A DNA stretch of 64,000 nt from Candidatus Methanophagaceae archaeon (GTDB lineage Archaea > Halobacteriota > Syntropharchaeia > Alkanophagales > Methanospirareceae), in the NCBI GenBank assembly GCA_003194435.1, contig PQXC01000006.1, forward strand, positions 3,981 to 67,980, in the 5' to 3' direction. The number at the start of each line of letters is the position of its first letter. Position 1 is the stretch's first letter. This document shows, one piece after another, positions 1-64,000 of this stretch. The notes beneath the pieces were generated by a model. That model had not been told where the DNA came from, did no database searches, and saw nothing but the letters and a program-made list of their open reading frames with translations. A program made the translations under genes and the position numbers.

Positions 1-1110
1 AGCATTGAGAGCGATTACATACATTGCATGTGCCCATACAAGTGGGCATACCGATTTCTGCAACCTGTTGGCAAATATCTGCTCAGGGATATAAGGCTTT
101 TCCAATCGGTTCAGGACCCAATCATGGTACATCTTTGCTTTTCCAGGCTCTCCCTTCCTCTTATAATATATTGCCATCCAGAAGTTCAATAAAGGCCATG
201 CACCTGCACCCTTACGTCTTACATCGCCGTTCACCATCCACCCATCATATACATCGTTTTCATATCTGTGGACACCTGCACCGTCATGCACTATTCTCCG
301 TTCCATTGCTCTCACTGTGTTCACCATCCGCTCGTCCTGAGCAGAACATACCTCAAATGGATATACCAGTCCAAGTAGAGAGGCATCAACCACATAATCA
401 TTTATCTCGCCAAAAGTGCGGAGGAAATAGCCATGTGAAGGGTCGGGGTCATATGCTCTTTTCAGACTGTTTTCCATCTGTGAAGCGCACAGCAGCCACT
501 TTTTATTCTTATTCTTATTGTTATTATTCTTATCCCCGTTCATCAGCTCGTTTGCGTATCTGAGCCCACACATACAGGCAGCTATCGAATACGTGTGGTT
601 GTCCCCGATATCAGGGTATGTACTTCGCTCTTCCCAGAGGTCGAATGTCGGGATGAGAAAGTGGTTCCTGTACCAGTGTTTGCAGATACCATCTGCCACT
701 TTCGATATCAGTTCTTTGAAGTCCTTCATCGCTTCCTCTTGCTCTCGCTCTTGCCTGTAATTATAATGGTGCCAGATAGCCCACAATAAGGTGCCTGCCT
801 GGTCAGGCTGGAACTGTTCCCCTGCTCTTGCGCCATTTGTGTGATACCGCTGGAAGAAGATACCGTCTGGTGCTTCCGCGCGCTCCATGCACCACTGGAA
901 AAAATCTGCCTGGATATCTAATCCCAATATGTCCGCAGCCACACAGATGAAAGAAGCATCCCTGAGCCACACGTACCGATAGGACGTGACATCGCGGGGA
1001 TAGTATTTCATATCAGTGTTAGCCGCGACTATCGCGCCATTTTCCACTACCGCATCTTTTATCACCCTTCTTGATGCCTCCAACAATGCTTCTCTGGTTA
1101 CCATTTTCAT
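1..1110 (-). CDS. Glycoside hydrolase family 15 (glucoamylase-like), 3' end beyond window start
   Basis: Manual minus-strand translation from ATG at 1110 gives MKMVTREALLEASRRVIKDAVVENGAIVAANTDMKYYPRDVTSYRYVWLRDASF...FDLWEERS... with no stop to position 1. RYVWLRDAS and DLWEE are GH15 hallmarks. ATGA overlap with the stop of the upstream gene. Confidence 0.6.
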   Translation of the reverse strand, partial: MKMVTREALLEASRRVIKDAVVENGAIVAANTDMKYYPRDVTSYRYVWLRDASFICVAADILGLDIQADFFQWCMERAEAPDGIFFQRYHTNGARAGEQFQPDQAGTLLWAIWHHYNYRQEREQEEAMKDFKELISKVADGICKHWYRNHFLIPTFDLWEERSTYPDIGDNHTYSIAACMCGLRYANELMNGDKNNNNKNKNKKWLLCASQMENSLKRAYDPDPSHGYFLRTFGEINDYVVDASLLGLVYPFEVCSAQDERMVNTVRAMERRIVHDGAGVHRYENDVYDGWMVNGDVRRKGAGAWPLLNFWMAIYYKRKGEPGKAKMYHDWVLNRLEKPYIPEQIFANRLQKSVCPLVWAHAMYVIALNA

Positions 1111-2189
1111 TCAAAGACTCGACTCAAACTTAGCAGATGCTTATTACCGATATTAACATATTTGAGATGCCTCTTTGCCGCTTCATAGCAGCGCAAGACC
1201 TGTTCACGTGGCGTTACTGGCATATCGCGCATATAAAAAGCAGGATGGAAGACGAGCAGAGAATAAGGTATTCGTGGATCAATATCAGCGATGAACCGTG
1301 CGATATTCTCAACCTCCTGCGCGTCTACATAGAAAGGCACGAGTAAAGTGGTGGCGGTGAGAACAGGGGTTGAAGACGCAGACGCGGAGACTGCAAAGAA
1401 CTCATCAGCAATGAGCTTGAAGTTCTCGTATGCTCGCTCGTTAGGAACACCGCTGAGTGCGAGACTGAGGTTCGGGTTGAAGGCTTTGAGGTCGAATTTC
1501 ACTATCCCACCACTGGCTGATGACAGTTCCGCTGCCTGGCGCACCAGATTGGTGGAGCCACAGCCGTTCCATTCCCAGCATATTCGCAAGTCCCGCCCAC
1601 GCTCCCGCTCATCCAGAATCCTGCGTGTGGCATGGATAGCAAAAGGAAGCTGGGGCTCGGGACTACCACCAAAGTAACAGATACAGTATGCGTTCTCACG
1701 TCGCAGTACAGCGGACACGAAATCATATTCGCTCATCGCCCTCGCAGCAGCGAGATTCTTATGCGTTTCGTTCTGACAGAAGATGCAATTGAAATTGCAG
1801 CCATAGAAGAATACTGCGACATTCACTTTCCCGGATTGTGAAGAGCCGGGGCAGAACCAGGCGGCGCAGCAATTTGTCGGTAGTGGGTCATAATACACAT
1901 GCATGAGCGCATAGCCTTCGGGCACAGAAGAGACCAATCGCCCATTTATATTGGCTCTAAGACCGCAATAGCCCCTCTCTCCTTCACCCATCTTACATTC
2001 ATTTGCGCACAGACCACAGGTTATACCACCCTTTGTCTTTGGTGGACTGCTCACAAGTTTATATGCCGCTCTTATCTTTGCATGCGCTTCTTCAATATAC
2101 TCCATTCCCTTTCCACGGCGTATGCAATCGGCACAGACACGTAGAGTTGCTGATGCTTTTCTTTCACCACATATCGCACATCTTATCAT
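1107..2189 (-). CDS. Radical SAM protein, pyruvate-formate-lyase-activating-enzyme-like with N-terminal Zn-ribbon
   Basis: CNFNCIFCQN is a CxxxCxxC motif. N-terminal CAICGERKASATLRVCADC and CGLCANEC cysteine pairs. Translationally coupled to the downstream GH15 gene. Confidence 0.7.
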   Translation of the reverse strand: MIRCAICGERKASATLRVCADCIRRGKGMEYIEEAHAKIRAAYKLVSSPPKTKGGITCGLCANECKMGEGERGYCGLRANINGRLVSSVPEGYALMHVYYDPLPTNCCAAWFCPGSSQSGKVNVAVFFYGCNFNCIFCQNETHKNLAAARAMSEYDFVSAVLRRENAYCICYFGGSPEPQLPFAIHATRRILDERERGRDLRICWEWNGCGSTNLVRQAAELSSASGGIVKFDLKAFNPNLSLALSGVPNERAYENFKLIADEFFAVSASASSTPVLTATTLLVPFYVDAQEVENIARFIADIDPRIPYSLLVFHPAFYMRDMPVTPREQVLRCYEAAKRHLKYVNIGNKHLLSLSRVFE

Positions 2190-2399
2190 CTTTTCTTATA
2201 TTTTATGATATTGATATTGAGCAATTACAATTAAAATTAAAATGCTCGTTTGCGTTCCTGTATGTGGCTCAAAAGTTTCAACTGGTAAGTCAACACTTGC
2301 TATATATTGCCTAACTGTTTCGGTGTATGCAAAGTGCGAGATGCTATCTATTATGTGTTATACCGATTTTTGATGCCTTCTCTCTTCACCTCTCACGAT

Positions 2400-3060
2400 C
2401 ATACCCAACGAACTCTTAATATTTAAGATGTAAGCAATCAGTAAAATCTTAAGCGAAGAAAGTTTAATTGTGCAATACAACACATATCTTTTCTCCTGCT
2501 TAACGATCTTTACCTACGACAAATTTAGAACTGGAAATAAGTTACTTTCCCACTCCAGCAGTCGAACCCATAACCTTTTTAGAGGAGGTAAGAATCAGGT
2601 AATGCACCCCACTCCTTGCCGAAGTTTCACTCTCATCAGGAACTCCATCCCTCTCTTTCCAAACAGGTCACTGAATTCCGATGTCTGTATTCCCTCTATT
2701 GCCAGTAATGTGTGCACCCCAGTTCTTTATTGAAGTCCTTAAACGAACAAGACTCGCATGATGCCAAATCATAACTCTCAGGTCCCTCATCTCTTTACCC
2801 GGAACATAGCTCTCCGGCAAGTAATCCATCCTCAACAATTGCGCTAACACTCTGGCATCCACCCTGTCTGTCTTCACATGCTTCTTTGCAAATGGCTTGA
2901 GATAAACCGGATGTGCCAAATGCACTTCTATCCCCCTTTCATCCAGGTATTCATAGATGCCTCGATCGCTACTTTTGCGCCTTCAGGCAACTCACTCCCA
3001 AATTCGTCCAAACCTTCATTCAATCCTATATACATATGCACCTCCTTCTTCCCTATTTAT
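2400..3060 (-). pseudogene. IS110-family transposase remnant (frameshifted and truncated)
   Basis: The 85-aa ORF 2668..2925 contains KTDRVDARVLAQLL, the DEDD-transposase IS110 N-domain motif. An upstream out-of-frame piece MYIGLNEGLDEFGSELPEGAKVAIEASMNTW is present. No intact full-length frame. Confidence 0.4.
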
Positions 3061-3090
3061 AAGGAGGTGTTTTTCATGTAGTCATTTTTT

Positions 3091-3212
3091 CTTATTTCTT
3101 AACTTACTGTCTACTTTTAGGGGTGCACCCCAACTACTCTCAAAATTTTGTCGCTTCCCTATCTACATAGGATTTTAGGAGCTTCTGTAACCCTTTTGTA
3201 AACTCTTTTGGC
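3091..3212. repeat. Solo IS3-family terminal inverted repeat (3091-3133) fused to a 67-bp inverted duplicate of 26980-27046 (AlkD-like gene 5' region)
   Basis: 3091-3133 is the reverse complement of IS left end 27678-27720 (ttggggtgcacccctaaaagtagacagtaagttaagaaataag). 3146-3212 is the reverse complement of 26980-27046 with a few mismatches. Confidence 0.6.
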
Positions 3213-3269
3213 TTATCTGTTTTTCAAGCAGTTTCTTTGTTCTCTCTTGGATTTGTGATTTGTCCATGA

Positions 3270-3782
3270 TCATTTTACCGCACTCCCTGGGCAGATTAAT
3301 CGCATTTTACATTTTGCGCAGGATTTTTTTCTGCCGACTGTTCCGCTATAAAAAGAGATCAAAAGCAGGAGTAATAATATAACAATTTTAAAGAAAGTGA
3401 ATTTCTGAATAAGAGAAATGCTGATTAAGATAAGAGGAATTAAACTTAATAAGCCATAAGTCAAGGGCGCAATTTTTAAACCTAAAGTGTTAGGAAATTT
3501 CTCAATCTCGCCCTTTTTGAAAAATAGAGCAGATAATTTTCCCCAACCTATGCAACACCACTTATCATAATAATAACAATCGGTGCAGACCAATTTTCGT
3601 AGAACAACAAATACCATTACTATTGCAAAGACAAGATAAATCCAAGCAACCACTGGATGAAAAAACCAACAACAAAGAGTTCCTAAAACAATCCAGAGAA
3701 GCATTAGGACATTGCCCAGGATTATGCTACTCTTTGGATATTCTTCTAATCCCTGCTTATAGATTTTTATTTTGTTTTCCAT
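3270..3782 (-). CDS. Cys-rich multi-pass membrane protein, unknown function
   Basis: Four to five hydrophobic helices plus CTDCYYYDKWCC and CAKCKMRLIC clusters. Probable start MENKIKIY (M7 of the track ORF). Confidence 0.4.
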   Translation of the reverse strand: MENKIKIYKQGLEEYPKSSIILGNVLMLLWIVLGTLCCWFFHPVVAWIYLVFAIVMVFVVLRKLVCTDCYYYDKWCCIGWGKLSALFFKKGEIEKFPNTLGLKIAPLTYGLLSLIPLILISISLIQKFTFFKIVILLLLLLISFYSGTVGRKKSCAKCKMRLICPGSAVK

Positions 3783-3844
3783 AGCAGTTTTTCCTTTCAT
3801 AAGTTAAATTAAATCTGGATAAATACCTTTTGTTTTTAAAGGCT

Positions 3845-4086
3845 GGGTTCGGAATTTCATATAACTTCGGTATATCCGCATTGCTGATATATCACATATT
3901 GCACATATACATCCCTCTGGATGAAACTCCTATCTCCTCGATTCTCTTTCCTTTCATCCTTTTGCGCCTCCACCATTCTCTTTCTTAAACAAACTATCTA
4001 ATGGACTTTTTCCTTTTAAATAATTTTCTTTTTTAAGCAGGGCGGAGTGAATTTCGGACAACGGTTTGTGGGTATGCTACTGAGTC
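3845..4086. repeat. Direct repeat copy 1 (about 230 bp) of 5026-5312
   Basis: Aligned by eye: ccggtatatccgcatt...catccctctggatgaaactcctatctcctcgatt...cttaaacaaactatctaatggacttttt...aaataattttcttttttaagc.gggc.gagtgaatttcggacaacg, then a degenerate gggtatgctactgagtcc motif. Confidence 0.6.
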
Positions 4087-4377
4087 CAAATCATTTGAAC
4101 TTGATAAACTTGTCTTAAATTTCAGTGGATAATACCTTGGATTAATATCTTTGTCTTCAATTCTTTCCGTGTTGATAACTTTTATCCTTAGCTCGCTTAA
4201 AAAGGGTGTTTCTGGATAAGGACCAAATGATAAAACCCCCCATTTGCAGGATGCCATTCATCATTAGAGATTTGCTTATATATAGGAACCATCTTAAACT
4301 TATACCCATAGCACAATGTCGCCTAACGTACGGTGGGTATCTGAAGTCCGAGCCGATAGGCGACCGTTGGGCATTCA

Positions 4378-4986
4378 TTATGTGAATATTGATAGTAATC
4401 CAAACACCACCGTTAGAATCATGCCGACAACCGCTAATGGAACAGCCCATTTATTTGTACTTTTTATCTTATTCAGGTCGTCGTTCCTTGCTTGAATTAT
4501 ACTAGCTATTTCAGATAGTTTTCGTTCAACTGCGTCTCTGTTGCCATTCTCAAGATAAGTAGATATATCTATTAAAATACTTCTTTCGATGTCGGGTAGG
4601 TCCGAGTAAGGTGATACTTCTTCAATTTTTTGAATGAAACCTGATATTTTTTCTTTCCACTCTATAAGTGTTTTATCCTCGATAGATTTCTCTATTTCTT
4701 TTGAAATTAATGCGACCATAAATTCTCTAAGCCATCTACTTAAGCGATACCTATAACTTACCTCCTCGCTACTTAAAACACCTATCCCCCTATACACGTT
4801 CTCAATATCGTCTATAGTATTTATCGCCCCAATTTTTAACCCCTCTAAAAGAGCTTTGAAAAATTTCTTTTTGGCTTCATCTCTTTCACCGATTCTTTTC
4901 TTCAATAACAATTGCATTACAAAAGAAGCATATATTGCTGCAAATAGTGCAGTCAAAATATTTATAAAAACATCATACTCCATCAT
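4378..4986 (-). CDS. Hypothetical protein, N- and C-terminal TM helices flanking a coiled-coil region
   Basis: 202-aa ORF with a hydrophobic N-terminus (FINILTALFAAIYASFVMQLLL) and C-terminus (WAVPLAVVGMILTVVFGLLSIF). ATGA overlap with upstream small ORF 4983..5207. Same strand as the OLD-family gene. Confidence 0.5.
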   Translation of the reverse strand: MMEYDVFINILTALFAAIYASFVMQLLLKKRIGERDEAKKKFFKALLEGLKIGAINTIDDIENVYRGIGVLSSEEVSYRYRLSRWLREFMVALISKEIEKSIEDKTLIEWKEKISGFIQKIEEVSPYSDLPDIERSILIDISTYLENGNRDAVERKLSEIASIIQARNDDLNKIKSTNKWAVPLAVVGMILTVVFGLLSIFT

Positions 4987-5207
4987 ATCATCTCCTTAGT
5001 TTTAAGCCCAATGTCGCCTAACTCCGGTATATCCGCATTACTGCATATATCACTCCCATTTGGTATTATATCTGCAATGCGTATATACATCCCTCTGGAT
5101 GAAACTCCTATCTCCTCGATTTTCCTTCCTTTCATCCTTTTGCCATTCTTTTTCTTAAACAAACTATCTAATGGACTTTTTATCTCCCCTATATCTTTAT
5201 TACTCAC
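4983..5207 (-). CDS. Small hypothetical protein (74 aa), translationally coupled to 4378..4986
   Basis: ORF MSNKDIGEIKSPLDSLFKKKNGKRMKGRKIEEIGVSSRG... with stop/start overlap ATGA. Its 5' part and leader are duplicated (degenerate) at 3845-4075. Confidence 0.3.
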   Translation of the reverse strand: MSNKDIGEIKSPLDSLFKKKNGKRMKGRKIEEIGVSSRGMYIRIADIIPNGSDICSNADIPELGDIGLKTKEMI

Positions 5208-5312
5208 ATGTGTATATATTTTATTACCTCCTTTTCCTTTAAATAATTTTCTTTTTTAAGCGGGGCAGAGTGAATTTCGGACAACGCTCCGGGCGTATCT
5301 GAAGTTCCCCGA
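5026..5312. repeat. Direct repeat copy 2 (with internal insertions) of 3845-4086
   Basis: Same alignment as copy 1. Ends in the gggcgtatctgaagttcc motif, which is the left arm of structured repeat B. Confidence 0.6.
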
Positions 5313-5375
5313 AGGGGAATTTTGGCAGAGGTGCGAAGCACTGTAGCCAGATACGCTCTGTTATACGCCGTGCCT
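5279..5375 (-). repeat. Structured repeat B (inverted orientation), family AGGCAYGGCGTATAAC...GAGCGTATCTG...CAGATACGCYC...GTTRTC
   Basis: The reverse complement aligns almost base-for-base with 25473-25565. Contains an 11-bp inverted repeat gagcgtatctg / cagatacgc.c and UUCG-type hairpins (ccccttcgggg, gtgcttcgcac). The core gttatacgccgtgcct (5360-5375) abuts the OLD gene stop. Confidence 0.6.
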
Positions 5376-5376
5376 T

Positions 5377-7173
5377 TCATTCACTCACCAAGTTAAGAAG
5401 TTTTTCAACAATTTCTTTAAGCTCGTGATGCGTAGCGCCGTTCTCTTCATATTTATCCATCTCTAAAATCTCATCTACCCTCATATCCTCAATAATTTTA
5501 ATAACATTTTCTCCAAATAACTTTTTCATATCTGTAAACTCATCATATTGTTGTAAAGTCCTACCAGATCTTTGAATGACGTTAGGGTGAAGATAATTCT
5601 CTATTTCACGCTTTCGAAGAATAAAGAAAACACCTCCTTCTCGTTTGCACTGTTCTTTCCAATTAAGTTTCCTTTGAGGAATGCTGTCAGTTTGGCTTTT
5701 ACGGTCGCTATCCACAACAACGGCAAAACGCCGATTTAATCTCTTCATAGCTCTAAGGTCTATCCAATACTTTAAGTTGCTTCCACCTACAGGGATAAAC
5801 CCGATGTCTTTTTCATCAAAATTAGCTTCTATATGCCCCGCTTCTTTTAATTTGGATGCCACTGTTTTCCAAAATATAATGTCGTCATTACCTTCCACAA
5901 AAACACATGCTTTATACCCAGTTATCTGATCTGAAGGTTCGACGCCAAGCTCTTCTGCAATTTTACTTGTATTAAGGTCTGGAGACCGAATAGACCTTGC
6001 TACGCCGCCTTCGCGTACAATCAATGTCAAATCCTCTATTGGCGAGGCTCCCGCAAAGACGGGAGAGTGCGATGTAATAATGATTTGATACCCCATATCT
6101 GCAAGTTGCCTAAAAGAATACGCCAACTCTCTTTGAAGTCCCGGATGTAGATTATTTTCAGGCTCTTCAACCCCAAAAATAAAATTTGATGTATTTTCAT
6201 CTCGTTTTTCAGCTAAATATTGAAAGAAAGCTACCATTAAAAGTCGTCTTATTCCACTACCACGTTTATCAAGGGGCTTTTCAATTCCGCTATTATCCTT
6301 TGCCAGAATATCTATACTTACAGCTTTATCCCACGAAAAAGTCGGTTTAACTCTGAGAGTTGTTAGATCGCTAGTATGCCTTTTGAGTCGTTCAAATATT
6401 TCATCAACTTCTCTCTGAAGTGCCTCTTCTATGGCGCCGGTAAAGTTGCTTCTCACATCTGCAACTTCTTGTTGTTCGGCAGCCATTTTAATTATCGGAC
6501 GAAATGGACTCTGAAACGATGTTTCGCTTACATTGATTTTTGTTTCGGCTTCAAATAATTGAAAATCTGAAAGGTGTGACTTAATGCATTTCCACAGATC
6601 TCCTTTTGGAGAAACAACGAGTTCGAATTCTCCAAGTGGGATCCCTGCTTCATTTGCCTTAGCTCGAAGTTTTTCTCTTTTACTTTTATTAGTTAACCCA
6701 CGTCCTGCTTTTGAGACATCAATACCGGCTTGTTGGCACCGGCTGTTAAGTTCACGTTCTTTTAAGTTTACTAGACCTGCAAAATGTTCATTCTGAAAGT
6801 CCCAAGTAATAAAAGAAATTTTGACTTTAGTAAGGTCATTGCGTGGATATGTTTTCCGAATCCTAAGACGCCCTTCTTGATCGAGTAACATTTCCTCTTG
6901 AAATGATGTTTCAATTCCCTCCTCTATTTGGATCGTTTCTGGGATATCTGTAAAAGCAATTTCAATAATTACATCTTCATCAGGGTTGGCCATGTCATGG
7001 GTATCCTCACTTTCAATTTTAGGTTTATCTTCAAAAAATAATTGAATTGCTCGTAGAATGCTTGATTTCCCGGCATCATTTTTCCCAACTATTGTTGACA
7101 ATGGACCTAAACGTGTCTCTCCTAACACCTTAAACGGGCGATAGTTTCTAATGCTGATGCTATAAATTCTCAT
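5377..7173 (-). CDS. OLD-family ATP-dependent endonuclease (ABC ATPase + TOPRIM), class-1-like stand-alone
   Basis: Walker A GKNDAGKSS; signature-like LDKRGSGIRRLL; Walker B/D-loop IFGVEEPENNLHP; H-loop ITSHSP. C-terminal TOPRIM ACVFVEGNDD and VVVDSD (E...DxD). Start set at ATG 7173 (MRIYSISIRNYRPF), preceded by GGAGGTGA. The track ORF began on TTG at 7188. Confidence 0.8.
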   Translation of the reverse strand: MRIYSISIRNYRPFKVLGETRLGPLSTIVGKNDAGKSSILRAIQLFFEDKPKIESEDTHDMANPDEDVIIEIAFTDIPETIQIEEGIETSFQEEMLLDQEGRLRIRKTYPRNDLTKVKISFITWDFQNEHFAGLVNLKERELNSRCQQAGIDVSKAGRGLTNKSKREKLRAKANEAGIPLGEFELVVSPKGDLWKCIKSHLSDFQLFEAETKINVSETSFQSPFRPIIKMAAEQQEVADVRSNFTGAIEEALQREVDEIFERLKRHTSDLTTLRVKPTFSWDKAVSIDILAKDNSGIEKPLDKRGSGIRRLLMVAFFQYLAEKRDENTSNFIFGVEEPENNLHPGLQRELAYSFRQLADMGYQIIITSHSPVFAGASPIEDLTLIVREGGVARSIRSPDLNTSKIAEELGVEPSDQITGYKACVFVEGNDDIIFWKTVASKLKEAGHIEANFDEKDIGFIPVGGSNLKYWIDLRAMKRLNRRFAVVVDSDRKSQTDSIPQRKLNWKEQCKREGGVFFILRKREIENYLHPNVIQRSGRTLQQYDEFTDMKKLFGENVIKIIEDMRVDEILEMDKYEENGATHHELKEIVEKLLNLVSE

Positions 7174-7198
7174 TCTTTTCACCTCCAAAAAGATTTTT

Positions 7199-7214
7199 AG
7201 GCATGGCGTATAGC
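7199..7214 (+). repeat. Core-only copy (aggcatggcgtatagc) of the structured repeat family, inverted relative to 5360-5375
   Basis: 16-bp match to the conserved core. Together with 5360-5375 it forms 16-bp terminal inverted repeats bracketing the OLD-family gene (5360..7214, 1855 bp). Confidence 0.5.
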
Positions 7215-7242
7215 GTAGTATATTTGTTTTTCCACATCGGTC

Positions 7243-8835
7243 TCATTCAAGATAATTCTGGAAATACAACTCACTGACGAACTTCTCCATAAAATCCTGT
7301 TCCTCTTCCAGTTTTATATGCTCTATCCGCTTCGCCACTTCTTCCGCTTCGTTTCGCTTCCGTTTCGAGACCAGAGCCTGCCTGGCGCCTTCCAGTGCGG
7401 CATTACCCACCTTCTTCACCTTCTCTCGGGCGATCGGTGGCAGTAGTCCTATACGTATCGCATTATCCGTATTTGCGAAATTAACGAATCCACCTGCGAG
7501 TAATAACAGCTCTATATCATCGAAACTTATGCCATATTTCTCCAACAATACTCTTACACCAACGGCAATAGCCGTTTTAGCAAGGTTCAACTGGTCTATA
7601 TCAGTCTCCAATAGCTTGATACCATCGGCTATCCTCAGTTCCTTTCCCTCATCGCCCGTGAAAGTGAATTTACCCCTGCCATCTATCATTCCATGCTCCA
7701 GTAGCTCAGCCAGAACATCTATCAGTCCGGAACCGCAGATACCAACAGGAGGAGCATCTCCTATCGTCTTATATTTGATGCTACCATCCACTATTCGCAC
7801 CTCCTTTATCGCACCCTGCACGGCACCAACCCCACAGGAGATGCTGGCGCCCTCAAATGCCGGTCCCGAAGCGGCTGAAGTCGCAATTAACCGCTCCCTG
7901 TTGCCGAGCACAATCTCAGTGTTAGTTCCGACATCCAGCGCTAAGCATATCCCTTTACTCAGATACATCTCCGTTGCCAGCACCACTGCGAGCGCATCAG
8001 CGCCGACGAAACTGCCTATCAGTGGTAGCCCATAAACCCGCGCTTCAGGGTTAGCCGTGAGCTGGAGCTCCTTTGCTGTGGTGAGTGCCGGCTCAGTGCT
8101 CTCAGGCTCGTAAGGACTCTTACCCAGCGACTCTACGGAGAAGCCAAAGAACAGGTCTCGCATCACCGGGTTGCCCACAATCACGAGCTCATAGATATTT
8201 TCCTTAGTCTTTGCCACTTCGCTCATATTAGCAATCATCTCATTCACTGCGGTTCTTATCTCCCTCACCAGTATATCATGCCCCTGCCTCGCGTATTCTA
8301 TCCTGCTGATCACATTATTCCCGTATTTCGTCTGCGGGTTCTGCCTTGAACTCACTGAAACCACCTTCCCGGTCTCCAGATCAACCAGATAGGCAGCAAG
8401 CGTGGTGGTACCGATGTCAATGGCGATACCGTACAGCGCTCCCGTATACTCACCTATATATGTGGAGTTGTAAAATACCCGCTCGCCTTCACGGTGTACA
8501 AAGGGCTCTATTGGTATCCATCTATATTCGCCAGACTCCAGTATGTAATATCCACTCTTCGGTACTCTGACATATATCTGCTCGTCGGTTCGCAATATCC
8601 GCGCCTGACATGCGAGTCGCTGGTTTTCTGCTTTGATAAACTTCCTCTCTGAGTCGGTTACAGCGGAGAGCGCATCAGGTGGAGCATCCACCTCAACTAT
8701 GCACTGACCACATTTGCCCTCACCGGCACATGAAGCATCTATTTCTATTCCCAGTTCCTGTAGATAAGATAATATTGTCCGACCCGCAACGAGTTCCGCC
8801 TCTCTGGTCTGTCCATCCCTGAATATTATCTTCAT
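7243..8835 (-). CDS. Corrinoid activation/regeneration protein (RACo/RamA-like): 2Fe-2S ferredoxin + ASKHA ATPase domain
   Basis: N-terminal plant-type ferredoxin motif CAGEGKCGQC...C followed by a long DUF4445/ASKHA-like domain (GIAIDIGTTT, ALDVGTNTE, GICGSG). Start set at ATG 8835 (MKIIFRDG). The track ORF started at TTG 8859. Confidence 0.7.
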   Translation of the reverse strand: MKIIFRDGQTREAELVAGRTILSYLQELGIEIDASCAGEGKCGQCIVEVDAPPDALSAVTDSERKFIKAENQRLACQARILRTDEQIYVRVPKSGYYILESGEYRWIPIEPFVHREGERVFYNSTYIGEYTGALYGIAIDIGTTTLAAYLVDLETGKVVSVSSRQNPQTKYGNNVISRIEYARQGHDILVREIRTAVNEMIANMSEVAKTKENIYELVIVGNPVMRDLFFGFSVESLGKSPYEPESTEPALTTAKELQLTANPEARVYGLPLIGSFVGADALAVVLATEMYLSKGICLALDVGTNTEIVLGNRERLIATSAASGPAFEGASISCGVGAVQGAIKEVRIVDGSIKYKTIGDAPPVGICGSGLIDVLAELLEHGMIDGRGKFTFTGDEGKELRIADGIKLLETDIDQLNLAKTAIAVGVRVLLEKYGISFDDIELLLLAGGFVNFANTDNAIRIGLLPPIAREKVKKVGNAALEGARQALVSKRKRNEAEEVAKRIEHIKLEEEQDFMEKFVSELYFQNYLE

Positions 8836-8926
8836 CGTGCTAAAAAACCTTTCTTTCAAAAAGAAAGCTTTACCAAGATTATATTTATTTTATGTACCAA
8901 AATAAAAAAGAAAAAAATGGATTCGA

Positions 8927-9562
8927 TTATTCGAGCGATATTGTGGTCTTCTCTCCCCCTTCCTTCTTCTTTATCTTCACACTGAGCACACCGTTCTTAT
9001 ATGTCGCCTTCGCCGATTCCGGATCCACAGGTACATCAAAATTCACTTCTTTGTAGTATTTCCGCTCGTTCTCTGTCTTTATCTCAAGTGAATTCTCCGT
9101 TGCATGCAATTTTATATCCTTCTTCTCAACACCTGGCAGTTCCGCAACCACCTCGTAAGAATCTTTCTGCTCCACGAGATCAACTAATGGCTCACGCTCC
9201 GGGAACGGTTCTATACGTCTGAATGACGGTCTTATATTCCCAAACTCCTTTATCTCCGGCTCCTTACCCGGCTCCTTCGTGAAGGTGAACCCGTAGATGA
9301 AAGGTCCATATCTCTTTATCTTGCCTCGTGGCGTCTCCTCCTCAGTCACGAAATTCTTGAACTCCTCAGGCAATTCCTCCTCTAAGCGCTCCATCAAATC
9401 CTCAAACGGGTCTTTGAACCAATCCTCGATATCCAGCGACTCTCTCCTCCGTCTTCTGAACTCCTCCTCAAAAGGCAGTGGTAAACTCCGCATCTCCTCG
9501 AACATCCGCTCCATATACCGCTCCATCAAATCAAATATAGACGGTCTCCTTCTTTTCTCCAT
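8927..9562 (-). CDS. hsp20: Small heat shock protein (Hsp20/alpha-crystallin family)
   Basis: Alpha-crystallin domain SYEVVAELPGVEKKDIKLHATENSLEIKTE...ATYKNGVLSVKIKKKE. Confidence 0.85.
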   Translation of the reverse strand: MEKRRRPSIFDLMERYMERMFEEMRSLPLPFEEEFRRRRRESLDIEDWFKDPFEDLMERLEEELPEEFKNFVTEEETPRGKIKRYGPFIYGFTFTKEPGKEPEIKEFGNIRPSFRRIEPFPEREPLVDLVEQKDSYEVVAELPGVEKKDIKLHATENSLEIKTENERKYYKEVNFDVPVDPESAKATYKNGVLSVKIKKKEGGEKTTISLE

Positions 9563-9642
9563 CTTCCCTCACTCCTTATCTTTAATCACATAAAAAGGTT
9601 TGCATATGTAAAAAATAATTTACAATTAATTACAATCTACAA

Positions 9643-11556
9643 TCATCTCTTCTTTTCTTCTTTTACATCATAATCCACATCCACGTAATCGCCGCTTTCG
9701 CTTTCGCTCTCTTTTTTAGTGCCTTCCTCGCCCTTGCCCTTAGCCTGCTCCTTAGTCTGCCCCTGCCCCTGAGCTTGTGCCTGTTCCTGTGCCTTCTTCG
9801 CCGCTTCCTGATACACCACCGCCGAAATCTCGTGTAGCGCCTTCGTCAGTGCATCCATATCCTCCTTTATCTTCGCTATGTCTTTACCCTCTAACGACTT
9901 CTTTAGCTTCTCTCGCGCCTGCTCCACCTTCTCCCGCTGGTCTTTGCTTATCTTGTCACCAAGCTCGTTTATCGTCTTCTCTGAGGTATAAACGAGCGAG
10001 TCTGCCTGATTTCGGAGTTCCACCTCCTCTTTTCGCTTCTTATCCGCCTCACGGTACTTCTCCGCTTCCTTCACCATCCGGTCTATCTCCTCTCTTGAGA
10101 GCTTGGTTGAGGCGGTTATTCTTATAGAAGCGGCTTTGCCCGTGCCCAGGTCCTTCGCCGTTACGTTCAAAATGCCATTTGCATCAATATCAAATGTGAC
10201 TTCAATCTGGGGAACGCCCCTCGGTGCTGGCGGAATGCCATCCAGATGAAACCTCCCAAGCGAGGTGTTATCGGCAGCCATCGGTCTCTCACCCTGCACG
10301 ATGTGTATCTCTACCGATGTCTGATTGTCAGCAGCAGTGGTGAATATCTGCGATTTCTTCGTTGGTATCGTGGTGTTCCGCTCTATTATCGGAGTGGCTA
10401 CGCCACCAAGTGTCTCAACACTGAGTGTGAGCGGAGTAACATCGAGCAGAACTATCTCGTCCTTCACCTGCCCTGCGATTATACCCGCCTGTATCGCCGC
10501 GCCAATTGCCACCGACTGCATTGGGTCCACTCCCCCTTCGCCTTTCTTACCCATTATGCGTTCAAAATACCCGCGCACAATTGGCGACCTTGTGGGTCCA
10601 CCGATGAATATTATCTTGTCTATATCCTCTGGGGTGAGCTTTGCATCTTCTAACGCCTGCTTTATGGGTGCTTCTACTCGCTTCAATATCGGTTCTACCA
10701 GTTCCTCCAATTTAGCCCGCGTGAGCGTGGCTTCCAGATGCTTCGGCTCATTGCCAGAGACGGCAATGAACGGCAGATTTATTGTTGTAGAGACAGAAGA
10801 GGATAACTCTATCTTCGCCTTCTCCGCTTCATCCTTTATCCGCTGCATCGCTGTAAGGTCGTTACGCAAGTCTATCCCTTCTTTCGCTTTAAAACCCTCC
10901 ACCAACCAGTCTATTATTGCAGCATCTATATCCGCACCACCGAGATGTGTATCACCAGAAGTGGATAATACCTCAAATACACCCTCCCCTATCTCCATAA
11001 TCGTGACATCAAAAGTACCACCGCCGAAGTCGAGAACCGCGACCTTATATTCACCCTCCTTGCCGAGTCCATAAGCCATCGCCGCTGCCGTCGGCTCATT
11101 TATTATCCGTTTCACATCAAAGCCCGCAATCTCACCCGCATCCTTCGTCGCCTGCCGCTGGTTATCATTGAAATACGCCGGCACGGTGATCACCGCAGCA
11201 TCTACCTTCTCACCCAAATACGCTTCGGCATCCGTCTTTATCTTCTCCAGTATCATTGCTGATATCTCCTGTGGTGTGAACTCCTTATCTATGGTCTTCA
11301 CATATACCTTCTCTGCAGTTCCCATCTTCCGCTTTACTTCCATTATTGTACCCTCTGGATTGATAACCGCCTGCCGTTTCGCCGCCACTCCAACCAACCG
11401 CTGTCCATCCTTCGTGAATGCTACCACTGACGGAAACATCTTTCCACCGTATGCACTGCCTTCCGCACTGGGTATTATCTTCGGCTCACCACTTTCGTCT
11501 ATATACGCGGCTTCCGAGTTCGTGGTTCCAAGGTCAATACCTATTATTCTCCCCAT
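9643..11556 (-). CDS. dnaK: Molecular chaperone DnaK (Hsp70)
   Basis: [28 protein letters not shown]-type motifs along the full Hsp70 length. Acidic C-terminus. Confidence 0.95.
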
Positions 11557-11656
11557 TTTCTTCCCCTATATCATATCAACATCATACGTCATCAACAGAA
11601 GTAGATAACAATAAATGAGCTTGAGTGTAAAATAATAAAAAGAGAGAAAGAAGAAG

Positions 11657-13297
11657 TTAGTATTCCTCTCCCATTCCTTCCATTCCTGGTCCACCACCAC
11701 CTCCTGGTGGTGTCGATGGCTTCTTCTCAGCACCTGCGGCAATTACATCGTCTATCCGCAGAATCATCGTCGCCGCTTCCGTAGCTGAGCTTATAGCCTG
11801 TGTCTTTATCCTCAGCGGCTCGATTACATTCGCATCCAGCATGTTCGTTGGCTCACCCTTGTACACGTCCAGACCATCGTATTTATTGCCCTTCTCATGT
11901 GCCGAGCGAAGACTGACGAGCGTATCAATGGGGTCTAAACCGGCATTTTCAGCCAGTGCTCTCGGTATCACCTCCACAGCATCTGCAAAAGCCTGTATCG
12001 CCAGTTGTTCCCTACCTCCCACGGTCGCGGCATAATCACGCAGTTTGAGTGCCAGTTCTATCTCCGTCGCTCCACCACCTGCTACATACTTACCATCTTC
12101 CAGCGCACATGCGAGCACACGCAATGCATCCGTCATCCCCCTCTCTAACTCATCCACTACGTGCTCTGTACCACCACGCAGTAGTATGGTCACGGCTTTC
12201 GGATTCTTGCAGTCCTCAACGAATATCATCTCGTCGCCTCCTATCTTACGCTCCTCTACCAATCCCGCAGTTCCCAGGTCTTCCGGCTTTATCTCCTCCA
12301 GCGTCGTCAATATCCTGCCACCCGTTGCGCTCGCAAGCTTCTTCATGTCACTCTCCTTCACCCGTCTCACTGCCAGTATGCCCTCCTTCGCCAGGAAGTG
12401 CTGTGCAAGGTCGTCAATGCCCTTCTGACAGAAGAGTACATTCGCACCACTCGCTTTTATCTTGTCCACCATATCCTTCAGCATCGCTTCTTCCTCATCC
12501 AGGAACGCTTTCATCTGGTCTGGTGAGGTAATCTCTATCTTCGCATCCACCTCCGTCTTCTCTATCTCCAGTGCCGAGTTCACCAGTGCTATCTTCGCAT
12601 TCTCCACAAGCTTCGGCATCCCTGGATGCACCCTCTCCTTGTCTATGACCATCCCCTTTATCAGGACTGTATCCTCCTTGCTCCCACCGGTCTTCTTCTC
12701 CAGCTTTACCTGGTCTGTGTCTATCTTCTTACCTTTCTCTGCTATCGTCTTCATCGCCTCCACAGCAAGCTCGGTCAGCATCTCCTTCGCTACCTCTGCT
12801 CCTTTACCGGTCATGGAAGTCATCGCTATCTTCTTCAGCGTCTCTGTATCCTCAGGGTCTATGTCCAGTGCCAGGTCATTCAATATCTCATACGCCTTCT
12901 CGGCTGCTAATCGGTAGCCTGAGACGATTAATGTGGGATGTACCTCCTGCTCCAGGAGCTCCTCCGCCTTCTTCAATAATTCACCGCCTATGACTACCGC
13001 ACTGGTCGTCCCATCTCCAACTTCGTTATCCTGCGTCTTCGCAATCTCCACCATCATCTTCGCCGCCGGGTGTTCTATGTCCATTTCCTTCAATATCGTC
13101 GCGCCGTCATTCGTTATGACCACGTCACCCATGGAATCCACCAGCATCTTATCCATACCTTTGGGTCCCAATGTAGACTTCACTGCGGCTGCAATAGTCT
13201 TTGCGGCGAGTATATTCCTGCTCTGCGCGTCTTTACCCCTCGTTCGTTCACTACCCTCCTTCAATATCAATATCGGCGTACCACCCAATTGTGCCAT
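11657..13297 (-). CDS. ths: Thermosome subunit (group II chaperonin)
   Basis: 546 aa; [26 protein letters not shown]-terminal GGM-like tail [15 protein letters not shown]. Confidence 0.95.
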
Positions 13298-13329
13298 CCT
13301 TCATCACCTCTAATTTTCTATATCTATGG

Positions 13330-13345
13330 TTCTATATAAATATTG
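13330..13345 (-). promoter_or_regulatory. Candidate TATA box (tttatata on minus strand) about 40 nt upstream of the thermosome ATG, with SD-like GAGGTGA at -8
   Basis: AT-rich intergenic region; pattern only, no experimental support. Confidence 0.25.
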
Positions 13346-13411
13346 CTATACTCAACCTATATAAAAATGTATTATATCCCTTATATATCCCTCATTGATT
13401 CACCGCGCTGT

Positions 13412-13483
13412 GCCCTGGTAGCATAGTGGCAATGCGCCACCTTGGTAAGGTGGAGACCGCGGGTTCAAATCCCGCCCAGGGCT
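13412..13483 (+). tRNA. tRNA-Thr (anticodon GGT)
   Basis: Manual cloverleaf: acceptor gccctgg/ccagggc; anticodon arm ccacc-ttGGTaa-ggtgg; T-arm gcggg-ttcaaat-cccgc; discriminator t. Confidence 0.8.
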
Positions 13484-13535
13484 CTTATGGCTCTTATCCC
13501 GTACGATGATAAGATAGTAAGATAGAGATAGTAAG

Positions 13536-14930
13536 ATGATAGCGAAGAGAATTGTCACCATTGGTGGCTCAGATAGCAGTGGCGGTGCGGGGATACAGGC
13601 TGATATAAAGACGTTCTCCGTTCTTGGCGTTTATAGCACTTCTGTAATCACCGCTGTTACTGCACAGAATTCTAAGGGCGTGCAGGATAAACTGGAGATA
13701 CCGGTTGAATTGGTGAACTCACAGGTTCGGTCTATAATTGACGACATTGGCGTGGATTATGCGAAGACAGGGATGCTCTCTTCTTCTAAGATGATAATGG
13801 CAGTATCAGCACTGCTGAAAGAATATACGGTGCCGTTCGTCCTTGACCCGGTGATGAAGGCAGGTTCGGGCGGCACACTGATGGATTCCGCAGCCGTGGA
13901 TGCGCTCGTGGAGTATCTGTTGCCGCTGTGCAGGGTTGTAACACCGAATATAATGGAGGCATCGGCTATCTCTGGTCAGGAGATAAGAACACTCTCGGAT
14001 ATGAAAGAAGCAGCCATTGCGATACACGAAAAGGGCGCTCCCGCAGTTATCATAACGGGCGGGCATCTCGAGTGCGAGACAGGAGCAGGTAGAGCAACGG
14101 ATTTGATATACGATGGCGATGGGTTCAGGGAATTAACACTGGAGTATATAAGACCAGGGCCAGGACTCGCACCCGCACATGGTAAGGGTAAGATACTGCA
14201 CGGCAGTGGCTGTTCATTCTCCGCTGCTCTAACCGCGGAACTGGCGAAAGGGTATGATTTATACACGGCAGCCGCAAAAGCAAAAGCATTCGTTCATGAT
14301 GGTATCATGGACGGTGATACAATCTCCAATTTTATGGTTGTGAATCCCGCACGCAGGATGCGAATAGATGCGGACAGATACAGTGTGCTGGAGAACCTCA
14401 AAGAGGCATTAAGGCTATTGAAGCGCACAAGGGGCTTTAAAGAGGTAATACCCGAAGTGGGAACGAACATAGGTATGGCGATAGAAGGAGCCACAGGTAT
14501 AGAGGATGTAGCAGCGGTGGACGGCAGGATACATCCCACCCATGACGGCATACATTCGGGCTGTGTCGAGTTCGGCGTGAGCAGTCACATAGCGCGGATG
14601 ATACTGACGATGATGAGACACGAACCAGATAAGAGGAGTGCTATCAACATCAAATATACACCGGAACTGGTTTCAGCATGTGAAGATGCGGGGTTGCAGG
14701 TAGCCTATTTTGAGCGTGAAAAAGAGCCCACAGGTGTGGAGACGATGGTATGGGGCACGGAAGAAGCACTGAAGCATGGGGGTGGAAGCAGAGGCAGAGC
14801 TCCCGATGTCATCTTCGACCGCGGTGCATACGGTAAAGAGGCAATGATAAGAATCTTTGATACTACCGCCGTTGACGTGGTGAAGCGATTGCGAAAGTTG
14901 CTGAACGGAGGAACTGAAGAAGATGAATAA
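13536..14930 (+). CDS. thiDN: Bifunctional ThiD-ThiN: hydroxymethylpyrimidine/phosphomethylpyrimidine kinase fused to archaeal thiamine-phosphate synthase ThiN
   Basis: N-terminal ThiD motifs (IGGSDSSGGAGIQADIKT, VLDPVM). About 200-aa C-terminal ThiN-like extension. 464 aa, typical of archaeal ThiDN. Confidence 0.8.
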   Translation: MIAKRIVTIGGSDSSGGAGIQADIKTFSVLGVYSTSVITAVTAQNSKGVQDKLEIPVELVNSQVRSIIDDIGVDYAKTGMLSSSKMIMAVSALLKEYTVPFVLDPVMKAGSGGTLMDSAAVDALVEYLLPLCRVVTPNIMEASAISGQEIRTLSDMKEAAIAIHEKGAPAVIITGGHLECETGAGRATDLIYDGDGFRELTLEYIRPGPGLAPAHGKGKILHGSGCSFSAALTAELAKGYDLYTAAAKAKAFVHDGIMDGDTISNFMVVNPARRMRIDADRYSVLENLKEALRLLKRTRGFKEVIPEVGTNIGMAIEGATGIEDVAAVDGRIHPTHDGIHSGCVEFGVSSHIARMILTMMRHEPDKRSAINIKYTPELVSACEDAGLQVAYFEREKEPTGVETMVWGTEEALKHGGGSRGRAPDVIFDRGAYGKEAMIRIFDTTAVDVVKRLRKLLNGGTEEDE

Positions 14931-15798
14931 GATGAAGGAGAGTAAGAGGATTAAATTCACGAAGATGCATGGCTGTGGCAATGATTTCATAGTGATAGAC
15001 GAGCATGAGACGGAGGTGATACCAGAGCCTCATAAGGAGGAACTCAGCAGGGAATTGTGCACGAGAAAGCTGTCAATAGGTGCAGATGGCGTCATCTTTG
15101 TCTGCAAGCCCGACCCCGGCTCAGGCTGTGACACGCGAATGCGGATATTCAATGCCGATGGAACAGAGGCGGAGATGAGTGGGAACGGTATGCGATGCTT
15201 TGCCAAATATGTATATGAGCGAGGGCTGGTTCACGAGCGACGGATAAAGGTGGAGACACTGGGCGGGCTGGTGGTGCCGGAGGTGAAAGACCTTATTGAT
15301 GGACGGGTTGCCACGGTAAGGGTGTTTATGGGCAAACCCAGGTTTGAGTGGTTGAATGAGCCTTTATACGTGAACGGGATAGGTGAGATAAAATTGACAT
15401 CCCTGAATCTTGGAAACCCACATGCCGTCGTCATTCTCAACTCATTTAGCGATCTTGATGTGGGTATGGTGGGTAAGCGCATTGAGACGCATCCCGCTTT
15501 TCCTAACAGGACGAACGTGAATTTCGTGCTATTGGGAGCGGAGGATAGGAATGAGATAACAGTGAGGACTTATGAGCGAGGAGTGGGTGAGACGCTGTCA
15601 TGCGGGACAGGTTCAACAGCTTCTGTGGTTGTATTGGAGGAACTCGGTCTTATCAATGCTTCCACACCCGTGACGGTGCATACGCGGGGTGGTGATTTGA
15701 GCGTGGAAGTGAAAGAGGAGGGTGCATACCTTACAGGACCGGCGGAGGAGGTATTCGAGGGTGTATTCACTATTCACACTACATTACATTATGATTAG
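14923..15798 (+). CDS. dapF: Diaminopimelate epimerase
   Basis: FTKMHGCGNDFIVID and second catalytic Cys region LSCGTGSTA. Overlaps thiDN by 8 nt. Confidence 0.85.
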   Translation: MNKMKESKRIKFTKMHGCGNDFIVIDEHETEVIPEPHKEELSRELCTRKLSIGADGVIFVCKPDPGSGCDTRMRIFNADGTEAEMSGNGMRCFAKYVYERGLVHERRIKVETLGGLVVPEVKDLIDGRVATVRVFMGKPRFEWLNEPLYVNGIGEIKLTSLNLGNPHAVVILNSFSDLDVGMVGKRIETHPAFPNRTNVNFVLLGAEDRNEITVRTYERGVGETLSCGTGSTASVVVLEELGLINASTPVTVHTRGGDLSVEVKEEGAYLTGPAEEVFEGVFTIHTTLHYD

Positions 15799-15807
15799 AA
15801 TCAGATT

Positions 15808-16371
15808 ATGAGGTTGATAATAGGGATAACAGGAGCGAGCGGTGCGATATATGCGAAGAGATTACTGGAGATGCTTCATGAGCGAGGAGTGGAGATTGAT
15901 TTGATTATCACTCCGTATGGGCGCTACATAATAGAGTATGAACTCGGGATAGGGGTGAAGGAGATAGAGAAGTTCGCAACACGCCTCTGGGACATTGATG
16001 ATATGGCTGCTGACATTGCAAGTGGCACACAATTGTGTGACGGGATGGTGGTAATACCATGCACGATGAACACAGTGGCAAAGATGGCGCACGGGATAGC
16101 AGATAATCTGCTCTTACGCGCATTTGATGTGATGCTGAAGAGCAGGAGCAGGAACAGGGGGATAATCATCGTGCCCAGAGAGACACCGCTGAATGAGAAC
16201 CACTTAGAGAATCTACTGAGGCTAAAGCGAATGGGTGTGACGATTATACCACCGGTGCCCGCCTTTTATTACCATCCAAAGTCAATTCAGGACATGGTGG
16301 ACTTCATTGTGGCGCTTATCCTTCGCGAGTTCGGTATAGCGCATACAGTGCCGAGATGGAAGAAGCCATGA
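15808..16371 (+). CDS. ubiX: UbiX-family flavin prenyltransferase
   Basis: MRLIIGITGASGAIYAKRLLE, a flavoprotein fold of 187 aa. CTMNTVAKMAHGIADNLLLRA. Confidence 0.85.
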   Translation: MRLIIGITGASGAIYAKRLLEMLHERGVEIDLIITPYGRYIIEYELGIGVKEIEKFATRLWDIDDMAADIASGTQLCDGMVVIPCTMNTVAKMAHGIADNLLLRAFDVMLKSRSRNRGIIIVPRETPLNENHLENLLRLKRMGVTIIPPVPAFYYHPKSIQDMVDFIVALILREFGIAHTVPRWKKP

Positions 16372-17795
16372 CGATGATGGATATAGATATACCAAGGGTG
16401 GTGATTGCGGGCGATAGGAGTTCGGCAGGTAAGACCACCGTCTGCATCGGGCTGTTGAGCCTGTTACGCGAACGTGGCTTACAGGTTCAGGGCTTCAAAG
16501 TCGGGCTTGACTACATAGACCCCGGATTTCATACACTCGTCTCCGGCAGACGCTCAAGGAATCTTGATGGCTTTCTTATGTCGCCGGAGGTGGTGAAGGA
16601 GCTATTTGTGAGGGCTTGTGAAGATGCGGATATAGCAGTTATAGAAGGAGTGAGAGGGCTTTACGAGGGTTTGAACTATTACGATGACGTGGGCAGTACC
16701 GCCCAGATAGCGAAGATTCTCCGGTGCCCGGTCATAATGGTGGTGGATGCTGCGAGCATAACGAGGAGTGCTGCCGCACTGGTCAATGGATACAGGAGTT
16801 TTGACCCCGAAGTCAACCTATCGGGTGTTATTCTGAATAATATCGGGAGTTCAAGGCATGGAGAGAAGGCGGAGCGTGCGGTGGAGGAGTATTGCGGGCT
16901 TAAAGTGATAGGGAAGATACCAAGGAGGAGCGACCTGGCAATCTCCATGCGCCATCTCGGCTTGATTACCGCAGAGGAATGTAAAAGCAGATGGGATGAT
17001 TTCAATAACGTTCTGAATAGGATAAAAGAGGCGGTAGAGTCTAATCTGGATATATCCGCACTACTGGAGATAGCAGATAGCGCGCCCGCATTGAACCTGC
17101 CGGAGCCGAGACTATTCCAGCATCAGCATCATGCTCACACACCCCCTCGAGTAACGATTGGAGTCGCATTTGATGAGGCTTTCAATTTCTACTATCACGA
17201 TACGCTCGATTTACTCAGGCATGAAGGAGCGGAGATTGTTTATTTCAGTCCAATAAGGGCGAGCAGGCTGCCGGAAGGACTTGATGCCTTGTATATCGGC
17301 GGTGGCTTCCCCGAGATCTATGCTCGCGAGCTGGCTGCGAATAAGCAGATGCGACGGGCTATCAGGGATTTCCACGATGCTCATGGCGTTATGTATGCTG
17401 AATGTGGCGGATTGATGTATCTCCTGGATGAGCTTGAGTATGGTGGCGATGCCTTTGAGATGTGTGGTGTGATAGAGGGCAGGGTGAAGTTCAGGGAACG
17501 GCGATTGGTGAACTATGTGGAGGGGGAATTTAGAAGGGGATGCATTATCGGCAGTCGCGGCACACGGTTCAAAGGGCATGAGTTTCACCGGTCGGTGATA
17601 GAGCTCGGGAATGAGAATAAAAATAAAGACCGGTTTGCGTATCGGATGCTGAGAGGCGAGGGCATCTATGAAGGACTGGATGGGATAATAACGAACAACT
17701 GTCTCGCTTCCTATACACATCTGCATGCAGCCTCGTATAGAGAATTTGCACCGAACTTCGTTGCGAGTGCAAGGAGAGGGAGTGTTGTGAAATAA
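16356..17795 (+). CDS. cbiA: Cobyrinic acid a,c-diamide synthase family (CbiA; could alternatively be the F430-pathway paralogue CfbB)
   Basis: N-terminal CobQ/CobB/MinD ATPase (AGDRSSAGKTTVCIGL) plus C-terminal glutamine amidotransferase (YAECGGLMYL, HEFH). Confidence 0.75.
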   Translation: MEEAMTMMDIDIPRVVIAGDRSSAGKTTVCIGLLSLLRERGLQVQGFKVGLDYIDPGFHTLVSGRRSRNLDGFLMSPEVVKELFVRACEDADIAVIEGVRGLYEGLNYYDDVGSTAQIAKILRCPVIMVVDAASITRSAAALVNGYRSFDPEVNLSGVILNNIGSSRHGEKAERAVEEYCGLKVIGKIPRRSDLAISMRHLGLITAEECKSRWDDFNNVLNRIKEAVESNLDISALLEIADSAPALNLPEPRLFQHQHHAHTPPRVTIGVAFDEAFNFYYHDTLDLLRHEGAEIVYFSPIRASRLPEGLDALYIGGGFPEIYARELAANKQMRRAIRDFHDAHGVMYAECGGLMYLLDELEYGGDAFEMCGVIEGRVKFRERRLVNYVEGEFRRGCIIGSRGTRFKGHEFHRSVIELGNENKNKDRFAYRMLRGEGIYEGLDGIITNNCLASYTHLHAASYREFAPNFVASARRGSVVK

Positions 17796-17905
17796 TAGCC
17801 AGCGACTCATCAGAATTAAAGGCTAAAAGGGATAAAGAGGATGAAAAGAGAGCAATAGCATTTCACTTAACGTTCCCGTGCCAGCATAAAAGAAGTTTTT
17901 GCAAA

Positions 17906-17979
17906 TGGGGTCGGTGCGATTTGAACGCACGATCGGCGAGTCTGGAGCCCGCTGCCCTACCGGACTAGGCCACGACCCC
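17906..17979 (-). tRNA. tRNA-Trp (anticodon CCA), no intron
   Basis: Minus-strand cloverleaf: acceptor ggggtcg/cgacccc; anticodon arm gcggg-ctCCAga-ctcgc; T-arm gtgcg-ttcaaat-cgcac; discriminator a. Confidence 0.8.
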
Positions 17980-18053
17980 TACCTCTACTACTCTTATTTT
18001 TTATAATAAAATAAAAATCTTCTGTATTGTATATTGTATTGTATCATTCAAAT

Positions 18054-18542
18054 TCAATTTTGTATGATTTCACGAAGTGGGAGGCATTCTATGAGTTGGT
18101 CCATATGCTGGTCATCATCGGGCTCCCTATCAGTTCTTTGTGTAGATATAACCTTATATTTCCTCTGTGCTCTGCTCCCTTTCCTGATTAAAACACCCTC
18201 AGAATGCAGACTCGCCAGATAGGTTGATAAAGTACTGAGTCGAATATCCACCCCATATACTTCTTCATATATTCGTTTTAACTCTGAAGAAGTGAACCAA
18301 TCACGGGGTGCCTTCTTATCGTAACGGAGGAAATACTCCAATCTGCCCTTTATCGTGAGGTCCTCATTGTCCATATCATAAGGGTCAATAGCCGAAGGAG
18401 AAGGTATCTGGTCCTCCAGGAACCGCACAATACTCCTTATTGTGGTAGATTTGAACGCTTCATTCATTAAATCGCCCTCTCGCTCCATAGAAGTCTTCAC
18501 GCCCTCTTCGTTCGTCACTTCCACGCGCACCTTCAGTACCAT
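18054..18542 (-). CDS. Hypothetical winged-helix DNA-binding protein, divergent from dnaJ
   Basis: 162 aa; wHTH-like STLSTYLASLHSEGVLIRKGSRAQRKYKV near the N-terminus of the minus-strand product. Confidence 0.4.
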   Translation of the reverse strand: MVLKVRVEVTNEEGVKTSMEREGDLMNEAFKSTTIRSIVRFLEDQIPSPSAIDPYDMDNEDLTIKGRLEYFLRYDKKAPRDWFTSSELKRIYEEVYGVDIRLSTLSTYLASLHSEGVLIRKGSRAQRKYKVISTQRTDREPDDDQHMDQLIECLPLREIIQN

Positions 18543-18728
18543 CGCTATCTGTTCACGTGTTCAATGAATATATGAAAGATAGACCCATGCTATATATAAA
18601 GGATATGGTAGAAGGGGTGGGGTGACCATACATTTCCACTGGAGTGAATGTGAGAATAGGTGAAGAGACGGAAAAAATATTTACATTGATAAAAGGAAAA
18701 AATCATAGGAGAAGCGGAGGACTGAGAA

Positions 18729-19931
18729 TTGGCACAGAATAAGGATTATTACGAGATCCTGGGTGTTGATAGAGGAGCATCAGAAGAGGAGATAAAACGC
18801 GCTTATCGCAGATTGGCGAAGAAATATCATCCTGACCTGAATAAGGATAATCCGAAAGAGGCGGAAGAGAAGTTTAAGGAGATCTCTGAGGCTTATGAGG
18901 TCCTGTCAGACCCTCAGAAGCGGGCAAATTATGACAGATTTGGGCATGCCGGCGTTGACTTTGGTCCCGGTGGATTCGATTGGTCGAAGTTCACAAGGTT
19001 CAGTGATATAGAGGATATATTCAGGGATATATTCGGCACTGACTTTGGCTTTGGAGGCGCGGGTAGAGGGGGGACCAGTAGCATATTTGAGGACCTCTTT
19101 GGTGCCGGTAGACACCGGGGTGCTGAGTACCAGTACCCGGAGAGGGGCAGGGATATCAGGTATGACATGGAGATAGAGTTAGAGGATGCAGCGAGGGGTA
19201 TAGAGAAGGAGATAGAGGTGAGCAAAGAAGAGACCTGTCCGGATTGTAAGGGCACCGGAGCGTCAAGTGGTGGCTTACAGACCTGCCCTGCATGCGGTGG
19301 AACGGGGCAGATAAAGCGGGTCCAGAGGCAGGGTTTTGCTCAGTTCGTCTCCATTACCACCTGTCCGCGATGTGGGGGCAGGGGTAAAGTGATAGAAAAG
19401 CCTTGCAATACCTGCGGTGGAAGTGGTAAAATAACCGTGAACAAGCGTTTATCAGTGCGAATACCGCCTGGAGTGGATACCGGTAGTAGATTACGGATAC
19501 CGGGAGAGGGAGAGGCGGGTGAAAGAGGCGGTCCGCCTGGTGATTTATACATAGTGATACATATAAGAGAGCATGAAATCTTCAGGAGGGAAGGGAAAGA
19601 CCTCTATTGTGACGTCCCTGTAAGATTCGCTCAGGCGGCTCTCGGTGATGAAATACGGGTGAAGAACATATATGGTGATGAAGTGAGGTTGAAAATTCCT
19701 CCCGGTACACAATCGGGTACCATCTTCCGATTAAGAAATCAGGGCATGCCGGATTTAAAGGGACATGGACGGGGTAACATGATGGTCAGGGTAAAGGTAG
19801 TAACGCCGAAGAAATTGAGTAAAAGGCAGAAGGAACTGCTAAAGGAGTTTGATAAGGAGGAAGAGAAGCAGAGTAAGAGTAAAAGGGATACTTATTCTGC
19901 TTTCTGGAAGAGAAGAGGAAAGATTAATTAA
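18729..19931 (+). CDS. dnaJ: Chaperone DnaJ (J-domain, G/F-rich, four CxxCxGxG zinc repeats)
   Basis: DYYEILGV...HPD J-domain; [35 protein letters not shown] start with upstream GGAGG. Confidence 0.9.
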
Positions 19932-19990
19932 CTTTATATAGGTGAAAAGAAAGATTAAAGTAGAAATAGAAAAGATGCGAGGGGGAAGTC

Positions 19991-21769
19991 ATGGAAGGAC
20001 TGCTAAGGACACCGATTCTCTCTGTACTGGGACATATAGACCATGGGAAGACCACTTTACTCGATAGTATCAGAGGTACAGCAGTAGCAGCGAAGGAAGC
20101 GGGTGGCGTAACGCAGCATATAGGTGCTACGGAGATACCGATTCGGGTGATAAAGGAGATTTGTGAACCCTTAAAGAGCGATTGGACTGGAATTGAAATT
20201 CCAGGATTATTATTTATTGATACTCCAGGGCATTACGCTTTCGCATCACTGAGGAAGCGGGGAAGCGCTCTGGCAGATGTCGCGGTACTTGTGGTGGATG
20301 TGATGGAGGGTTTTCAACCCCAGACTTACGAATCGTTGAGCATTCTGAGATTATTGAAGACCCCTTTTGTTGTGGCATTGAATAAGATAGATAGAATAAA
20401 GGGCTGGCAGTCATCGAGGAAGCCATTTGTTATAAATTACCGGTCACAACCGGAGTTTGCGAGCAGGGAGCTGAATACAAGGATATACGAGATAGTGGGC
20501 GACTTATATGACAAGGGCTTCTCCGCTGACCGATATGACCGGATCAGTGACTTCTCAAGGACTGTGAGTATCGTGCCGGTGAGTGCGAAGACAGGAGAGG
20601 GGATAGCGGATTTGCTTCTTGTTCTTATAGGTCTGGCGCAGAAGTACTTTGAGAGGAACCTGCGACTGCATCTGGAGGGTCCAGGTGTGGGTACGATACT
20701 GGAGAAGAAGGAGGAGCGAGGGCTTGGAACCACGATTGATGTTATATTGTACGATGGTAAGCTCAGCGTAGGAGACACGATAGTGGTGGGGAGCGTGAAA
20801 GAAGAGCCGATAGTGACGAAGATAAGGGCATTATTGAAGCCGAGAGCACTCCAGGAGATAAGAACGGAGCAGAGATTCAGGCGTGTAAAATCCGTGAGTG
20901 CCGCTGCAGGGGTGAAGATAATGGCGCCGAATATAGAAGATGCGCTCCCTGGCTCTCGTGTTCGTGCTGTCCCCGCTACGGGTAATGTAGACGCAGATAT
21001 AGAGCGTGTAATTAAAGAGATGAAGGATGAGATAGCGGAGATGAAGCTGGACACATCATCCGAGGGGCTGATTATAAAGGCAGACACGATGGGTTCTCTG
21101 GAAGCATTAGCTCTGGAATTGAGAAGCGAGAAGATAGAGCAGATAAAGAAGGCGGAAGTGGGGAATATCTCGAGGCGGGATGTAGTTGATGCCATCATGG
21201 TCAGTGACCGTTATTTGAGAGCTATTCTGGGCTTTAATGTTGATGTTCTACCCGATGCGAGAGAAGTAGCCATGCAAAATGACATCCCTATCTTCGTGAG
21301 CGATGTCATTTACAGGGTGATAGAGGATTATGAGAACTGGGTCAAGGAGGAGAAGGAACGAGAGAGACAGGAGAAGATAGACAGGCTGACAACACCAGCG
21401 AAGATAAAGGTACTACCGGGTTGTGTATTCAGGCAGAGCAAACCTGCTATATTTGGAATTGAAGTATTGTGTGGCAGGATAAAGACTGGTGTGGAATTAA
21501 TAAAGTCAGATGGCACAAATATCGGCAGTATAAATGAGATACAGAACAGAGGAGAGAGCATAGCCACGGCAGATGAAGGCATGCAGGTGGCTATCTCAAT
21601 GAAGAAGCCCATCTTCGGACGGCATATAAAAGAGAATGATATCTTATATGTAGATGTGGATGTAGGCGTAGCGGAAGGAGCTGAGAAGGAGCTGAGAGGT
21701 TTACTCTCACCGTGTGAGGAGGAGTTACTGAGGGAAGTGTATGAAATAAAATTGAGGAGGCGAAGATGA
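19991..21769 (+). CDS. infB: Translation initiation factor aIF5B (IF2 homologue)
   Basis: GTPase G1 VLGHIDHGKTTLLD; G3 DTPGH; G4 NKID. 592 aa with C-terminal beta-barrel domains. Confidence 0.9.
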   Translation: MEGLLRTPILSVLGHIDHGKTTLLDSIRGTAVAAKEAGGVTQHIGATEIPIRVIKEICEPLKSDWTGIEIPGLLFIDTPGHYAFASLRKRGSALADVAVLVVDVMEGFQPQTYESLSILRLLKTPFVVALNKIDRIKGWQSSRKPFVINYRSQPEFASRELNTRIYEIVGDLYDKGFSADRYDRISDFSRTVSIVPVSAKTGEGIADLLLVLIGLAQKYFERNLRLHLEGPGVGTILEKKEERGLGTTIDVILYDGKLSVGDTIVVGSVKEEPIVTKIRALLKPRALQEIRTEQRFRRVKSVSAAAGVKIMAPNIEDALPGSRVRAVPATGNVDADIERVIKEMKDEIAEMKLDTSSEGLIIKADTMGSLEALALELRSEKIEQIKKAEVGNISRRDVVDAIMVSDRYLRAILGFNVDVLPDAREVAMQNDIPIFVSDVIYRVIEDYENWVKEEKERERQEKIDRLTTPAKIKVLPGCVFRQSKPAIFGIEVLCGRIKTGVELIKSDGTNIGSINEIQNRGESIATADEGMQVAISMKKPIFGRHIKENDILYVDVDVGVAEGAEKELRGLLSPCEEELLREVYEIKLRRRR

Positions 21770-21770
21770 G

Positions 21771-22166
21771 ATGCAGGTCGTGATTAGTGATCCAAAGACG
21801 GGTAAGGCATACAAGCTGGAAGGTAAGGATACGGAAGTGAGTGCCTTATTCGTGGGTAAGCGGATAGGGGATTTAGTGGATGGAGACATTCTGGGGCTAA
21901 GTGGCTATATGCTGGAAGTAAGGGGTGGCTCAGACCGTGATGGAGTGCCAATGCGGGCTGATGTACCAGGGGCAGGGAGGAGGAGAATCCTGATCGCTTC
22001 ACCGCCCGGTTACAGACCCCGGGAAAAGGGCAAGAGGAGGAGGAAGTATGTCCGTGGTAATGAAATTTCAACTGATATATCGCAGATAAACGTGAAGATA
22101 AGAATGTATGGTCACCAGCCGATAGAGAAGATATTTGGTGAGGTGAAAGAGGGAGGGGAGGCGTAG
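21771..22166 (+). CDS. rps6e: 30S ribosomal protein S6e
   Basis: MQVVISDPKTGKAYKLE...GKRIGDLVDG...RRRKYVRGNEIS, S6e family. Starts 2 nt after the infB stop. Confidence 0.85.
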   Translation: MQVVISDPKTGKAYKLEGKDTEVSALFVGKRIGDLVDGDILGLSGYMLEVRGGSDRDGVPMRADVPGAGRRRILIASPPGYRPREKGKRRRKYVRGNEISTDISQINVKIRMYGHQPIEKIFGEVKEGGEA

Positions 22167-22218
22167 GCGTGGTTGAGTTCTTTGTTCCCTGTTCCTTGAT
22201 TGAGAGCATGTTAATGTT

Positions 22219-22515
22219 ATGCGAAGAGCAACCTCTTTTCATCCAAATGCATATTTGAAACACAGGAGGAATGTCGTGAGTGGCTTAAAGGCGAGGACAA
22301 AGATAATCAAGATGATGGAGAATGTGGATACGGAAACGGGAGCTGGAAAGGAAACGACGGCAAGGATGATATCGCAGTTCCTTAGCTTGAGTTATCGGGC
22401 ATCTTTACACCATTTACACCTGCTGGAGGAGGAGAAGATAGTGAAACGAAGCGGTAAGAGACCCTATAAGTGGGCATTGACCGGTAAAGGGCAAAAGGGC
22501 GTCGTCGAAGAATGA
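22219..22515 (+). CDS. Small winged-helix protein (probable start at the internal MMENV)
   Basis: ARMISQFLSLSYRASLHHLHLLEEEKIVKRSGKRPYKWALTGKG resembles a wHTH. Start uncertain. Confidence 0.35.
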   Translation: MRRATSFHPNAYLKHRRNVVSGLKARTKIIKMMENVDTETGAGKETTARMISQFLSLSYRASLHHLHLLEEEKIVKRSGKRPYKWALTGKGQKGVVEE

Positions 22516-22525
22516 TGAATGATGA

Positions 22526-23629
22526 ATGATGAATGAAGAATTGCTCATGATTCCAGGACCGGTGCCGGTACTACCTCGCATTCGTAATGCGATGTCAAAG
22601 CCGATGATATACCACCGGGGAGAGGAATTCAGGGCGATGTATGAGGAGATAGTAGCAACGCTGAAGTGGATATTTCAGACGAGGAACGACCTCTTCGTGC
22701 TCTCAGGCTCAGGCACATGTGCAATGGAAGCGGCGATAGGCAACCTCGTTCGTAAGGATACCCCGGTGGTGAGCATAGCCAATGGCAAATTTGGCGAGCG
22801 GTTAGTTGAGATAGGAAACAGGTATAGCGATAATGTCACCCCGGTTAACTTCGAATGGGGCAGTCCAATCGAACTGGAGGAAGTGAAGGCGGCTATGGAG
22901 GAGAAGCATCCTCAGGTTGTTACAATGGTGCATAACGAGACATCAACAGGTATACTCAATCCAGCAGAGGCTATTGCAAGACTCACACGTAAGTACAATG
23001 CACTGTTCGTGCTGGATTGCATCACCTCAATTGGGGGCTACGAAGTGCCGGTAGACGATTGGGGGGTGGACATTGCCATTGTCGGCTCACAGAAATGCCT
23101 CGGTGCACCACCCGGGCTGTCGGCAATCTCGGTAAGTGAGCGTGCATGGAAGATGATGCTGGGTGATAATGATAATAGTGAGAGTAGGGAGAGACCATAT
23201 TATATGGACCTCATCGCTTACAGAGATAGTTTTGAGAAGGGACAAACACCCTATACACCTGCTTTACCTCTGTTCTTTGCATTGCGAGAGGCACTGGAGG
23301 TGATAAAGGAGGAAGGGATGGCAAAGCGAGTAGAACGTCACAGGCGACTCGCAGATACTCTCCGCTCTGCTGTCACAAATCTGGGATTGAGTTTATTTCC
23401 GAGACTGAACGATGTGAGTGCATACTCCAACACGGTGACCGCAATAAAGGTACCTGAGTGGCTCGATGATGCGCACTTGAGGGGTGGTATGCGAGAGAGG
23501 GGGGTGATGGTCGCAGGTGGTCAGGGTAAGCTGAAGGGCAAGATATTTCGGATAGCCACAATGGGGAATATAACAGAGGGTGAAGTCTCGAGAACCATAC
23601 AGGCACTGGAAAGTGCACTCAGGGGGTGA
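22526..23629 (+). CDS. PLP-dependent aminotransferase class V (serine-pyruvate/alanine-glyoxylate/phosphoserine aminotransferase family)
   Basis: 367 aa; [12 protein letters not shown]...; PLP-lysine region [11 protein letters not shown]. Confidence 0.8.
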
Positions 23630-24099
23630 AGGAGAGAGGAATGAAGAAGGAGTTGAAGGTAGTTCCTATAAAAAATGGCACCGTTATTGACCACATCTCT
23701 GCCGGTCAGGCACTGAATGTGCTTCACATATTGGGTATCAATGGTAAGACTGATGCGGTTGTGAGTGTGGTGATGAACGTACGGAGTGGAAAGATGGGGA
23801 GGAAGGATATAGTGAAGGTAGAGGACAGGGAACTAAAGCCGGAGGAGGTGGATAAAATCGCTTTGATTGCGCCAAATGCCACTATAAATATAATACGCGA
23901 CTCGGAAGTGATAGAGAAGCATAAGGTATATTTACCTGAGTTTATAGAGGGTATAATAAGATGTTCGAATCCCAATTGCATATCTAATGCGGAGCGTGAG
24001 CCGGTTGTACCGAGATTTGTGACTTTAAGCACGAATCCTCCGAGGTTCCGGTGTTTCTACTGTGAGCGGATAATGGAGGATGTATCAGGGTATATATAG
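23626..24099 (+). CDS. pyrI: Aspartate carbamoyltransferase regulatory subunit
   Basis: [16 protein letters not shown]-domain and C-terminal Zn domain CSNPNCIS...FRCFYCE. No pyrB adjacent. Confidence 0.85.
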
Positions 24100-24117
24100 T
24101 ATATAAAAGAGGATATA

Positions 24118-24687
24118 ATGAGTAGGAATGCGCGAGTGAAGCGGGAGACGAAGGAGACGAGTGTGGAGGTGGAACTTGAACTTGATGGTAACGGTGCCAC
24201 CAGGATAGACACCGGAATTAAATTCTTTGACCATATCCTCACTGCTTTCGCCACTCACGGGTTCTTTGACCTCGTTGTGGATGCGGAAGGTGACCTGAGC
24301 CATCATATCATTGAGGACACTGCTATCACGCTCGGTAAAGCGTTCAAAGATGCAATTGCAGCCGATAGGACGAAGACCGTGCGGTATGGTCTCGCTGCGG
24401 TGCCCATGGATGAATCCATTGCGAGATGTGCAGTAGATATAGGCAGTATAGGTGGAGAGGGTAGAAGTTATACGGTCCTGGAACTGGGCTTGGCAAGGGA
24501 GCGGGTTGAGGACGTCAGCACCGAGGACATACCCCATTTCCTAAATTCTTTCGCATCTCATGCAAATCTCACACTCCACATATATGCACGGGGCGGTAAC
24601 GAGCACCACAAGATAGAAGCGATATTTAAGGCGCTTGGAATTGCACTGGATAAGGCAACGAGGGTAGAAGAGAGGAGGGTAAAGTAA
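24118..24687 (+). CDS. hisB: Imidazoleglycerol-phosphate dehydratase
   Basis: RETKETSVEVELELDG, FFDHILTAFATHG, HHIIED motifs. Confidence 0.9.
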   Translation: MSRNARVKRETKETSVEVELELDGNGATRIDTGIKFFDHILTAFATHGFFDLVVDAEGDLSHHIIEDTAITLGKAFKDAIAADRTKTVRYGLAAVPMDESIARCAVDIGSIGGEGRSYTVLELGLARERVEDVSTEDIPHFLNSFASHANLTLHIYARGGNEHHKIEAIFKALGIALDKATRVEERRVK

Positions 24688-24769
24688 TACAGTAACGCGA
24701 ACACGTATACTATACCCATTTCTTGAATAAAACCAATTTACGGGGTAGTAAACATAGAGCTCAAGGGGC

Positions 24770-24839
24770 GATCCGCTAATCTTGATGACCCAAACCCTTA
24801 CGGGCTTCGCATACCCGCAAAGCGTTATACGCCATGCCT
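24770..24839 (-). repeat. Diverged, inverted copy (D) of the structured repeat family; core gcgttatacgccatgcct at 24822-24839
   Basis: Reverse complement reads ttaggcatggcgtataacgctttgcgggtatgcgaagcccgtaaggg. Shares the 16-18-bp core with 7199-7214, 5360-5375 and 25473-25488. Confidence 0.5.
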
Positions 24840-24848
24840 AAGAGGTAG

Positions 24849-25278
24849 ATGAAGATGAGAAGAAAGATAAGAGTATACTTGGTCACTTCGGTAATTTCAG
24901 CGCTATTTGATGAAAGGAATCCAGAGAGGAAATCACTCACAGAAGCTTTTTTCGCGGAAATAGATAATTTTGAGACTTTCATCCCGCACTCCCGACATGG
25001 AACTCCAAAGCAAATTGAAGGATGCAGTATCGCGATTTTCAGTGCTCTCTTTAACCGATGACGTTGAATGGGTAGCGCGCGAGTATATCCCAGTTCCAGA
25101 GAGTTACTCTGAGGATGCCTACCATATTGCCATCGCTGTTATAAACGAGGTAGACTATCTTTTGAGTTGGAACTTCAAGCACATAGTGAGGAGGAAAACG
25201 AGAGACATAGTGAGGATGGTAAATACTTTAAATAACCTGAGACAAATAGAAATTATGGCACCTGCAGAATTGCTATAG
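24849..25278 (+). pseudogene. PIN-domain (VapC-like) toxin gene split by a +1 frameshift; first catalytic Asp replaced (RVYLVTSVISAL)
   Basis: ORF 24849..25061 carries the N-terminal PIN strand (vyLDTsvi-like). ORF 24970..25278 in the +1 frame carries the C-terminal PIN half (DAYHIAIAVINEVDYLLSWNFKHI). Confidence 0.55.
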
Positions 25279-25287
25279 GAGGCAGAT

Positions 25288-25614
25288 ATGAGCAAGATTA
25301 AGGAAGAAGATATTGAGAACATAAGAAAAGCCATAGAAAAGGAGTTTCCAGAAGACCCTGCTTTACAACAGGTTCACATCGCGAGGAAAATCATTGCTAA
25401 AGAAGCGCAACTTGAAGGATTAAGTTTCTTTGAATACGTCAAATTGTTGGGGAAGCGAGTAGTTAACAATGAAGGCACGGCGTATAACAGAGCGTATCTG
25501 GCTTCGGTTATAGCCTTCGCCAAAATTCCCACGCGGGGAACTTCAGATACGCTCGGAACGTTATCTGCAATTGCTTGGCTTATAGTGAGGTGTGAAAATG
25601 GGACGTCTTATTAA
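25288..25614 (+). CDS. Hypothetical protein (108-aa ORF whose C-terminal 45 codons run through structured repeat A)
   Basis: ORF only. The 3' third is encoded by the repeat, so the native stop is probably lost. Confidence 0.3.
   Translation: MSKIKEEDIENIRKAIEKEFPEDPALQQVHIARKIIAKEAQLEGLSFFEYVKLLGKRVVNNEGTAYNRAYLASVIAFAKIPTRGTSDTLGTLSAIAWLIVRCENGTSY
25473..25565 (+). repeat. Structured repeat A (reference copy): AGGCACGGCGTATAAC-aga-GCGTATCTG-[two hairpins]-CAGATACGC-tcggaac-GTTATC
   Basis: Seen directly. 9-11-bp perfect inverted repeat, internal GGCTTCGG...AGCC and TTCCCacgcGGGGAA hairpins, ATAAC/GTTAT outer inverted boxes. Confidence 0.6.
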
Positions 25615-26950
25615 AATACACGATATAGACGAGTTTTCAGAAGTCAAAACTATCCCAGATGCAACTATAAATAACGAAATACTGACTAACATCAGAAATT
25701 TAGATGAAAAAAAGGAACTGGAGCGTTTTCTTCGAGAAATTTTATATGATCCAAATGAAACTCCTCATGGTCCTACGGAAATAGCAGATATATTGACAAA
25801 TGTACATGTTAGAGGAGATAAGCGATTAACTGCTTTTGTTTTGAAAGGAAAAAGCTTCCAAAGAGTTTCAAGTAGACATGTAACTCATCAATTCGCTAAA
25901 CTCCGGCAAATCTCAGAACTCGGTTTGATGGTTTTTGGAGCAGTCGGGAATATCCAAGATGATGCTCAGAGAGATTTTGTGCAAATAGCTATTGATGCAG
26001 GATGTGACTATCTTATCATGGATGCTCAGGACTTGGCACGCTTGTTTATTGCCTATGAAAAAATCTGTCCAAAAGATGGGACACCTTATGATGATACAGG
26101 CACATGTAAAAAAGGGCATGTGCGAGATAAGGGTTTGCCTTTAGAAATGGAAGTAAGAGAAAAAATACGATACACCATTGTAAATCAAAAAGACGTAAGC
26201 CACGCTGGAGCCAAACGTTACTCTGCTACTATTCTTTTAGACAGGCATTATCCTAAGGATGTAATTAGAACAATTATTCAAGAAGCAACAGAGAAGCTGA
26301 AATATAGCAGTTATTACCGTAGTGAACGACTGAAAGCACGCTGGGGGAAAAATCCTGCTCATGTAGTGTGGCTATTCATAGCTTATGACTTAGAGGATAT
26401 TCAAAATGCAAATTGGGTCTGTCGTACTTGTTGGATAGATCCATCGTTAACAAAAGATATGCGTCCTGTTGATTTAAATGGTAATGAAAAACTCGGAGAT
26501 ATAGAAATCCTTTGGAACGATGACTATAAACCATATAAGAACTTCTTTGAAACTTTCTCTGGCACGAAGGAGGAATTTTTGGGAGCCATTCAGCCCATAT
26601 TGAATGAAATGATAGAGTTTGCTAAACGAGCAATTGAGTATTTTGAAGAATACCGCCGAGGGAACATTCCTGAAGAGGAGTTGATCTTGAGGATGCAAAA
26701 GATGGAACCAAGGGTCACGGAATTTTACTTGCAATCAGGAAATATCCCTATGCCTCCCGAAGACTGTAAGGACTATGACCAAGCTTGCCAGAATATTTTT
26801 GCTACTATCCACGATATGTTTCTCTATTTTTCTAAAAGAGGGTTAGAAACATGGCCTAAACGAAATAGAGATTGGTTAATGCAGGACACTATAAAGCGAT
26901 TTTATAATGATATGAATAGGATTAGATTTGAAGAGACTAAGATACATTGA
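25592..26950 (+). CDS. Hypothetical 452-aa protein, island cargo (possible nuclease-like N-domain)
   Basis: Long intact ORF with no recognisable motif beyond a possible alpha/beta N-domain. Bounded by repeat A upstream and half-repeat C starting at its stop codon. Confidence 0.55.
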   Translation: MKMGRLIKIHDIDEFSEVKTIPDATINNEILTNIRNLDEKKELERFLREILYDPNETPHGPTEIADILTNVHVRGDKRLTAFVLKGKSFQRVSSRHVTHQFAKLRQISELGLMVFGAVGNIQDDAQRDFVQIAIDAGCDYLIMDAQDLARLFIAYEKICPKDGTPYDDTGTCKKGHVRDKGLPLEMEVREKIRYTIVNQKDVSHAGAKRYSATILLDRHYPKDVIRTIIQEATEKLKYSSYYRSERLKARWGKNPAHVVWLFIAYDLEDIQNANWVCRTCWIDPSLTKDMRPVDLNGNEKLGDIEILWNDDYKPYKNFFETFSGTKEEFLGAIQPILNEMIEFAKRAIEYFEEYRRGNIPEEELILRMQKMEPRVTEFYLQSGNIPMPPEDCKDYDQACQNIFATIHDMFLYFSKRGLETWPKRNRDWLMQDTIKRFYNDMNRIRFEETKIH

Positions 26951-26951
26951 T

Positions 26952-26976
26952 ACTTCAGATACGCTCGAAACGCTAA
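26952..26976 (+). repeat. Half copy (right arm, cttcagatacgctcgaaacg) of the structured repeat family
   Basis: Matches the right arm of repeat A in the same orientation. Begins immediately after the TGA of the 452-aa gene. Confidence 0.5.
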
Positions 26977-26977
26977 G

Positions 26978-27739
26978 TGGCAAAAAGAGTTTACAAGAGG
27001 GTTACAGGAGCTCCTAAAATCCTATGTAGATAGGGAAGCGACAAAAAATTATCAAAGGATTATCCCAGATACTGGAAAATTTTATGGAGTTCCACTTCCT
27101 GTTTTGAGAATAATATCTGCCGAAATAGGAAAGTTTATCCAGAAAGAACCAACAAAAGCTACGACATTGTTAGAAACTATCTGGGATGAAGGTTCCTTTG
27201 AATCAAGACAGATAGCAGGGAAATGCTTAGAGAAGTTTGGTCCAAAGAATCCAAAAATTTGTTTAGATTTTGTCTCTTCAGTATTACCTGATCTTGATAA
27301 TTGGGCTGTTTGTGATAATCTTGCCATGTGTGGAGTAGAACCAATAGTTTATTCCAATCCGGAACTCGTTTTACCTCTCTCTGAAAGATGGATTAAGAGC
27401 GAGAACAAATGGATCAGGCGGTTTGGAGTGGTAAGTTTACGAGGATACAAGAGAATCCAAATAACAGATAAAGCTTTCGAGATTCTTGATCTGGTCATGG
27501 AAGACAAAGACAAAGATATAAAAAAGGCGGTATCGTGGGTTTTGAGAGAAATAACAAAGAAGAATCCAGATGGGGTGGCAGAGTTTTTAACACGATGGGC
27601 AGAGGCAAAGCCAGATAAGAATGCGAGATGGATCATAAAGGATGGGATGAAAAAGCTGCCAAAAGAAATGCAGACTGAAATCTTAACTTGGGGTGCACCC
27701 CTAAAAGTAGACAGTAAGTTAAGAAATAAGAAAAAATGA
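26978..27739 (+). pseudogene. AlkD-like DNA alkylation repair (HEAT-repeat DNA glycosylase) gene, start codon lost at 5' end and 3' end reading into the IS3 inverted repeat
   Basis: Open frame from 26951 with no ATG/GTG until TTG 27104, yet the upstream codons encode the conserved AlkD N-terminal region (LQELLKSYVDREATKNYQRIIPDTGKFYGVPLPVLRIISAEIGK). Same frame as the 452-aa ORF, separated by one TGA. The last 17 codons (WGAPLKVDSKLRNKKK) are IS terminal-repeat sequence. Confidence 0.55.
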
Positions 27740-28071
27740 AAAAGGGGTGCAAGATGAAAAGAAGGAGGCAATATACACGGGATTTCAAAATTGGTGTAAT
27801 TAGAGAGGTCGAGAGTGGAAAAACGCTTGCCCAGGTGTCACGTGAGAACGAGATACATCCATCTCTCGTGGTGAAATGGAAGAAGGAATACTTTAGGGAC
27901 CCGGAAAATGCCTTTCGTGGCAACGGGAAGGCATATAAAGAGCAAGCAAGGATGGCAGAGCTTGAAAGGCTGGTTGGGCAGTTATACGCAGAAAACGAGT
28001 TTTTAAAAAAAGCATTGACCAGATTGGAAGTCAAAATCAAGGAAGAGGAGGTAAAAGAAGCACGGGGGTGA
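27736..28071 (+). CDS. IS3-family transposase OrfA (HTH)
   Basis: RRQYTRDFKIGVIREVESGKTLAQVSRENEIHPSLVVKWKKEY, leucine-zipper-like C-terminus. Confidence 0.85.
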   Translation: MKKGCKMKRRRQYTRDFKIGVIREVESGKTLAQVSRENEIHPSLVVKWKKEYFRDPENAFRGNGKAYKEQARMAELERLVGQLYAENEFLKKALTRLEVKIKEEEVKEARG

Positions 28072-29003
28072 AATACATGCTCATAAAAGAGAGTCTCGAA
28101 TCTGGAAGCCAAATATCAGTAAATCGAGCCACGCAATTATTGGGCGTAAGCAGATGCGGGTTCTATAAGTGGCTCGGGCAATCGAAGACCGGACAGGTGA
28201 ACGCCATACCGGACATGGACGTTAGAAACGAAATACAGAAGATCGCCGTGGAGTTCCCCGCATACGGATACAGACGGATAACCGCCGAACTCCGGAATCG
28301 TGGTTATTCGGTGAACCATAAACGTGTACTCAGGCTCATGAGAGAAGACAATCTCCTTTGCGTTCGTAAGGATTTTAAGCCAAAAACCACCGATTCCAGG
28401 CACGATCTCAGGGTCTATCCCAATCTTGTGAAGGGGTTGAAGATAACCCGATTGAATCAGGTATGGGCTTCCGATATCACTTATATCCGTCTATCGGGCG
28501 AATTCGTCTACCTGGCGGTAATCCTGGACCTCTTCAGCAGGAAATGCATCGGATGGAATCTGGATAGAAGCCTTCACACAGAACTGGCGTTAAAAGCTCT
28601 GGCTATGGCAATAGAAACACGCTGGAATGAGAACCTGCGGGGACTGATTCACCACTCAGATCAGGGAGTTCAATATGCCTCGGAAGAATATATCGGATGT
28701 CTCAAAGCGCATGGAATCCTGATCAGCATGTCAGCGCGTGGCAACCCCTACGATAATGCATTCGTAGAGAGCTTCATCCGGACATTGAAGTATGAAGAGG
28801 TCTATCTCAATGAATATGAGACCTTCTCCGACGCCTTAGATAATATCGCTCATTTCATAGAGGACGTATACAACAAAAAGAGGCTGCATTCTGCCATAGG
28901 GTACCGCTCTCCCATAGACTTCGAGAAGGAAATGGAGATGGAGATGGAGATGGAAATGGAAAAGGGGGTGAAAGCATCGAAAGTTTTAAATACTGTTTCT
29001 TAA
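28068..29003 (+). CDS. IS3-family transposase OrfB (rve integrase core, DDE)
   Basis: WASDITYIR...HHSDQGVQYAS...NAFVESF (D, D, E triad region). In the -1 frame relative to orfA. Confidence 0.85.
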   Translation: MKYMLIKESLESGSQISVNRATQLLGVSRCGFYKWLGQSKTGQVNAIPDMDVRNEIQKIAVEFPAYGYRRITAELRNRGYSVNHKRVLRLMREDNLLCVRKDFKPKTTDSRHDLRVYPNLVKGLKITRLNQVWASDITYIRLSGEFVYLAVILDLFSRKCIGWNLDRSLHTELALKALAMAIETRWNENLRGLIHHSDQGVQYASEEYIGCLKAHGILISMSARGNPYDNAFVESFIRTLKYEEVYLNEYETFSDALDNIAHFIEDVYNKKRLHSAIGYRSPIDFEKEMEMEMEMEMEKGVKASKVLNTVS

Positions 29004-29052
29004 CTAGTTGTATACTAACAGGGGTGCACCCCAACTCTTTTAGATTGAGAAT

Positions 29053-30183
29053 ATGACAAAATTCATCGAAATCGAAGCGAAGAGTATTTTACAGAAGTAT
29101 AAGTTTAGAGATGATTGGTTCTGGAATCGTTACGGGGTTAACCCTTATCGTGGCTGCCAGTTCGCATGCAACTATTGCGATGCGATAACAGAGAAATATC
29201 TTGTGCATGAATCCTACAAGGATTTCTCAAGGATAATTTATGTAAAGAAGAACGCTCCCGAAATCTTAGGAAAAGAGGTTAAAAAGTTGAAGCCAGATGT
29301 TGTTGCTATGTCCGGCGTTACTGACCCCTATCAGCCCGCTGAGAAGAAATATGAGTTAACAAGGAAAATGTTAGAGATTTTAGCAGAGCATAGGTTTCCG
29401 GTTCATATTATCACGAAGAGCGATTTGGTCTTAAGAGACGTTGATTTACTGCGAGAGATAGCAAAACAGACCTGGTGTACGGTTTCCTTAACAATTATAA
29501 CCTTCAATAAGGAGTTGTTGCCCTACCTGGAACCGTTTGCACCTTCGCCGGAAAGGAGGTTAGATGCAGTTGATAAGTTAAATAAGGAAGGAATACCGGC
29601 AGGTGTTGACTTTACACCCATTGTACCATATCTTTTGGATGGTCCAGAAAATATTGAAGAAGTGATCAAAAGGGCATCTGAATGTGCACAATATATTCTA
29701 ATCGGTGCAGCAATGACTCTGAGAAGTAATCAACGCATAAGATTCTTTGAATTATTAAAAACAAATTTTCCTGAACTCGTGGAAAAATATAAGAATTTAT
29801 ATGGAGAGAAAGAGAATCCTCCACAAGATTATATTGTGAGGCTAAATGGTCTTGCATTTGAGTTTTGCAAGGAATACGGGATAAAGAATTATATTGAGCC
29901 GCCGAGCTTTGAAAGACCTCTCAAAGAGAATTTTGATGTGGCAAATCATTTATTGTTGATAGCGTTTTTCAAAGAATTCAAATCAGCAAATCCTTATTCC
30001 GCGTGGGCTTATCATAGGGCATCTCAAAATATAGAAAACTTAGATGAGAGCATAAAGGAGATTTATAAAAAAGGAGAATTAAAAAAGATTCAAGGTGTAG
30101 GGAAGAGTATCGTTAAGATTATTGAAGATTATTTAACAAATGGGAGCAGTGAAAGATTGGATAAGGAGATTAAGACATGGTAA
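29053..30183 (+). CDS. Radical SAM DNA-repair photolyase family protein (spore-photoproduct-lyase-like, COG1533) with C-terminal helix-hairpin-helix
   Basis: CQFACNYC (CxxxCxxC); overall SplB-like length; C-terminal KIQGVGKSIVKIIEDY HhH motif. Confidence 0.7.
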   Translation: MTKFIEIEAKSILQKYKFRDDWFWNRYGVNPYRGCQFACNYCDAITEKYLVHESYKDFSRIIYVKKNAPEILGKEVKKLKPDVVAMSGVTDPYQPAEKKYELTRKMLEILAEHRFPVHIITKSDLVLRDVDLLREIAKQTWCTVSLTIITFNKELLPYLEPFAPSPERRLDAVDKLNKEGIPAGVDFTPIVPYLLDGPENIEEVIKRASECAQYILIGAAMTLRSNQRIRFFELLKTNFPELVEKYKNLYGEKENPPQDYIVRLNGLAFEFCKEYGIKNYIEPPSFERPLKENFDVANHLLLIAFFKEFKSANPYSAWAYHRASQNIENLDESIKEIYKKGELKKIQGVGKSIVKIIEDYLTNGSSERLDKEIKTW

Positions 30184-30268
30184 ATATAAATAAAAATCAA
30201 CTCACTACGAAAGAGAAAAACAGGAATAAATTTGCTTATTTCTGGATAAGTTTTTATATCTCGCAATA

Positions 30269-30792
30269 GTGATAGTCTCGGCCATTTGGACATGGCGGCA
30301 GCCTTTTCAAGATAATATACTATATCCACATCTGCACGATGTATCAAATATGCTTGGTGGAATTTTATTAGGAATATTGGCTGCTTATTGGCTTTCAAGC
30401 CAGGAGAAGTTAATAAGTTTTCTGATACCAATCGCTATAATAGATTTCATCAGTTTTACACGGTTTGGAAGGTGGACTCCTAATCGGAAATTGATTGAGA
30501 ATAAAACATTTGCAAAAAGCTATCGGTTTGCATGCCCATTCCAGGTTTCTCAGGATTCTATCAAATAACTGGCATTGGAGATATGTTTGTTTTTGCCCTT
30601 ATTGAGGGGGCCACTCTAAAAATTTGGGGAATACATGCTATTTGGATGGCTATCAGTGCTATCATTGTTGGGCAGATTCCGAACGTTATTGGTATGCTAT
30701 CTTTTAAGAACAAGCCGTGGTACCGTGGAATTCCAGCAACTTCGTTCCCTGTTTTGATTTTTGTTACAATCGTTTTAGGGTATAGCTTATGA
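30269..30792 (+). pseudogene. Membrane protein gene split by a frameshift (ORFs 30269..30568 and 30532..30792)
   Basis: Two overlapping hydrophobic ORFs in different frames. Confidence 0.35.
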
Positions 30793-30817
30793 GATTAACA
30801 AGAGAGGGGTAAAAAGC

Positions 30818-31177
30818 ATGGATAAAATAATGAGCACAGGAAACTCAAAAGCTGCAAATCCATGGCGGTTTTTTGCCCTTGCTCCTGGCATTTCGTGTTT
30901 TTTTCTGGATGTGGGTTGTATTGTTGGCGTTCTTGCAGGCTCACCGTGGCCAGAGTTTGAAACAGCCAGAAATCTGCTGTCTGAACCCTGGAGAATTCTT
31001 CCTTTTGCCGTTTTTATCCTGCTCTATGGTCCATTACCGGAAGAGCTGGGCTGGCGCGGTTATGCTCTGGATGGGCTGCAGGTGAGATATAATGCACTAT
31101 TCTCAAGTCTGATACTGGGCGTGGTAAAATGCTTGAAAAAGCACATTGGAAGCCCAGATACGAGAAAGAAGGCATAG
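30818..31177 (+). pseudogene. Truncated CPBP-family (CAAX/Abi) intramembrane metalloprotease
   Basis: Motif 1 EELGWRGY (EExxxR) present, but the ORF stops at 119 aa before the FxxxH / HxxxN motifs. Confidence 0.5.
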
Positions 31178-31490
31178 AGGTCTTCGTAAGCCGAGGAACC
31201 ATGCTGCGCATAATCCTCACACCATTGACCCTGAGATAGTGAAACAACACCTTCCTGGCTCTACCCTCTTTCGGATAGCCCGCTAACATGTTTAAAGAGG
31301 CGATGTGCGCTCGGAACTCCATAGTTCCGGAACTACTGGATAAAAATAAAGAAACCTCCATGACCCCCAAGGGGGACACCCATGAACATGAAAATAAGAA
31401 AGTATTTTCATACCAAATAATAAGTTATAAATCAGGATGTGTATAGGTAAAGTAGGTTGAGGTGTTTTTTTCAGAGATGATAGAGGATAG

Positions 31491-32720
31491 ATGATAGAGG
31501 ATAGCAGACTGTATGGGCATCGTATGTCCGAATGGCAGCAGGTGCGGCAATTAGCGCAGTTCCACGTCTATCTCGATCCAGAGACGGGGATGGCTTATAC
31601 ACATCCTGAGTTCCTGCCACCGATCATTCGAAACAGGCTATTACCAAAGCTCGGGTTTGAATCACATAGCCAGAGAGCGTTCTTCATCATCACAGATAGC
31701 CACCAGCTTGTGGAGTACAAGGGGCTTGTCTATCCCTATTCCAATGACAATGATATAGAGATAGTGCCGGCAAGTGGACAGCCCTGGGGCATGCTCTTGA
31801 AGGAGCATGGTGAACGTGAAGCAATGGCATTGAATGCAATTGCAAGGCGAATCGGTGGTGTCTATGGTGAGTATCACGATGCGGGAGTGGCAATACAGAA
31901 CCGAGAAAGAGAAGGTGGTGAGATAATACATTACGGCGTTCTCAGGCGCTGGAGTGATGATTACGATTATGCTTATGCTTACATACCTTTTATTAGGCTT
32001 GACCTCTTTGATGCTGTGAGGCGACTTGCCACGCTGGAGGGCACGTCACATATCGAACTGCTGAAGAGTGCAATGGCGCGATTGGGCTTGATATTGAGGA
32101 CTGCACATGAAATTGGGATTTATCACTGCTTCACGCATCCGGGTAATATAGATGCACATGGCAACCTTGTGGATTTCGAGCATGCAATCTGCAGTGCAGA
32201 GATTCCGGTGCTGAAAAGACTATGCCTGAATGGAAGTGAGTTACTGGATGATGCACATCTGCGATATCGAGACATTGACCTCTTCTTTGCTGGCGCTCGT
32301 GAGATTCTGCACAGATGTCAGACATGCTTTAAACTCTCTCGTGATGAGTTAATGAAGAAGATAAGGTTTCTGCGTGAGAATATATCCATCACAGTGGGTA
32401 TACCTGTTTTTGAGGTTCTTGCACATCTGAATATCGGGTTTTACGAGGATACACTGAAGAGACTCCCGTTCTGCTACCAAGAAGACGTAATAGGAGCGTT
32501 TGTTGATAGCTATTGTGAATCTGGGTCAGGGTCGGAAGTGAAGCGTGGTATCTTCTCAGAACTGCTCAGACATGGCAAATGGACACCGAAGGCGAGTGGA
32601 TACATCATCAATGCCGGGAATCCACTACCAATGCAGCAGATACCAAATGAGCTCATATTAAAGCTCTGGAATATGGCGCCACTCAAGAAGAAAGAGAAAG
32701 TGTTCAGCCCCCTCCACTAA
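31491..32720 (+). CDS. Protein-kinase-like fold protein (APH/RIO-like), possibly a pseudokinase
   Basis: IYHCFTHPGNIDAHGNLVDFEHA resembles the catalytic-loop/DFG region hGDlHpgNi...iDFg, but with Phe in place of the catalytic Asp. 409 aa, otherwise no recognisable motifs. Confidence 0.45.
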   Translation: MIEDSRLYGHRMSEWQQVRQLAQFHVYLDPETGMAYTHPEFLPPIIRNRLLPKLGFESHSQRAFFIITDSHQLVEYKGLVYPYSNDNDIEIVPASGQPWGMLLKEHGEREAMALNAIARRIGGVYGEYHDAGVAIQNREREGGEIIHYGVLRRWSDDYDYAYAYIPFIRLDLFDAVRRLATLEGTSHIELLKSAMARLGLILRTAHEIGIYHCFTHPGNIDAHGNLVDFEHAICSAEIPVLKRLCLNGSELLDDAHLRYRDIDLFFAGAREILHRCQTCFKLSRDELMKKIRFLRENISITVGIPVFEVLAHLNIGFYEDTLKRLPFCYQEDVIGAFVDSYCESGSGSEVKRGIFSELLRHGKWTPKASGYIINAGNPLPMQQIPNELILKLWNMAPLKKKEKVFSPLH

Positions 32721-32952
32721 CTACCATTCGGCAATCTATGAGTAGAAATAACACCTATAACAGCACTGAAAAGAAGGTCCAAAAATTCTTCTTTTAAGAT
32801 ATTTTTGGTGTATCCATGGAATCTGAATTCTATAAGGTAATGTGGCATTTTTATCTGTTGTAGGTCTTTACTTAAACTGGAATACAAATAGTCAATTATA
32901 GAATACAAATCACCTAAATTGTTTGGATTTACAGGAGGAAGTGAATGACTTG

Positions 32953-33010
32953 CGAAATGGCGTATAACAGCGGATAAAAGGCTTCGATGCTTCACACCTT
33001 CGCCCAAGTG
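32953..33010 (+). repeat. Copy E of the structured repeat family (ggcgtataacagcgg...ggcttcgatgcttcacaccttcgcc), right half diverged
   Basis: Shares the GGCGTATAACAG core and the ggcttcg..ccttcgcc central part with repeats A and B. Lies at the boundary between the accessory island and cofH. Confidence 0.45.
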
Positions 33011-33164
33011 GTGTTCAAATATCGTCTTCTATATTTTTGCTGTGTATCTGTAACGACTCTTTCATAATGATATTTTTACAAGGAGGGTATGTAAAGGCTA
33101 ATGTTTTGGTAGACAGTTGTTCGAAGATTTTTGTGAGGGAATGTTAATAAAATAATCCTAAATC

Positions 33165-34226
33165 CTATATCAGTTTATACAGTGTGTTCCTCCTCCTTGG
33201 TGTCCTACCCGCATCCTTTATCAGCCGTTCAAACTCCTCCGGGCTCAGGTATTCTCCAGCTGAAGAGCCCGATAGCCGTGATATATTCTCTTCCATCAAT
33301 GTGCCTCCAAGGTCATTCACACCGAAATATAGCATCCTCTGTGCATACCCTACCCCGAGCTTCACCCACGACGCCTGTATATTCACACAATATGGATGAA
33401 GAATGACCCTTGCGAGTGCGTGTACTATTGCATTCTCCTCAAAGCTGACATCGCGCTTCACCAGCTTTCCCAATTCATTATTCTTATGCATGAACTTCAG
33501 GAGCACGAACTCGGTAAACCCTCCTGTCTCTTTCTGCAGCTCTCTTATCCTGAAAATGTGGTTTATCCTCTCCTTCCACGTCTCTATGTGTCCATACATG
33601 ATAGTGGCAGTGGATGGAATCCCCATGCGATGTGCACTCCTTATTATACTCTCCCATTTAGCTGTATTTAGCTTCCGGGGGCATATTATCGCTCTTATAG
33701 AATCATCCAGTATCTCTGCTGCCGTGCCAGGAATAGAGCCCAAACCTGCGCTCTTCAGCTCCTTCAATACCTCTTCCACTTCCAACCCCGTATTCCTTGC
33801 TACATGATATATCTCCATAGGTGAGAAAGCATGGATATGCACATCAAACTGCGATTTTATAGTCTCAACGAGTCTGCAATAGTCGTCCAACCGCAGGTCA
33901 GGATGCAATCCACCCTGAATGCATATCTCGGTCGCCTCATTTTTCACCGCCTCTTCCACCTTCTCCAGAACCTCATCCATAGTCAGCATATAGCCCCGCT
34001 TCTTATCCTCCCTGAATGCACAGAACTTGCAATTCCCGATGCAAACATTCGTGAAATTTATGTTCCTGTTCACCACGTAGGTGACAATATCACCCTTCGT
34101 ATCCTTCCGCAGCTCATCCGCGAAGCGAAATAAAAGAGGGGGGTGATTCACAAGAAAGAAGGCATCTGCACGCTCTATCCCTCCCCTCCTTATTCGCTCA
34201 TATAACTCATCGAAATCGTCTTTCAT
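33165..34226 (-). CDS. cofH: Radical SAM enzyme of the CofH/MqnC/MqnE family, most likely F420 (FO) synthase subunit CofH
   Basis: VVNRNINFTNVCIGNCKFCAF is the family signature around the CxxxCxxC motif. 353 aa. F420-utilising host context. Confidence 0.65.
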   Translation of the reverse strand: MKDDFDELYERIRRGGIERADAFFLVNHPPLLFRFADELRKDTKGDIVTYVVNRNINFTNVCIGNCKFCAFREDKKRGYMLTMDEVLEKVEEAVKNEATEICIQGGLHPDLRLDDYCRLVETIKSQFDVHIHAFSPMEIYHVARNTGLEVEEVLKELKSAGLGSIPGTAAEILDDSIRAIICPRKLNTAKWESIIRSAHRMGIPSTATIMYGHIETWKERINHIFRIRELQKETGGFTEFVLLKFMHKNNELGKLVKRDVSFEENAIVHALARVILHPYCVNIQASWVKLGVGYAQRMLYFGVNDLGGTLMEENISRLSGSSAGEYLSPEEFERLIKDAGRTPRRRNTLYKLI

Positions 34227-34261
34227 CCATCTGAATCTGATATTTCCTTCTCTTACTTCAC

Positions 34262-35260
34262 TTACTTTATCCCTGTTATTATCTCCTTGCTGAGGTCAAA
34301 TATCATTGCCTTCTCCGCACCATCTTCTATCACCAATTTCATACTCGCATCTATCTCCCCGACCATAGAGGCTGTTATACCCGCATCCTCGAATATATTT
34401 ATGCATTCCGCGCCCCTCTCCGCATCCTCCACCGTTAATACAAATCCTGTACCTGGATACATCTTTAGCCACTGTGCAATAGAAATCGGCACTTCTTCCG
34501 TATCAGGTCTCGGTATCTTCTCCAGCTCCACTCGCGCTCCCACACCCGAGGACTCAAGTAACATACCCAGGGTACCAAGCGTGCCGGGATTGCTTATGTC
34601 CTTACCGGCAGTTGCCAGCCTCTTCTCCCCTATCTCCACCATGGTATTCAATTGCCTCTTTATCGCAGTTGCTGACTTCCTTGTCGTGTTGTCCCATGCA
34701 AGGTTGTATTTCGGATATACTCTACCATCGAGGTCAATTGCCACAACTATTTTATCACCCGGCTTCGCTCCACTTGAGAATATCACACTGTCCCGCTTCA
34801 CAGTTCCAACAATCCCGACATCAAGCGCATTGTATGAAGTATCGGGATGTAGATGCCCGCCCACCATAGGCACGCCGAACTTCTTCACGCCATCCTGCAT
34901 CCCCCTGCCCAATTCCGCACATATATGCCTCTTCTGTGTTGAGGTCAGATTCACCATCGCCAGTGCAGTACCGCCCATCGCCGCTATATCATTCACATTC
35001 ACGAGTACTGCGCAATAACCTGCCCACCATGGGTCTGCATTCAATAATTTACCCCATATCCCATCCACCGCAAGCAGAATAAAATTGTCATCGTCCACTC
35101 TGAGCACCGCCGCATCCTCTCCAAATCCCGCTATTGTCTTATTACCCACCCTATCTGCATCTCCGAGTGTCTTCACGAGGTCCCTTATCGCCCCCTTACG
35201 CTTCACTCCTTCAAAGTTCCTGAGCTCCGCAGCCAGAGACTCCAGATTCATGCCCCACAT
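34262..35260 (-). CDS. AIR-synthase-related (PurM-like) protein
   Basis: PurM-type N-domain (GEDAAVL..., DGIWG) and C-domain. 332 aa. Operon-like overlap with the downstream HAD gene. Confidence 0.65.
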   Translation of the reverse strand: MWGMNLESLAAELRNFEGVKRKGAIRDLVKTLGDADRVGNKTIAGFGEDAAVLRVDDDNFILLAVDGIWGKLLNADPWWAGYCAVLVNVNDIAAMGGTALAMVNLTSTQKRHICAELGRGMQDGVKKFGVPMVGGHLHPDTSYNALDVGIVGTVKRDSVIFSSGAKPGDKIVVAIDLDGRVYPKYNLAWDNTTRKSATAIKRQLNTMVEIGEKRLATAGKDISNPGTLGTLGMLLESSGVGARVELEKIPRPDTEEVPISIAQWLKMYPGTGFVLTVEDAERGAECINIFEDAGITASMVGEIDASMKLVIEDGAEKAMIFDLSKEIITGIK

Positions 35261-36069
35261 TTGTACGCCTCCATCTCCTCTATTATCTCTTTTACCTCTT
35301 CTATATCCTTTATTCTGAAATCAGCAACCTCAAAAATCTCGCTCGGCCTATCCGTAGCCTCATGTAAGGACAATACTGCTATATCAGATTCACAAAATGC
35401 GAGATAATCGTTCCTGTCATCACCAACCATTATCACCTTATACCGGTCTTTCAACTTCCTCACCAAATCACGCTTGTCCTCCGGGGTCATCATACCAAAG
35501 ATATTCTCCGTAGGCACCTCTGGTAGATATACTGATATCTCCTCAGGTTCTATCCTATCTCCTGATGCTACAAATACTGCACAACCCATCTGACTCAATT
35601 CCTTCAGGAGCTTGCGAGTCCCAGGGAAGAACTTTATACCTCCCGCTATTAAATATCTTATCGTTTTGCTCGCCATCTCCACTATCAAAGCTATCCCTAC
35701 TACCGGTAAAATGTCACACCTCCTTAAAAAACCCATCGTTTCATGCACGTCCCTCAACTTGATGCGCCTATCGCTCAATATCGCCTCCAGCACTTCTTTA
35801 TCATCTATCCCTTCTCTCTTATATACCACCCCAATTTCTATTTTCTTATCCTTCATCACTTCTGACAGCAACTTTGAATCCTCTTCTTTCGCTAATGTCT
35901 CATCGTATCGCGTCTTCAATATCGCCATTGCGCCCCTCTCCAACCTGTCCGTACAGCTCAACCCCGACACCCTGCTCCGCTTCGTTATCCCCCTATCCAT
36001 ATTTTTTATTATTCTGAACGGCGCATAAAGAACACCTGCACCGTCAAATACTACTGCTAAATCCCTCAT
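35248..36069 (-). CDS. HAD-superfamily hydrolase
   Basis: 273 aa. FDGAGVL N-terminal motif I variant; GDDRNDYLAF motif IV (GDxxND). Confidence 0.6.
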   Translation of the reverse strand: MRDLAVVFDGAGVLYAPFRIIKNMDRGITKRSRVSGLSCTDRLERGAMAILKTRYDETLAKEEDSKLLSEVMKDKKIEIGVVYKREGIDDKEVLEAILSDRRIKLRDVHETMGFLRRCDILPVVGIALIVEMASKTIRYLIAGGIKFFPGTRKLLKELSQMGCAVFVASGDRIEPEEISVYLPEVPTENIFGMMTPEDKRDLVRKLKDRYKVIMVGDDRNDYLAFCESDIAVLSLHEATDRPSEIFEVADFRIKDIEEVKEIIEEMEAYKCGA

Positions 36070-36154
36070 TTGAGCATCATCTCCAAATTAATTTTATGAG
36101 TGAAGCTATAACTATAAGAATAAAGAGGGTTTAATATATGGTTATGGGGTGTGA

Positions 36155-38269
36155 GTGATGGCTCAAAACCTTGACCTTACAACAGAGAGGTGGGAGGACT
36201 TCCTGAAGCGATATTGCTGGGATGAGCTTGTAGAGCTCTCAAATTACTATCCGGAGAAGCGGAGTTTATTTGTTAAGTTCACTGACATGGACCTTTACGA
36301 TCCGAATCTCGCAGATATGGTACTGGAAAGTCCCGATGTTGCTATTAATGCGGCAACAAGGGCATTACGAGCTATTGATACCCCAACCGGGGTCACACTG
36401 GATGAGGCAAACTTCCGCATAATAAAGGTACCGAGAAGGCTAAAAATCCGTGATATCAGGAGCGAGGATATAGGAAAGCTTGTGAGTATAGAAGGATTGG
36501 TGACAAAAGCTACCGAGGTGCGTCCGAAGGTGGTGGAAGCGGTATTTGAATGCCCCTTCTGTCATCATGTGTTCTCAGTGGAGCAGAGTGGACGGCAGTT
36601 CAAAGAGCCGGTGGAGTGCGATCAGGAGAGTGGCGGCTGTGGTAGGAAGTCTCAGCATTTCAAACTCCTACTCGAGCAGTGTAAATTTGCAAATGCGCAG
36701 AAGATACAACTTCAGGAGTCGCCGGAGGAACTGCGTGGTGGTGAATTGCCACAGGCAATAGATGTCTATCTTGAGGATGACATCACCGGTGGTGTCACAC
36801 CGGGTGACCGTGTCATTATTACCGGCATTCTCAGGTCTTATCAGCGGACTACCAGGTTCGGAAAGACGCCTTTCTTTGATATCTATCTTGAGGGTAATTC
36901 ATTGGAGCATAAGGAGGAGGAGTTTGAGGAGATAAAGATAACGGAGGAGGATGAACAGCGGATAATGGAGCTGAAGAATCAGCCAGACGTTTACGAGAAG
37001 CTGATAATGAGTATTGCACCCTCTATTTATGGCTATGAGGAGATAAAAGAGGCTATGGTACTCCAATTGTTCGCGGGTGTACCGAAGGAGCTGCCGGACG
37101 AGACGCGAATACGTGGCGATATACATGTACTGCTCGTTGGTGACCCGGGTGTGGCGAAGAGTCAATTACTGACATACCTTGTGAAGTTAGCACCCAGGGG
37201 CCTGTATACCGGTGGTAAGAGTAGCACTTCTGCTGGACTGACCGCAGCGGCAGTGAAAGATGAGTTCGGCGAAGGGCGATGGACCTTAGAGGCGGGAGCG
37301 CTGGTACTCGCAGACAAGGGTATAGCAGCGGTGGATGAGATAGACAAAATGAGGAAGGAGGATAGGGACGCACTTCACGAAGCGATGGAGCAGCAAACGG
37401 TATCAGTAGCGAAAGCGGGCATAATGGCGCGTTTGAACTCTCGCTGTGGGCTGTTAGCTGCTGCGAACCCCAAATATGGACGATTTGATAAGTACACTCC
37501 TATTGCGGAACAGATAAATATGCCGCCCACGCTCCTATCGCGGTTCGACCTCATATTCACCATGATGGATAGACCAAACGAGGAGGCAGACACGAAGACT
37601 GCTGAACATATAATCGAGACACATTATGCAGGCGAGCTACTCGCACGGGCTAAGAATGTGAGCAAAATAAATAGAGCCGAGCGAGAGCATTTCGAGCGTG
37701 CAGTGGCGGTTATGAAACCCCCTATTGAGAGTGACCTGCTAAGAAAATACGTAGCATGGAGCAAACGGAATGTATTCCCGGTGATGAGCGAAGGAGCGAG
37801 GCGGAGATTCCTTGAGTTCTATATCGGGCTACGCAGGCAGGGTTATGAAGATGAGGATGCCCCGGTTCCCGTAACTGCGCGGCAATTAGAGGCACTGATT
37901 CGACTCGGTGAGGCGAGGGCGAGGGCGCGATTGAGCGATGAAATAACGGAGGAGGACGCCGACCGCGTGATTAATATCGTCACTTACTGCCTGAAGCGTG
38001 TCTTCGTTGACCCTGAGACCGGCAGGCTTGATACTGATTGGGTCACTGTGGGCATAACGAAGACCAAAAGAGACCGGGCGAGGTCAATAAGGGAGATAAT
38101 AAAGGACCTGGAACGCGAGTATGGTGATGAAGTACCGCTGGAGGAGGTGCTTGACCTCGCAGAGGAGGAGGGAATGGAGCGAGAGAAGGCAGAAGAGATA
38201 ATAGAGGTGATGAAACGGGATGGTATCCTCTTCTCACCTTCAAGTGGTATTGTTAAGTTTGTACGTTAG
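36155..38269 (+). CDS. mcm: Minichromosome maintenance helicase MCM
   Basis: Zn finger CPFCHH...C..C; Walker A GDPGVAKS; Walker B/arginine finger DEIDKM...SRFDL; C-terminal wH. 704 aa. Confidence 0.95.
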   Translation: MMAQNLDLTTERWEDFLKRYCWDELVELSNYYPEKRSLFVKFTDMDLYDPNLADMVLESPDVAINAATRALRAIDTPTGVTLDEANFRIIKVPRRLKIRDIRSEDIGKLVSIEGLVTKATEVRPKVVEAVFECPFCHHVFSVEQSGRQFKEPVECDQESGGCGRKSQHFKLLLEQCKFANAQKIQLQESPEELRGGELPQAIDVYLEDDITGGVTPGDRVIITGILRSYQRTTRFGKTPFFDIYLEGNSLEHKEEEFEEIKITEEDEQRIMELKNQPDVYEKLIMSIAPSIYGYEEIKEAMVLQLFAGVPKELPDETRIRGDIHVLLVGDPGVAKSQLLTYLVKLAPRGLYTGGKSSTSAGLTAAAVKDEFGEGRWTLEAGALVLADKGIAAVDEIDKMRKEDRDALHEAMEQQTVSVAKAGIMARLNSRCGLLAAANPKYGRFDKYTPIAEQINMPPTLLSRFDLIFTMMDRPNEEADTKTAEHIIETHYAGELLARAKNVSKINRAEREHFERAVAVMKPPIESDLLRKYVAWSKRNVFPVMSEGARRRFLEFYIGLRRQGYEDEDAPVPVTARQLEALIRLGEARARARLSDEITEEDADRVINIVTYCLKRVFVDPETGRLDTDWVTVGITKTKRDRARSIREIIKDLEREYGDEVPLEEVLDLAEEEGMEREKAEEIIEVMKRDGILFSPSSGIVKFVR

Positions 38270-38657
38270 CGGGCACGAACTTCGTACCGTAATAGATTAT
38301 CCCTCTCTCACCTTCTTCCCCCAATCTCCTGAACACCGCCTGGACACGCATCCCTGTATGCATCTCCTCAGGCTTGCATATCACTTCAGAAAGTAGCTGT
38401 GCACCCTCATCAAGCTTAATTATCGCTAAGTTGTATGGTATCTGCCGATTGAGATTCCGCGGAGCCTGGTGTACGGTCGTGTAAGTAACCACCTCTCCTG
38501 TGCCTTTAAACTTATAAGGTACAATCTCGCCTCTTCGCCTGCACTTCGGGCATAGAGTTCGGGGCGGGAAGAAGAAGCTGCCGCAGTTCAAGCACCGTGT
38601 ACCCTCTAAATTATAACGCGCTGCCTGCTCACGCCAGAATTTCGCCGTTGATGCCAT
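38253..38657 (-). CDS. DUF35 Zn-ribbon/OB-fold protein (thiolase-associated family)
   Basis: CLNCGSFFFPPRTLCPKC Zn ribbon followed by an OB-fold. 134 aa. Confidence 0.7.
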   Translation of the reverse strand: MASTAKFWREQAARYNLEGTRCLNCGSFFFPPRTLCPKCRRRGEIVPYKFKGTGEVVTYTTVHQAPRNLNRQIPYNLAIIKLDEGAQLLSEVICKPEEMHTGMRVQAVFRRLGEEGERGIIYYGTKFVPANVQT

Positions 38658-38786
38658 CTCTCTTTGCTCCTTATATTATACCTATATTAGTTAGTTTAGA
38701 TGTAGATTTTGTTTTAATTTAAATACATTTAAGTTTGCTTTTGTACGGTTGAGGCAATGTTCAAAGGCAAAGGCGGTCCCCGACTT

Positions 38787-39860
38787 TTACTTTTCATCTT
38801 TTCCCGTTCGAGAAAAGCTCCCCAATATTTCACCACTGCCATCGAACACATAAACGTCAGCATCGGTTTTCTGTGCTAACCTCTCTGCAAGGGTGCCGAA
38901 GAAGGTCTTCAGTCGTTCATAATCTATTTTCTTCAATCGTTCAACAAGCTCGCTGACACTGCTGAACTCAAAATTGAAATGGTTGTGAGCATTAATATCT
39001 AACATATCGCAAATCTTCGCGGGCATCGTGAATATCACCTTCCTCTTCGCTTTTGACTTCTCTATCGCGTAGCACACGAAATTACCGGCAACAATAATCT
39101 TCTCCGCCGGGAAATTCAGTTTTTCGGTAGCGAACCTCTTGCTTGCAGCACCTGTGCTTACCCCGATAACGTCCTTTATATCTCTTACGAGGAAGTCTAT
39201 AACGTGCTTATAGCCATTCCTGGTGTATGGCTCAACGAATCCAGTAGCGCCGAAGATGGGTATTCCTCCTTCTATTCCCACCGCTGGAAGAACTGTGTTT
39301 TTCGCTATCTTCTCACCCTCGGGCACGAAAATCTCTATTTCTACACCACCGGACAGTACTTCCTTCACGTTCGCTTCTATGTTCCTCAAGATGTGCGGGT
39401 ATATATCGGGTGCTCCGACTTTACCCAAACCCGGTCTTTTTATTATCCCTATACCCTTGCCCGCTCTTATAGAGAACACAGGAAAACGTCTCGCCTTTGC
39501 ACATATAAGCATTCCACTGAATGTGTCACCTTTGTAATCGCCGGAATCTACACGAACACAGGCGGTACAACTGGCTTTATCCAAACTCGCTACGTTCATC
39601 TCCGCTTTCACACCAATCGGGGTTGTAACTTCTACTTTTTTCACTTCTTTACCTGCGAGCAGAAGAGCAGCAGCTTTTGAAGCCGCAGTAGCGCAAGTTC
39701 CTGTTGTATAGCCTCGTTTGAGGATTCTCCCATTCTCGAGCAGGACCACTCTGCCCTTTTTTATATGCTCGATTAAGGCATCATAACCGATATTATTCAT
39801 CTTTGCAGCTCTTTTTATTAGTTCTTCCGGGTATTCCCTTCCTGATACAGGGTCTATCAT
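38787..39860 (-). CDS. cbiD: Cobalt-precorrin-5B C1-methyltransferase
   Basis: RGYTTGTCATAASKAA signature of CbiD. 357 aa. Confidence 0.85.
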   Translation of the reverse strand: MIDPVSGREYPEELIKRAAKMNNIGYDALIEHIKKGRVVLLENGRILKRGYTTGTCATAASKAAALLLAGKEVKKVEVTTPIGVKAEMNVASLDKASCTACVRVDSGDYKGDTFSGMLICAKARRFPVFSIRAGKGIGIIKRPGLGKVGAPDIYPHILRNIEANVKEVLSGGVEIEIFVPEGEKIAKNTVLPAVGIEGGIPIFGATGFVEPYTRNGYKHVIDFLVRDIKDVIGVSTGAASKRFATEKLNFPAEKIIVAGNFVCYAIEKSKAKRKVIFTMPAKICDMLDINAHNHFNFEFSSVSELVERLKKIDYERLKTFFGTLAERLAQKTDADVYVFDGSGEILGSFSRTGKDEK

Positions 39861-40034
39861 TTTTTCATCCCGTGCTTCTATAATTCATTGTAAGTAACGT
39901 GCTTAAAGGAATGTTAAAAAGATGACCTTGAGAGGGAGAAATGCGTCATCGCTGTTGTCGTATATTTGCTGAGAGGCATAATTATAAAGGATAAATGAGA
40001 GCATAAAGCACAGGAACTGGAATTCCTCAAGCAA

Positions 40035-41480
40035 TCACCCATTTTTATTTTTGCGTTTCCTCTTATCCCTCTCTAACAGCACATACCCCACCAGTGCGAG
40101 CAAGCCAGAGGCGAACAGGATGAGCGTTGACAGTTCGGGAATTGGATAGCCGGGGTCAGTAGAAGGGCTTTCGATATAAGAGTCGCTGCCGGCTTCGGCT
40201 TTATAGTATATCTGGAGTTCATCCGTTGGGCAATCCCATGATAATCTAACAGCGAGCCAATCGCCAGTACTGAAATCCTGTGTTGTTGATACGTTGTCTT
40301 CACAGGTTATGTCCCATAGATGTTTAGTTTCCGCTGCTGTTAACTGCTCGGTGTGGCTGGCAATAACGGTTACATCTCCGGTGCCTTTTTCCAGCCTGCA
40401 AATCTCAACCGTGAGGTTGTGCCCTATTTCATCATCTTCTATCGCTTCTGTCCGAATATGCGCTTTCCACGGGTTATCGCCAAATCCGAGTCCGCATTCC
40501 GCTCCGGTATCCGCATAGAACCATGCCACTCCGGTATAACTCAGGTTGAAATATTCGCCTGTGCCGCTTCCTGAACCTTTGTGCATCAGGTTGTCCTTCG
40601 CGTGCGTCTTACTATCGTTCGCGTTTGGTGCATCATCGGGTTTAGCTTCAGGGGTAAGATACCATGTCTGCTGCTTTGGAACCGGAAGCGTAATGTTGGA
40701 ATCGAATCTCCCGCCTTCGTTGACCTCTTCTGATGATACCTTGAACTCAACAATCTTTGACTGACTTCCATCCGGACTTCTGACATCGAGCTGCAGTGTC
40801 TCGCCTGTAACTATATCAATGCCATGTCTAAGCACGAGCTGGTAGTAGTTAGAAGTGGGTGAAGTCTCAGCCTGCCATTCCTCGCTCGTGTTCAGGTTTG
40901 TTATGTTAACTCTGGGATTATTGCATTCACTGCCGTTTTCGTAAGAAACATATCCATATACGAGGAACGGACTTGAGGGCTGTATAATTTCTACACTTCC
41001 ATTCTTTACGTTGGCAGGGATAGGATAACCATCAGGGTCGCTTAAAATGACGCCCTCCAGGTCGCTAAGGTGAAGCCCACTGAGTCCACGTTCAGCAATC
41101 GCTTGAAATGTAATTGTTGTAAGCACACCTGAAGTGTTCACGCCGCTCGTTGTTTTCTTCCGTGATTCAGCATACTCGACCTTGCCAAGGGTATTATTTA
41201 TTTCGTCTATCAATAGATATGTCTCAGCACCATCCTGACTGAGAAATGTGCCTTGGGTAAGTCCAGTTGCGTTCAACAGCGTATTATTAAAATACAGCGT
41301 GTAGCTGGCACCAAATACTTCACTTCCTTCCGGATAAACTGTAATATTAACTGTGAATATCTCCCCTGATGCGACTTTTTGACATGAAGGCTCAACGCTT
41401 ATCGTCGCAGCAGAAGCAGTCTGAGAAATAGCCAGAATTACCACCATTATTATCATTATCGCTGCAATTGTATATTTCAT
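40035..41480 (-). CDS. Secreted cohesin-domain surface protein with NITNLNTSE..NYYQ module and C-terminal TM/basic anchor
   Basis: Signal peptide. Cohesin domain FTVNITVYPEGSEVFGASYTLYFNNTLLNATGL.... C-terminal LILFASGLLALVGYVLLERDKRKRK. Confidence 0.8.
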   Translation of the reverse strand: MKYTIAAIMIIMVVILAISQTASAATISVEPSCQKVASGEIFTVNITVYPEGSEVFGASYTLYFNNTLLNATGLTQGTFLSQDGAETYLLIDEINNTLGKVEYAESRKKTTSGVNTSGVLTTITFQAIAERGLSGLHLSDLEGVILSDPDGYPIPANVKNGSVEIIQPSSPFLVYGYVSYENGSECNNPRVNITNLNTSEEWQAETSPTSNYYQLVLRHGIDIVTGETLQLDVRSPDGSQSKIVEFKVSSEEVNEGGRFDSNITLPVPKQQTWYLTPEAKPDDAPNANDSKTHAKDNLMHKGSGSGTGEYFNLSYTGVAWFYADTGAECGLGFGDNPWKAHIRTEAIEDDEIGHNLTVEICRLEKGTGDVTVIASHTEQLTAAETKHLWDITCEDNVSTTQDFSTGDWLAVRLSWDCPTDELQIYYKAEAGSDSYIESPSTDPGYPIPELSTLILFASGLLALVGYVLLERDKRKRKNKNG

Positions 41481-41543
41481 CTTTTATTTTGCCACCTCCT
41501 GAATTTCTTACTTATAGCACTTCTCATCGGCGATTTTTCAGTT

Positions 41544-42821
41544 TCATTCCTCTTCCCTCCACAACTTTATTGCAGGTATCCAGCCTGTGTATTCTTTCCC
41601 GTTCGCATCTGTGAACTCGTCACATATTATTTTACCGCCTGTTGCGTTGTATTCCCCGGGATGATGGATAATCTGCGGATACGAGCCTGTGCGAATGGTG
41701 TAGTTGTATTCTTTACATGGTTCAAGCGTGAAACTTGTGTTGAACGTAAGGTTATGCCAGTCGTCTGAATATCCACTCCAGTTTGCGTGTGCATCCACGC
41801 CGTTGCCCCATATCCTCGCATATTCAGTGTGCCCGCCAGTGCCAGGGCATGCATAAGTGTATATCCTGTTCACTTCTATCTCATGGGCAGGTATTATTGT
41901 TCCGTTATGCACGCCCATTATGCTTGGATACGGGCTATCTGGCGCACCGGTGTCAAAGATACCAAGTTTTGCTTCAAGTGTGATATTGAAGTTGAAGAGC
42001 CCGCCGTTGTTGATATCATTTTGGGTTACCATGTAGTTTGTAATATTTGACAGTTTTCCATCCGGGCTTGTAACGTTGAACTGCAATATCTCGCCTGCAA
42101 CTATGTCAGTGCAAGGTGTAAGCACGAGCTGATAGTAGTTATAATCAGGATGTGTCTCAGCTTTCCATTCCTTGCTTGTGTTCAGACTTGTGTTCAGGTT
42201 AGTTATGTTAACCTTTGGATTATTGCATTCGGTGTCATTTCTGTAATAAACATATCCAAATATCAAGAATGAGCTGGATGGCTGTGCGATTTCTACGCTT
42301 CCATTGCTAACATTGGTCAAGATAGGATAACCATCAGGGTCGCTTAAGATGACGCCCTCCAGGTCGCTAAGGTGAAGCCCACTGAGTCCACGTTCAGCAA
42401 TCGCTTGAAATGTAATTGTTGTAAGCACACCTGAAGTGTTCACGCCGCTCGTTGTTTTCTTCCGTGATTCAGCATACTCGACCTTGCCAAGGGTATTATT
42501 TATTTCGTCTACCCATAGATATGTCTCAGCACCATCCTGACTGAGAAATGTGCCTTGGGTAAGTCCAGTTGCGTTCAACAGCGTATTATTAAAATACAGC
42601 GTGTAGCTGGCACCATATACTTCACTTCCTTCCGGATAAACTGTAATATTAACTGTAAATATCTCCCCAGATGCGACTTTTTGACATGAAGGCTCAACAC
42701 TCACTACTGGACTTGCCTGTGATTCAATCGCTGTTGGCACGGCAAAGCCAATTTGTGCAAATATAAATATAAATAAAGCTATAATGCCAGTTCCAATTGC
42801 GGTGGTCAAAACTCTTTTCAT
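41544..42821 (-). CDS. Secreted cohesin-domain protein (paralogue, 110-aa stretch identical to 55025..55813)
   Basis: Signal peptide plus cohesin domain. C-terminal beta-rich domain. Confidence 0.8.
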   Translation of the reverse strand: MKRVLTTAIGTGIIALFIFIFAQIGFAVPTAIESQASPVVSVEPSCQKVASGEIFTVNITVYPEGSEVYGASYTLYFNNTLLNATGLTQGTFLSQDGAETYLWVDEINNTLGKVEYAESRKKTTSGVNTSGVLTTITFQAIAERGLSGLHLSDLEGVILSDPDGYPILTNVSNGSVEIAQPSSSFLIFGYVYYRNDTECNNPKVNITNLNTSLNTSKEWKAETHPDYNYYQLVLTPCTDIVAGEILQFNVTSPDGKLSNITNYMVTQNDINNGGLFNFNITLEAKLGIFDTGAPDSPYPSIMGVHNGTIIPAHEIEVNRIYTYACPGTGGHTEYARIWGNGVDAHANWSGYSDDWHNLTFNTSFTLEPCKEYNYTIRTGSYPQIIHHPGEYNATGGKIICDEFTDANGKEYTGWIPAIKLWREEE

Positions 42822-42839
42822 TTTTTATTTTTTTACCCC

Positions 42840-43697
42840 CTATTTTTCTTTTTTAAATATCAAATACGACGCTATCACGAACAATCCCGCTGTTACAAAC
42901 ACAGCCTCAAATCCCGGTATTTCCTGTCCCTTATTCTCTTTTTCCCCTGACATAGGCAATGAAACGATTGAAGCCGGCGACGACGTGGCTATGGTTGGAG
43001 TTGGATATGGTGATGGATATGGTGATGGTGAGGGAACAGAGTTTATAGTGGATGTCTGCATTGGTGTAGAATCCGGTGTCTCCGTAGGTGAGGATATAGA
43101 TGCAGGCGTTGATGTTGGTGTTGACGTTACAGATGCGTCTCCACTGTTGCTATCCCCACTTTCCGAAGTTGGTGTTGGCGTAGACGTGGGCGTATGAGTA
43201 GGTGTTGGTGTAGTTCCTATATTGCATGTTCCATCACCGATTAAAACGCCTGCGATCTCAAAACCGTAAGGGTCGCTTAATATTACTTCACTCAAATTTA
43301 GACTGCTCGTTCCGGGTTTCGTTGCATTAAAGGTAATGGTTGCAAGCACACCGGGGTTAGTCACTCCACCGCTACCTATTCTGTATTCGCTGAAATTGAC
43401 CTTGCCGTTGGAATTATCAATCTCATTTACCATCACATTGCCTCCGAGAAAGGGTCCTTGGTTTTGACTCAGCGCCTGTAATAAACTATTATCAAAGAAT
43501 AAGGTGTATTGAGCACCGAATATCTCCTCGCCTTCAGGATATATGGTTATGTTCACTGTGAACTTCTCCCCGGGTGAAACTTGTAGATATGGCGGTTCAA
43601 CACTTATTTTTGGTCCTGGCATTCCAAGGCTCGTTTGTATGAGTGAAGAGACAAATAGGGGAGCAATGGCAATCGCTGCGACCATAGCTTTGTTCAT
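42840..43697 (-). CDS. Cohesin-domain protein with Thr/Pro-rich linker and PGF-CTERM archaeosortase sorting signal
   Basis: Cohesin FTVNITIYPEGEEIFGAQYTLFFDNSLL. TPTPTHTPTSTPTPT linker. IPGFEAVFVTAGLFVIASYLIFKKEK. Confidence 0.8.
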   Translation of the reverse strand: MNKAMVAAIAIAPLFVSSLIQTSLGMPGPKISVEPPYLQVSPGEKFTVNITIYPEGEEIFGAQYTLFFDNSLLQALSQNQGPFLGGNVMVNEIDNSNGKVNFSEYRIGSGGVTNPGVLATITFNATKPGTSSLNLSEVILSDPYGFEIAGVLIGDGTCNIGTTPTPTHTPTSTPTPTSESGDSNSGDASVTSTPTSTPASISSPTETPDSTPMQTSTINSVPSPSPYPSPYPTPTIATSSPASIVSLPMSGEKENKGQEIPGFEAVFVTAGLFVIASYLIFKKEK

Positions 43698-43703
43698 TTT
43701 TTA

Positions 43704-44720
43704 TCATCTCCTCCTTTTTCTTTTTATGATAAAATATGACATTGCAAGCAAGCCAATTGTTGCTGTGATAGCTCCAAATCCTGATGTAGGTGAAGCTGCT
43801 GGTGAAGCAGCAGGGGTGAGAGAAGGTGGAGGTGACAATGCAGGAGGTGAAGGGGTTACTGTTATTGGAGGTGTGGGTGTGAGCAATGAGGTTACGGGGA
43901 AGTAAATCTTCCATTCTTCTATACCACCAAGCATATTATAAACATGTTCAAAACCATGCTGGACAAGTATTTCGCTTGCTGTTCTGCTTCTGCTACCGGT
44001 TTTACAATAAACAATGATTTTTTTAGATTTGTCCAATTCGCCAATTCTGTTTCCCAATTCAGGTAAAGGTATAAGTTTAGCTTCAGGTATATGCTCACTA
44101 TCGTATTCCTTTTTCGTTCTGACATCCAGCAAAATGATTTCTTCCGGCTCTTCTTCCAACATCTCGTGTGCTTTTTCAACTGTGATATCAATAACAGCGG
44201 GCTCACCTGTAACTCCTCCTACGGTACATGTTCCACCGCCAATTTCACTCTCAAAAACTTTCCCATTTATGTCGCTTAATATCACATCGCCCAATGTTAA
44301 ATCGCTCGTTCCGGAGGTTCCAATTACCTCAAAGCTAATAGATGCTAATACACCAGAGTCTGATATGCCTCTCTCAGCAGTTCGTGTCTCGCCATATTCG
44401 ATCTTGCCAATTGTATTGTTTATTTTGTTTATCACTTCGATTGCATTCGTGCCATCCTGACTTAGAAAAGTCCCCTTGGTTTGCGATGTTGCATTGAGCA
44501 AATTGGGGTCGAAATATAAATCATATTGAGCGGCATATATCTCCTCTCCTTTTGGGTCCACCACGATTTCGATTGTGAATGTCTCCCCCTGCGATACCTC
44601 AACACTTGCTGGCGACACGCTTATACTTGGTCCGGGTGCGGCTTGCACCAGCGAGCTAAACGCCAGATTTAGTAGCACAAAAAATACCAAACCCATACAT
44701 ATTGCCCTTCTTATTTCCAT
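43704..44720 (-). CDS. Cohesin domain - rhodanese (sulfurtransferase) domain - Pro/Thr linker - PGF-CTERM-like anchor fusion protein
   Basis: Cohesin FTIEIVVDPKGEEIYAAQYDLYFDPNLL. Rhodanese with active-site loop VYCKTGSRS. C-terminal SGFGAITATIGLLAMSYFIIKRKRRR. Confidence 0.8.
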   Translation of the reverse strand: MEIRRAICMGLVFFVLLNLAFSSLVQAAPGPSISVSPASVEVSQGETFTIEIVVDPKGEEIYAAQYDLYFDPNLLNATSQTKGTFLSQDGTNAIEVINKINNTIGKIEYGETRTAERGISDSGVLASISFEVIGTSGTSDLTLGDVILSDINGKVFESEIGGGTCTVGGVTGEPAVIDITVEKAHEMLEEEPEEIILLDVRTKKEYDSEHIPEAKLIPLPELGNRIGELDKSKKIIVYCKTGSRSRTASEILVQHGFEHVYNMLGGIEEWKIYFPVTSLLTPTPPITVTPSPPALSPPPSLTPAASPAASPTSGFGAITATIGLLAMSYFIIKRKRRR

Positions 44721-44919
44721 TTTTTATCACTTTTTCATTTTTTATATTTTTATCTATTTAAAAGCTTTTCGATTTTTTTCTTTATTGTTGTTAGGATTAT
44801 GAAAGAATAACCCTATATATAGCTATAAGGAAAAGGGGAGGGGAAGAGTGGGGGGAGTATATCGGTCGGTGGACGCCCGCTAAAAATAGTGCATGAATGT
44901 TCAGCGATTCCCCTTTTAA

Positions 44920-45144
44920 CTTTTTATTTTATTCTCTGCTTTCGGTTTAGCATATCCATCGGATTTCGGGAGCAAGGTGATAGGGCTCATATTTGGACTC
45001 CCGGCTCTTTTCCTCGTGAATGCTTTCCGGCTTTTCTTCCTTTCTCTTATCCTTCTTTATTATCCCGGGATTTTTGATTATGCGCATACATATCTGTGGC
45101 AGACGGTCATCTTGATAATGATATTTGTGGCATGTCTGGTGTAG
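44920..45144 (+). pseudogene. Exosortase/archaeosortase-like fragment (NxxR motif region) without start codon
   Basis: Frame +1 reads ...GLIFGLPALFLVNAFRLFFLSLILLYYPGIFDYAHTYLWQTVILIMIFVACLV, resembling the conserved aNgxR...H transmembrane core of exosortases. Neighbouring frames (44889..45077, 45236..45652) are also hydrophobic. Confidence 0.3.
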
Positions 45145-45235
45145 TTGGAATTTGTAGTGAAGGTGAGGGTGAAGGATACGGCTTCTTCCTTTTTTCTCCG
45201 TTTCATGGCTATTTCTGAACTATGATTATAGCTTA

Positions 45236-45652
45236 TTGATTGCGAAGGTCGCGGAACCAATCGTGAATATGGTGCTTCCGGAATCAAGTTTAGCAAATTT
45301 AAAAGAGATGAGATACACTGGTGTAGAAGTGATAATAACACCGGAATTGATGACCGCTACTTTCAATTTCGTTCCTTTTATCGGGCTTATTTTCGCAACG
45401 AGAGCAATTAGTTTTAAGAATAAGATGAAGGCTATGGGAATAGGTTTGCCTATAATAGTAATTGCACATATCTTTTTCCTTGTGTATAAATCTCTTACGG
45501 ATCCGAACCTTGGAGTCCCTTATGCTTTTAAAGCCATGCTCACAGTGCAATTGATAGGACAATATTTCCTCCCTTTTGGCATCTGGCTTGCATTTGCATG
45601 TAGTGGGGATAGAGGAGCATGTGAGGAAGAAGCATGGGAAGAAAGGCGTTGA
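45236..45652 (+). CDS. Hydrophobic hypothetical protein (possibly the C-terminal part of the degraded archaeosortase-like gene)
   Basis: ORF with three predicted TM segments. Confidence 0.3.
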   Translation: MIAKVAEPIVNMVLPESSLANLKEMRYTGVEVIITPELMTATFNFVPFIGLIFATRAISFKNKMKAMGIGLPIIVIAHIFFLVYKSLTDPNLGVPYAFKAMLTVQLIGQYFLPFGIWLAFACSGDRGACEEEAWEERR

Positions 45653-45881
45653 AGAAGGAAGAAGTTAAGGCAGTGTTAGAGTTGGAGGCGGAGAAAGCCG
45701 ATTTCGTCTCTATGATGTTAGAGAAATTGCATTTAGGTAAGGTTATGGAGCGGATAAGGAATGTGCTTAAGAGAATAAAAGAGAAGGAAAAGTAAAGGAG
45801 ATGCGACTCCTGAGTCTCTAAATTCTTCAGTTCAAGTTCAAAGAGAAGTTTTTATATGCGCATTGCCAATATTATTCACGA

Positions 45882-46244
45882 GTGGTAGAAATGGAACATT
45901 CGTGGATAGAAGTTGAAATATCAGACCTTGAGAGGAAGAAATCCGCAAAGCTAAACGCATTGGTTGATACTGGAGCGAGCTTGGCAGTTTTGCCAGAAAA
46001 AATAGCTGAGGAGCTTGGGATAGAACCTATAAGCGAGGAGAAAGTTTCGACAGGAGCAGGAGAGATAAAGGTAAAGAGGGGTAGAGCCTGGATAAAGCTG
46101 AAGGGGAAGGAAGATGCCTTTCCCATCTGGATTTCGGGTTTTATAGACAAGGTTTTGCTTGGAGTGGTTGTTTTAGAATCCTTTGGCTTTGATGTAGATC
46201 CTGCAACCGGAACATTGAAGGAAAGACCACTGCTTTTATATTGA
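45882..46244 (+). CDS. Retropepsin-like (clan AA) aspartic protease
   Basis: ALVDTGASLAVLP matches the D-T/S-G-A catalytic motif and hydrophobic flanks of the retropepsin fold. 120 aa. Confidence 0.6.
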   Translation: MVEMEHSWIEVEISDLERKKSAKLNALVDTGASLAVLPEKIAEELGIEPISEEKVSTGAGEIKVKRGRAWIKLKGKEDAFPIWISGFIDKVLLGVVVLESFGFDVDPATGTLKERPLLLY

Positions 46245-46489
46245 CGGATAGATTGACTTGCATCTCGCTCTTGGATTAGTTAGTTTGGCGATTGCTAAAA
46301 GGCTTCTTGAGAAGTGATTCGAGTTTACAGAATTTTCTAAAGAAGAGTTCATACGGGTTTTTTTCCTTCATTAAGAAAGAACTCGAGCTAATTCCTCTTG
46401 AAACCTAAGAGAAAAAAAGGAATTTTTTAAAGTTTACTATTTTCCACTTTTCCCTATTGCCTATTGCCTATTGCCCATTTCGCTTATTT

Positions 46490-47494
46490 TTACCATGCAA
46501 TATTCCCCCAATTTGCTCCTATTATCACTGCATCAAGTATGTTCACGATACAATCATTGTTAAGGTCTCCCCTGTCAGCCCTGTCTTGTCCTTCCCAGCA
46601 GAAATTACCGCACGTGCATTTTTCGCCCCATTCACGCCCTACTATTACTGCATCAAGGATATTCACCCTGCCGTCCCCGGTTGCGTCTCCCGCAATATAG
46701 ACGTTAACTTGTATAATAGCCGTGTTTGCGAGACCACCATCATCCTTTACTGTTAAACTGACATTAAATGGTTCGTAGCCTGTTCCATTCCATTTACAGC
46801 TCGAATAAGCATGCTCTATCGCCGGACCTTCGCCAGAATGTGTGTCTCCGAAGTCCCATGTATAGCTTGTGATGGCATCGCCATCCGGGTCATAAGAAGC
46901 GGAAGCGTTAAAGATGGTTTGGCATGGATAATAGGAGCCAACGTTATTGTAGCGGTGCGCAGAGAATGCGATTGCAACAGGGGGGAAGTTTATAAATGCA
47001 GTGCCATTATCTACTGCCGCCGGTATGGTAGTTTCATCAGGACCAGCTTCCTTCAGCACATTGATGCTTAGGTTCAATGCACTTGTCTCTCCATGATTGC
47101 CAACCGCTTTTAATGTGATGTCTGCGAATTTGACATCGCCGTATAATCCATCGCCAAAATCTGCCCCCACTGCTTTGACACTACCTGTCGAATTGTCAAT
47201 AACTGCATCAAATAAATCGAAATCGCTGTTCGCTGCCGATACCACATGAACCACAGATGGGTCGAAAGCGAGGCTTATATCGGCAGCACCCAAATATGAT
47301 ACATTGTTGATCATGATACTCGTGACTGCAGTTTCGTCAGGCTTCATAAAGGCATCGCTTATTGATACAGTAGTTTCAGAAGCAGAAGCTGAAGCTGAAG
47401 CAGACAGAGTGAGGAATGAGACAAAGAGCAGAAATAGTGCAGTATACAACACTGCTACTCCCGGTCTTTTCTTCTTCCACATATCGTTCTTCAT
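46490..47494 (-). CDS. Secreted protein: cohesin-like N-domain + PKD domain + C-terminal double dockerin
   Basis: PKD YDPDGDAITSYTWDFGD. Dockerin repeats GDATGDGRVNILDAVIVGREWG and GDLNNDCIVNILDAVIIGANWG. Start set near MKNDMWKKKRPG (signal peptide). Confidence 0.75.
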   Translation of the reverse strand: MKNDMWKKKRPGVAVLYTALFLLFVSFLTLSASASASASETTVSISDAFMKPDETAVTSIMINNVSYLGAADISLAFDPSVVHVVSAANSDFDLFDAVIDNSTGSVKAVGADFGDGLYGDVKFADITLKAVGNHGETSALNLSINVLKEAGPDETTIPAAVDNGTAFINFPPVAIAFSAHRYNNVGSYYPCQTIFNASASYDPDGDAITSYTWDFGDTHSGEGPAIEHAYSSCKWNGTGYEPFNVSLTVKDDGGLANTAIIQVNVYIAGDATGDGRVNILDAVIVGREWGEKCTCGNFCWEGQDRADRGDLNNDCIVNILDAVIIGANWGNIAW

Positions 47495-47516
47495 TCTTAT
47501 TTTCACCTCCTTCCAT

Positions 47517-49532
47517 TTAGTGAAGCGTTTCAAAGCCCGATTCACCAAGTACGTGTTTTGAAAGATACATCGCATCATACAGTGTTACCACTCCGTTACC
47601 GCTGACTTCTCCTACGCTTTCGGTCATCGTTTCAAATCCGGGTTTTCCAAGCACGTGCTTGGCAAGATACATGGTATCATAAATATCCACCTCACCATTT
47701 TCACTCACATCCCCGTTTAGTATGACAATTAGGGGTATGTTCACCGATGCGTTTACGTTTCCAAATATGTCGGTTGCGTATACCGTGAGGTTATGTGGCA
47801 GGTAGCTCCCATTATATATCGCCGTTCCAATCGAAGCATTAACAGTTACAGTCCATATATCAGTGCCGGGGATGCGAGTCATTGGCTGGTCAGGCGAGCC
47901 ACCCAGTGATGAGAGGTTGATCGAGACACTGGCAACACCACAATCGTCTGTTACTGTAACGTTTAATTGTGATGTTTCGCCCCACCTCAGCTCAGAATCG
48001 GTATCCTCGGGAATAGATGGTGGATTTGCTGTTGGATTTGTTACCAGTGGTGGTGTAACCTCAGCGATGACAAAAGTCCCGTTGTGTGTGGTTGCAGGTA
48101 TAGGAATTTCATCGGGACCTGCATCCTTCAACTCATTGATGGTAATGTTCAGAGTAGACGATTCGCCTGCACTTCCTACCGCCTTTAGCGTGACGTCTGC
48201 GAGTTTCACATCGCCATTGAGACCCGGAGAAGAAGTCTGAAATGCACCTATTCGTGTTATGCCGGAAGAATTATCAATTGCAGACTCCAGGAAATCGAAA
48301 TCGCTATTGTTAACCGCGATGACATGAACCACTGATCGATTGTAGGATAAGAAGATATCCGCAGTGCCGACATTGGTTATATCGCTGATGATAATCGAAG
48401 TGGTAACATTTTCTCCTGATACTGCACTTGCATCACCGATACTGATAACAATATCAGCAAAAGTCTTGAATGCGCGTTCAGAGCTCTGAGCGGAGTTGTT
48501 GCTCGCGTCGGTGCTGTTCACCACGTAATAATAAGTGGTATTTGAGATGAGATCGGCAATTGAGATGCAGTGATAAGTCACGAGAGATGCATTATAAACG
48601 ATTTTCGTGTAATTCCCGGGTTCTGTGCCGTATTTGAGCATGCTGTCACTCGGCTCATCAGTTTCCCAGGTTATGATTGCAGAATCTTTCGCTGTTGGTA
48701 TTGCACTGATATTGGTGATGACAGGCGGAGAAACATCTGGCGGATATAAAGTGATGTTCTGCATGAAACCACCGGCATTCATCTCCTGTTGCGTCACTAT
48801 ATGGTCGAAGACAGAGAAGTTGCCCAGATTATCACTGGCGTTAAAATGAAGTATGTTTCCTTCGCTTATATGAGCGAAGTTTGTTAATACCTGATAATAA
48901 TTAGAGTTTTCGTTTGTCTCTGCTATGAATATTTCTGAGGTGTTCACATTTTCTATCGTAACGTTTGGATTGTATACCGGAGAGCCGTCGTCATAATTAA
49001 CGAAACCAGAGATGTTAAAGTGTGTCGCATTAATTTCTACTGTTCCATTATTGACCGAAATGCCAGAAATTTCATAACCGAGAGGGTCGCTTAATACAAT
49101 ATTGCTCAGATTTAAACTGCACGTTCCGGGTTCCATCGCCTTAAAGGTAATCGTTGCAAGTACACCGGGATTGAACACACCGTACTCAACACCCGTTCTC
49201 ATTTCACCATACTCCGCTTTGCCGATGGTGTTGTTGATTACATTCGTTATGTCCATTGTTGATGCGCCGTCTTGACTGAGAAATGGACCCTTGACCTGTT
49301 CAATCCCTTTTAGAAGCGTATTATTGAAATACAAATCATATTGTGCACCCATTACCTCAACACCTGCTGGATTTACTGTTATATTCACTGTAAAGAGATC
49401 ACCCTGCAGGACGTTTTGATAAGATGGTTCAACGCTTACTACTGGTGCTGCATGAGCCGATGTAACACAGCAAATTAGAATGAATAGAGATACTGTTGTT
49501 ATTCTAACAATGTCTTTGATAGTATTTCTCAT
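47517..49532 (-). CDS. Secreted cohesin - NITxNxT/NYYQ module - fibronectin-III - cohesin-like - dockerin protein
   Basis: Start set at SD-ATG (MRNTIKDIV..., signal peptide). Cohesin LFTVNITVNPAGVEVMGAQYDLYFNNTLL. FN3 ITWETDEPSDSMLKYG. C-terminal dockerin repeats NGDVSENGEVDIYDTMYLAKHVLG. Confidence 0.8.
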   Translation of the reverse strand: MRNTIKDIVRITTVSLFILICCVTSAHAAPVVSVEPSYQNVLQGDLFTVNITVNPAGVEVMGAQYDLYFNNTLLKGIEQVKGPFLSQDGASTMDITNVINNTIGKAEYGEMRTGVEYGVFNPGVLATITFKAMEPGTCSLNLSNIVLSDPLGYEISGISVNNGTVEINATHFNISGFVNYDDGSPVYNPNVTIENVNTSEIFIAETNENSNYYQVLTNFAHISEGNILHFNASDNLGNFSVFDHIVTQQEMNAGGFMQNITLYPPDVSPPVITNISAIPTAKDSAIITWETDEPSDSMLKYGTEPGNYTKIVYNASLVTYHCISIADLISNTTYYYVVNSTDASNNSAQSSERAFKTFADIVISIGDASAVSGENVTTSIIISDITNVGTADIFLSYNRSVVHVIAVNNSDFDFLESAIDNSSGITRIGAFQTSSPGLNGDVKLADVTLKAVGSAGESSTLNITINELKDAGPDEIPIPATTHNGTFVIAEVTPPLVTNPTANPPSIPEDTDSELRWGETSQLNVTVTDDCGVASVSINLSSLGGSPDQPMTRIPGTDIWTVTVNASIGTAIYNGSYLPHNLTVYATDIFGNVNASVNIPLIVILNGDVSENGEVDIYDTMYLAKHVLGKPGFETMTESVGEVSGNGVVTLYDAMYLSKHVLGESGFETLH

Positions 49533-49589
49533 TTCCCATTTCTCACCTCCTTTCAAACTTTTTCGTTTGTTTTTTACCCCCGTCTTTTA

Positions 49590-49659
49590 TCTTTTTTTAC
49601 AAGTTCCCCCAAAAAAGAAAAAGGGAAAAATTTTATTTTTTGTTGTCTATTCCCTATTC
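49590..49659 (-). terminator. Conserved 3' element (GGGGG-A/T-rich-CCCCC hairpin plus T-tract) downstream of a dockerin gene
   Basis: Paralogous to 56413-56494, 60680-60772 and 61930-61993. Confidence 0.35.
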
Positions 49660-52600
49660 TTACCATGCTACATGCCCCCAGTTTGCTCCTATTATAACGG
49701 CGTCGAGGATGTTTATCACGCAATCGTTGTTCAGGTCTGCTTTGTCTTTCTGCAGGTCATCCCACAGATAACCCTCACAGTTGTCACAAGGGTTCGTTGT
49801 AGAACAATGTTCACCCCAGTGCTTTCCTACGTACACTGCATCCAGGATATTCACCCTGCCGTCTCCGTTCGCATCCCCTGCTATGTAAACGGTAACATCA
49901 AAGGAAGTTGAGTTGCTCATTTCCGGGCATCCGTCATCTGTCACCGTTAATACCGCACTGAATAGCACGTAATCTCCATTTGGGTTACCGAATGGTTCCC
50001 ACTGCCATGACTTATATTTGTGCTCTTTGCAAGCGCATCCGTTTAGGTTACCACCTTCACTGGTTCCATACTGCCCGTCACCGAACGCGAACCGGATATA
50101 CGAGATGTTGCCACCTTTATTACCGAAATCCGGGTCCCATGAGCACGAGCATATAGTCGTGTTGCACGGATATTTCTTTGCCACGTTGTTGTACCGGTGC
50201 TTTGATACTGCAATTGCAATTGGTGGTGTGTTGTGGGAAATTGTGACGGTGCCATTAAAGATGTTTATTTGGTCGTACGATTCGTCTGTGTCAGGATTGA
50301 CAATGATCACATCACTGAGGTTGAGGTTAGCGAGTGATTCGCGTTCCCCAATTGCGGTGAACTGAATAGTTGCCACGGTGCCCTTTTCATTTACACCGCT
50401 CTCCCCTATTCTCGTCTCTGCGTATGAAATCTCGCCCGTGGCATGGTCTATGCTATTGGTGACCACGATTGTCTCACCGGAAAGACCGAGGAAAGGTCCT
50501 TTTGTCTGCGTCTCTGCTCTTACTACACTGGTGTTATAATGGAGATAATACTGGACACCATAGACCGAGTTCCCGTGAGGGTCAACCGTTATGTTCACGT
50601 CAAACTGGTCTTGTGGTTGAACAGTAACATTATTTGGTTCAACACTTATTTCAACGAGTACTCCTCTCACGGTTATAGTGATATTCTCGAAGTCAGTTAG
50701 TTCGCCATCGGTGACCTCGAAATGCACATCGTGATAGATACCTGCCTGTCCGAAAGTGGGCGTCCATGCGAATCTTCTCGTGCTCGGGTCAAAAGTTGCC
50801 CCAGGGGGCAGGTTGGATGCGGAGTATATCAGTGCATCGCCATCAGGGTCGGTAGCATGGATAGTAAATGCGAGCAAAGAATTCTCGTTAGCGAGCTTGT
50901 CTCCTATTTCTTCGAGCACCGGAGCACGGTTGACGTTATTCACTGTAATCCGCACGGTCTCATTATCAGTTCCACCTTTGCCATCGTTAACGCCAAAATC
51001 CACGTGATAAACACCGGCATCGTCATATGAAGGCATCCAGTGCCCGATACCAGTTGAAGGATTGAAATCAGCGAACAAATCCGTGCGGTTGCAATAATAG
51101 GTGAGCGTGTCACCATCCAGGTCGGTTGCATTAAGAGCAATCATGAGAGTTTCATTCTCGTTTATTCCTGTATCGCCAATGGGAGCGAGTTCAGGCGGTC
51201 TGTTCACATCGTTCACCGTTATCTTAATAGTTTTGTTATCAATCCCGCCTTTAGCGTCGCTAACGCCGAACTCAATGTAGTAAATGCCTGCGTCGTCATA
51301 ATCGGTAATCCAGTGCCCGATACCTGTTGAAGGCTTGAAATCGGCGAATAAATCCGTGCGATTGCATGAATATGTAAGCGTATCACGGTCGAGGTCGGTT
51401 GCATTCACATCTATCGTTAGCGTTTCACATTCATTTATTTCTCGGTCTCCTACGGGTTCGAGTTCCGGTGGTCTATTTTCATTTTTCACGGTTATCTTCA
51501 CCGTCTCGTTATCAATCCCGCCTTTGCCGTCTGAAACACCGAAATCAACGCAGTAAGTGCCTGCATCGTCGTAGTCGGTAGTCCAGTGTCCGATGCCCGT
51601 TTCCACGTTGAAATCAGTGAACAGGTCCGTGCGGTTGCATGAATAAGTGAGTGAATCACCGTCAGGGTCGGTTGCATTAACGTCAATCGTTAGCATTTCC
51701 GTTTCATTCAGTTCCACATCTGCAACAGGTTCAAGTTCAGGTGCCCGGTTCACGTTATTTACCACAATCGTGATGTCTTCGTAATCGGTTAATTCACCGT
51801 CGCTGACCTCGAAGTGGACATCGTGATATGTCTCCGACTGTTCAAAAGAAGGAGTCCACGAGAATGTCCTCGTGTCCGGGTTGAAGGTTGCACCATCAGG
51901 TAGATTCGATGCTGAATATGTCAGTGTGTCGCCATCAGGGTCGGTGGCGTTTATCGTGAATTCGAGCAGTTCGCTCTCGTTCACCGCTTTGTCGCCTATC
52001 TGCTCAAGAACAGGCGGTCTGTTCGTGCCACCTACCACGATTGTAATGTTCTCCCAGTCGCACAATTCGCCGTCGCTGACCTCGAAGTGCACGTCATGAT
52101 ATATCCCCTCCTGCTCAAAAGAAGGAGTCCACGAGAATGTTCTCGTGTTGGGGTCGAAACTCGCTCCCTCTGGGAGATTCGATGCTGAATATGTCAGTGT
52201 GTCGCCATCAGGGTCAGTGGCGTTTATCATGAATTCGAGCAGTTCGCTTTCATTTACCATCTTATCGCCTATTGGTTCAAGAACAGGTGGTCGGTTCTTG
52301 TTATGAACGATTATTTTTACTGTCTCGTTATCAATTCCGCCTTTACCATCAGAAACACCGAAATCAACGTAATAGGTACCTGCATCATCATAATCAGCAG
52401 TCCAGTGTCCAATGCCGATAGCAGTATCGAAATCAATGAACAGGTCTGTACGGTTGCATGAATAGGTGAGCGTATCATGGTCGGGGTCGGTAGCATCAAC
52501 ATCAATCATAAGCGTTTCGCTTTCGTTTAGTTCTCTGTCGCCAACGGGTTTAAGCACTGGCGGTCTGTTCACATCGTTTACCGTTATCTTAATGGTCTCG

Positions 52601-54591
52601 TTATCAATCCCACCTTTACCATCAGAGACGCCAAAGTCAACATAGTATGTGCCTGCGTCGTTATAATCAGGGGTCCAGTGCCCGATACCAGTTGAAGGGT
52701 TAAAATCAGTGAATAAATCTGTTCGATTGCAGGAATAAACAAGCACATCATTGTCGGGGTCGGTTGCATTCACATCTACCGTGAGCGTTTCATTCTCATC
52801 AATTGTTCTATCACCTACTGATTCAAGCACTGGCGGTCTGTTCACATCTTTCACCATTATCTTAATGGTCTCGTTATCAGTCCCACCTTTACCATCAGAG
52901 ACGCCAAAGTCAACATAGTATGTGCCTGCATCGTTATAATCAGGGGTCCAGTGCCCGATGCCCGTTAAGGAGTCAAAATCAGTGAATAAATCGGTTCGAT
53001 TGCAGGAATAAACAAGCACATCGTTGTCGGGGTCGGTTGCATTCACATCCACCGTGAGTGTTTCATTCTCATCAATTGTTCTATCACCTATTGATTCAAG
53101 CACCGGCGGTCTGTTCACATCATTCACCGTTATCTTCACGGTCTCATTGTCGCTGAATTCACCATCAGAAACGCCGAAATCCACATGATAAACACCAGCA
53201 TCGTCATAGGAGGGTGTCCAGCTCCAGAGAGTGGCAGTGCCGTTGATGGGTGTAAAAGCGCCAAATGAGGCGTTACTGCTGAATGTTAGCACGTCTCCAT
53301 CGGGGTCGGATGCGGTAATCGTTATATTAAGGGCAAAGCCCTCGTCAACGGTTCTGGGACCGATGGGATTGAGCACTGGCGGCATATTAACATCAAAAGC
53401 ATATAGCTTACCGCCACAGGTTCCGATATAGAGAGTGCCATCGGATGCTATTGCGGGCGAAGAATAACAGATTATCCCGGTGTTATATCTCCACAGAAGC
53501 GAGCCATCAGGGTTTATTGCATAAACATACCCATCTTGTGAGCCTACATAGATGATACCGGAGGCATCAATTGCAGGTGATGAGCTTATGCCGCCGTCAG
53601 TGGTATAAGTCCATTTAAGCGAGCCATCGGGATTTATTGCATATAATTTCCTGTCGCACGAGCCGACGTAAATAGTGCCGTCAGAACCAATAGCAGGTGA
53701 CGATACAATCCAGCAGCCTGTTGGATATGTCCACTTAAGTGTGCCATCGGGATTTATTGCATATAATTTCCTGTCATACGAGCCGACGTAAATAGTGCCG
53801 TCAGAGCCGATGGCAGGCGAGGACTTTGTCATCCCGACGGTATATTTCCATTTGAGCGAGCCGTCAGGATTTATTGCATATAGTTTTCTATCAAACGAAC
53901 CTATATAGATGGTGCCGTCAGAGCCAACAGCTGGTGAGGATTGGATTGAACATCCTGTCTGATAACTCCATTTAAGACTGCCATCAGGGTTTATTGCGTA
54001 CAGTTTTCCATTGTTATTGCCTATATAAATAGTGCCATCAGGGGCTATAGCAGGCGATGTGAGGACGAAGCCCCTGGATTTTTTCCACTTAGAGTCATAG
54101 AACTCCCATTTCTCCGTGCCGTTCGGATACAGAGCATATAATCTGCGATTCCAGCATCCTACGTATATCGTGCCATCCGAAGCTACCGCTGGTGTGGAAT
54201 CAATGTAATCAACCAGGCCATGATAAAAATAAAGAGGGGGCGACCAGTGCCATTTCTCCGTGCCATCCGGGTTAATAGCATACAATCTCGAGCGAGTATA
54301 CCAGTGCCAGCCGCTTGTGCCTATGTATATTGTCTCGTCTGGAGCTATTGTTGCAGAACTAAATATCCCTCTACCTCCTCCGGTATAAAATGTCCATTTC
54401 ACCGTTGCCGTGTTTGGTCCGTAATAGGGACTTAACCCTGTGTGGCTCAGGTCATGATGGAACATGGGCCATGGCGAAGAGGCGAGTTGAGCAGTAGCTG
54501 CTGGAGTTACTGACCACAAGATTACACAGATTGCCAGGAGATTACCAAAAGAACTTTTTCTCGCGAAATCTCGTGGTTTTTTATCTCTCAT
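49660..54591 (-). CDS. Giant secreted protein (1643 aa): 8-bladed PQQ-like beta-propeller + about 11 tandem cadherin/Ig-like repeats + cohesin domain + PKD-like + C-terminal double dockerin
   Basis: Propeller repeats DGTIYIGS..KLYAINPDGSLKW. 92-aa repeats NRPPVLE.IGD....E.L...VNATDPDGD.L.YS...DLF.DF. Cohesin FDVNITVDPHGNSVYGVQYYLHYNTSVV. Dockerin GDANGDGRVNILDAVYVGKHWG and ADLNNDCVINILDAVIIGANWGHVAW. Confidence 0.85.
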   Translation of the reverse strand: MRDKKPRDFARKSSFGNLLAICVILWSVTPAATAQLASSPWPMFHHDLSHTGLSPYYGPNTATVKWTFYTGGGRGIFSSATIAPDETIYIGTSGWHWYTRSRLYAINPDGTEKWHWSPPLYFYHGLVDYIDSTPAVASDGTIYVGCWNRRLYALYPNGTEKWEFYDSKWKKSRGFVLTSPAIAPDGTIYIGNNNGKLYAINPDGSLKWSYQTGCSIQSSPAVGSDGTIYIGSFDRKLYAINPDGSLKWKYTVGMTKSSPAIGSDGTIYVGSYDRKLYAINPDGTLKWTYPTGCWIVSSPAIGSDGTIYVGSCDRKLYAINPDGSLKWTYTTDGGISSSPAIDASGIIYVGSQDGYVYAINPDGSLLWRYNTGIICYSSPAIASDGTLYIGTCGGKLYAFDVNMPPVLNPIGPRTVDEGFALNITITASDPDGDVLTFSSNASFGAFTPINGTATLWSWTPSYDDAGVYHVDFGVSDGEFSDNETVKITVNDVNRPPVLESIGDRTIDENETLTVDVNATDPDNDVLVYSCNRTDLFTDFDSLTGIGHWTPDYNDAGTYYVDFGVSDGKGGTDNETIKIMVKDVNRPPVLESVGDRTIDENETLTVDVNATDPDNDVLVYSCNRTDLFTDFNPSTGIGHWTPDYNDAGTYYVDFGVSDGKGGIDNETIKITVNDVNRPPVLKPVGDRELNESETLMIDVDATDPDHDTLTYSCNRTDLFIDFDTAIGIGHWTADYDDAGTYYVDFGVSDGKGGIDNETVKIIVHNKNRPPVLEPIGDKMVNESELLEFMINATDPDGDTLTYSASNLPEGASFDPNTRTFSWTPSFEQEGIYHDVHFEVSDGELCDWENITIVVGGTNRPPVLEQIGDKAVNESELLEFTINATDPDGDTLTYSASNLPDGATFNPDTRTFSWTPSFEQSETYHDVHFEVSDGELTDYEDITIVVNNVNRAPELEPVADVELNETEMLTIDVNATDPDGDSLTYSCNRTDLFTDFNVETGIGHWTTDYDDAGTYCVDFGVSDGKGGIDNETVKITVKNENRPPELEPVGDREINECETLTIDVNATDLDRDTLTYSCNRTDLFADFKPSTGIGHWITDYDDAGIYYIEFGVSDAKGGIDNKTIKITVNDVNRPPELAPIGDTGINENETLMIALNATDLDGDTLTYYCNRTDLFADFNPSTGIGHWMPSYDDAGVYHVDFGVNDGKGGTDNETVRITVNNVNRAPVLEEIGDKLANENSLLAFTIHATDPDGDALIYSASNLPPGATFDPSTRRFAWTPTFGQAGIYHDVHFEVTDGELTDFENITITVRGVLVEISVEPNNVTVQPQDQFDVNITVDPHGNSVYGVQYYLHYNTSVVRAETQTKGPFLGLSGETIVVTNSIDHATGEISYAETRIGESGVNEKGTVATIQFTAIGERESLANLNLSDVIIVNPDTDESYDQINIFNGTVTISHNTPPIAIAVSKHRYNNVAKKYPCNTTICSCSWDPDFGNKGGNISYIRFAFGDGQYGTSEGGNLNGCACKEHKYKSWQWEPFGNPNGDYVLFSAVLTVTDDGCPEMSNSTSFDVTVYIAGDANGDGRVNILDAVYVGKHWGEHCSTTNPCDNCEGYLWDDLQKDKADLNNDCVINILDAVIIGANWGHVAW
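50330..53400 (-). repeat. Intragenic tandem repeat array, period about 276 bp (92 codons), about 11 copies of two alternating subtypes
   Basis: Consecutive protein repeats, some identical over more than 45 residues (NRPPVLES.GDRTIDENETLTVDVNATDPDNDVLVYSCNRTDLFTDF occurs twice). Confidence 0.7.
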
Positions 54592-55052
54592 TCTTCACCC
54601 TCCCATTCATCAACCACTGCGGTTATGGTTTCCACCTCCTCACTCAATCCGGTTGTTTGCGAAGTAGCATTCACGAGCACGGAATAGGGACCTGTAATAA
54701 AGTCATCAGTGACGTTCAGTATTACCGTTCCGCTCTGTCCAGCATCAAGGGTTATTTCTGATTGACTCAGCGAGGCAACACTGGCATTATCGGGATTAAT
54801 TGCAGAGAGATTGAAAGTGTCAGTTTCATTTCCGATATTCTTAATTGTAATCAGGTAGGTTGCATTGCTTCCTAAAGTTGTGGTCTGCGTGATAGTATTT
54901 ACCGTGAGAAAATCATCGGATGCAAACTCCCCAATAATCGCTGGTATTGCTACTGCTATTGTGCATACCATTGCAATGCACACCAATGCGAGGATGCTTT
55001 TTTTTCTTTTTTTCATTTTTCCTTTCATCCGCAGCAGCAATTTAACCCCCAA
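54588..55052 (-). CDS. Small secreted CARDB/DUF11-like beta-sandwich protein
   Basis: Signal/TM followed by LGSNATYLITIKNIGNETDTFNLS...GQSGTVILNVTDD. ATGA overlap with the giant gene start. Confidence 0.5.
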   Translation of the reverse strand: MGVKLLLRMKGKMKKRKKSILALVCIAMVCTIAVAIPAIIGEFASDDFLTVNTITQTTTLGSNATYLITIKNIGNETDTFNLSAINPDNASVASLSQSEITLDAGQSGTVILNVTDDFITGPYSVLVNATSQTTGLSEEVETITAVVDEWEGEE

Positions 55053-55813
55053 CCCGGAGCCCCAACTATGTAAGCACGAAGTGTTACGTAATCCATAGAA
55101 TCTATTTTTGTATTGCAGTCAACGTCCGCTGCCCATTCACTGGTTATTGTCCAACCCGGAGCTCCAACTACGTAAGCACGAAGTGTTACGTAATCCATAG
55201 AGTCTACTTTTCCATTTCCATCTACATCACCGCACATACCTATTCTCACGCTTCCATTGCTAACATTGGTCAAGATAGGATAACCATCAGGGTCGCTTAA
55301 GATGACGCCCTCCAGGTCGCTAAGGTGAAGCCCACTGAGTCCACGTTCAGCAATCGCTTGAAATGTAATTGTTGTAAGCACACCTGAAGTGTTCACGCCG
55401 CTCGTTGTTTTCTTCCGTGATTCAGCATACTCGACCTTGCCAAGGGTATTATTTATTTCGTCTACCCATAGATATGTCTCAGCACCATCCTGACTGAGAA
55501 ATGTGCCTTGGGTAAGTCCAGTTGCGTTCAACAGCGTATTATTAAAATACAGCGTGTAGCTGGCACCATATACTTCACTTCCTTCCGGATAGACGATAAT
55601 ATCAACGGTAAAATTCTCACCCGGGGGAACCTCTAAATACGCTGGTTCAACACTTATCTGCGCTGCCAATGCCGACTGCGCAAAGACACACAATGTCAAT
55701 GCTATCGCAGCAATAATTAAGCCTGTTCCTGTTCTTACTCCTGCTCCTTCTACACTACGCGTACAATTTTCCACTCCTTTTTTTCTTCTTTCTTCTTCCT
55801 TTTTTTCTTTCAT
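55025..55813 (-). CDS. Secreted cohesin-domain protein with C-terminal Cys-terminated double dockerin-like module (…GWGLNCCCG)
   Basis: Cohesin identical over 110 aa to 41544..42821. GDVDGNGKVDSMDYVTLRAYVVGAPGW repeated twice. Confidence 0.75.
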   Translation of the reverse strand: MKEKKEEERRKKGVENCTRSVEGAGVRTGTGLIIAAIALTLCVFAQSALAAQISVEPAYLEVPPGENFTVDIIVYPEGSEVYGASYTLYFNNTLLNATGLTQGTFLSQDGAETYLWVDEINNTLGKVEYAESRKKTTSGVNTSGVLTTITFQAIAERGLSGLHLSDLEGVILSDPDGYPILTNVSNGSVRIGMCGDVDGNGKVDSMDYVTLRAYVVGAPGWTITSEWAADVDCNTKIDSMDYVTLRAYIVGAPGWGLNCCCG

Positions 55814-55875
55814 TTTTTCTACTTTTCACCTCCTAACAAGCATTTAAAGAATTTGACTCACAACTTCGGCTGCTC

Positions 55876-56094
55876 ATGCCAAAACTGAATGAGTCCAGTG
55901 GCGAAATAAAAGCCATACACACTCGCATAGAAGGTGTGGAGAAGGAAATCGGGGGTTTGAGGAGAGAAATGATGACAAAGTTTGAAGCGGTGGATTCAAG
56001 GTTCGACACGCCGGAAGCGAAGATACCAGTGATGGAGAAGATGGCAGAGTTTAAAGTCCGTCTTGCTGAGCTTGAGAAGAAAGTAACTGCATAG
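55876..56094 (+). CDS. Small coiled-coil protein (72 aa), uncertain
   Basis: Heptad-rich IEGVEKEIGGLRREMMTKFEAVD...KVRLAELEKKV. Preferred over the antisense low-complexity ORF 55833..56342. Confidence 0.3.
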   Translation: MPKLNESSGEIKAIHTRIEGVEKEIGGLRREMMTKFEAVDSRFDTPEAKIPVMEKMAEFKVRLAELEKKVTA

Positions 56095-56412
56095 TGCTTA
56101 GGATTTGGCAGTTGGGATTTAGAAATTACGCCAATAGGCGTTTGACGGATGCAGGATGCCGGATACATGATACATGTTTGACTTGCATCTTCACAACTTG
56201 TGGAATTTGAAGTCGAAAGCGAAGAGAAACTGTCCCCAGTTAAAGTTCTATCGCCCAGAGAAGTTTTAAAACTACTATAAGAATTATTTCCTTTGGCGCG
56301 TTTTTCCTTCAGATCCCCGCTTTTTTTCCCGTTCTTCTTCATACTTTAGTCCTACTCCTTTGCATTTTACGTTTTATATTTTGCTCTTTGCATTTTTTAT
56401 TGTTTATCGTGT

Positions 56413-56494
56413 CCCCGAAAAAAGAAAAAAGGGGGAAAAAATTTTTTATTTTTGTTTCTTTATTCCCTATTGGCTATTGCCTATTCACTAATCG
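56413..56494 (-). terminator. Conserved 3' element downstream of a dockerin gene
   Basis: ccccgaaaaaagaaaaaagggggaaaaaatttttt. Same family as 49590-49659, 60680-60772 and 61930-61993. Confidence 0.35.
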
Positions 56495-59400
56495 CTACCA
56501 GGCGACGTGTCCCCAGTTCGCACCGATGATTACCGCATCCAGGATGTTTATCACGCAATCGTTGTTCAGGTCCGCTCCATCCTGCTGCTCACGGTCTCCA
56601 GTCCAGTAATAACAACATCGTCCAGGTTCTGGATATCCTGGGTCATCACACCTCTTGCCCCAGTGTTTTCCTACCCATACTGCATCGAGGATGTTCACCC
56701 TGCCATCTCCATTCGCATCTCCTGCGATGTAAACAGTTACATCCAGGAAGCTCGAGTTGGTCTCCTCCGGGCATCCGTCGTCTGTCAGTGTTAAGGTGGC
56801 ATTGAATGGCACGTAGTGTCCACCTTCATTATATGGAACGCCCCATGGCTCCCACTGCCATGACTCATACTTATGCTCTTTCTGGCAGCCCTCGCATTCT
56901 GCTCCTGTGCAGTTCTCAATAAACTCGCCTTCGCTCGTTCCGTATTGACCGTCACCGAAGTCCCATCTGACATAAGAGATATTGCCGCCTTTGCCCTCAT
57001 CCGGGTCATAAGACTTGCAAGCGCATAGTTTTGTAATGCACGGATATTTCTTTGCCACGTTGTTCACACGATGCTTTGAGGTTGGAATTGGAACTGGTGG
57101 TCTGTTGTCATTTATCTTGACTGTGCCATCTTCGACACAGACATTGCATACCTCTTGCTTATCTTCGTCAACAATGATTATGTCAAGATCAAGCAGGTCT
57201 AACGGACTTACTGCGCCACGTGCACCGATTGCGGTAAACTGAATGGTTGCGACTGTGCCTTCTCCTTTTACACCGCCATCAACCTTTCTCGTCTCAGCAT
57301 AAGAAACTTTGCCGTTCGCCTGGTCTATGTCGTTTATGACCACGATTGTATCGCTGTAATTACCGAGGAAAGGACCTTTGTTCTGCGTCTCCGCTCTTAC
57401 CACGCTCGTGTTATACGTCAAGTAATACTCGACACCATATATTGGCCAGCCGGAAGAAACGTTTATCATTACATCGAACTGGTCCTGAGGCTGGACAATC
57501 GTTGCGTTGGGTTCAACGCTTATCGTCGCAGTGCATTTCGTATCCTTCTCAACAATCAGGATTGCATTGGTCGCCATGAAGCCGTTGCCATAGGGTCTGC
57601 CGTATGCCCAATAGTACGAGTCCCTCTCCTGGAACTCCGCCACCTCTGGATTGCATGGGTCATTCGCCTGTAGTTCACTTGTTACATTCCACGAATCTGT
57701 GCCTATCTCATAATTGGGTGCCGTAGGCCACACTGGTGACTTACTCGCGCCGTTGAAATAAAGGGTTTCTTCTTTGGATTCTGGTGGTTTATACGGTGGT
57801 TCTGGATTTGCGTATAGCGTGGCAGTGAACAGTGTAGCGTTCATTATCTCTTCTGGTGGATTGTCTATACATGGGAATGTTGCAGTCGTGGTTGCATTAT
57901 CAGGGTGGACATAGTACTGCCAGTAGTGACCTCCTGAGTCCTTGTAGTAGAAGGTAGCAAGATAATCAGCTCCTTCATCTATGTAGTATTCGATGTGCGG
58001 CACGCTTGGATCCTCGTACACGATCAGCAGAGCCATTCCAGCAGTTTTTCCTTTTCCCCATGCGTATGGGATAGTCCTATTTGCAGTGTAAACCCCCGCT
58101 CCCGGGTTCACATACTCTGTCACATCGAACGCGAGCATTCCGTTTTGATATTCGTCCATTGTGGTAAATCCTTTCGTATCTGCATAAGAAGCGTCTACCG
58201 AAATTGGATTGCCGTTAAATGTCATCCCAAAGTCAGGTACTGCACCATAGTCCTTCCACTTGTACCAATCGTAGTACACGTACAGCCTTGCCAGCTTTAT
58301 AGTTGCAGTATCCGGAATGTTTGCCGTAGTATTGGTAATCCTGTTGAGGTCTCCTGGAAGAGTAAAGTGCACTGTGTCGTTGCCGCGTTTGTAGTCTCCT
58401 GTTGTGTAGATGAGACTTCTGTTGCATGCACCTTTTATCACTGTATCCATTGGGTGCTGTCCTTGATACCCGTAGCATGTATGCGGCAGCATATCGTCAA
58501 CTATGCAATCTCCTGTTGTGTTCCTAGTCTCATTCCTCATGTTGTTAGTCTCGTCCATCTCGTCAATGTCATCATCACAGTCTGCGGTTGCAGTCAGTGT
58601 GACGTTCTCTAACACCGTAGGATGCCACCAACCCATTCTCACCTCTACTTCTTCGCCTTTTGCTATTGGGAGACTGGTTGTATTCTTTGCGATAAAGCCA
58701 CCGCCACCCGTTATACTTAAGCTCGTATTACCCGTAAAACCATCGTTTTGACCTACGTTCTTTACCCAGACGGTCATCATGTTATGCTTGGATTCAAATA
58801 CATACCTGGGGTCTATTCGAGTCACTATCAAGTCCGGAGCACCCACAATTACAGATGCTTCGTCTTCATCAGAAACCACGACTCCCGTTTCCTCGCATAT
58901 CCCCGTTGCATTCTGAACATTGCAATCCCTGCCAGTATCTACGATTGTGGCATTGAATATGAGGGTTATAGTGTTGCATGGCGGAAGAGGACCTGCGAAG
59001 TTCCATCTGACACTTCTGTTGTCGGGGCTTACATAATTCGGAGCAGGACCTGCTACCATTCCACTGAAGTTCAAGCCTGTCATGTTGTCCCAGATAACGA
59101 GATTAGTAAGGTTGCAGCATTTTACATGGACTGTTGTCTTAAAGGTCACGTTGGTGCCTATTTCAGTTATATCTTTGCTAATCTCTTTTACCCATGCCCC
59201 TGTTTCGTTCTTCACATACTTGGTAACTTCAATGGGGTTGCCGCAGGTGAACGTTCCGTTGTCTACTCCAAATGGTACTGGACCACTGACATTATACAGA
59301 CTCATTGTTCCTACATCGAAGAGCAGGTTGCTTACGCAGCAGCCATCGGTGTCGCAGCAGTGAACTGTGAAGTCGCCGAGATGGTAAACACCCGCTGGTT

Positions 59401-59791
59401 GGTTAGTGGGAACAGGTGGAGAACCTGACCAATGAGCGAATATGACTGTCAACCGCCCCGGAGTCTGCGCAACGGGAGCCCACGATTGGTCCTCAAAGTG
59501 TGTAAGGTCTGGTGTGTAACTGGTTATATTCGCACAGCAATGGGTATATGTAATGTTTACAACACCATTCTGTATGGGAACATCAGATTTAACCCACACC
59601 CCTACAGTTGTCGTGTTGCAGTAGTCTGGCACAGTGCTATTGTCCGGCTCCAGGTAATATATGGCATCTTTTCCTGTAGGCACTGGAGGCTGTGCAATTG
59701 AGGCAGGTGCAATCATTGCAAAGATGGAACCGAGCATTATCGCTGCCATCGCCATTCCCATCGCTATCTTACCGCTTTTCTTATTTTCCAT
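56495..59791 (-). CDS. Large secreted surface protein: N-terminal beta-rich region + CARDB-like + cohesin + PKD-like + C-terminal double dockerin
   Basis: Start set at the ATG preceded by AGGAGGTGA (MENKKSGKIAMGMAMAAIMLG signal). Cohesin FDVMINVSSGWPIYGVEYYLTYNTSVV. Dockerin GDANGDGRVNILDAVWVGKHWG...ADLNNDCVINILDAVIIGANWGHVAW. Confidence 0.8.
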   Translation of the reverse strand: MENKKSGKIAMGMAMAAIMLGSIFAMIAPASIAQPPVPTGKDAIYYLEPDNSTVPDYCNTTTVGVWVKSDVPIQNGVVNITYTHCCANITSYTPDLTHFEDQSWAPVAQTPGRLTVIFAHWSGSPPVPTNQPAGVYHLGDFTVHCCDTDGCCVSNLLFDVGTMSLYNVSGPVPFGVDNGTFTCGNPIEVTKYVKNETGAWVKEISKDITEIGTNVTFKTTVHVKCCNLTNLVIWDNMTGLNFSGMVAGPAPNYVSPDNRSVRWNFAGPLPPCNTITLIFNATIVDTGRDCNVQNATGICEETGVVVSDEDEASVIVGAPDLIVTRIDPRYVFESKHNMMTVWVKNVGQNDGFTGNTSLSITGGGGFIAKNTTSLPIAKGEEVEVRMGWWHPTVLENVTLTATADCDDDIDEMDETNNMRNETRNTTGDCIVDDMLPHTCYGYQGQHPMDTVIKGACNRSLIYTTGDYKRGNDTVHFTLPGDLNRITNTTANIPDTATIKLARLYVYYDWYKWKDYGAVPDFGMTFNGNPISVDASYADTKGFTTMDEYQNGMLAFDVTEYVNPGAGVYTANRTIPYAWGKGKTAGMALLIVYEDPSVPHIEYYIDEGADYLATFYYKDSGGHYWQYYVHPDNATTTATFPCIDNPPEEIMNATLFTATLYANPEPPYKPPESKEETLYFNGASKSPVWPTAPNYEIGTDSWNVTSELQANDPCNPEVAEFQERDSYYWAYGRPYGNGFMATNAILIVEKDTKCTATISVEPNATIVQPQDQFDVMINVSSGWPIYGVEYYLTYNTSVVRAETQNKGPFLGNYSDTIVVINDIDQANGKVSYAETRKVDGGVKGEGTVATIQFTAIGARGAVSPLDLLDLDIIIVDEDKQEVCNVCVEDGTVKINDNRPPVPIPTSKHRVNNVAKKYPCITKLCACKSYDPDEGKGGNISYVRWDFGDGQYGTSEGEFIENCTGAECEGCQKEHKYESWQWEPWGVPYNEGGHYVPFNATLTLTDDGCPEETNSSFLDVTVYIAGDANGDGRVNILDAVWVGKHWGKRCDDPGYPEPGRCCYYWTGDREQQDGADLNNDCVINILDAVIIGANWGHVAW

Positions 59792-60033
59792 TTTTTCTTT
59801 TTCACCTCCTAAGGGGTTATTTATATAGCGCCCCTCCTTGCGCTTTCTTTTTTCTTTCAGCCCCCTCATGGATTTGCACCATGTCAAACGCTTTGCAAGG
59901 GGGCATCCATTTTCTCTCATTTCCTCTCCCGCTTTTCATTTTCTTTTCCCATTTCCTACTTTCTCTGTTCTTCCACTTTCATCTTCTAAAAAGAAATAGG
60001 CAGCTTTGCGCTGCCTGACATTATTTTTCATTA

Positions 60034-60627
60034 TTAGCAACAGTTCAGTGTCCAACCCGGAGCTCCGACTATGTAAGCACGAAGTGTTACGTAATCCATA
60101 GAATCTATTTTTCCATTGCAGTCAACGTCTGCCGCCCATTCACTGGTTATTGTCCAACCTGGTGCCCCAACCACGTAAGCACGAAGTGTTACGTAATCCA
60201 TAGAATCTACTTTTTCATTGCCATCTACATCACCGCATATCCCTACTTGTGGAACGGGTATCGTAAGATTCTGCTCGAACAACCCGCCGTCGGTCATGTT
60301 CTGTGATGTGACCGTAATCGTGCGGTTAGTTGAATTGCCATTATCGCTTGCACTGAAGTACAGCACATCGCCCTCGCTAACGTCACACGACGAAGTTATA
60401 ACCTGATAGTAGTTAGAAGATGCATTCGTCTCCACCGTATAATTCTCACTGGTGTTGAGGTTCGTTATGTTCACATTCGGACCGAGCACTGCGGTTCCAT
60501 TGCTGTATTTCACCCAGCCGTATGCATGGAACGGAGTTGGCGGTTCTGTCGCTGTTGCTACCATCGCTGTTGCTGTGAACATCACTAAAACAGCCAGTAC
60601 CAAAATTATGCTTTTTACCTTTCCCAT
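60034..60627 (-). CDS. Small secreted protein: NITNLNTSE/NYYQ module + Cys-terminated double dockerin-like module (…GWTLNCC)
   Basis: Signal peptide. NVNITNLNTSENYTVETNASSNYYQV. C-terminal 190 bp near-identical to the 3' end of 55025..55813. Confidence 0.7.
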   Translation of the reverse strand: MGKVKSIILVLAVLVMFTATAMVATATEPPTPFHAYGWVKYSNGTAVLGPNVNITNLNTSENYTVETNASSNYYQVITSSCDVSEGDVLYFSASDNGNSTNRTITVTSQNMTDGGLFEQNLTIPVPQVGICGDVDGNEKVDSMDYVTLRAYVVGAPGWTITSEWAADVDCNGKIDSMDYVTLRAYIVGAPGWTLNCC

Positions 60628-60679
60628 CTTATTATATCATCACCTCCTTCTTGTTCTTGTTCTTCCTTTATACGCTTTT

Positions 60680-60772
60680 TTTAGCTTCTCATTCCCCAAA
60701 AAAATAAAAAAGGGGAAAAAATTTTACATTTTTTCTTTTAGCCCCAGATTTTCTTTTTTCCTGTGAAGTGTG
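60680..60772 (-). terminator. Conserved 3' element downstream of a dockerin-like gene
   Basis: ccccaaaaaaataaaaaaggggaaaaaatttt family. Confidence 0.3.
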
Positions 60773-61786
60773 TTAGCAGCTCGCGGTCAGCGTTTCAGCG
60801 CTCTTCATGCTTATGAAGTAGCCCTCGCCTCGCTCCATCGTATCGAAGTCATTAAACCCATTTGGCGCAACAGGGTTATAGACCTCAAATTTCTGTGCGG
60901 TGGCGTTCCACCTCGCGACATACCAGTAGTCGCCAGCAATTGAAGGCAACGCATCGTCTATCGGCTTGGAGCAGTTCAGCCAGCCTATCATGTTCAAGCC
61001 CGGCTCCAGCGAAACGTTCATCTGCTTGTATGCCATGCCGGTGTATGTCCACGTGTCAGCGGATGTCATGTGGATAAAGTATCCAACGCCGTTCTCCATC
61101 GTATCTGAGGAACTCAGTGGTACGAAGTTGTGTGCGGAAGCATCGTATTTGTAGAGTGCATCGTATGAGCCGCTCAATGATGCATCTATTATGTTCGCTA
61201 CCGTCATGTCAGTATCGTTGGTCAAAGGCAGTGAAATCAGGTTCCAGCCCTCAACGAGGTCTTTGGTGAATGTCTCTGGTGTTGGGCACGGGCAATTGAA
61301 GGTGCCGTCTATCCACACTTGATTTGGAACGCTATTCCCATATTCGTCATACAATTTTGCTGCTGGAAAGTCGGCGTGGTTTAATGCGCCCGTTCCAGGA
61401 CCGATTGCCTCCAGTGTGACGTTGGCAAGGATCAAGTGTCCAGTGTGATCGTGGAAATCAGGACTGTCACCGCCGAATCTTATGAAATTTTCCTCGTAGT
61501 AAGGTATGACCATCCAATAACTGGTATAAAAACCGGGTTGGACATCGGTTATATTAACTACATTTGGATCGAAGTATAGGTCATCCTGAAAACCCTCAAC
61601 ACCATCGGTCGCATTAACCCACATTGTCACCGTGATTGTCTCGCCGGGTGCTGCGCAGCTGGGGTCCGGATCGAAGTACACCACATTGTCTGCCGTCGCA
61701 GATGTCGTAAGCACTACTAATACTGCCAGCGCTATTCCTATTCCGAATGCTATTCTTCCCGTTTTGTTCATTTTTTTCTTTTTCAC
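60773..61786 (-). CDS. Secreted protein with N-terminal cohesin-like domain and C-terminal unknown beta-rich domain
   Basis: Signal peptide. ITVTMWVNATDGVEGFQDDLYFDPNVVNITDV is a cohesin-like pattern. Confidence 0.65.
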   Translation of the reverse strand: MKKKKMNKTGRIAFGIGIALAVLVVLTTSATADNVVYFDPDPSCAAPGETITVTMWVNATDGVEGFQDDLYFDPNVVNITDVQPGFYTSYWMVIPYYEENFIRFGGDSPDFHDHTGHLILANVTLEAIGPGTGALNHADFPAAKLYDEYGNSVPNQVWIDGTFNCPCPTPETFTKDLVEGWNLISLPLTNDTDMTVANIIDASLSGSYDALYKYDASAHNFVPLSSSDTMENGVGYFIHMTSADTWTYTGMAYKQMNVSLEPGLNMIGWLNCSKPIDDALPSIAGDYWYVARWNATAQKFEVYNPVAPNGFNDFDTMERGEGYFISMKSAETLTASC

Positions 61787-61929
61787 CTCCTAAGCAACTT
61801 TTTACCTTCGTAAAAAAGCTTGACTTAAAAACTTTTCTTCTCCCATTCTTTCTGTTTTACCTACTTTTCCTTAGAGCCTATTTTTTCATCTCTTTTTAGT
61901 TTCTATTTCCACCCTCTGTCTTTTTATTT

Positions 61930-61993
61930 GCCCCCGAAAAATAAAAAGGGCAAAAACCCAAATTTTTTATTTTGTTCTCGTTCAAGGTTGTTG
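61930..61993 (-). terminator. Conserved 3' element downstream of a dockerin-like gene
   Basis: cccccgaaaaataaaaagggcaaaaacccaaatttttt. Confidence 0.3.
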
Positions 61994-64000
61994 TTAACAA
62001 TCTTTGCAACAGTTCAGCGGGTATCCAAAGCCCCAATGATTTCTTATCGCCGATGCATCTGCCCTGTCCACAAAGCCATCACAGTAATTCACATCTGCTG
62101 CCCACAGGTTGCAAATTGCGTATCCAAAGCCCCAATGGTTTCTTACCGCCGCGGCATCTCCTCTATCAACAGAGCCATCACGATTCACATCCCCACATAG
62201 CCGCCACTGCACGACCAGCGGATAGTTGTCTGCTGCCCCCGCTCCACCATCAAGTGCATAAGGAGCATCCGCAATCCCATCACCGTTTGAATCGGGTGCC
62301 GTCCACTTATCCCAGTAGTTGCCCGTGTAGTTCGTGTAGGTTCCACCGTTGTAGCAGTAACTAACTTGCGTGGAAGTGCTCCAGTGGTTGGTCCCGCGGT
62401 TGTCGTATGCCTGCACTCCACCGCCGTTATTGTTTGTAAGGTCATTCCAGTACACATAGTTCCCTGAACTGTTATACAGCTTTATCCCGTAGTTGCCGTT
62501 GTTCTCTATCGTGTTGTTGTATATCACGCTGTCGTTACCATACACGTACACGCCATATATCATATTGTTCCGGGCGAGATTACCCTTTACGGTGCAGTTG
62601 AAGCCTATCAGCTCGATGCCGTATCTGTTATTATATAACGTATTGCACGTCACGTTGATGAATTTCGTCTCTTCAGGGAAGTCTACTTTTCCCACTTCTA
62701 TACCGTATGAGGTTATTGGACGTTCTGTATGGTTACTTATGGTGTTGTTCGTTATATCAATGTGCGTTGATTTTACTACGCTTATCCCTATATCTGAGTT
62801 GTTATATACCGCGCTATTCGTGACCTTTCCGTTAGTGACGTTTTCCATGCATATACCGCTGAAGTAATCGATAAATTTACTATCGTTGTAGCCACAGTGA
62901 TGAACTGTGCACTTGTTGATCACGAAAGGAACAGTTGTGTTCTCTATGGTGATGCCAGCACCTCCACAGTTCGTTATCGTCAGGTCTTCTATGTAGTAAG
63001 TATCGCCCACTTTCGTGGCAAGACCCTCGTTTTCGAGATCGTTAAAGTCGCTGTTGCTCCTCACCACAATCACATACCCCACTTGATGGAACTCTGATTT
63101 TGCATTGCTCTCATCTGACTCACCCACGTTGTCGTCGCAGTCTGCAACCACGGTGAAGTTGTGGCAATCCTCCCCAAGGTTCACATTCGTAAAGCTCACG
63201 GTTGTGCTTTTACCTGCGTCCAGTGGTCCAACACCTGTCACTTTATCATGGAAGCTACCGTCAATCCATAAACTCACATTGAACGCCACTCCTGTCCCTG
63301 CATTGCCCTGATTGAGAATCGTTGCATTTACCGTGAAGTTCTGGTGTGGTCTCGGTGTTTCTGGCTGGAACTCGATGTCAGAGACCACAAGGTCAGGATT
63401 TCCTCCCGAGACTTCTTCTGCAAGCATCGCAGCCCATACGAAGAAACCCTCATAACCACCTCCACACCCACTACAATCATTCCACCAGGTCAAGTTTTGC
63501 GACATGCCACTGTTTATGTTACTTACGGATTTTTGCCACACATCGAACCAGCCATCAGCACAGCCATCAAAAACTTTCGCACCATTGAAGAATAACTTCG
63601 CATACTCGTGGTGGGACTGAGCAGCCCATACAGTGTGGTTCGCGTTCGTATTTATAGAACCATTGAACCAGGTGGTATACGAGGCAACACAATCCTCCTC
63701 TTTCCATAAACCCTGGTTCAGCCACCAGCGTCCATTATGTGTCGCAGGTTCGGTAGTATTGTCAACAACGATGTCCACGAACTTCCACATGCAGTCACAG
63801 TTGGTAATACCACTTAACGTGTTGATGCCCGGAGTTGCATTCACCGTCCAATAATTATGGCTGGTTCCGAAACCGCATTCCCAGTGTCCGTAAGTATCAG
63901 TTTGTGTATTCATGGGAATCGTTATTTGCTGCTGCTGACCCTGAGAATTGGTAAAGGTTGCGGAGCTATCTCCGCTCTGCATCCAGCAATGCCAGTGCAC
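61994..64000 (-). CDS. Secreted right-handed parallel beta-helix (NosD/PbH1-like) + CARDB + Cys-rich dockerin-like C-terminus protein, N-terminus beyond window end
   Basis: PbH1 repeats (NNTISNHTE..., YNNRYGIELIG, NNMIYGVYVYGNDSVIYNNTIENNGNYGIKLYNSSGN). CARDB DLVVSDIEFQPETPRPHQNFTVNATILNQG. C-terminal GDVNRDGSVDRGD...NCCKDC. No start within the window. Confidence 0.75.
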   Translation of the reverse strand: MHWHCWMQSGDSSATFTNSQGQQQQITIPMNTQTDTYGHWECGFGTSHNYWTVNATPGINTLSGITNCDCMWKFVDIVVDNTTEPATHNGRWWLNQGLWKEEDCVASYTTWFNGSINTNANHTVWAAQSHHEYAKLFFNGAKVFDGCADGWFDVWQKSVSNINSGMSQNLTWWNDCSGCGGGYEGFFVWAAMLAEEVSGGNPDLVVSDIEFQPETPRPHQNFTVNATILNQGNAGTGVAFNVSLWIDGSFHDKVTGVGPLDAGKSTTVSFTNVNLGEDCHNFTVVADCDDNVGESDESNAKSEFHQVGYVIVVRSNSDFNDLENEGLATKVGDTYYIEDLTITNCGGAGITIENTTVPFVINKCTVHHCGYNDSKFIDYFSGICMENVTNGKVTNSAVYNNSDIGISVVKSTHIDITNNTISNHTERPITSYGIEVGKVDFPEETKFINVTCNTLYNNRYGIELIGFNCTVKGNLARNNMIYGVYVYGNDSVIYNNTIENNGNYGIKLYNSSGNYVYWNDLTNNNGGGVQAYDNRGTNHWSTSTQVSYCYNGGTYTNYTGNYWDKWTAPDSNGDGIADAPYALDGGAGAADNYPLVVQWRLCGDVNRDGSVDRGDAAAVRNHWGFGYAICNLWAADVNYCDGFVDRADASAIRNHWGFGYPLNCCKDC

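Follow-up and report, generated by a model that had tools for sequence, protein, structure and literature searches.

We propose that the largest gene in the 64,000-nucleotide stretch of DNA analyzed here (the window) probably encodes a secreted cell-surface stalk protein, a component of a non-cellulosomal cohesin-dockerin assembly specified by a conserved gene cluster in an ANME-1 archaeon. The gene lies on the minus strand at 49660..54591 (stop codon 49660-49662), starts with ATG, and is intact over 1643 codons; the open reading frame (ORF) list and translation contain no larger ORF in the window, as a sequence-only reading of this DNA had stated. From N to C terminus, the protein (here, the giant) comprises a Sec-type signal, an 8-blade propeller, 10 tandem-95 units, a cohesin, a Cys-rich PKD-like domain, and a dockerin, and orthologs at 73 to 92% identity share this architecture. 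A domain architecture scan thus upholds the outline given by that reading (propeller, Ig/cadherin-like repeats, cohesin, and dockerin); several of its details change, as described below. Judging from an MCM gene at 36155..38269, whose product is 96 to 97% identical to MCMs labelled “Methanophagales archaeon” and contains an archaeal-type MCM winged-helix domain (Pfam), the host is an ANME-1 (Methanophagales) archaeon.

The giant begins with a signal peptide (aa 1-34, MRDKKPRDFARKSSFGNLLAICVILWSVTPAATA, followed by Q35; 54490..54591, minus strand) that has a basic n-region, the sole hydrophobic segment of the protein (aa 14-37; no other transmembrane [TM] segment is present), and an A-T-A motif before Q35, where we place the cleavage site by the -3/-1 rule. 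At the other end of the protein is a 331-aa cassette of three domains. Its cohesin (aa 1313-1452; 50236..50655, minus strand) matches PF00963 at 32.8 bits (cut-off, 24.1) over profile positions 2-139 of 139. In an AF2 model of the cassette (21 sequences), aa 1-140 have pLDDT values of 83 to 96, about 90 overall, and the best 50 Foldseek matches to this part are cohesins or cohesin-like modules, the best target having a TM score of 0.75 to 0.78 (6kgf_C; E 1.5e-10, TM 0.75). The model therefore predicts a nine-stranded beta-sandwich superposable on solved cohesins, and the single cohesin of the sequence-only reading stands. The Archaeoglobus fulgidus cohesin 2xdh, at rank 21, has a fold that the giant's cohesin matches, and in A. 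fulgidus, too, a cohesin and a dockerin occur together in one polypeptide. Only the cohesin is modelled with confidence: the dockerin has pLDDT values below 60, and because the PKD-like part (aa 1454-1568; 49888..50232, minus strand) is also of low confidence, its fold is taken from homology to aa 197-293 of a 362-aa neighbour, which Pfam assigns to PKD_4.

The dockerin (class D1, aa 1569-1643; 49663..49887, minus strand) scores 31.1 bits against Dockerin_1 (PF00404; cut-off, 22.9) in a single stretch, aa 1571-1634, and a sequence search matches it to the PDB dockerin chain 2y3n_B (E 2.6e-4). Dockerins carry the motif D-x-N/D-x-D...N/D..D twice, with a helix after each. In the giant, the two F-hand segments, DANGDGRVNILDAV and DLNNDCVINILDAV, both contain DxNxDxxxNxxD loops and are separated by an unusually long insert of ~30 aa with four Cys residues, which brings the module to 75 aa; dockerins are typically compact, at about 60 to 70 aa with a short linker between the segments. 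What had been called a double dockerin is thus one dockerin with the usual two segments split by a long Cys-rich insert. The cassette is found three times in the window, in the giant, in a 1141-aa protein, and in the 362-aa protein, and it is kept as a unit in every cassette-matching homolog, including those whose stalk unit count is 0, 3, 6, 8, 13, or 14. In one lineage (L001/P0015), dockerin D1 remains and most of the cohesin is gone; thus, an adaptor role is dispensable there. The last 26 dockerin residues of the giant and the 1141-aa protein are identical (26/26), and the underlying DNA is only 83% identical, so we reject gene conversion as an explanation for the shared tails. This combination indicates that selection keeps the same docking surface, and at the sequence level, it is evidence of purifying selection on the giant's dockerin.

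The neighbouring genes, all on the minus strand, point to the same system: every family-assigned gene of the cluster, from 40035 to 64000, encodes a cohesin and/or a dockerin (Pfam). Upstream of the giant are a 262-aa cohesin-plus-dockerin (D2) protein (55025..55813; Pfam Cohesin and Dockerin_1), whose position is likewise filled in five other loci (L001 to L004 and L007), and the 1141-aa protein (56495..59920), which combines CARDB and DUF3344 domains (Pfam) with the D1 cassette at aa 799-1141 (cassette HMM scores of 173, 125, and 113 bits). Farther upstream are a 197-aa dockerin (D2) protein (60034-60627), a 337-aa secreted protein that matches no family (60773-61786), and a 668-aa ORF with a GTG start (61994-64000) that contains CARDB, beta-helix/NosD, and dockerin D4, all three assigned from Pfam and the sequence tail; because this ORF runs up to the edge of the window, it may actually start outside it. 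Downstream, a 679-aa protein (47517..49556) contains a cohesin, an FN3-like domain (Pur_ac_phosph_N), a second, divergent cohesin, and dockerin D3 (Pfam, cohesin HMM, and synteny). The 362-aa protein (46490..47578) is a bare cassette of signal, divergent cohesin, PKD, and dockerin D1 (Pfam, BLASTP, and synteny); it is 43% identical to the giant's cassette by BLASTP (E 2e-55), with dockerin class D1 in both and cohesins that are ~21% identical. Over the whole locus, the cohesins number about ten and fall into three sequence groups, and the seven dockerins fall into four classes. Group I cohesins (those of the giant and the 1141-aa protein, 61% identical) are confined to cassettes, as are D1 dockerins.

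Candidate anchors for this assembly lie at the downstream end of the cluster, where three cohesin-only proteins share a C-terminal layout of linker, TM helix, and basic tail. A 338-aa protein (43704..44720) consists of a cohesin, a rhodanese with an intact active-site loop, a Pro/Thr linker, and a C-terminal TM anchor (SGF...KRKRRR); its orthologs match PGF-CTERM weakly, and the window copy falls below the cut-off. A 285-aa protein (42840..43697) has a cohesin, a Pro-rich linker, and a PGF-CTERM-like anchor (PGFEAVFVTAGLFVIASYLIFKKEK; TM segment, aa 260-283) that scores 11.6 bits against PF18204, below the cut-off of 18.8; the L007 ortholog is again a weak PGF-CTERM match. A 481-aa cohesin protein (40035-41480) ends in a C-terminal TM anchor, and its cohesin and that of a 425-aa cohesin protein (41544-42821; Pfam) are 88 to 94% identical to the cohesin of the 262-aa protein in the identity matrix. 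On these tails in the window, Heimdall/Loki-CTERM models, too, fall just short of their cut-offs; the tripartite layout sought in archaeosortase A substrates (PGF motif, TM helix, and basic tail) is visible by eye. A search of the 44.7- to 46.5-kb gap for a functional archaeosortase found only a C-terminal remnant after a stop codon, which is the only archaeosortase-like ORF in the window. A CbiD-family protein is encoded at 38787-39860.

The cluster around the giant is conserved in seven other loci (L001 to L007). The order small gene, giant, ~680-aa protein, ~330-aa protein, cohesin-rhodanese protein, and cohesin protein recurs in L002 to L007 where the contigs reach, and L001 shows the cohesin-dockerin, small-gene, and giant portion; a genome-contig scan with the giant returned a single locus, L001, at 59% identity. 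In each of the eight loci compared (L001 to L007 and the window itself), the small gene adjoins the giant or its homolog, which supports a functional link between the two. The end of the small gene overlaps the giant's start codon by ATGA, a 4-nt overlap shared by L002, L003, and L006 (13 nt in L001; a gap of 2 to 9 nt in L004, L005, and L007), and a GGAGG-like motif lies 6 to 7 nt upstream of the giant's start. The overlap had been noted by the sequence-only reading together with a CARDB-like assignment at 54588..55052, of which the overlap stands and the rest needs revision. Ortholog consensus makes ATG 55016 the most likely start (142 aa; 54588..55016, minus strand), rather than the TTG at 55052 at which the mechanical ORF begins. 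The protein belongs to a family with 88 members of ~140 aa; a hydrophobic N-terminal stretch (anchor or signal) precedes its single Ig-like domain, and its tail is acidic. In Pfam, it does not match CARDB (PF07705) and reaches only a below-cut-off E of 0.0065 against FixG_C; in NCBIfam, neither choice-of-anchor D nor PACE S-layer models reach their cut-offs. AF2 predicts a beta-sandwich (pLDDT 70 to 83 over aa 46-122) for which Foldseek finds no match at E < 1e-3, the best being PapD-like Ig domains, which are not significant. Multicopy relatives of the domain pass CARDB (33 bits versus 22.7) and score higher on FixG_C and HYDIN/VesB Ig models. The small protein is thus an Ig-like domain of the FixG_C, HYDIN-VesB, or CARDB kind, CARDB-like in fold class only.

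Between the propeller and the cassette, the stalk (aa 403-1312; 50656..53385, minus strand) consists of exactly ten cadherin-like/tandem-95 units of 91 aa (273 bp), delimited by TRF, unit boundaries, and profiles, where about eleven units of 92 aa and a 276-bp DNA repeat had been described. TRF scores of 726 to 1100 at period 273 put the tandem DNA repeats far above chance. The tandem-95 profile NF012211 (NCBIfam) scores 203.9 bits (cut-off, 90) in 8 stretches, and Pfam matches are Big_9 (226 bits), He_PIG (222 bits), and Cadherin_4 (165 bits), as well as PKD_4 and Cadherin_5. The acidic motifs ATDPDGD and DVNRPP can be read directly from the units; we take the D-x-D-x-D motifs and the DVN-R-P-P inter-unit linker to resemble cadherin calcium sites. 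The units are of three types, a divergent first unit (x1), A (“SCNRTDLF,” x6), and B (“SASNLP,” x3), and they stand in blocks, x-AAA-BB-AAA-B, rather than as two alternating subtypes. Proteins of three size classes (n = 1, 2, or 3) follow the plan x-A^n-BB-A^n-B, and in all three, both A-blocks are equal in length; no asymmetric complete protein was found among 120 hits.

In total, these observations are best read as those of a surface adhesin or adaptor that, on the evidence of its domains and gene neighbourhood, would be tethered by cohesin-dockerin pairing. In this model, the Sec signal peptide would export the giant, and its D1 dockerin would plug into a cohesin of another cluster protein, the final tether being one of the cohesin proteins whose C-terminal membrane or PGF-CTERM-like anchor would fix them to the cell. 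Another dockerin protein could in turn dock into the giant's own cohesin, which would make the giant an adaptor as well as cargo. We posit that the ten cadherin-like units together make a rod roughly 45 nm long, which calcium probably stiffens and which would keep the propeller off the cell, where it may adhere to a ligand (for example, the surface of a partner cell, a polymer of the matrix, or a mineral). The small Ig-like partner is possibly a membrane-side assembly or holding factor.

Could the cassette instead pair with itself? If the D1 dockerin of one molecule bound the cassette cohesin of the next, the giant would be a self-polymerising subunit of a matrix or sheath, joined in head-to-tail chains in which the giant, the 1141-aa CARDB/DUF3344 protein, and the 362-aa cassette co-assemble, with the stalks as side arms. 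Joint inheritance of cohesin and D1 in the cassette-matching homologs and the three window paralogs fits such an arrangement, as does the restriction of group I cohesins and D1 dockerins to cassettes, and the mirror-symmetric unit order, held by both A-blocks in all three size classes, would permit antiparallel pairing of stalks. Against it, the 362-aa cassette has a D1 dockerin and a cohesin far from the giant's in sequence, and P0015/L001 retains D1 after losing most of the cohesin. The symmetry itself counts for only two evolutionary transitions because the n = 1 class is one protein, and it could be a relic of block duplication; in the giant, a comparison of the AAAB blocks (u2-5 versus u7-10) gave A-to-A DNA identities of 69 to 79% throughout, with no block signal to speak for or against a recent block duplication. 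On balance, we regard self-polymerisation as unlikely. More doubtful still is its fullest form, in which the cassette is a self-complementary polymerisation module and the stalks, paired antiparallel, build an ANME-1 lattice or sheath of daisy chains whose spacing is set by stalk length. If this were true, propellers, CARDB/DUF3344 modules, and a surface rhodanese would be displayed on the lattice, and cell-cell contact in methane-oxidising consortia would rest on a genetically defined scaffold.

The surface adhesin or adaptor reading gives the proposed adhesive role to the propeller (aa ~38-402; 53386..54480, minus strand). The blade motif is counted eight times, and with PF13360 and PF13570 as the membership families, Pfam models exceed their cut-offs (PQQ_2, 107.2 bits versus 27.6; Beta-prop_ACSF4, 169.7 bits versus 133); the PQQ/BamB-type 8-blade propeller of the sequence-only reading is therefore secure. 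The blades are near-identical consensus repeats, and TRF detects a blade-level DNA repeat of period 120 at 53602-54057. The nearest natural solved structure is 3hxj (E 1.9e-92, 314 bits), a Methanococcus maripaludis “pyrrolo-quinoline quinone” propeller of methanogen source that, like the giant's head, has 8 blades, of 40 residues each; 3hxj is an isolated domain with no assigned function, whereas the giant's propeller is joined to a stalk and, beyond it, to cohesin and dockerin modules. Likeness to BamB is one of fold only: the equivalog model for BamB proper, TIGR03300, scores 127.3 bits on the giant, short of its cut-off of 285.2, and we know of no outer membrane in archaea. That the propeller is instead a PQQ-dependent or other catalyst, docked on the surface as in a cellulosome, is suggested by the “PQQ” in the names of the Pfam models and by the rhodanese on a cohesin-anchor protein, which implies that surface enzymes belong to the system. 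We consider this highly improbable, given that the nearest solved relatives are 3hxj, designer proteins derived from it (presumably the Cake, Scone, and Bagel proteins), and BamB, none of which is, to our knowledge, an enzyme; that the blades follow one consensus; that no enzyme-family match on the giant is listed in Pfam or NCBIfam and no glycoside hydrolase, carbohydrate-binding module (CBM), or dehydrogenase family occurs on any cluster protein; and that, according to CDD text quoted in PMC9012536 (S4 data), some members of this propeller family are inactive and do not bind PQQ.

A different alternative concerns the array itself, which the sequence-only reading thought likely to be polymorphic in repeat number and perhaps misassembled: its units might be similar enough at the DNA level to recombine, making copy number variable within populations or collapsed or expanded in the assembly. 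The similarity holds for one pair, u2/u3 (94% DNA identity; longest exact run, 49 bp), and less so elsewhere: u5/u6 are only 81% identical, with a shared run of 41 bp, the remaining same-type pairs are 69 to 79% identical, and cross-type pairs are 44 to 52% identical. In the query's clade (the window and L002), u2 and u3 are 91 to 94% identical, and in a relative at 73% identity they are 76% identical, which suggests past gene conversion in that clade; unit counts in remoter relatives (0, 3, 6, 8, 13, and 14) also differ. Nonetheless, ten units in identical type order are present in 5/5 relatives from other metagenome contigs at 73 to 92% identity (P0001, 92%, from two contigs; the L007 gene, 89.5%; P0002, 82%; P0004, 75%; and P0005, 73%), and unit-by-unit comparison of four of the five gives mostly position-for-position matches. 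In addition, no k-mer of at least 51 bases is repeated in the giant gene, most unit pairs differ by 20 to 55%, and the units are in register, with no indels and an intact frame over 2730 bp. This is not the pattern of a contingency or copy-number-variable repeat gene, in that only one unit pair exceeds 90% DNA identity and close relatives are uniform. Polymorphism and misassembly are thus unsupported, and we give a recombination-prone array very little chance; the differences among distant lineages reflect slow evolution rather than instability within populations. The assembled array can be relied on, and the locus is not hypervariable.

How does the giant compare with known systems? According to the available text of three reports (PMC5244752, PMC9012536, and PMC10553843), ANME-1 genomes encode about 80 cohesin and 110 to 150 dockerin domains, which are thought to serve adhesion or surface display, the reason for such numbers being stated there as unknown; the same reports describe ANME as living with partner bacteria and as not having been obtained in pure culture. 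The giant is a well-conserved member of this already catalogued kind. Like the noncellulosomal cohesin and dockerin proteins of Archaeoglobus fulgidus and of ANME-1/ANME-2 (Timmers 2017, PMC5244752; Chadwick 2022, PMC9012536), it is archaeal, secreted, and not cellulose-linked, and propeller-bearing cohesin/dockerin proteins appear in the S4 data of PMC9012536 (M. acetivorans MA_RS22370 and several ANME proteins). The available main text of PMC5244752 and PMC9012536 contains no description of the Coh-PKD-Doc(D1) cassette with its Cys-rich dockerin insert, of ten tandem-95 units, or of a cluster with anchored cohesins, a surface rhodanese, and a small Ig-like partner.

An analogy in docking logic is offered by the adaptor scaffoldins of bacterial cellulosomes (ScaA of Ruminococcus flavefaciens or Acetivibrio cellulolyticus), which, as does the giant, carry socket and plug in one polypeptide and assemble hierarchically onto anchored cohesin proteins, as the locus would allow; there, too, several dockerin classes and cohesin groups coexist. 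The cluster is nonetheless not a cellulosome: no protein in the window has more than two cohesins, the cluster proteins lack any glycoside hydrolase or CBM family match, anchoring is by C-terminal TM or PGF-CTERM-like tails rather than SLH or sortase signals, and the host is a methane-oxidising archaeon. In the glycoside-hydrolase toxin complexes of Clostridium perfringens, cohesin-dockerin pairing likewise joins large secreted proteins outside cellulosomes, and Foldseek with the giant's cohesin also recovers their cohesins (2w1n and 2jh2); those proteins are enzymes, whereas the giant has no detected catalytic domain. The stalk shares its repeat family (NF012211) with giant bacterial tandem-95, cadherin-like, or Big_9 adhesins, and the repeat search returned bacterial proteins with 17 to 26 tandem-95 units. 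With its 10 units, the giant's stalk is the shorter by comparison and does not vary in length among orthologs, and attachment would be by a dockerin, not by a sorting signal or secretion-system anchor.

ANME archaea consume much of the methane made in marine sediments. For these organisms, the locus described here offers a compact, conserved, and experimentally tractable cohesin/dockerin set, with membrane-anchored cohesins, a propeller-tipped stalk of lineage-specific length, and a surface rhodanese.

The giant gene (49660..54591, minus strand) is an intact ORF with an ATG start that encodes 1643 aa, and it is the longest ORF in the window; the sequence-only reading had named it the largest gene. 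Within it, Tandem Repeats Finder detects four arrays of period 273 that overlap one another, from 51035 to 53228 (matches of 78-88%, scores of 726-1100). Once unit borders are anchored on a recurring R-P/A-P-V/E-L motif, the array resolves into exactly 10 units of 91 aa, in register and with no indel (aa 403-1312; 50656..53385, minus strand). Thus, the proposed tandem array stands, but its size of about eleven 92-aa (276-bp) units gives way to ten units of 91 aa (273 bp). Likewise, the two unit types named from the sequence are real, but they do not alternate: there are six type A units ("SCNRTDLF"; units 2, 3, 4, 7, 8, and 9), three type B units ("SASNLP"; units 5, 6, and 10), and a divergent first unit (x) of a third type, arranged in blocks as x-AAA-BB-AAA-B. 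A further DNA tandem repeat, absent from the sequence-only reading, lies inside the gene at 53602-54057 (minus strand; period 120 or 237, matches of 75-76%), and its period of 120 corresponds to one 40-aa propeller blade.

Scores above the profile thresholds place the giant in the cohesin, dockerin, tandem-95, and PQQ-like propeller families. The head matches PQQ_2 (107 bits; cut-off, 27.6) and Beta-prop_ACSF4 (170 bits; cut-off, 133), and it contains eight copies of the blade motif (SSPA..DGTIYVGS...KLYAINPDGSLKW), in agreement with the eight-blade propeller proposed earlier. The nearest natural solved structure is 3hxj, a propeller of Methanococcus maripaludis (E value, 1.9e-92), which is outscored by the designer Cake, Scone, and Bagel proteins; BamB scores far lower, and the BamB equivalog model reaches only 127 bits on the giant, under its cut-off of 285. 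The repeats match Big_9, He_PIG, Cadherin_4, PKD_4, and Cadherin_5, as well as the NCBIfam "tandem-95 repeat" (204 bits; cut-off, 90). A single cohesin follows, as predicted (aa 1316-1451; 32.8 bits versus 24.1). AF2, run on the last 331 residues with 21 homologs, is confident only about this cohesin (pLDDT of 83-96), and a Foldseek search of the PDB returned cohesins throughout, including the non-cellulosomal cohesin 2xdh of Archaeoglobus fulgidus. The residues that separate the cohesin from the dockerin (aa 1454-1568) share homology with the PKD_4 region (Pfam) of the 362-aa neighbor. Dockerin_1 matches a single stretch (aa 1571-1634; 31.1 bits versus 22.9), so what had been taken for a double dockerin is one dockerin with two F-hand segments, DANGDGRVNILDAV and DLNNDCVINILDAV, parted by an unusually long, Cys-rich insert of ~30 aa. 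At the other end of the protein, we read the only hydrophobic segment (aa 14-37, within MRDKK...TPAATA|Q) as a predicted Sec signal peptide.

The giant does not stand alone. Of the minus-strand cluster genes that lie between 40035 and the end of the window, all those assigned to a family code for a cohesin, a dockerin, or both. The tail of the giant, a cohesin-PKD-dockerin (Coh-PKD-Doc) cassette, recurs in the 1141-aa CARDB/DUF3344 protein (aa 799-1141) and, in divergent form (43% identity), in the 362-aa neighbor. The seven dockerins of the cluster fall into four sequence classes (D1 to D4) and its roughly ten cohesins into three groups: the giant with the 1141-aa protein (61% identity); the 262-, 425-, and 481-aa proteins (88-94%), joined by the 285-aa, 338-aa, and N-terminal 679-aa cohesins (46-58%); and the 362-aa protein with the second cohesin of the 679-aa protein (52% to each other, ~22% to the rest). 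The 88-94% identity indicates that the proteins at 40035-41480, 41544-42821, and 55025-55813 (minus strand) are recent paralogs, and their non-cohesin parts differ (a TM anchor, a C-terminal region without assignment, and a D2 dockerin, one each). The C-terminal dockerin residues of the giant (49663-49740) and the 1141-aa protein (56498-56575; both minus strand) are identical at 26 of 26 positions, with DNA only 83% identical. This pattern argues against recent gene conversion and indicates strong purifying selection on the docking segment; it further suggests that the two proteins have a common docking partner.

In three cohesin-only proteins of the cluster, the C terminus consists of a Pro/Thr linker followed by a TM helix and a basic tail; PGFEAVFVTAGLFVIASYLIFKKEK is one such anchor tail. 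PGF-CTERM models stay under the cut-off on the anchor tails of the window and match orthologs of these anchored proteins weakly. The gene order (small protein, giant, ~680-aa Coh/FN3/Doc, ~330-aa Coh/PKD/Doc, Coh-rhodanese-anchor, Coh-anchor) is kept in six related loci, L002-L007, as far as the contigs reach, at identities of 53-92%; two of these were located via the small protein rather than the giant. A seventh, L001, has the CohDoc, small, and giant portion. The rhodanese gene (43704-44720, minus strand) joins a cohesin, a rhodanese with the active-site loop YCKTGSRS, a Pro/Thr linker, and a C-terminal membrane anchor, which amounts to a predicted surface-displayed sulfurtransferase-like domain; it is conserved alongside the giant in four further loci of ANME-1 type (L004, 12216-13334; L005, 8214-9245; L006, 17324-18355; L007, 18502-19551). 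Next to it, a 1.8-kb plus-strand insert (44721-46489) separates two cluster genes at a place where the gap in L004-L007 is only ~50-160 bp. The insert holds what is left of a small archaeosortase, a C-terminal fragment (44977-45144; TIGR04178, 27 bits versus a cut-off of 23) directly preceded by a stop codon, together with a membrane ORF of 138 aa that matches no family and a clan AA aspartic protease (45882-46244). A Ser-rich ORF of 169 aa (55833-56342, minus strand) matches no family, lacks a signal peptide, and has no equivalent in the related loci; it is probably spurious.

The small upstream gene (54588..55016, minus strand) overlaps the start of the giant by ATGA, as had been noted, and that start is preceded, at a distance of 6-7 nt, by a GGAGG-like motif. 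Since the ortholog consensus opens with MKKxTK, the small gene likely begins at ATG 55016 (142 aa) and not at TTG 55052. Its product has a basic N terminus, a hydrophobic segment of ~23 residues, one beta-sandwich domain (AF2 pLDDT of 70-83), and an acidic tail, and its family comprises 88 proteins of ~140 aa without a Pfam domain. In a profile search, the domain recurs 2-20 times in many large proteins, which match FixG_C, HYDIN/VesB-like Ig, and, more weakly, CARDB; Foldseek found nothing significant in the PDB, the best hits being PapD-like Ig domains. Based on these results, the label "CARDB-like" describes the fold class but does not assign the protein to the CARDB family. The conserved adjacency supports a functional link between the small gene and the giant, and their translational coupling is plausible.

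Distant relatives keep the head and tail of the giant and differ in unit count: there are forms with 8 units (x-AA-BB-AA-B), 6 units (x-A-BB-A-B), 13-14 units (A-B^m), 3 units, and none (L006 and homolog P0070). In L006, a 1234-aa gene at the position of the giant (10405-14109) lacks any 91-aa unit and consists of propeller sequence and the same cassette, with neighbors unchanged. Among the homologs compared for unit order (P0007-P0013, P0015, and P0023; L001, L005, and L007), x-A^n-BB-A^n-B occurs with n = 3, 2, or 1 across three lineages, and the members of a second subfamily follow A-B^m (m = 5-13). The two A-blocks of the former change length in step, so the order reads the same backwards.

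In the best-supported reading, the giant is secreted and serves as a stalk adhesin and adaptor within a non-cellulosomal surface assembly built on cohesins and dockerins. In this model, the giant would be exported, its D1 dockerin would dock onto a cluster cohesin, ultimately an anchored one, its own cohesin would be offered to another dockerin protein, and the rod would present the propeller at its end. We infer the binding pairs, the calcium dependence, and the ligand. An Ig-like unit of cadherin-type domains measures about 4.5 nm; assuming this value, the rod would be about 45 nm long. Alternatively, the giant may self-polymerise through its cassette, an idea of interest because of the mirror-symmetric unit order and the concerted change of both A-blocks. 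It is unlikely that the propeller is catalytic. The docking logic of the proposed surface assembly works as that of the cellulosome, but by Pfam the cluster proteins include no multi-cohesin scaffoldin, glycoside hydrolase, or CBM.

Is the array stable? The nearest relatives (P0001, found on two JGI contigs, at 92%; the L007 gene, 89.5%; P0002, 82%; P0004, 75%; P0005, 73%) each have ten units in the order x-AAA-BB-AAA-B, and unit matching by position mostly holds in the 4 relatives compared unit by unit. Within the giant, only u2/u3 are close (94% DNA identity; longest exact run, 49 bp); u5/u6 share 81% (exact run, 41 bp), the remaining pairs 69-79% within a type and 44-52% across types, and no k-mer of at least 51 bases is repeated in the gene. 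The suggestion that repeat number is polymorphic or mis-assembled is therefore largely refuted. The u2/u3 identity, 91-94% in the window and L002 versus 76% in the 73% relative, points to probable past gene conversion confined to this pair. The array is old and stable inside the ortholog group, and stalk length has altered between lineages.

Elsewhere, the window encodes a 603-aa protein (5377-7188, minus strand) with an AAA_15/AAA_21 ATPase and an OLD-like TOPRIM, an OLD-family nuclease architecture often present in defence systems. The MCM of the window (36155..38269) carries an archaeal winged-helix domain and shares 96-97% identity with MCMs annotated as "Methanophagales archaeon" (ANME-1). 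ANME-1 genomes are reported to contain about 80 cohesin domains and 110-150 dockerin domains, for which adhesion or surface display is hypothesised and function is stated to be unknown (PMC5244752; PMC9012536; PMC10553843), and supplementary domain tables list cohesin/dockerin proteins with BamB/PQQ-like propellers in ANME and in Methanosarcina acetivorans (PMC9012536). The giant belongs to an already catalogued class of archaeal non-cellulosomal cohesin-dockerin proteins and, as a protein type, is ordinary. It is useful because its conserved cluster provides a defined setting in which to test the unexplained expansion of cohesins and dockerins in ANME.
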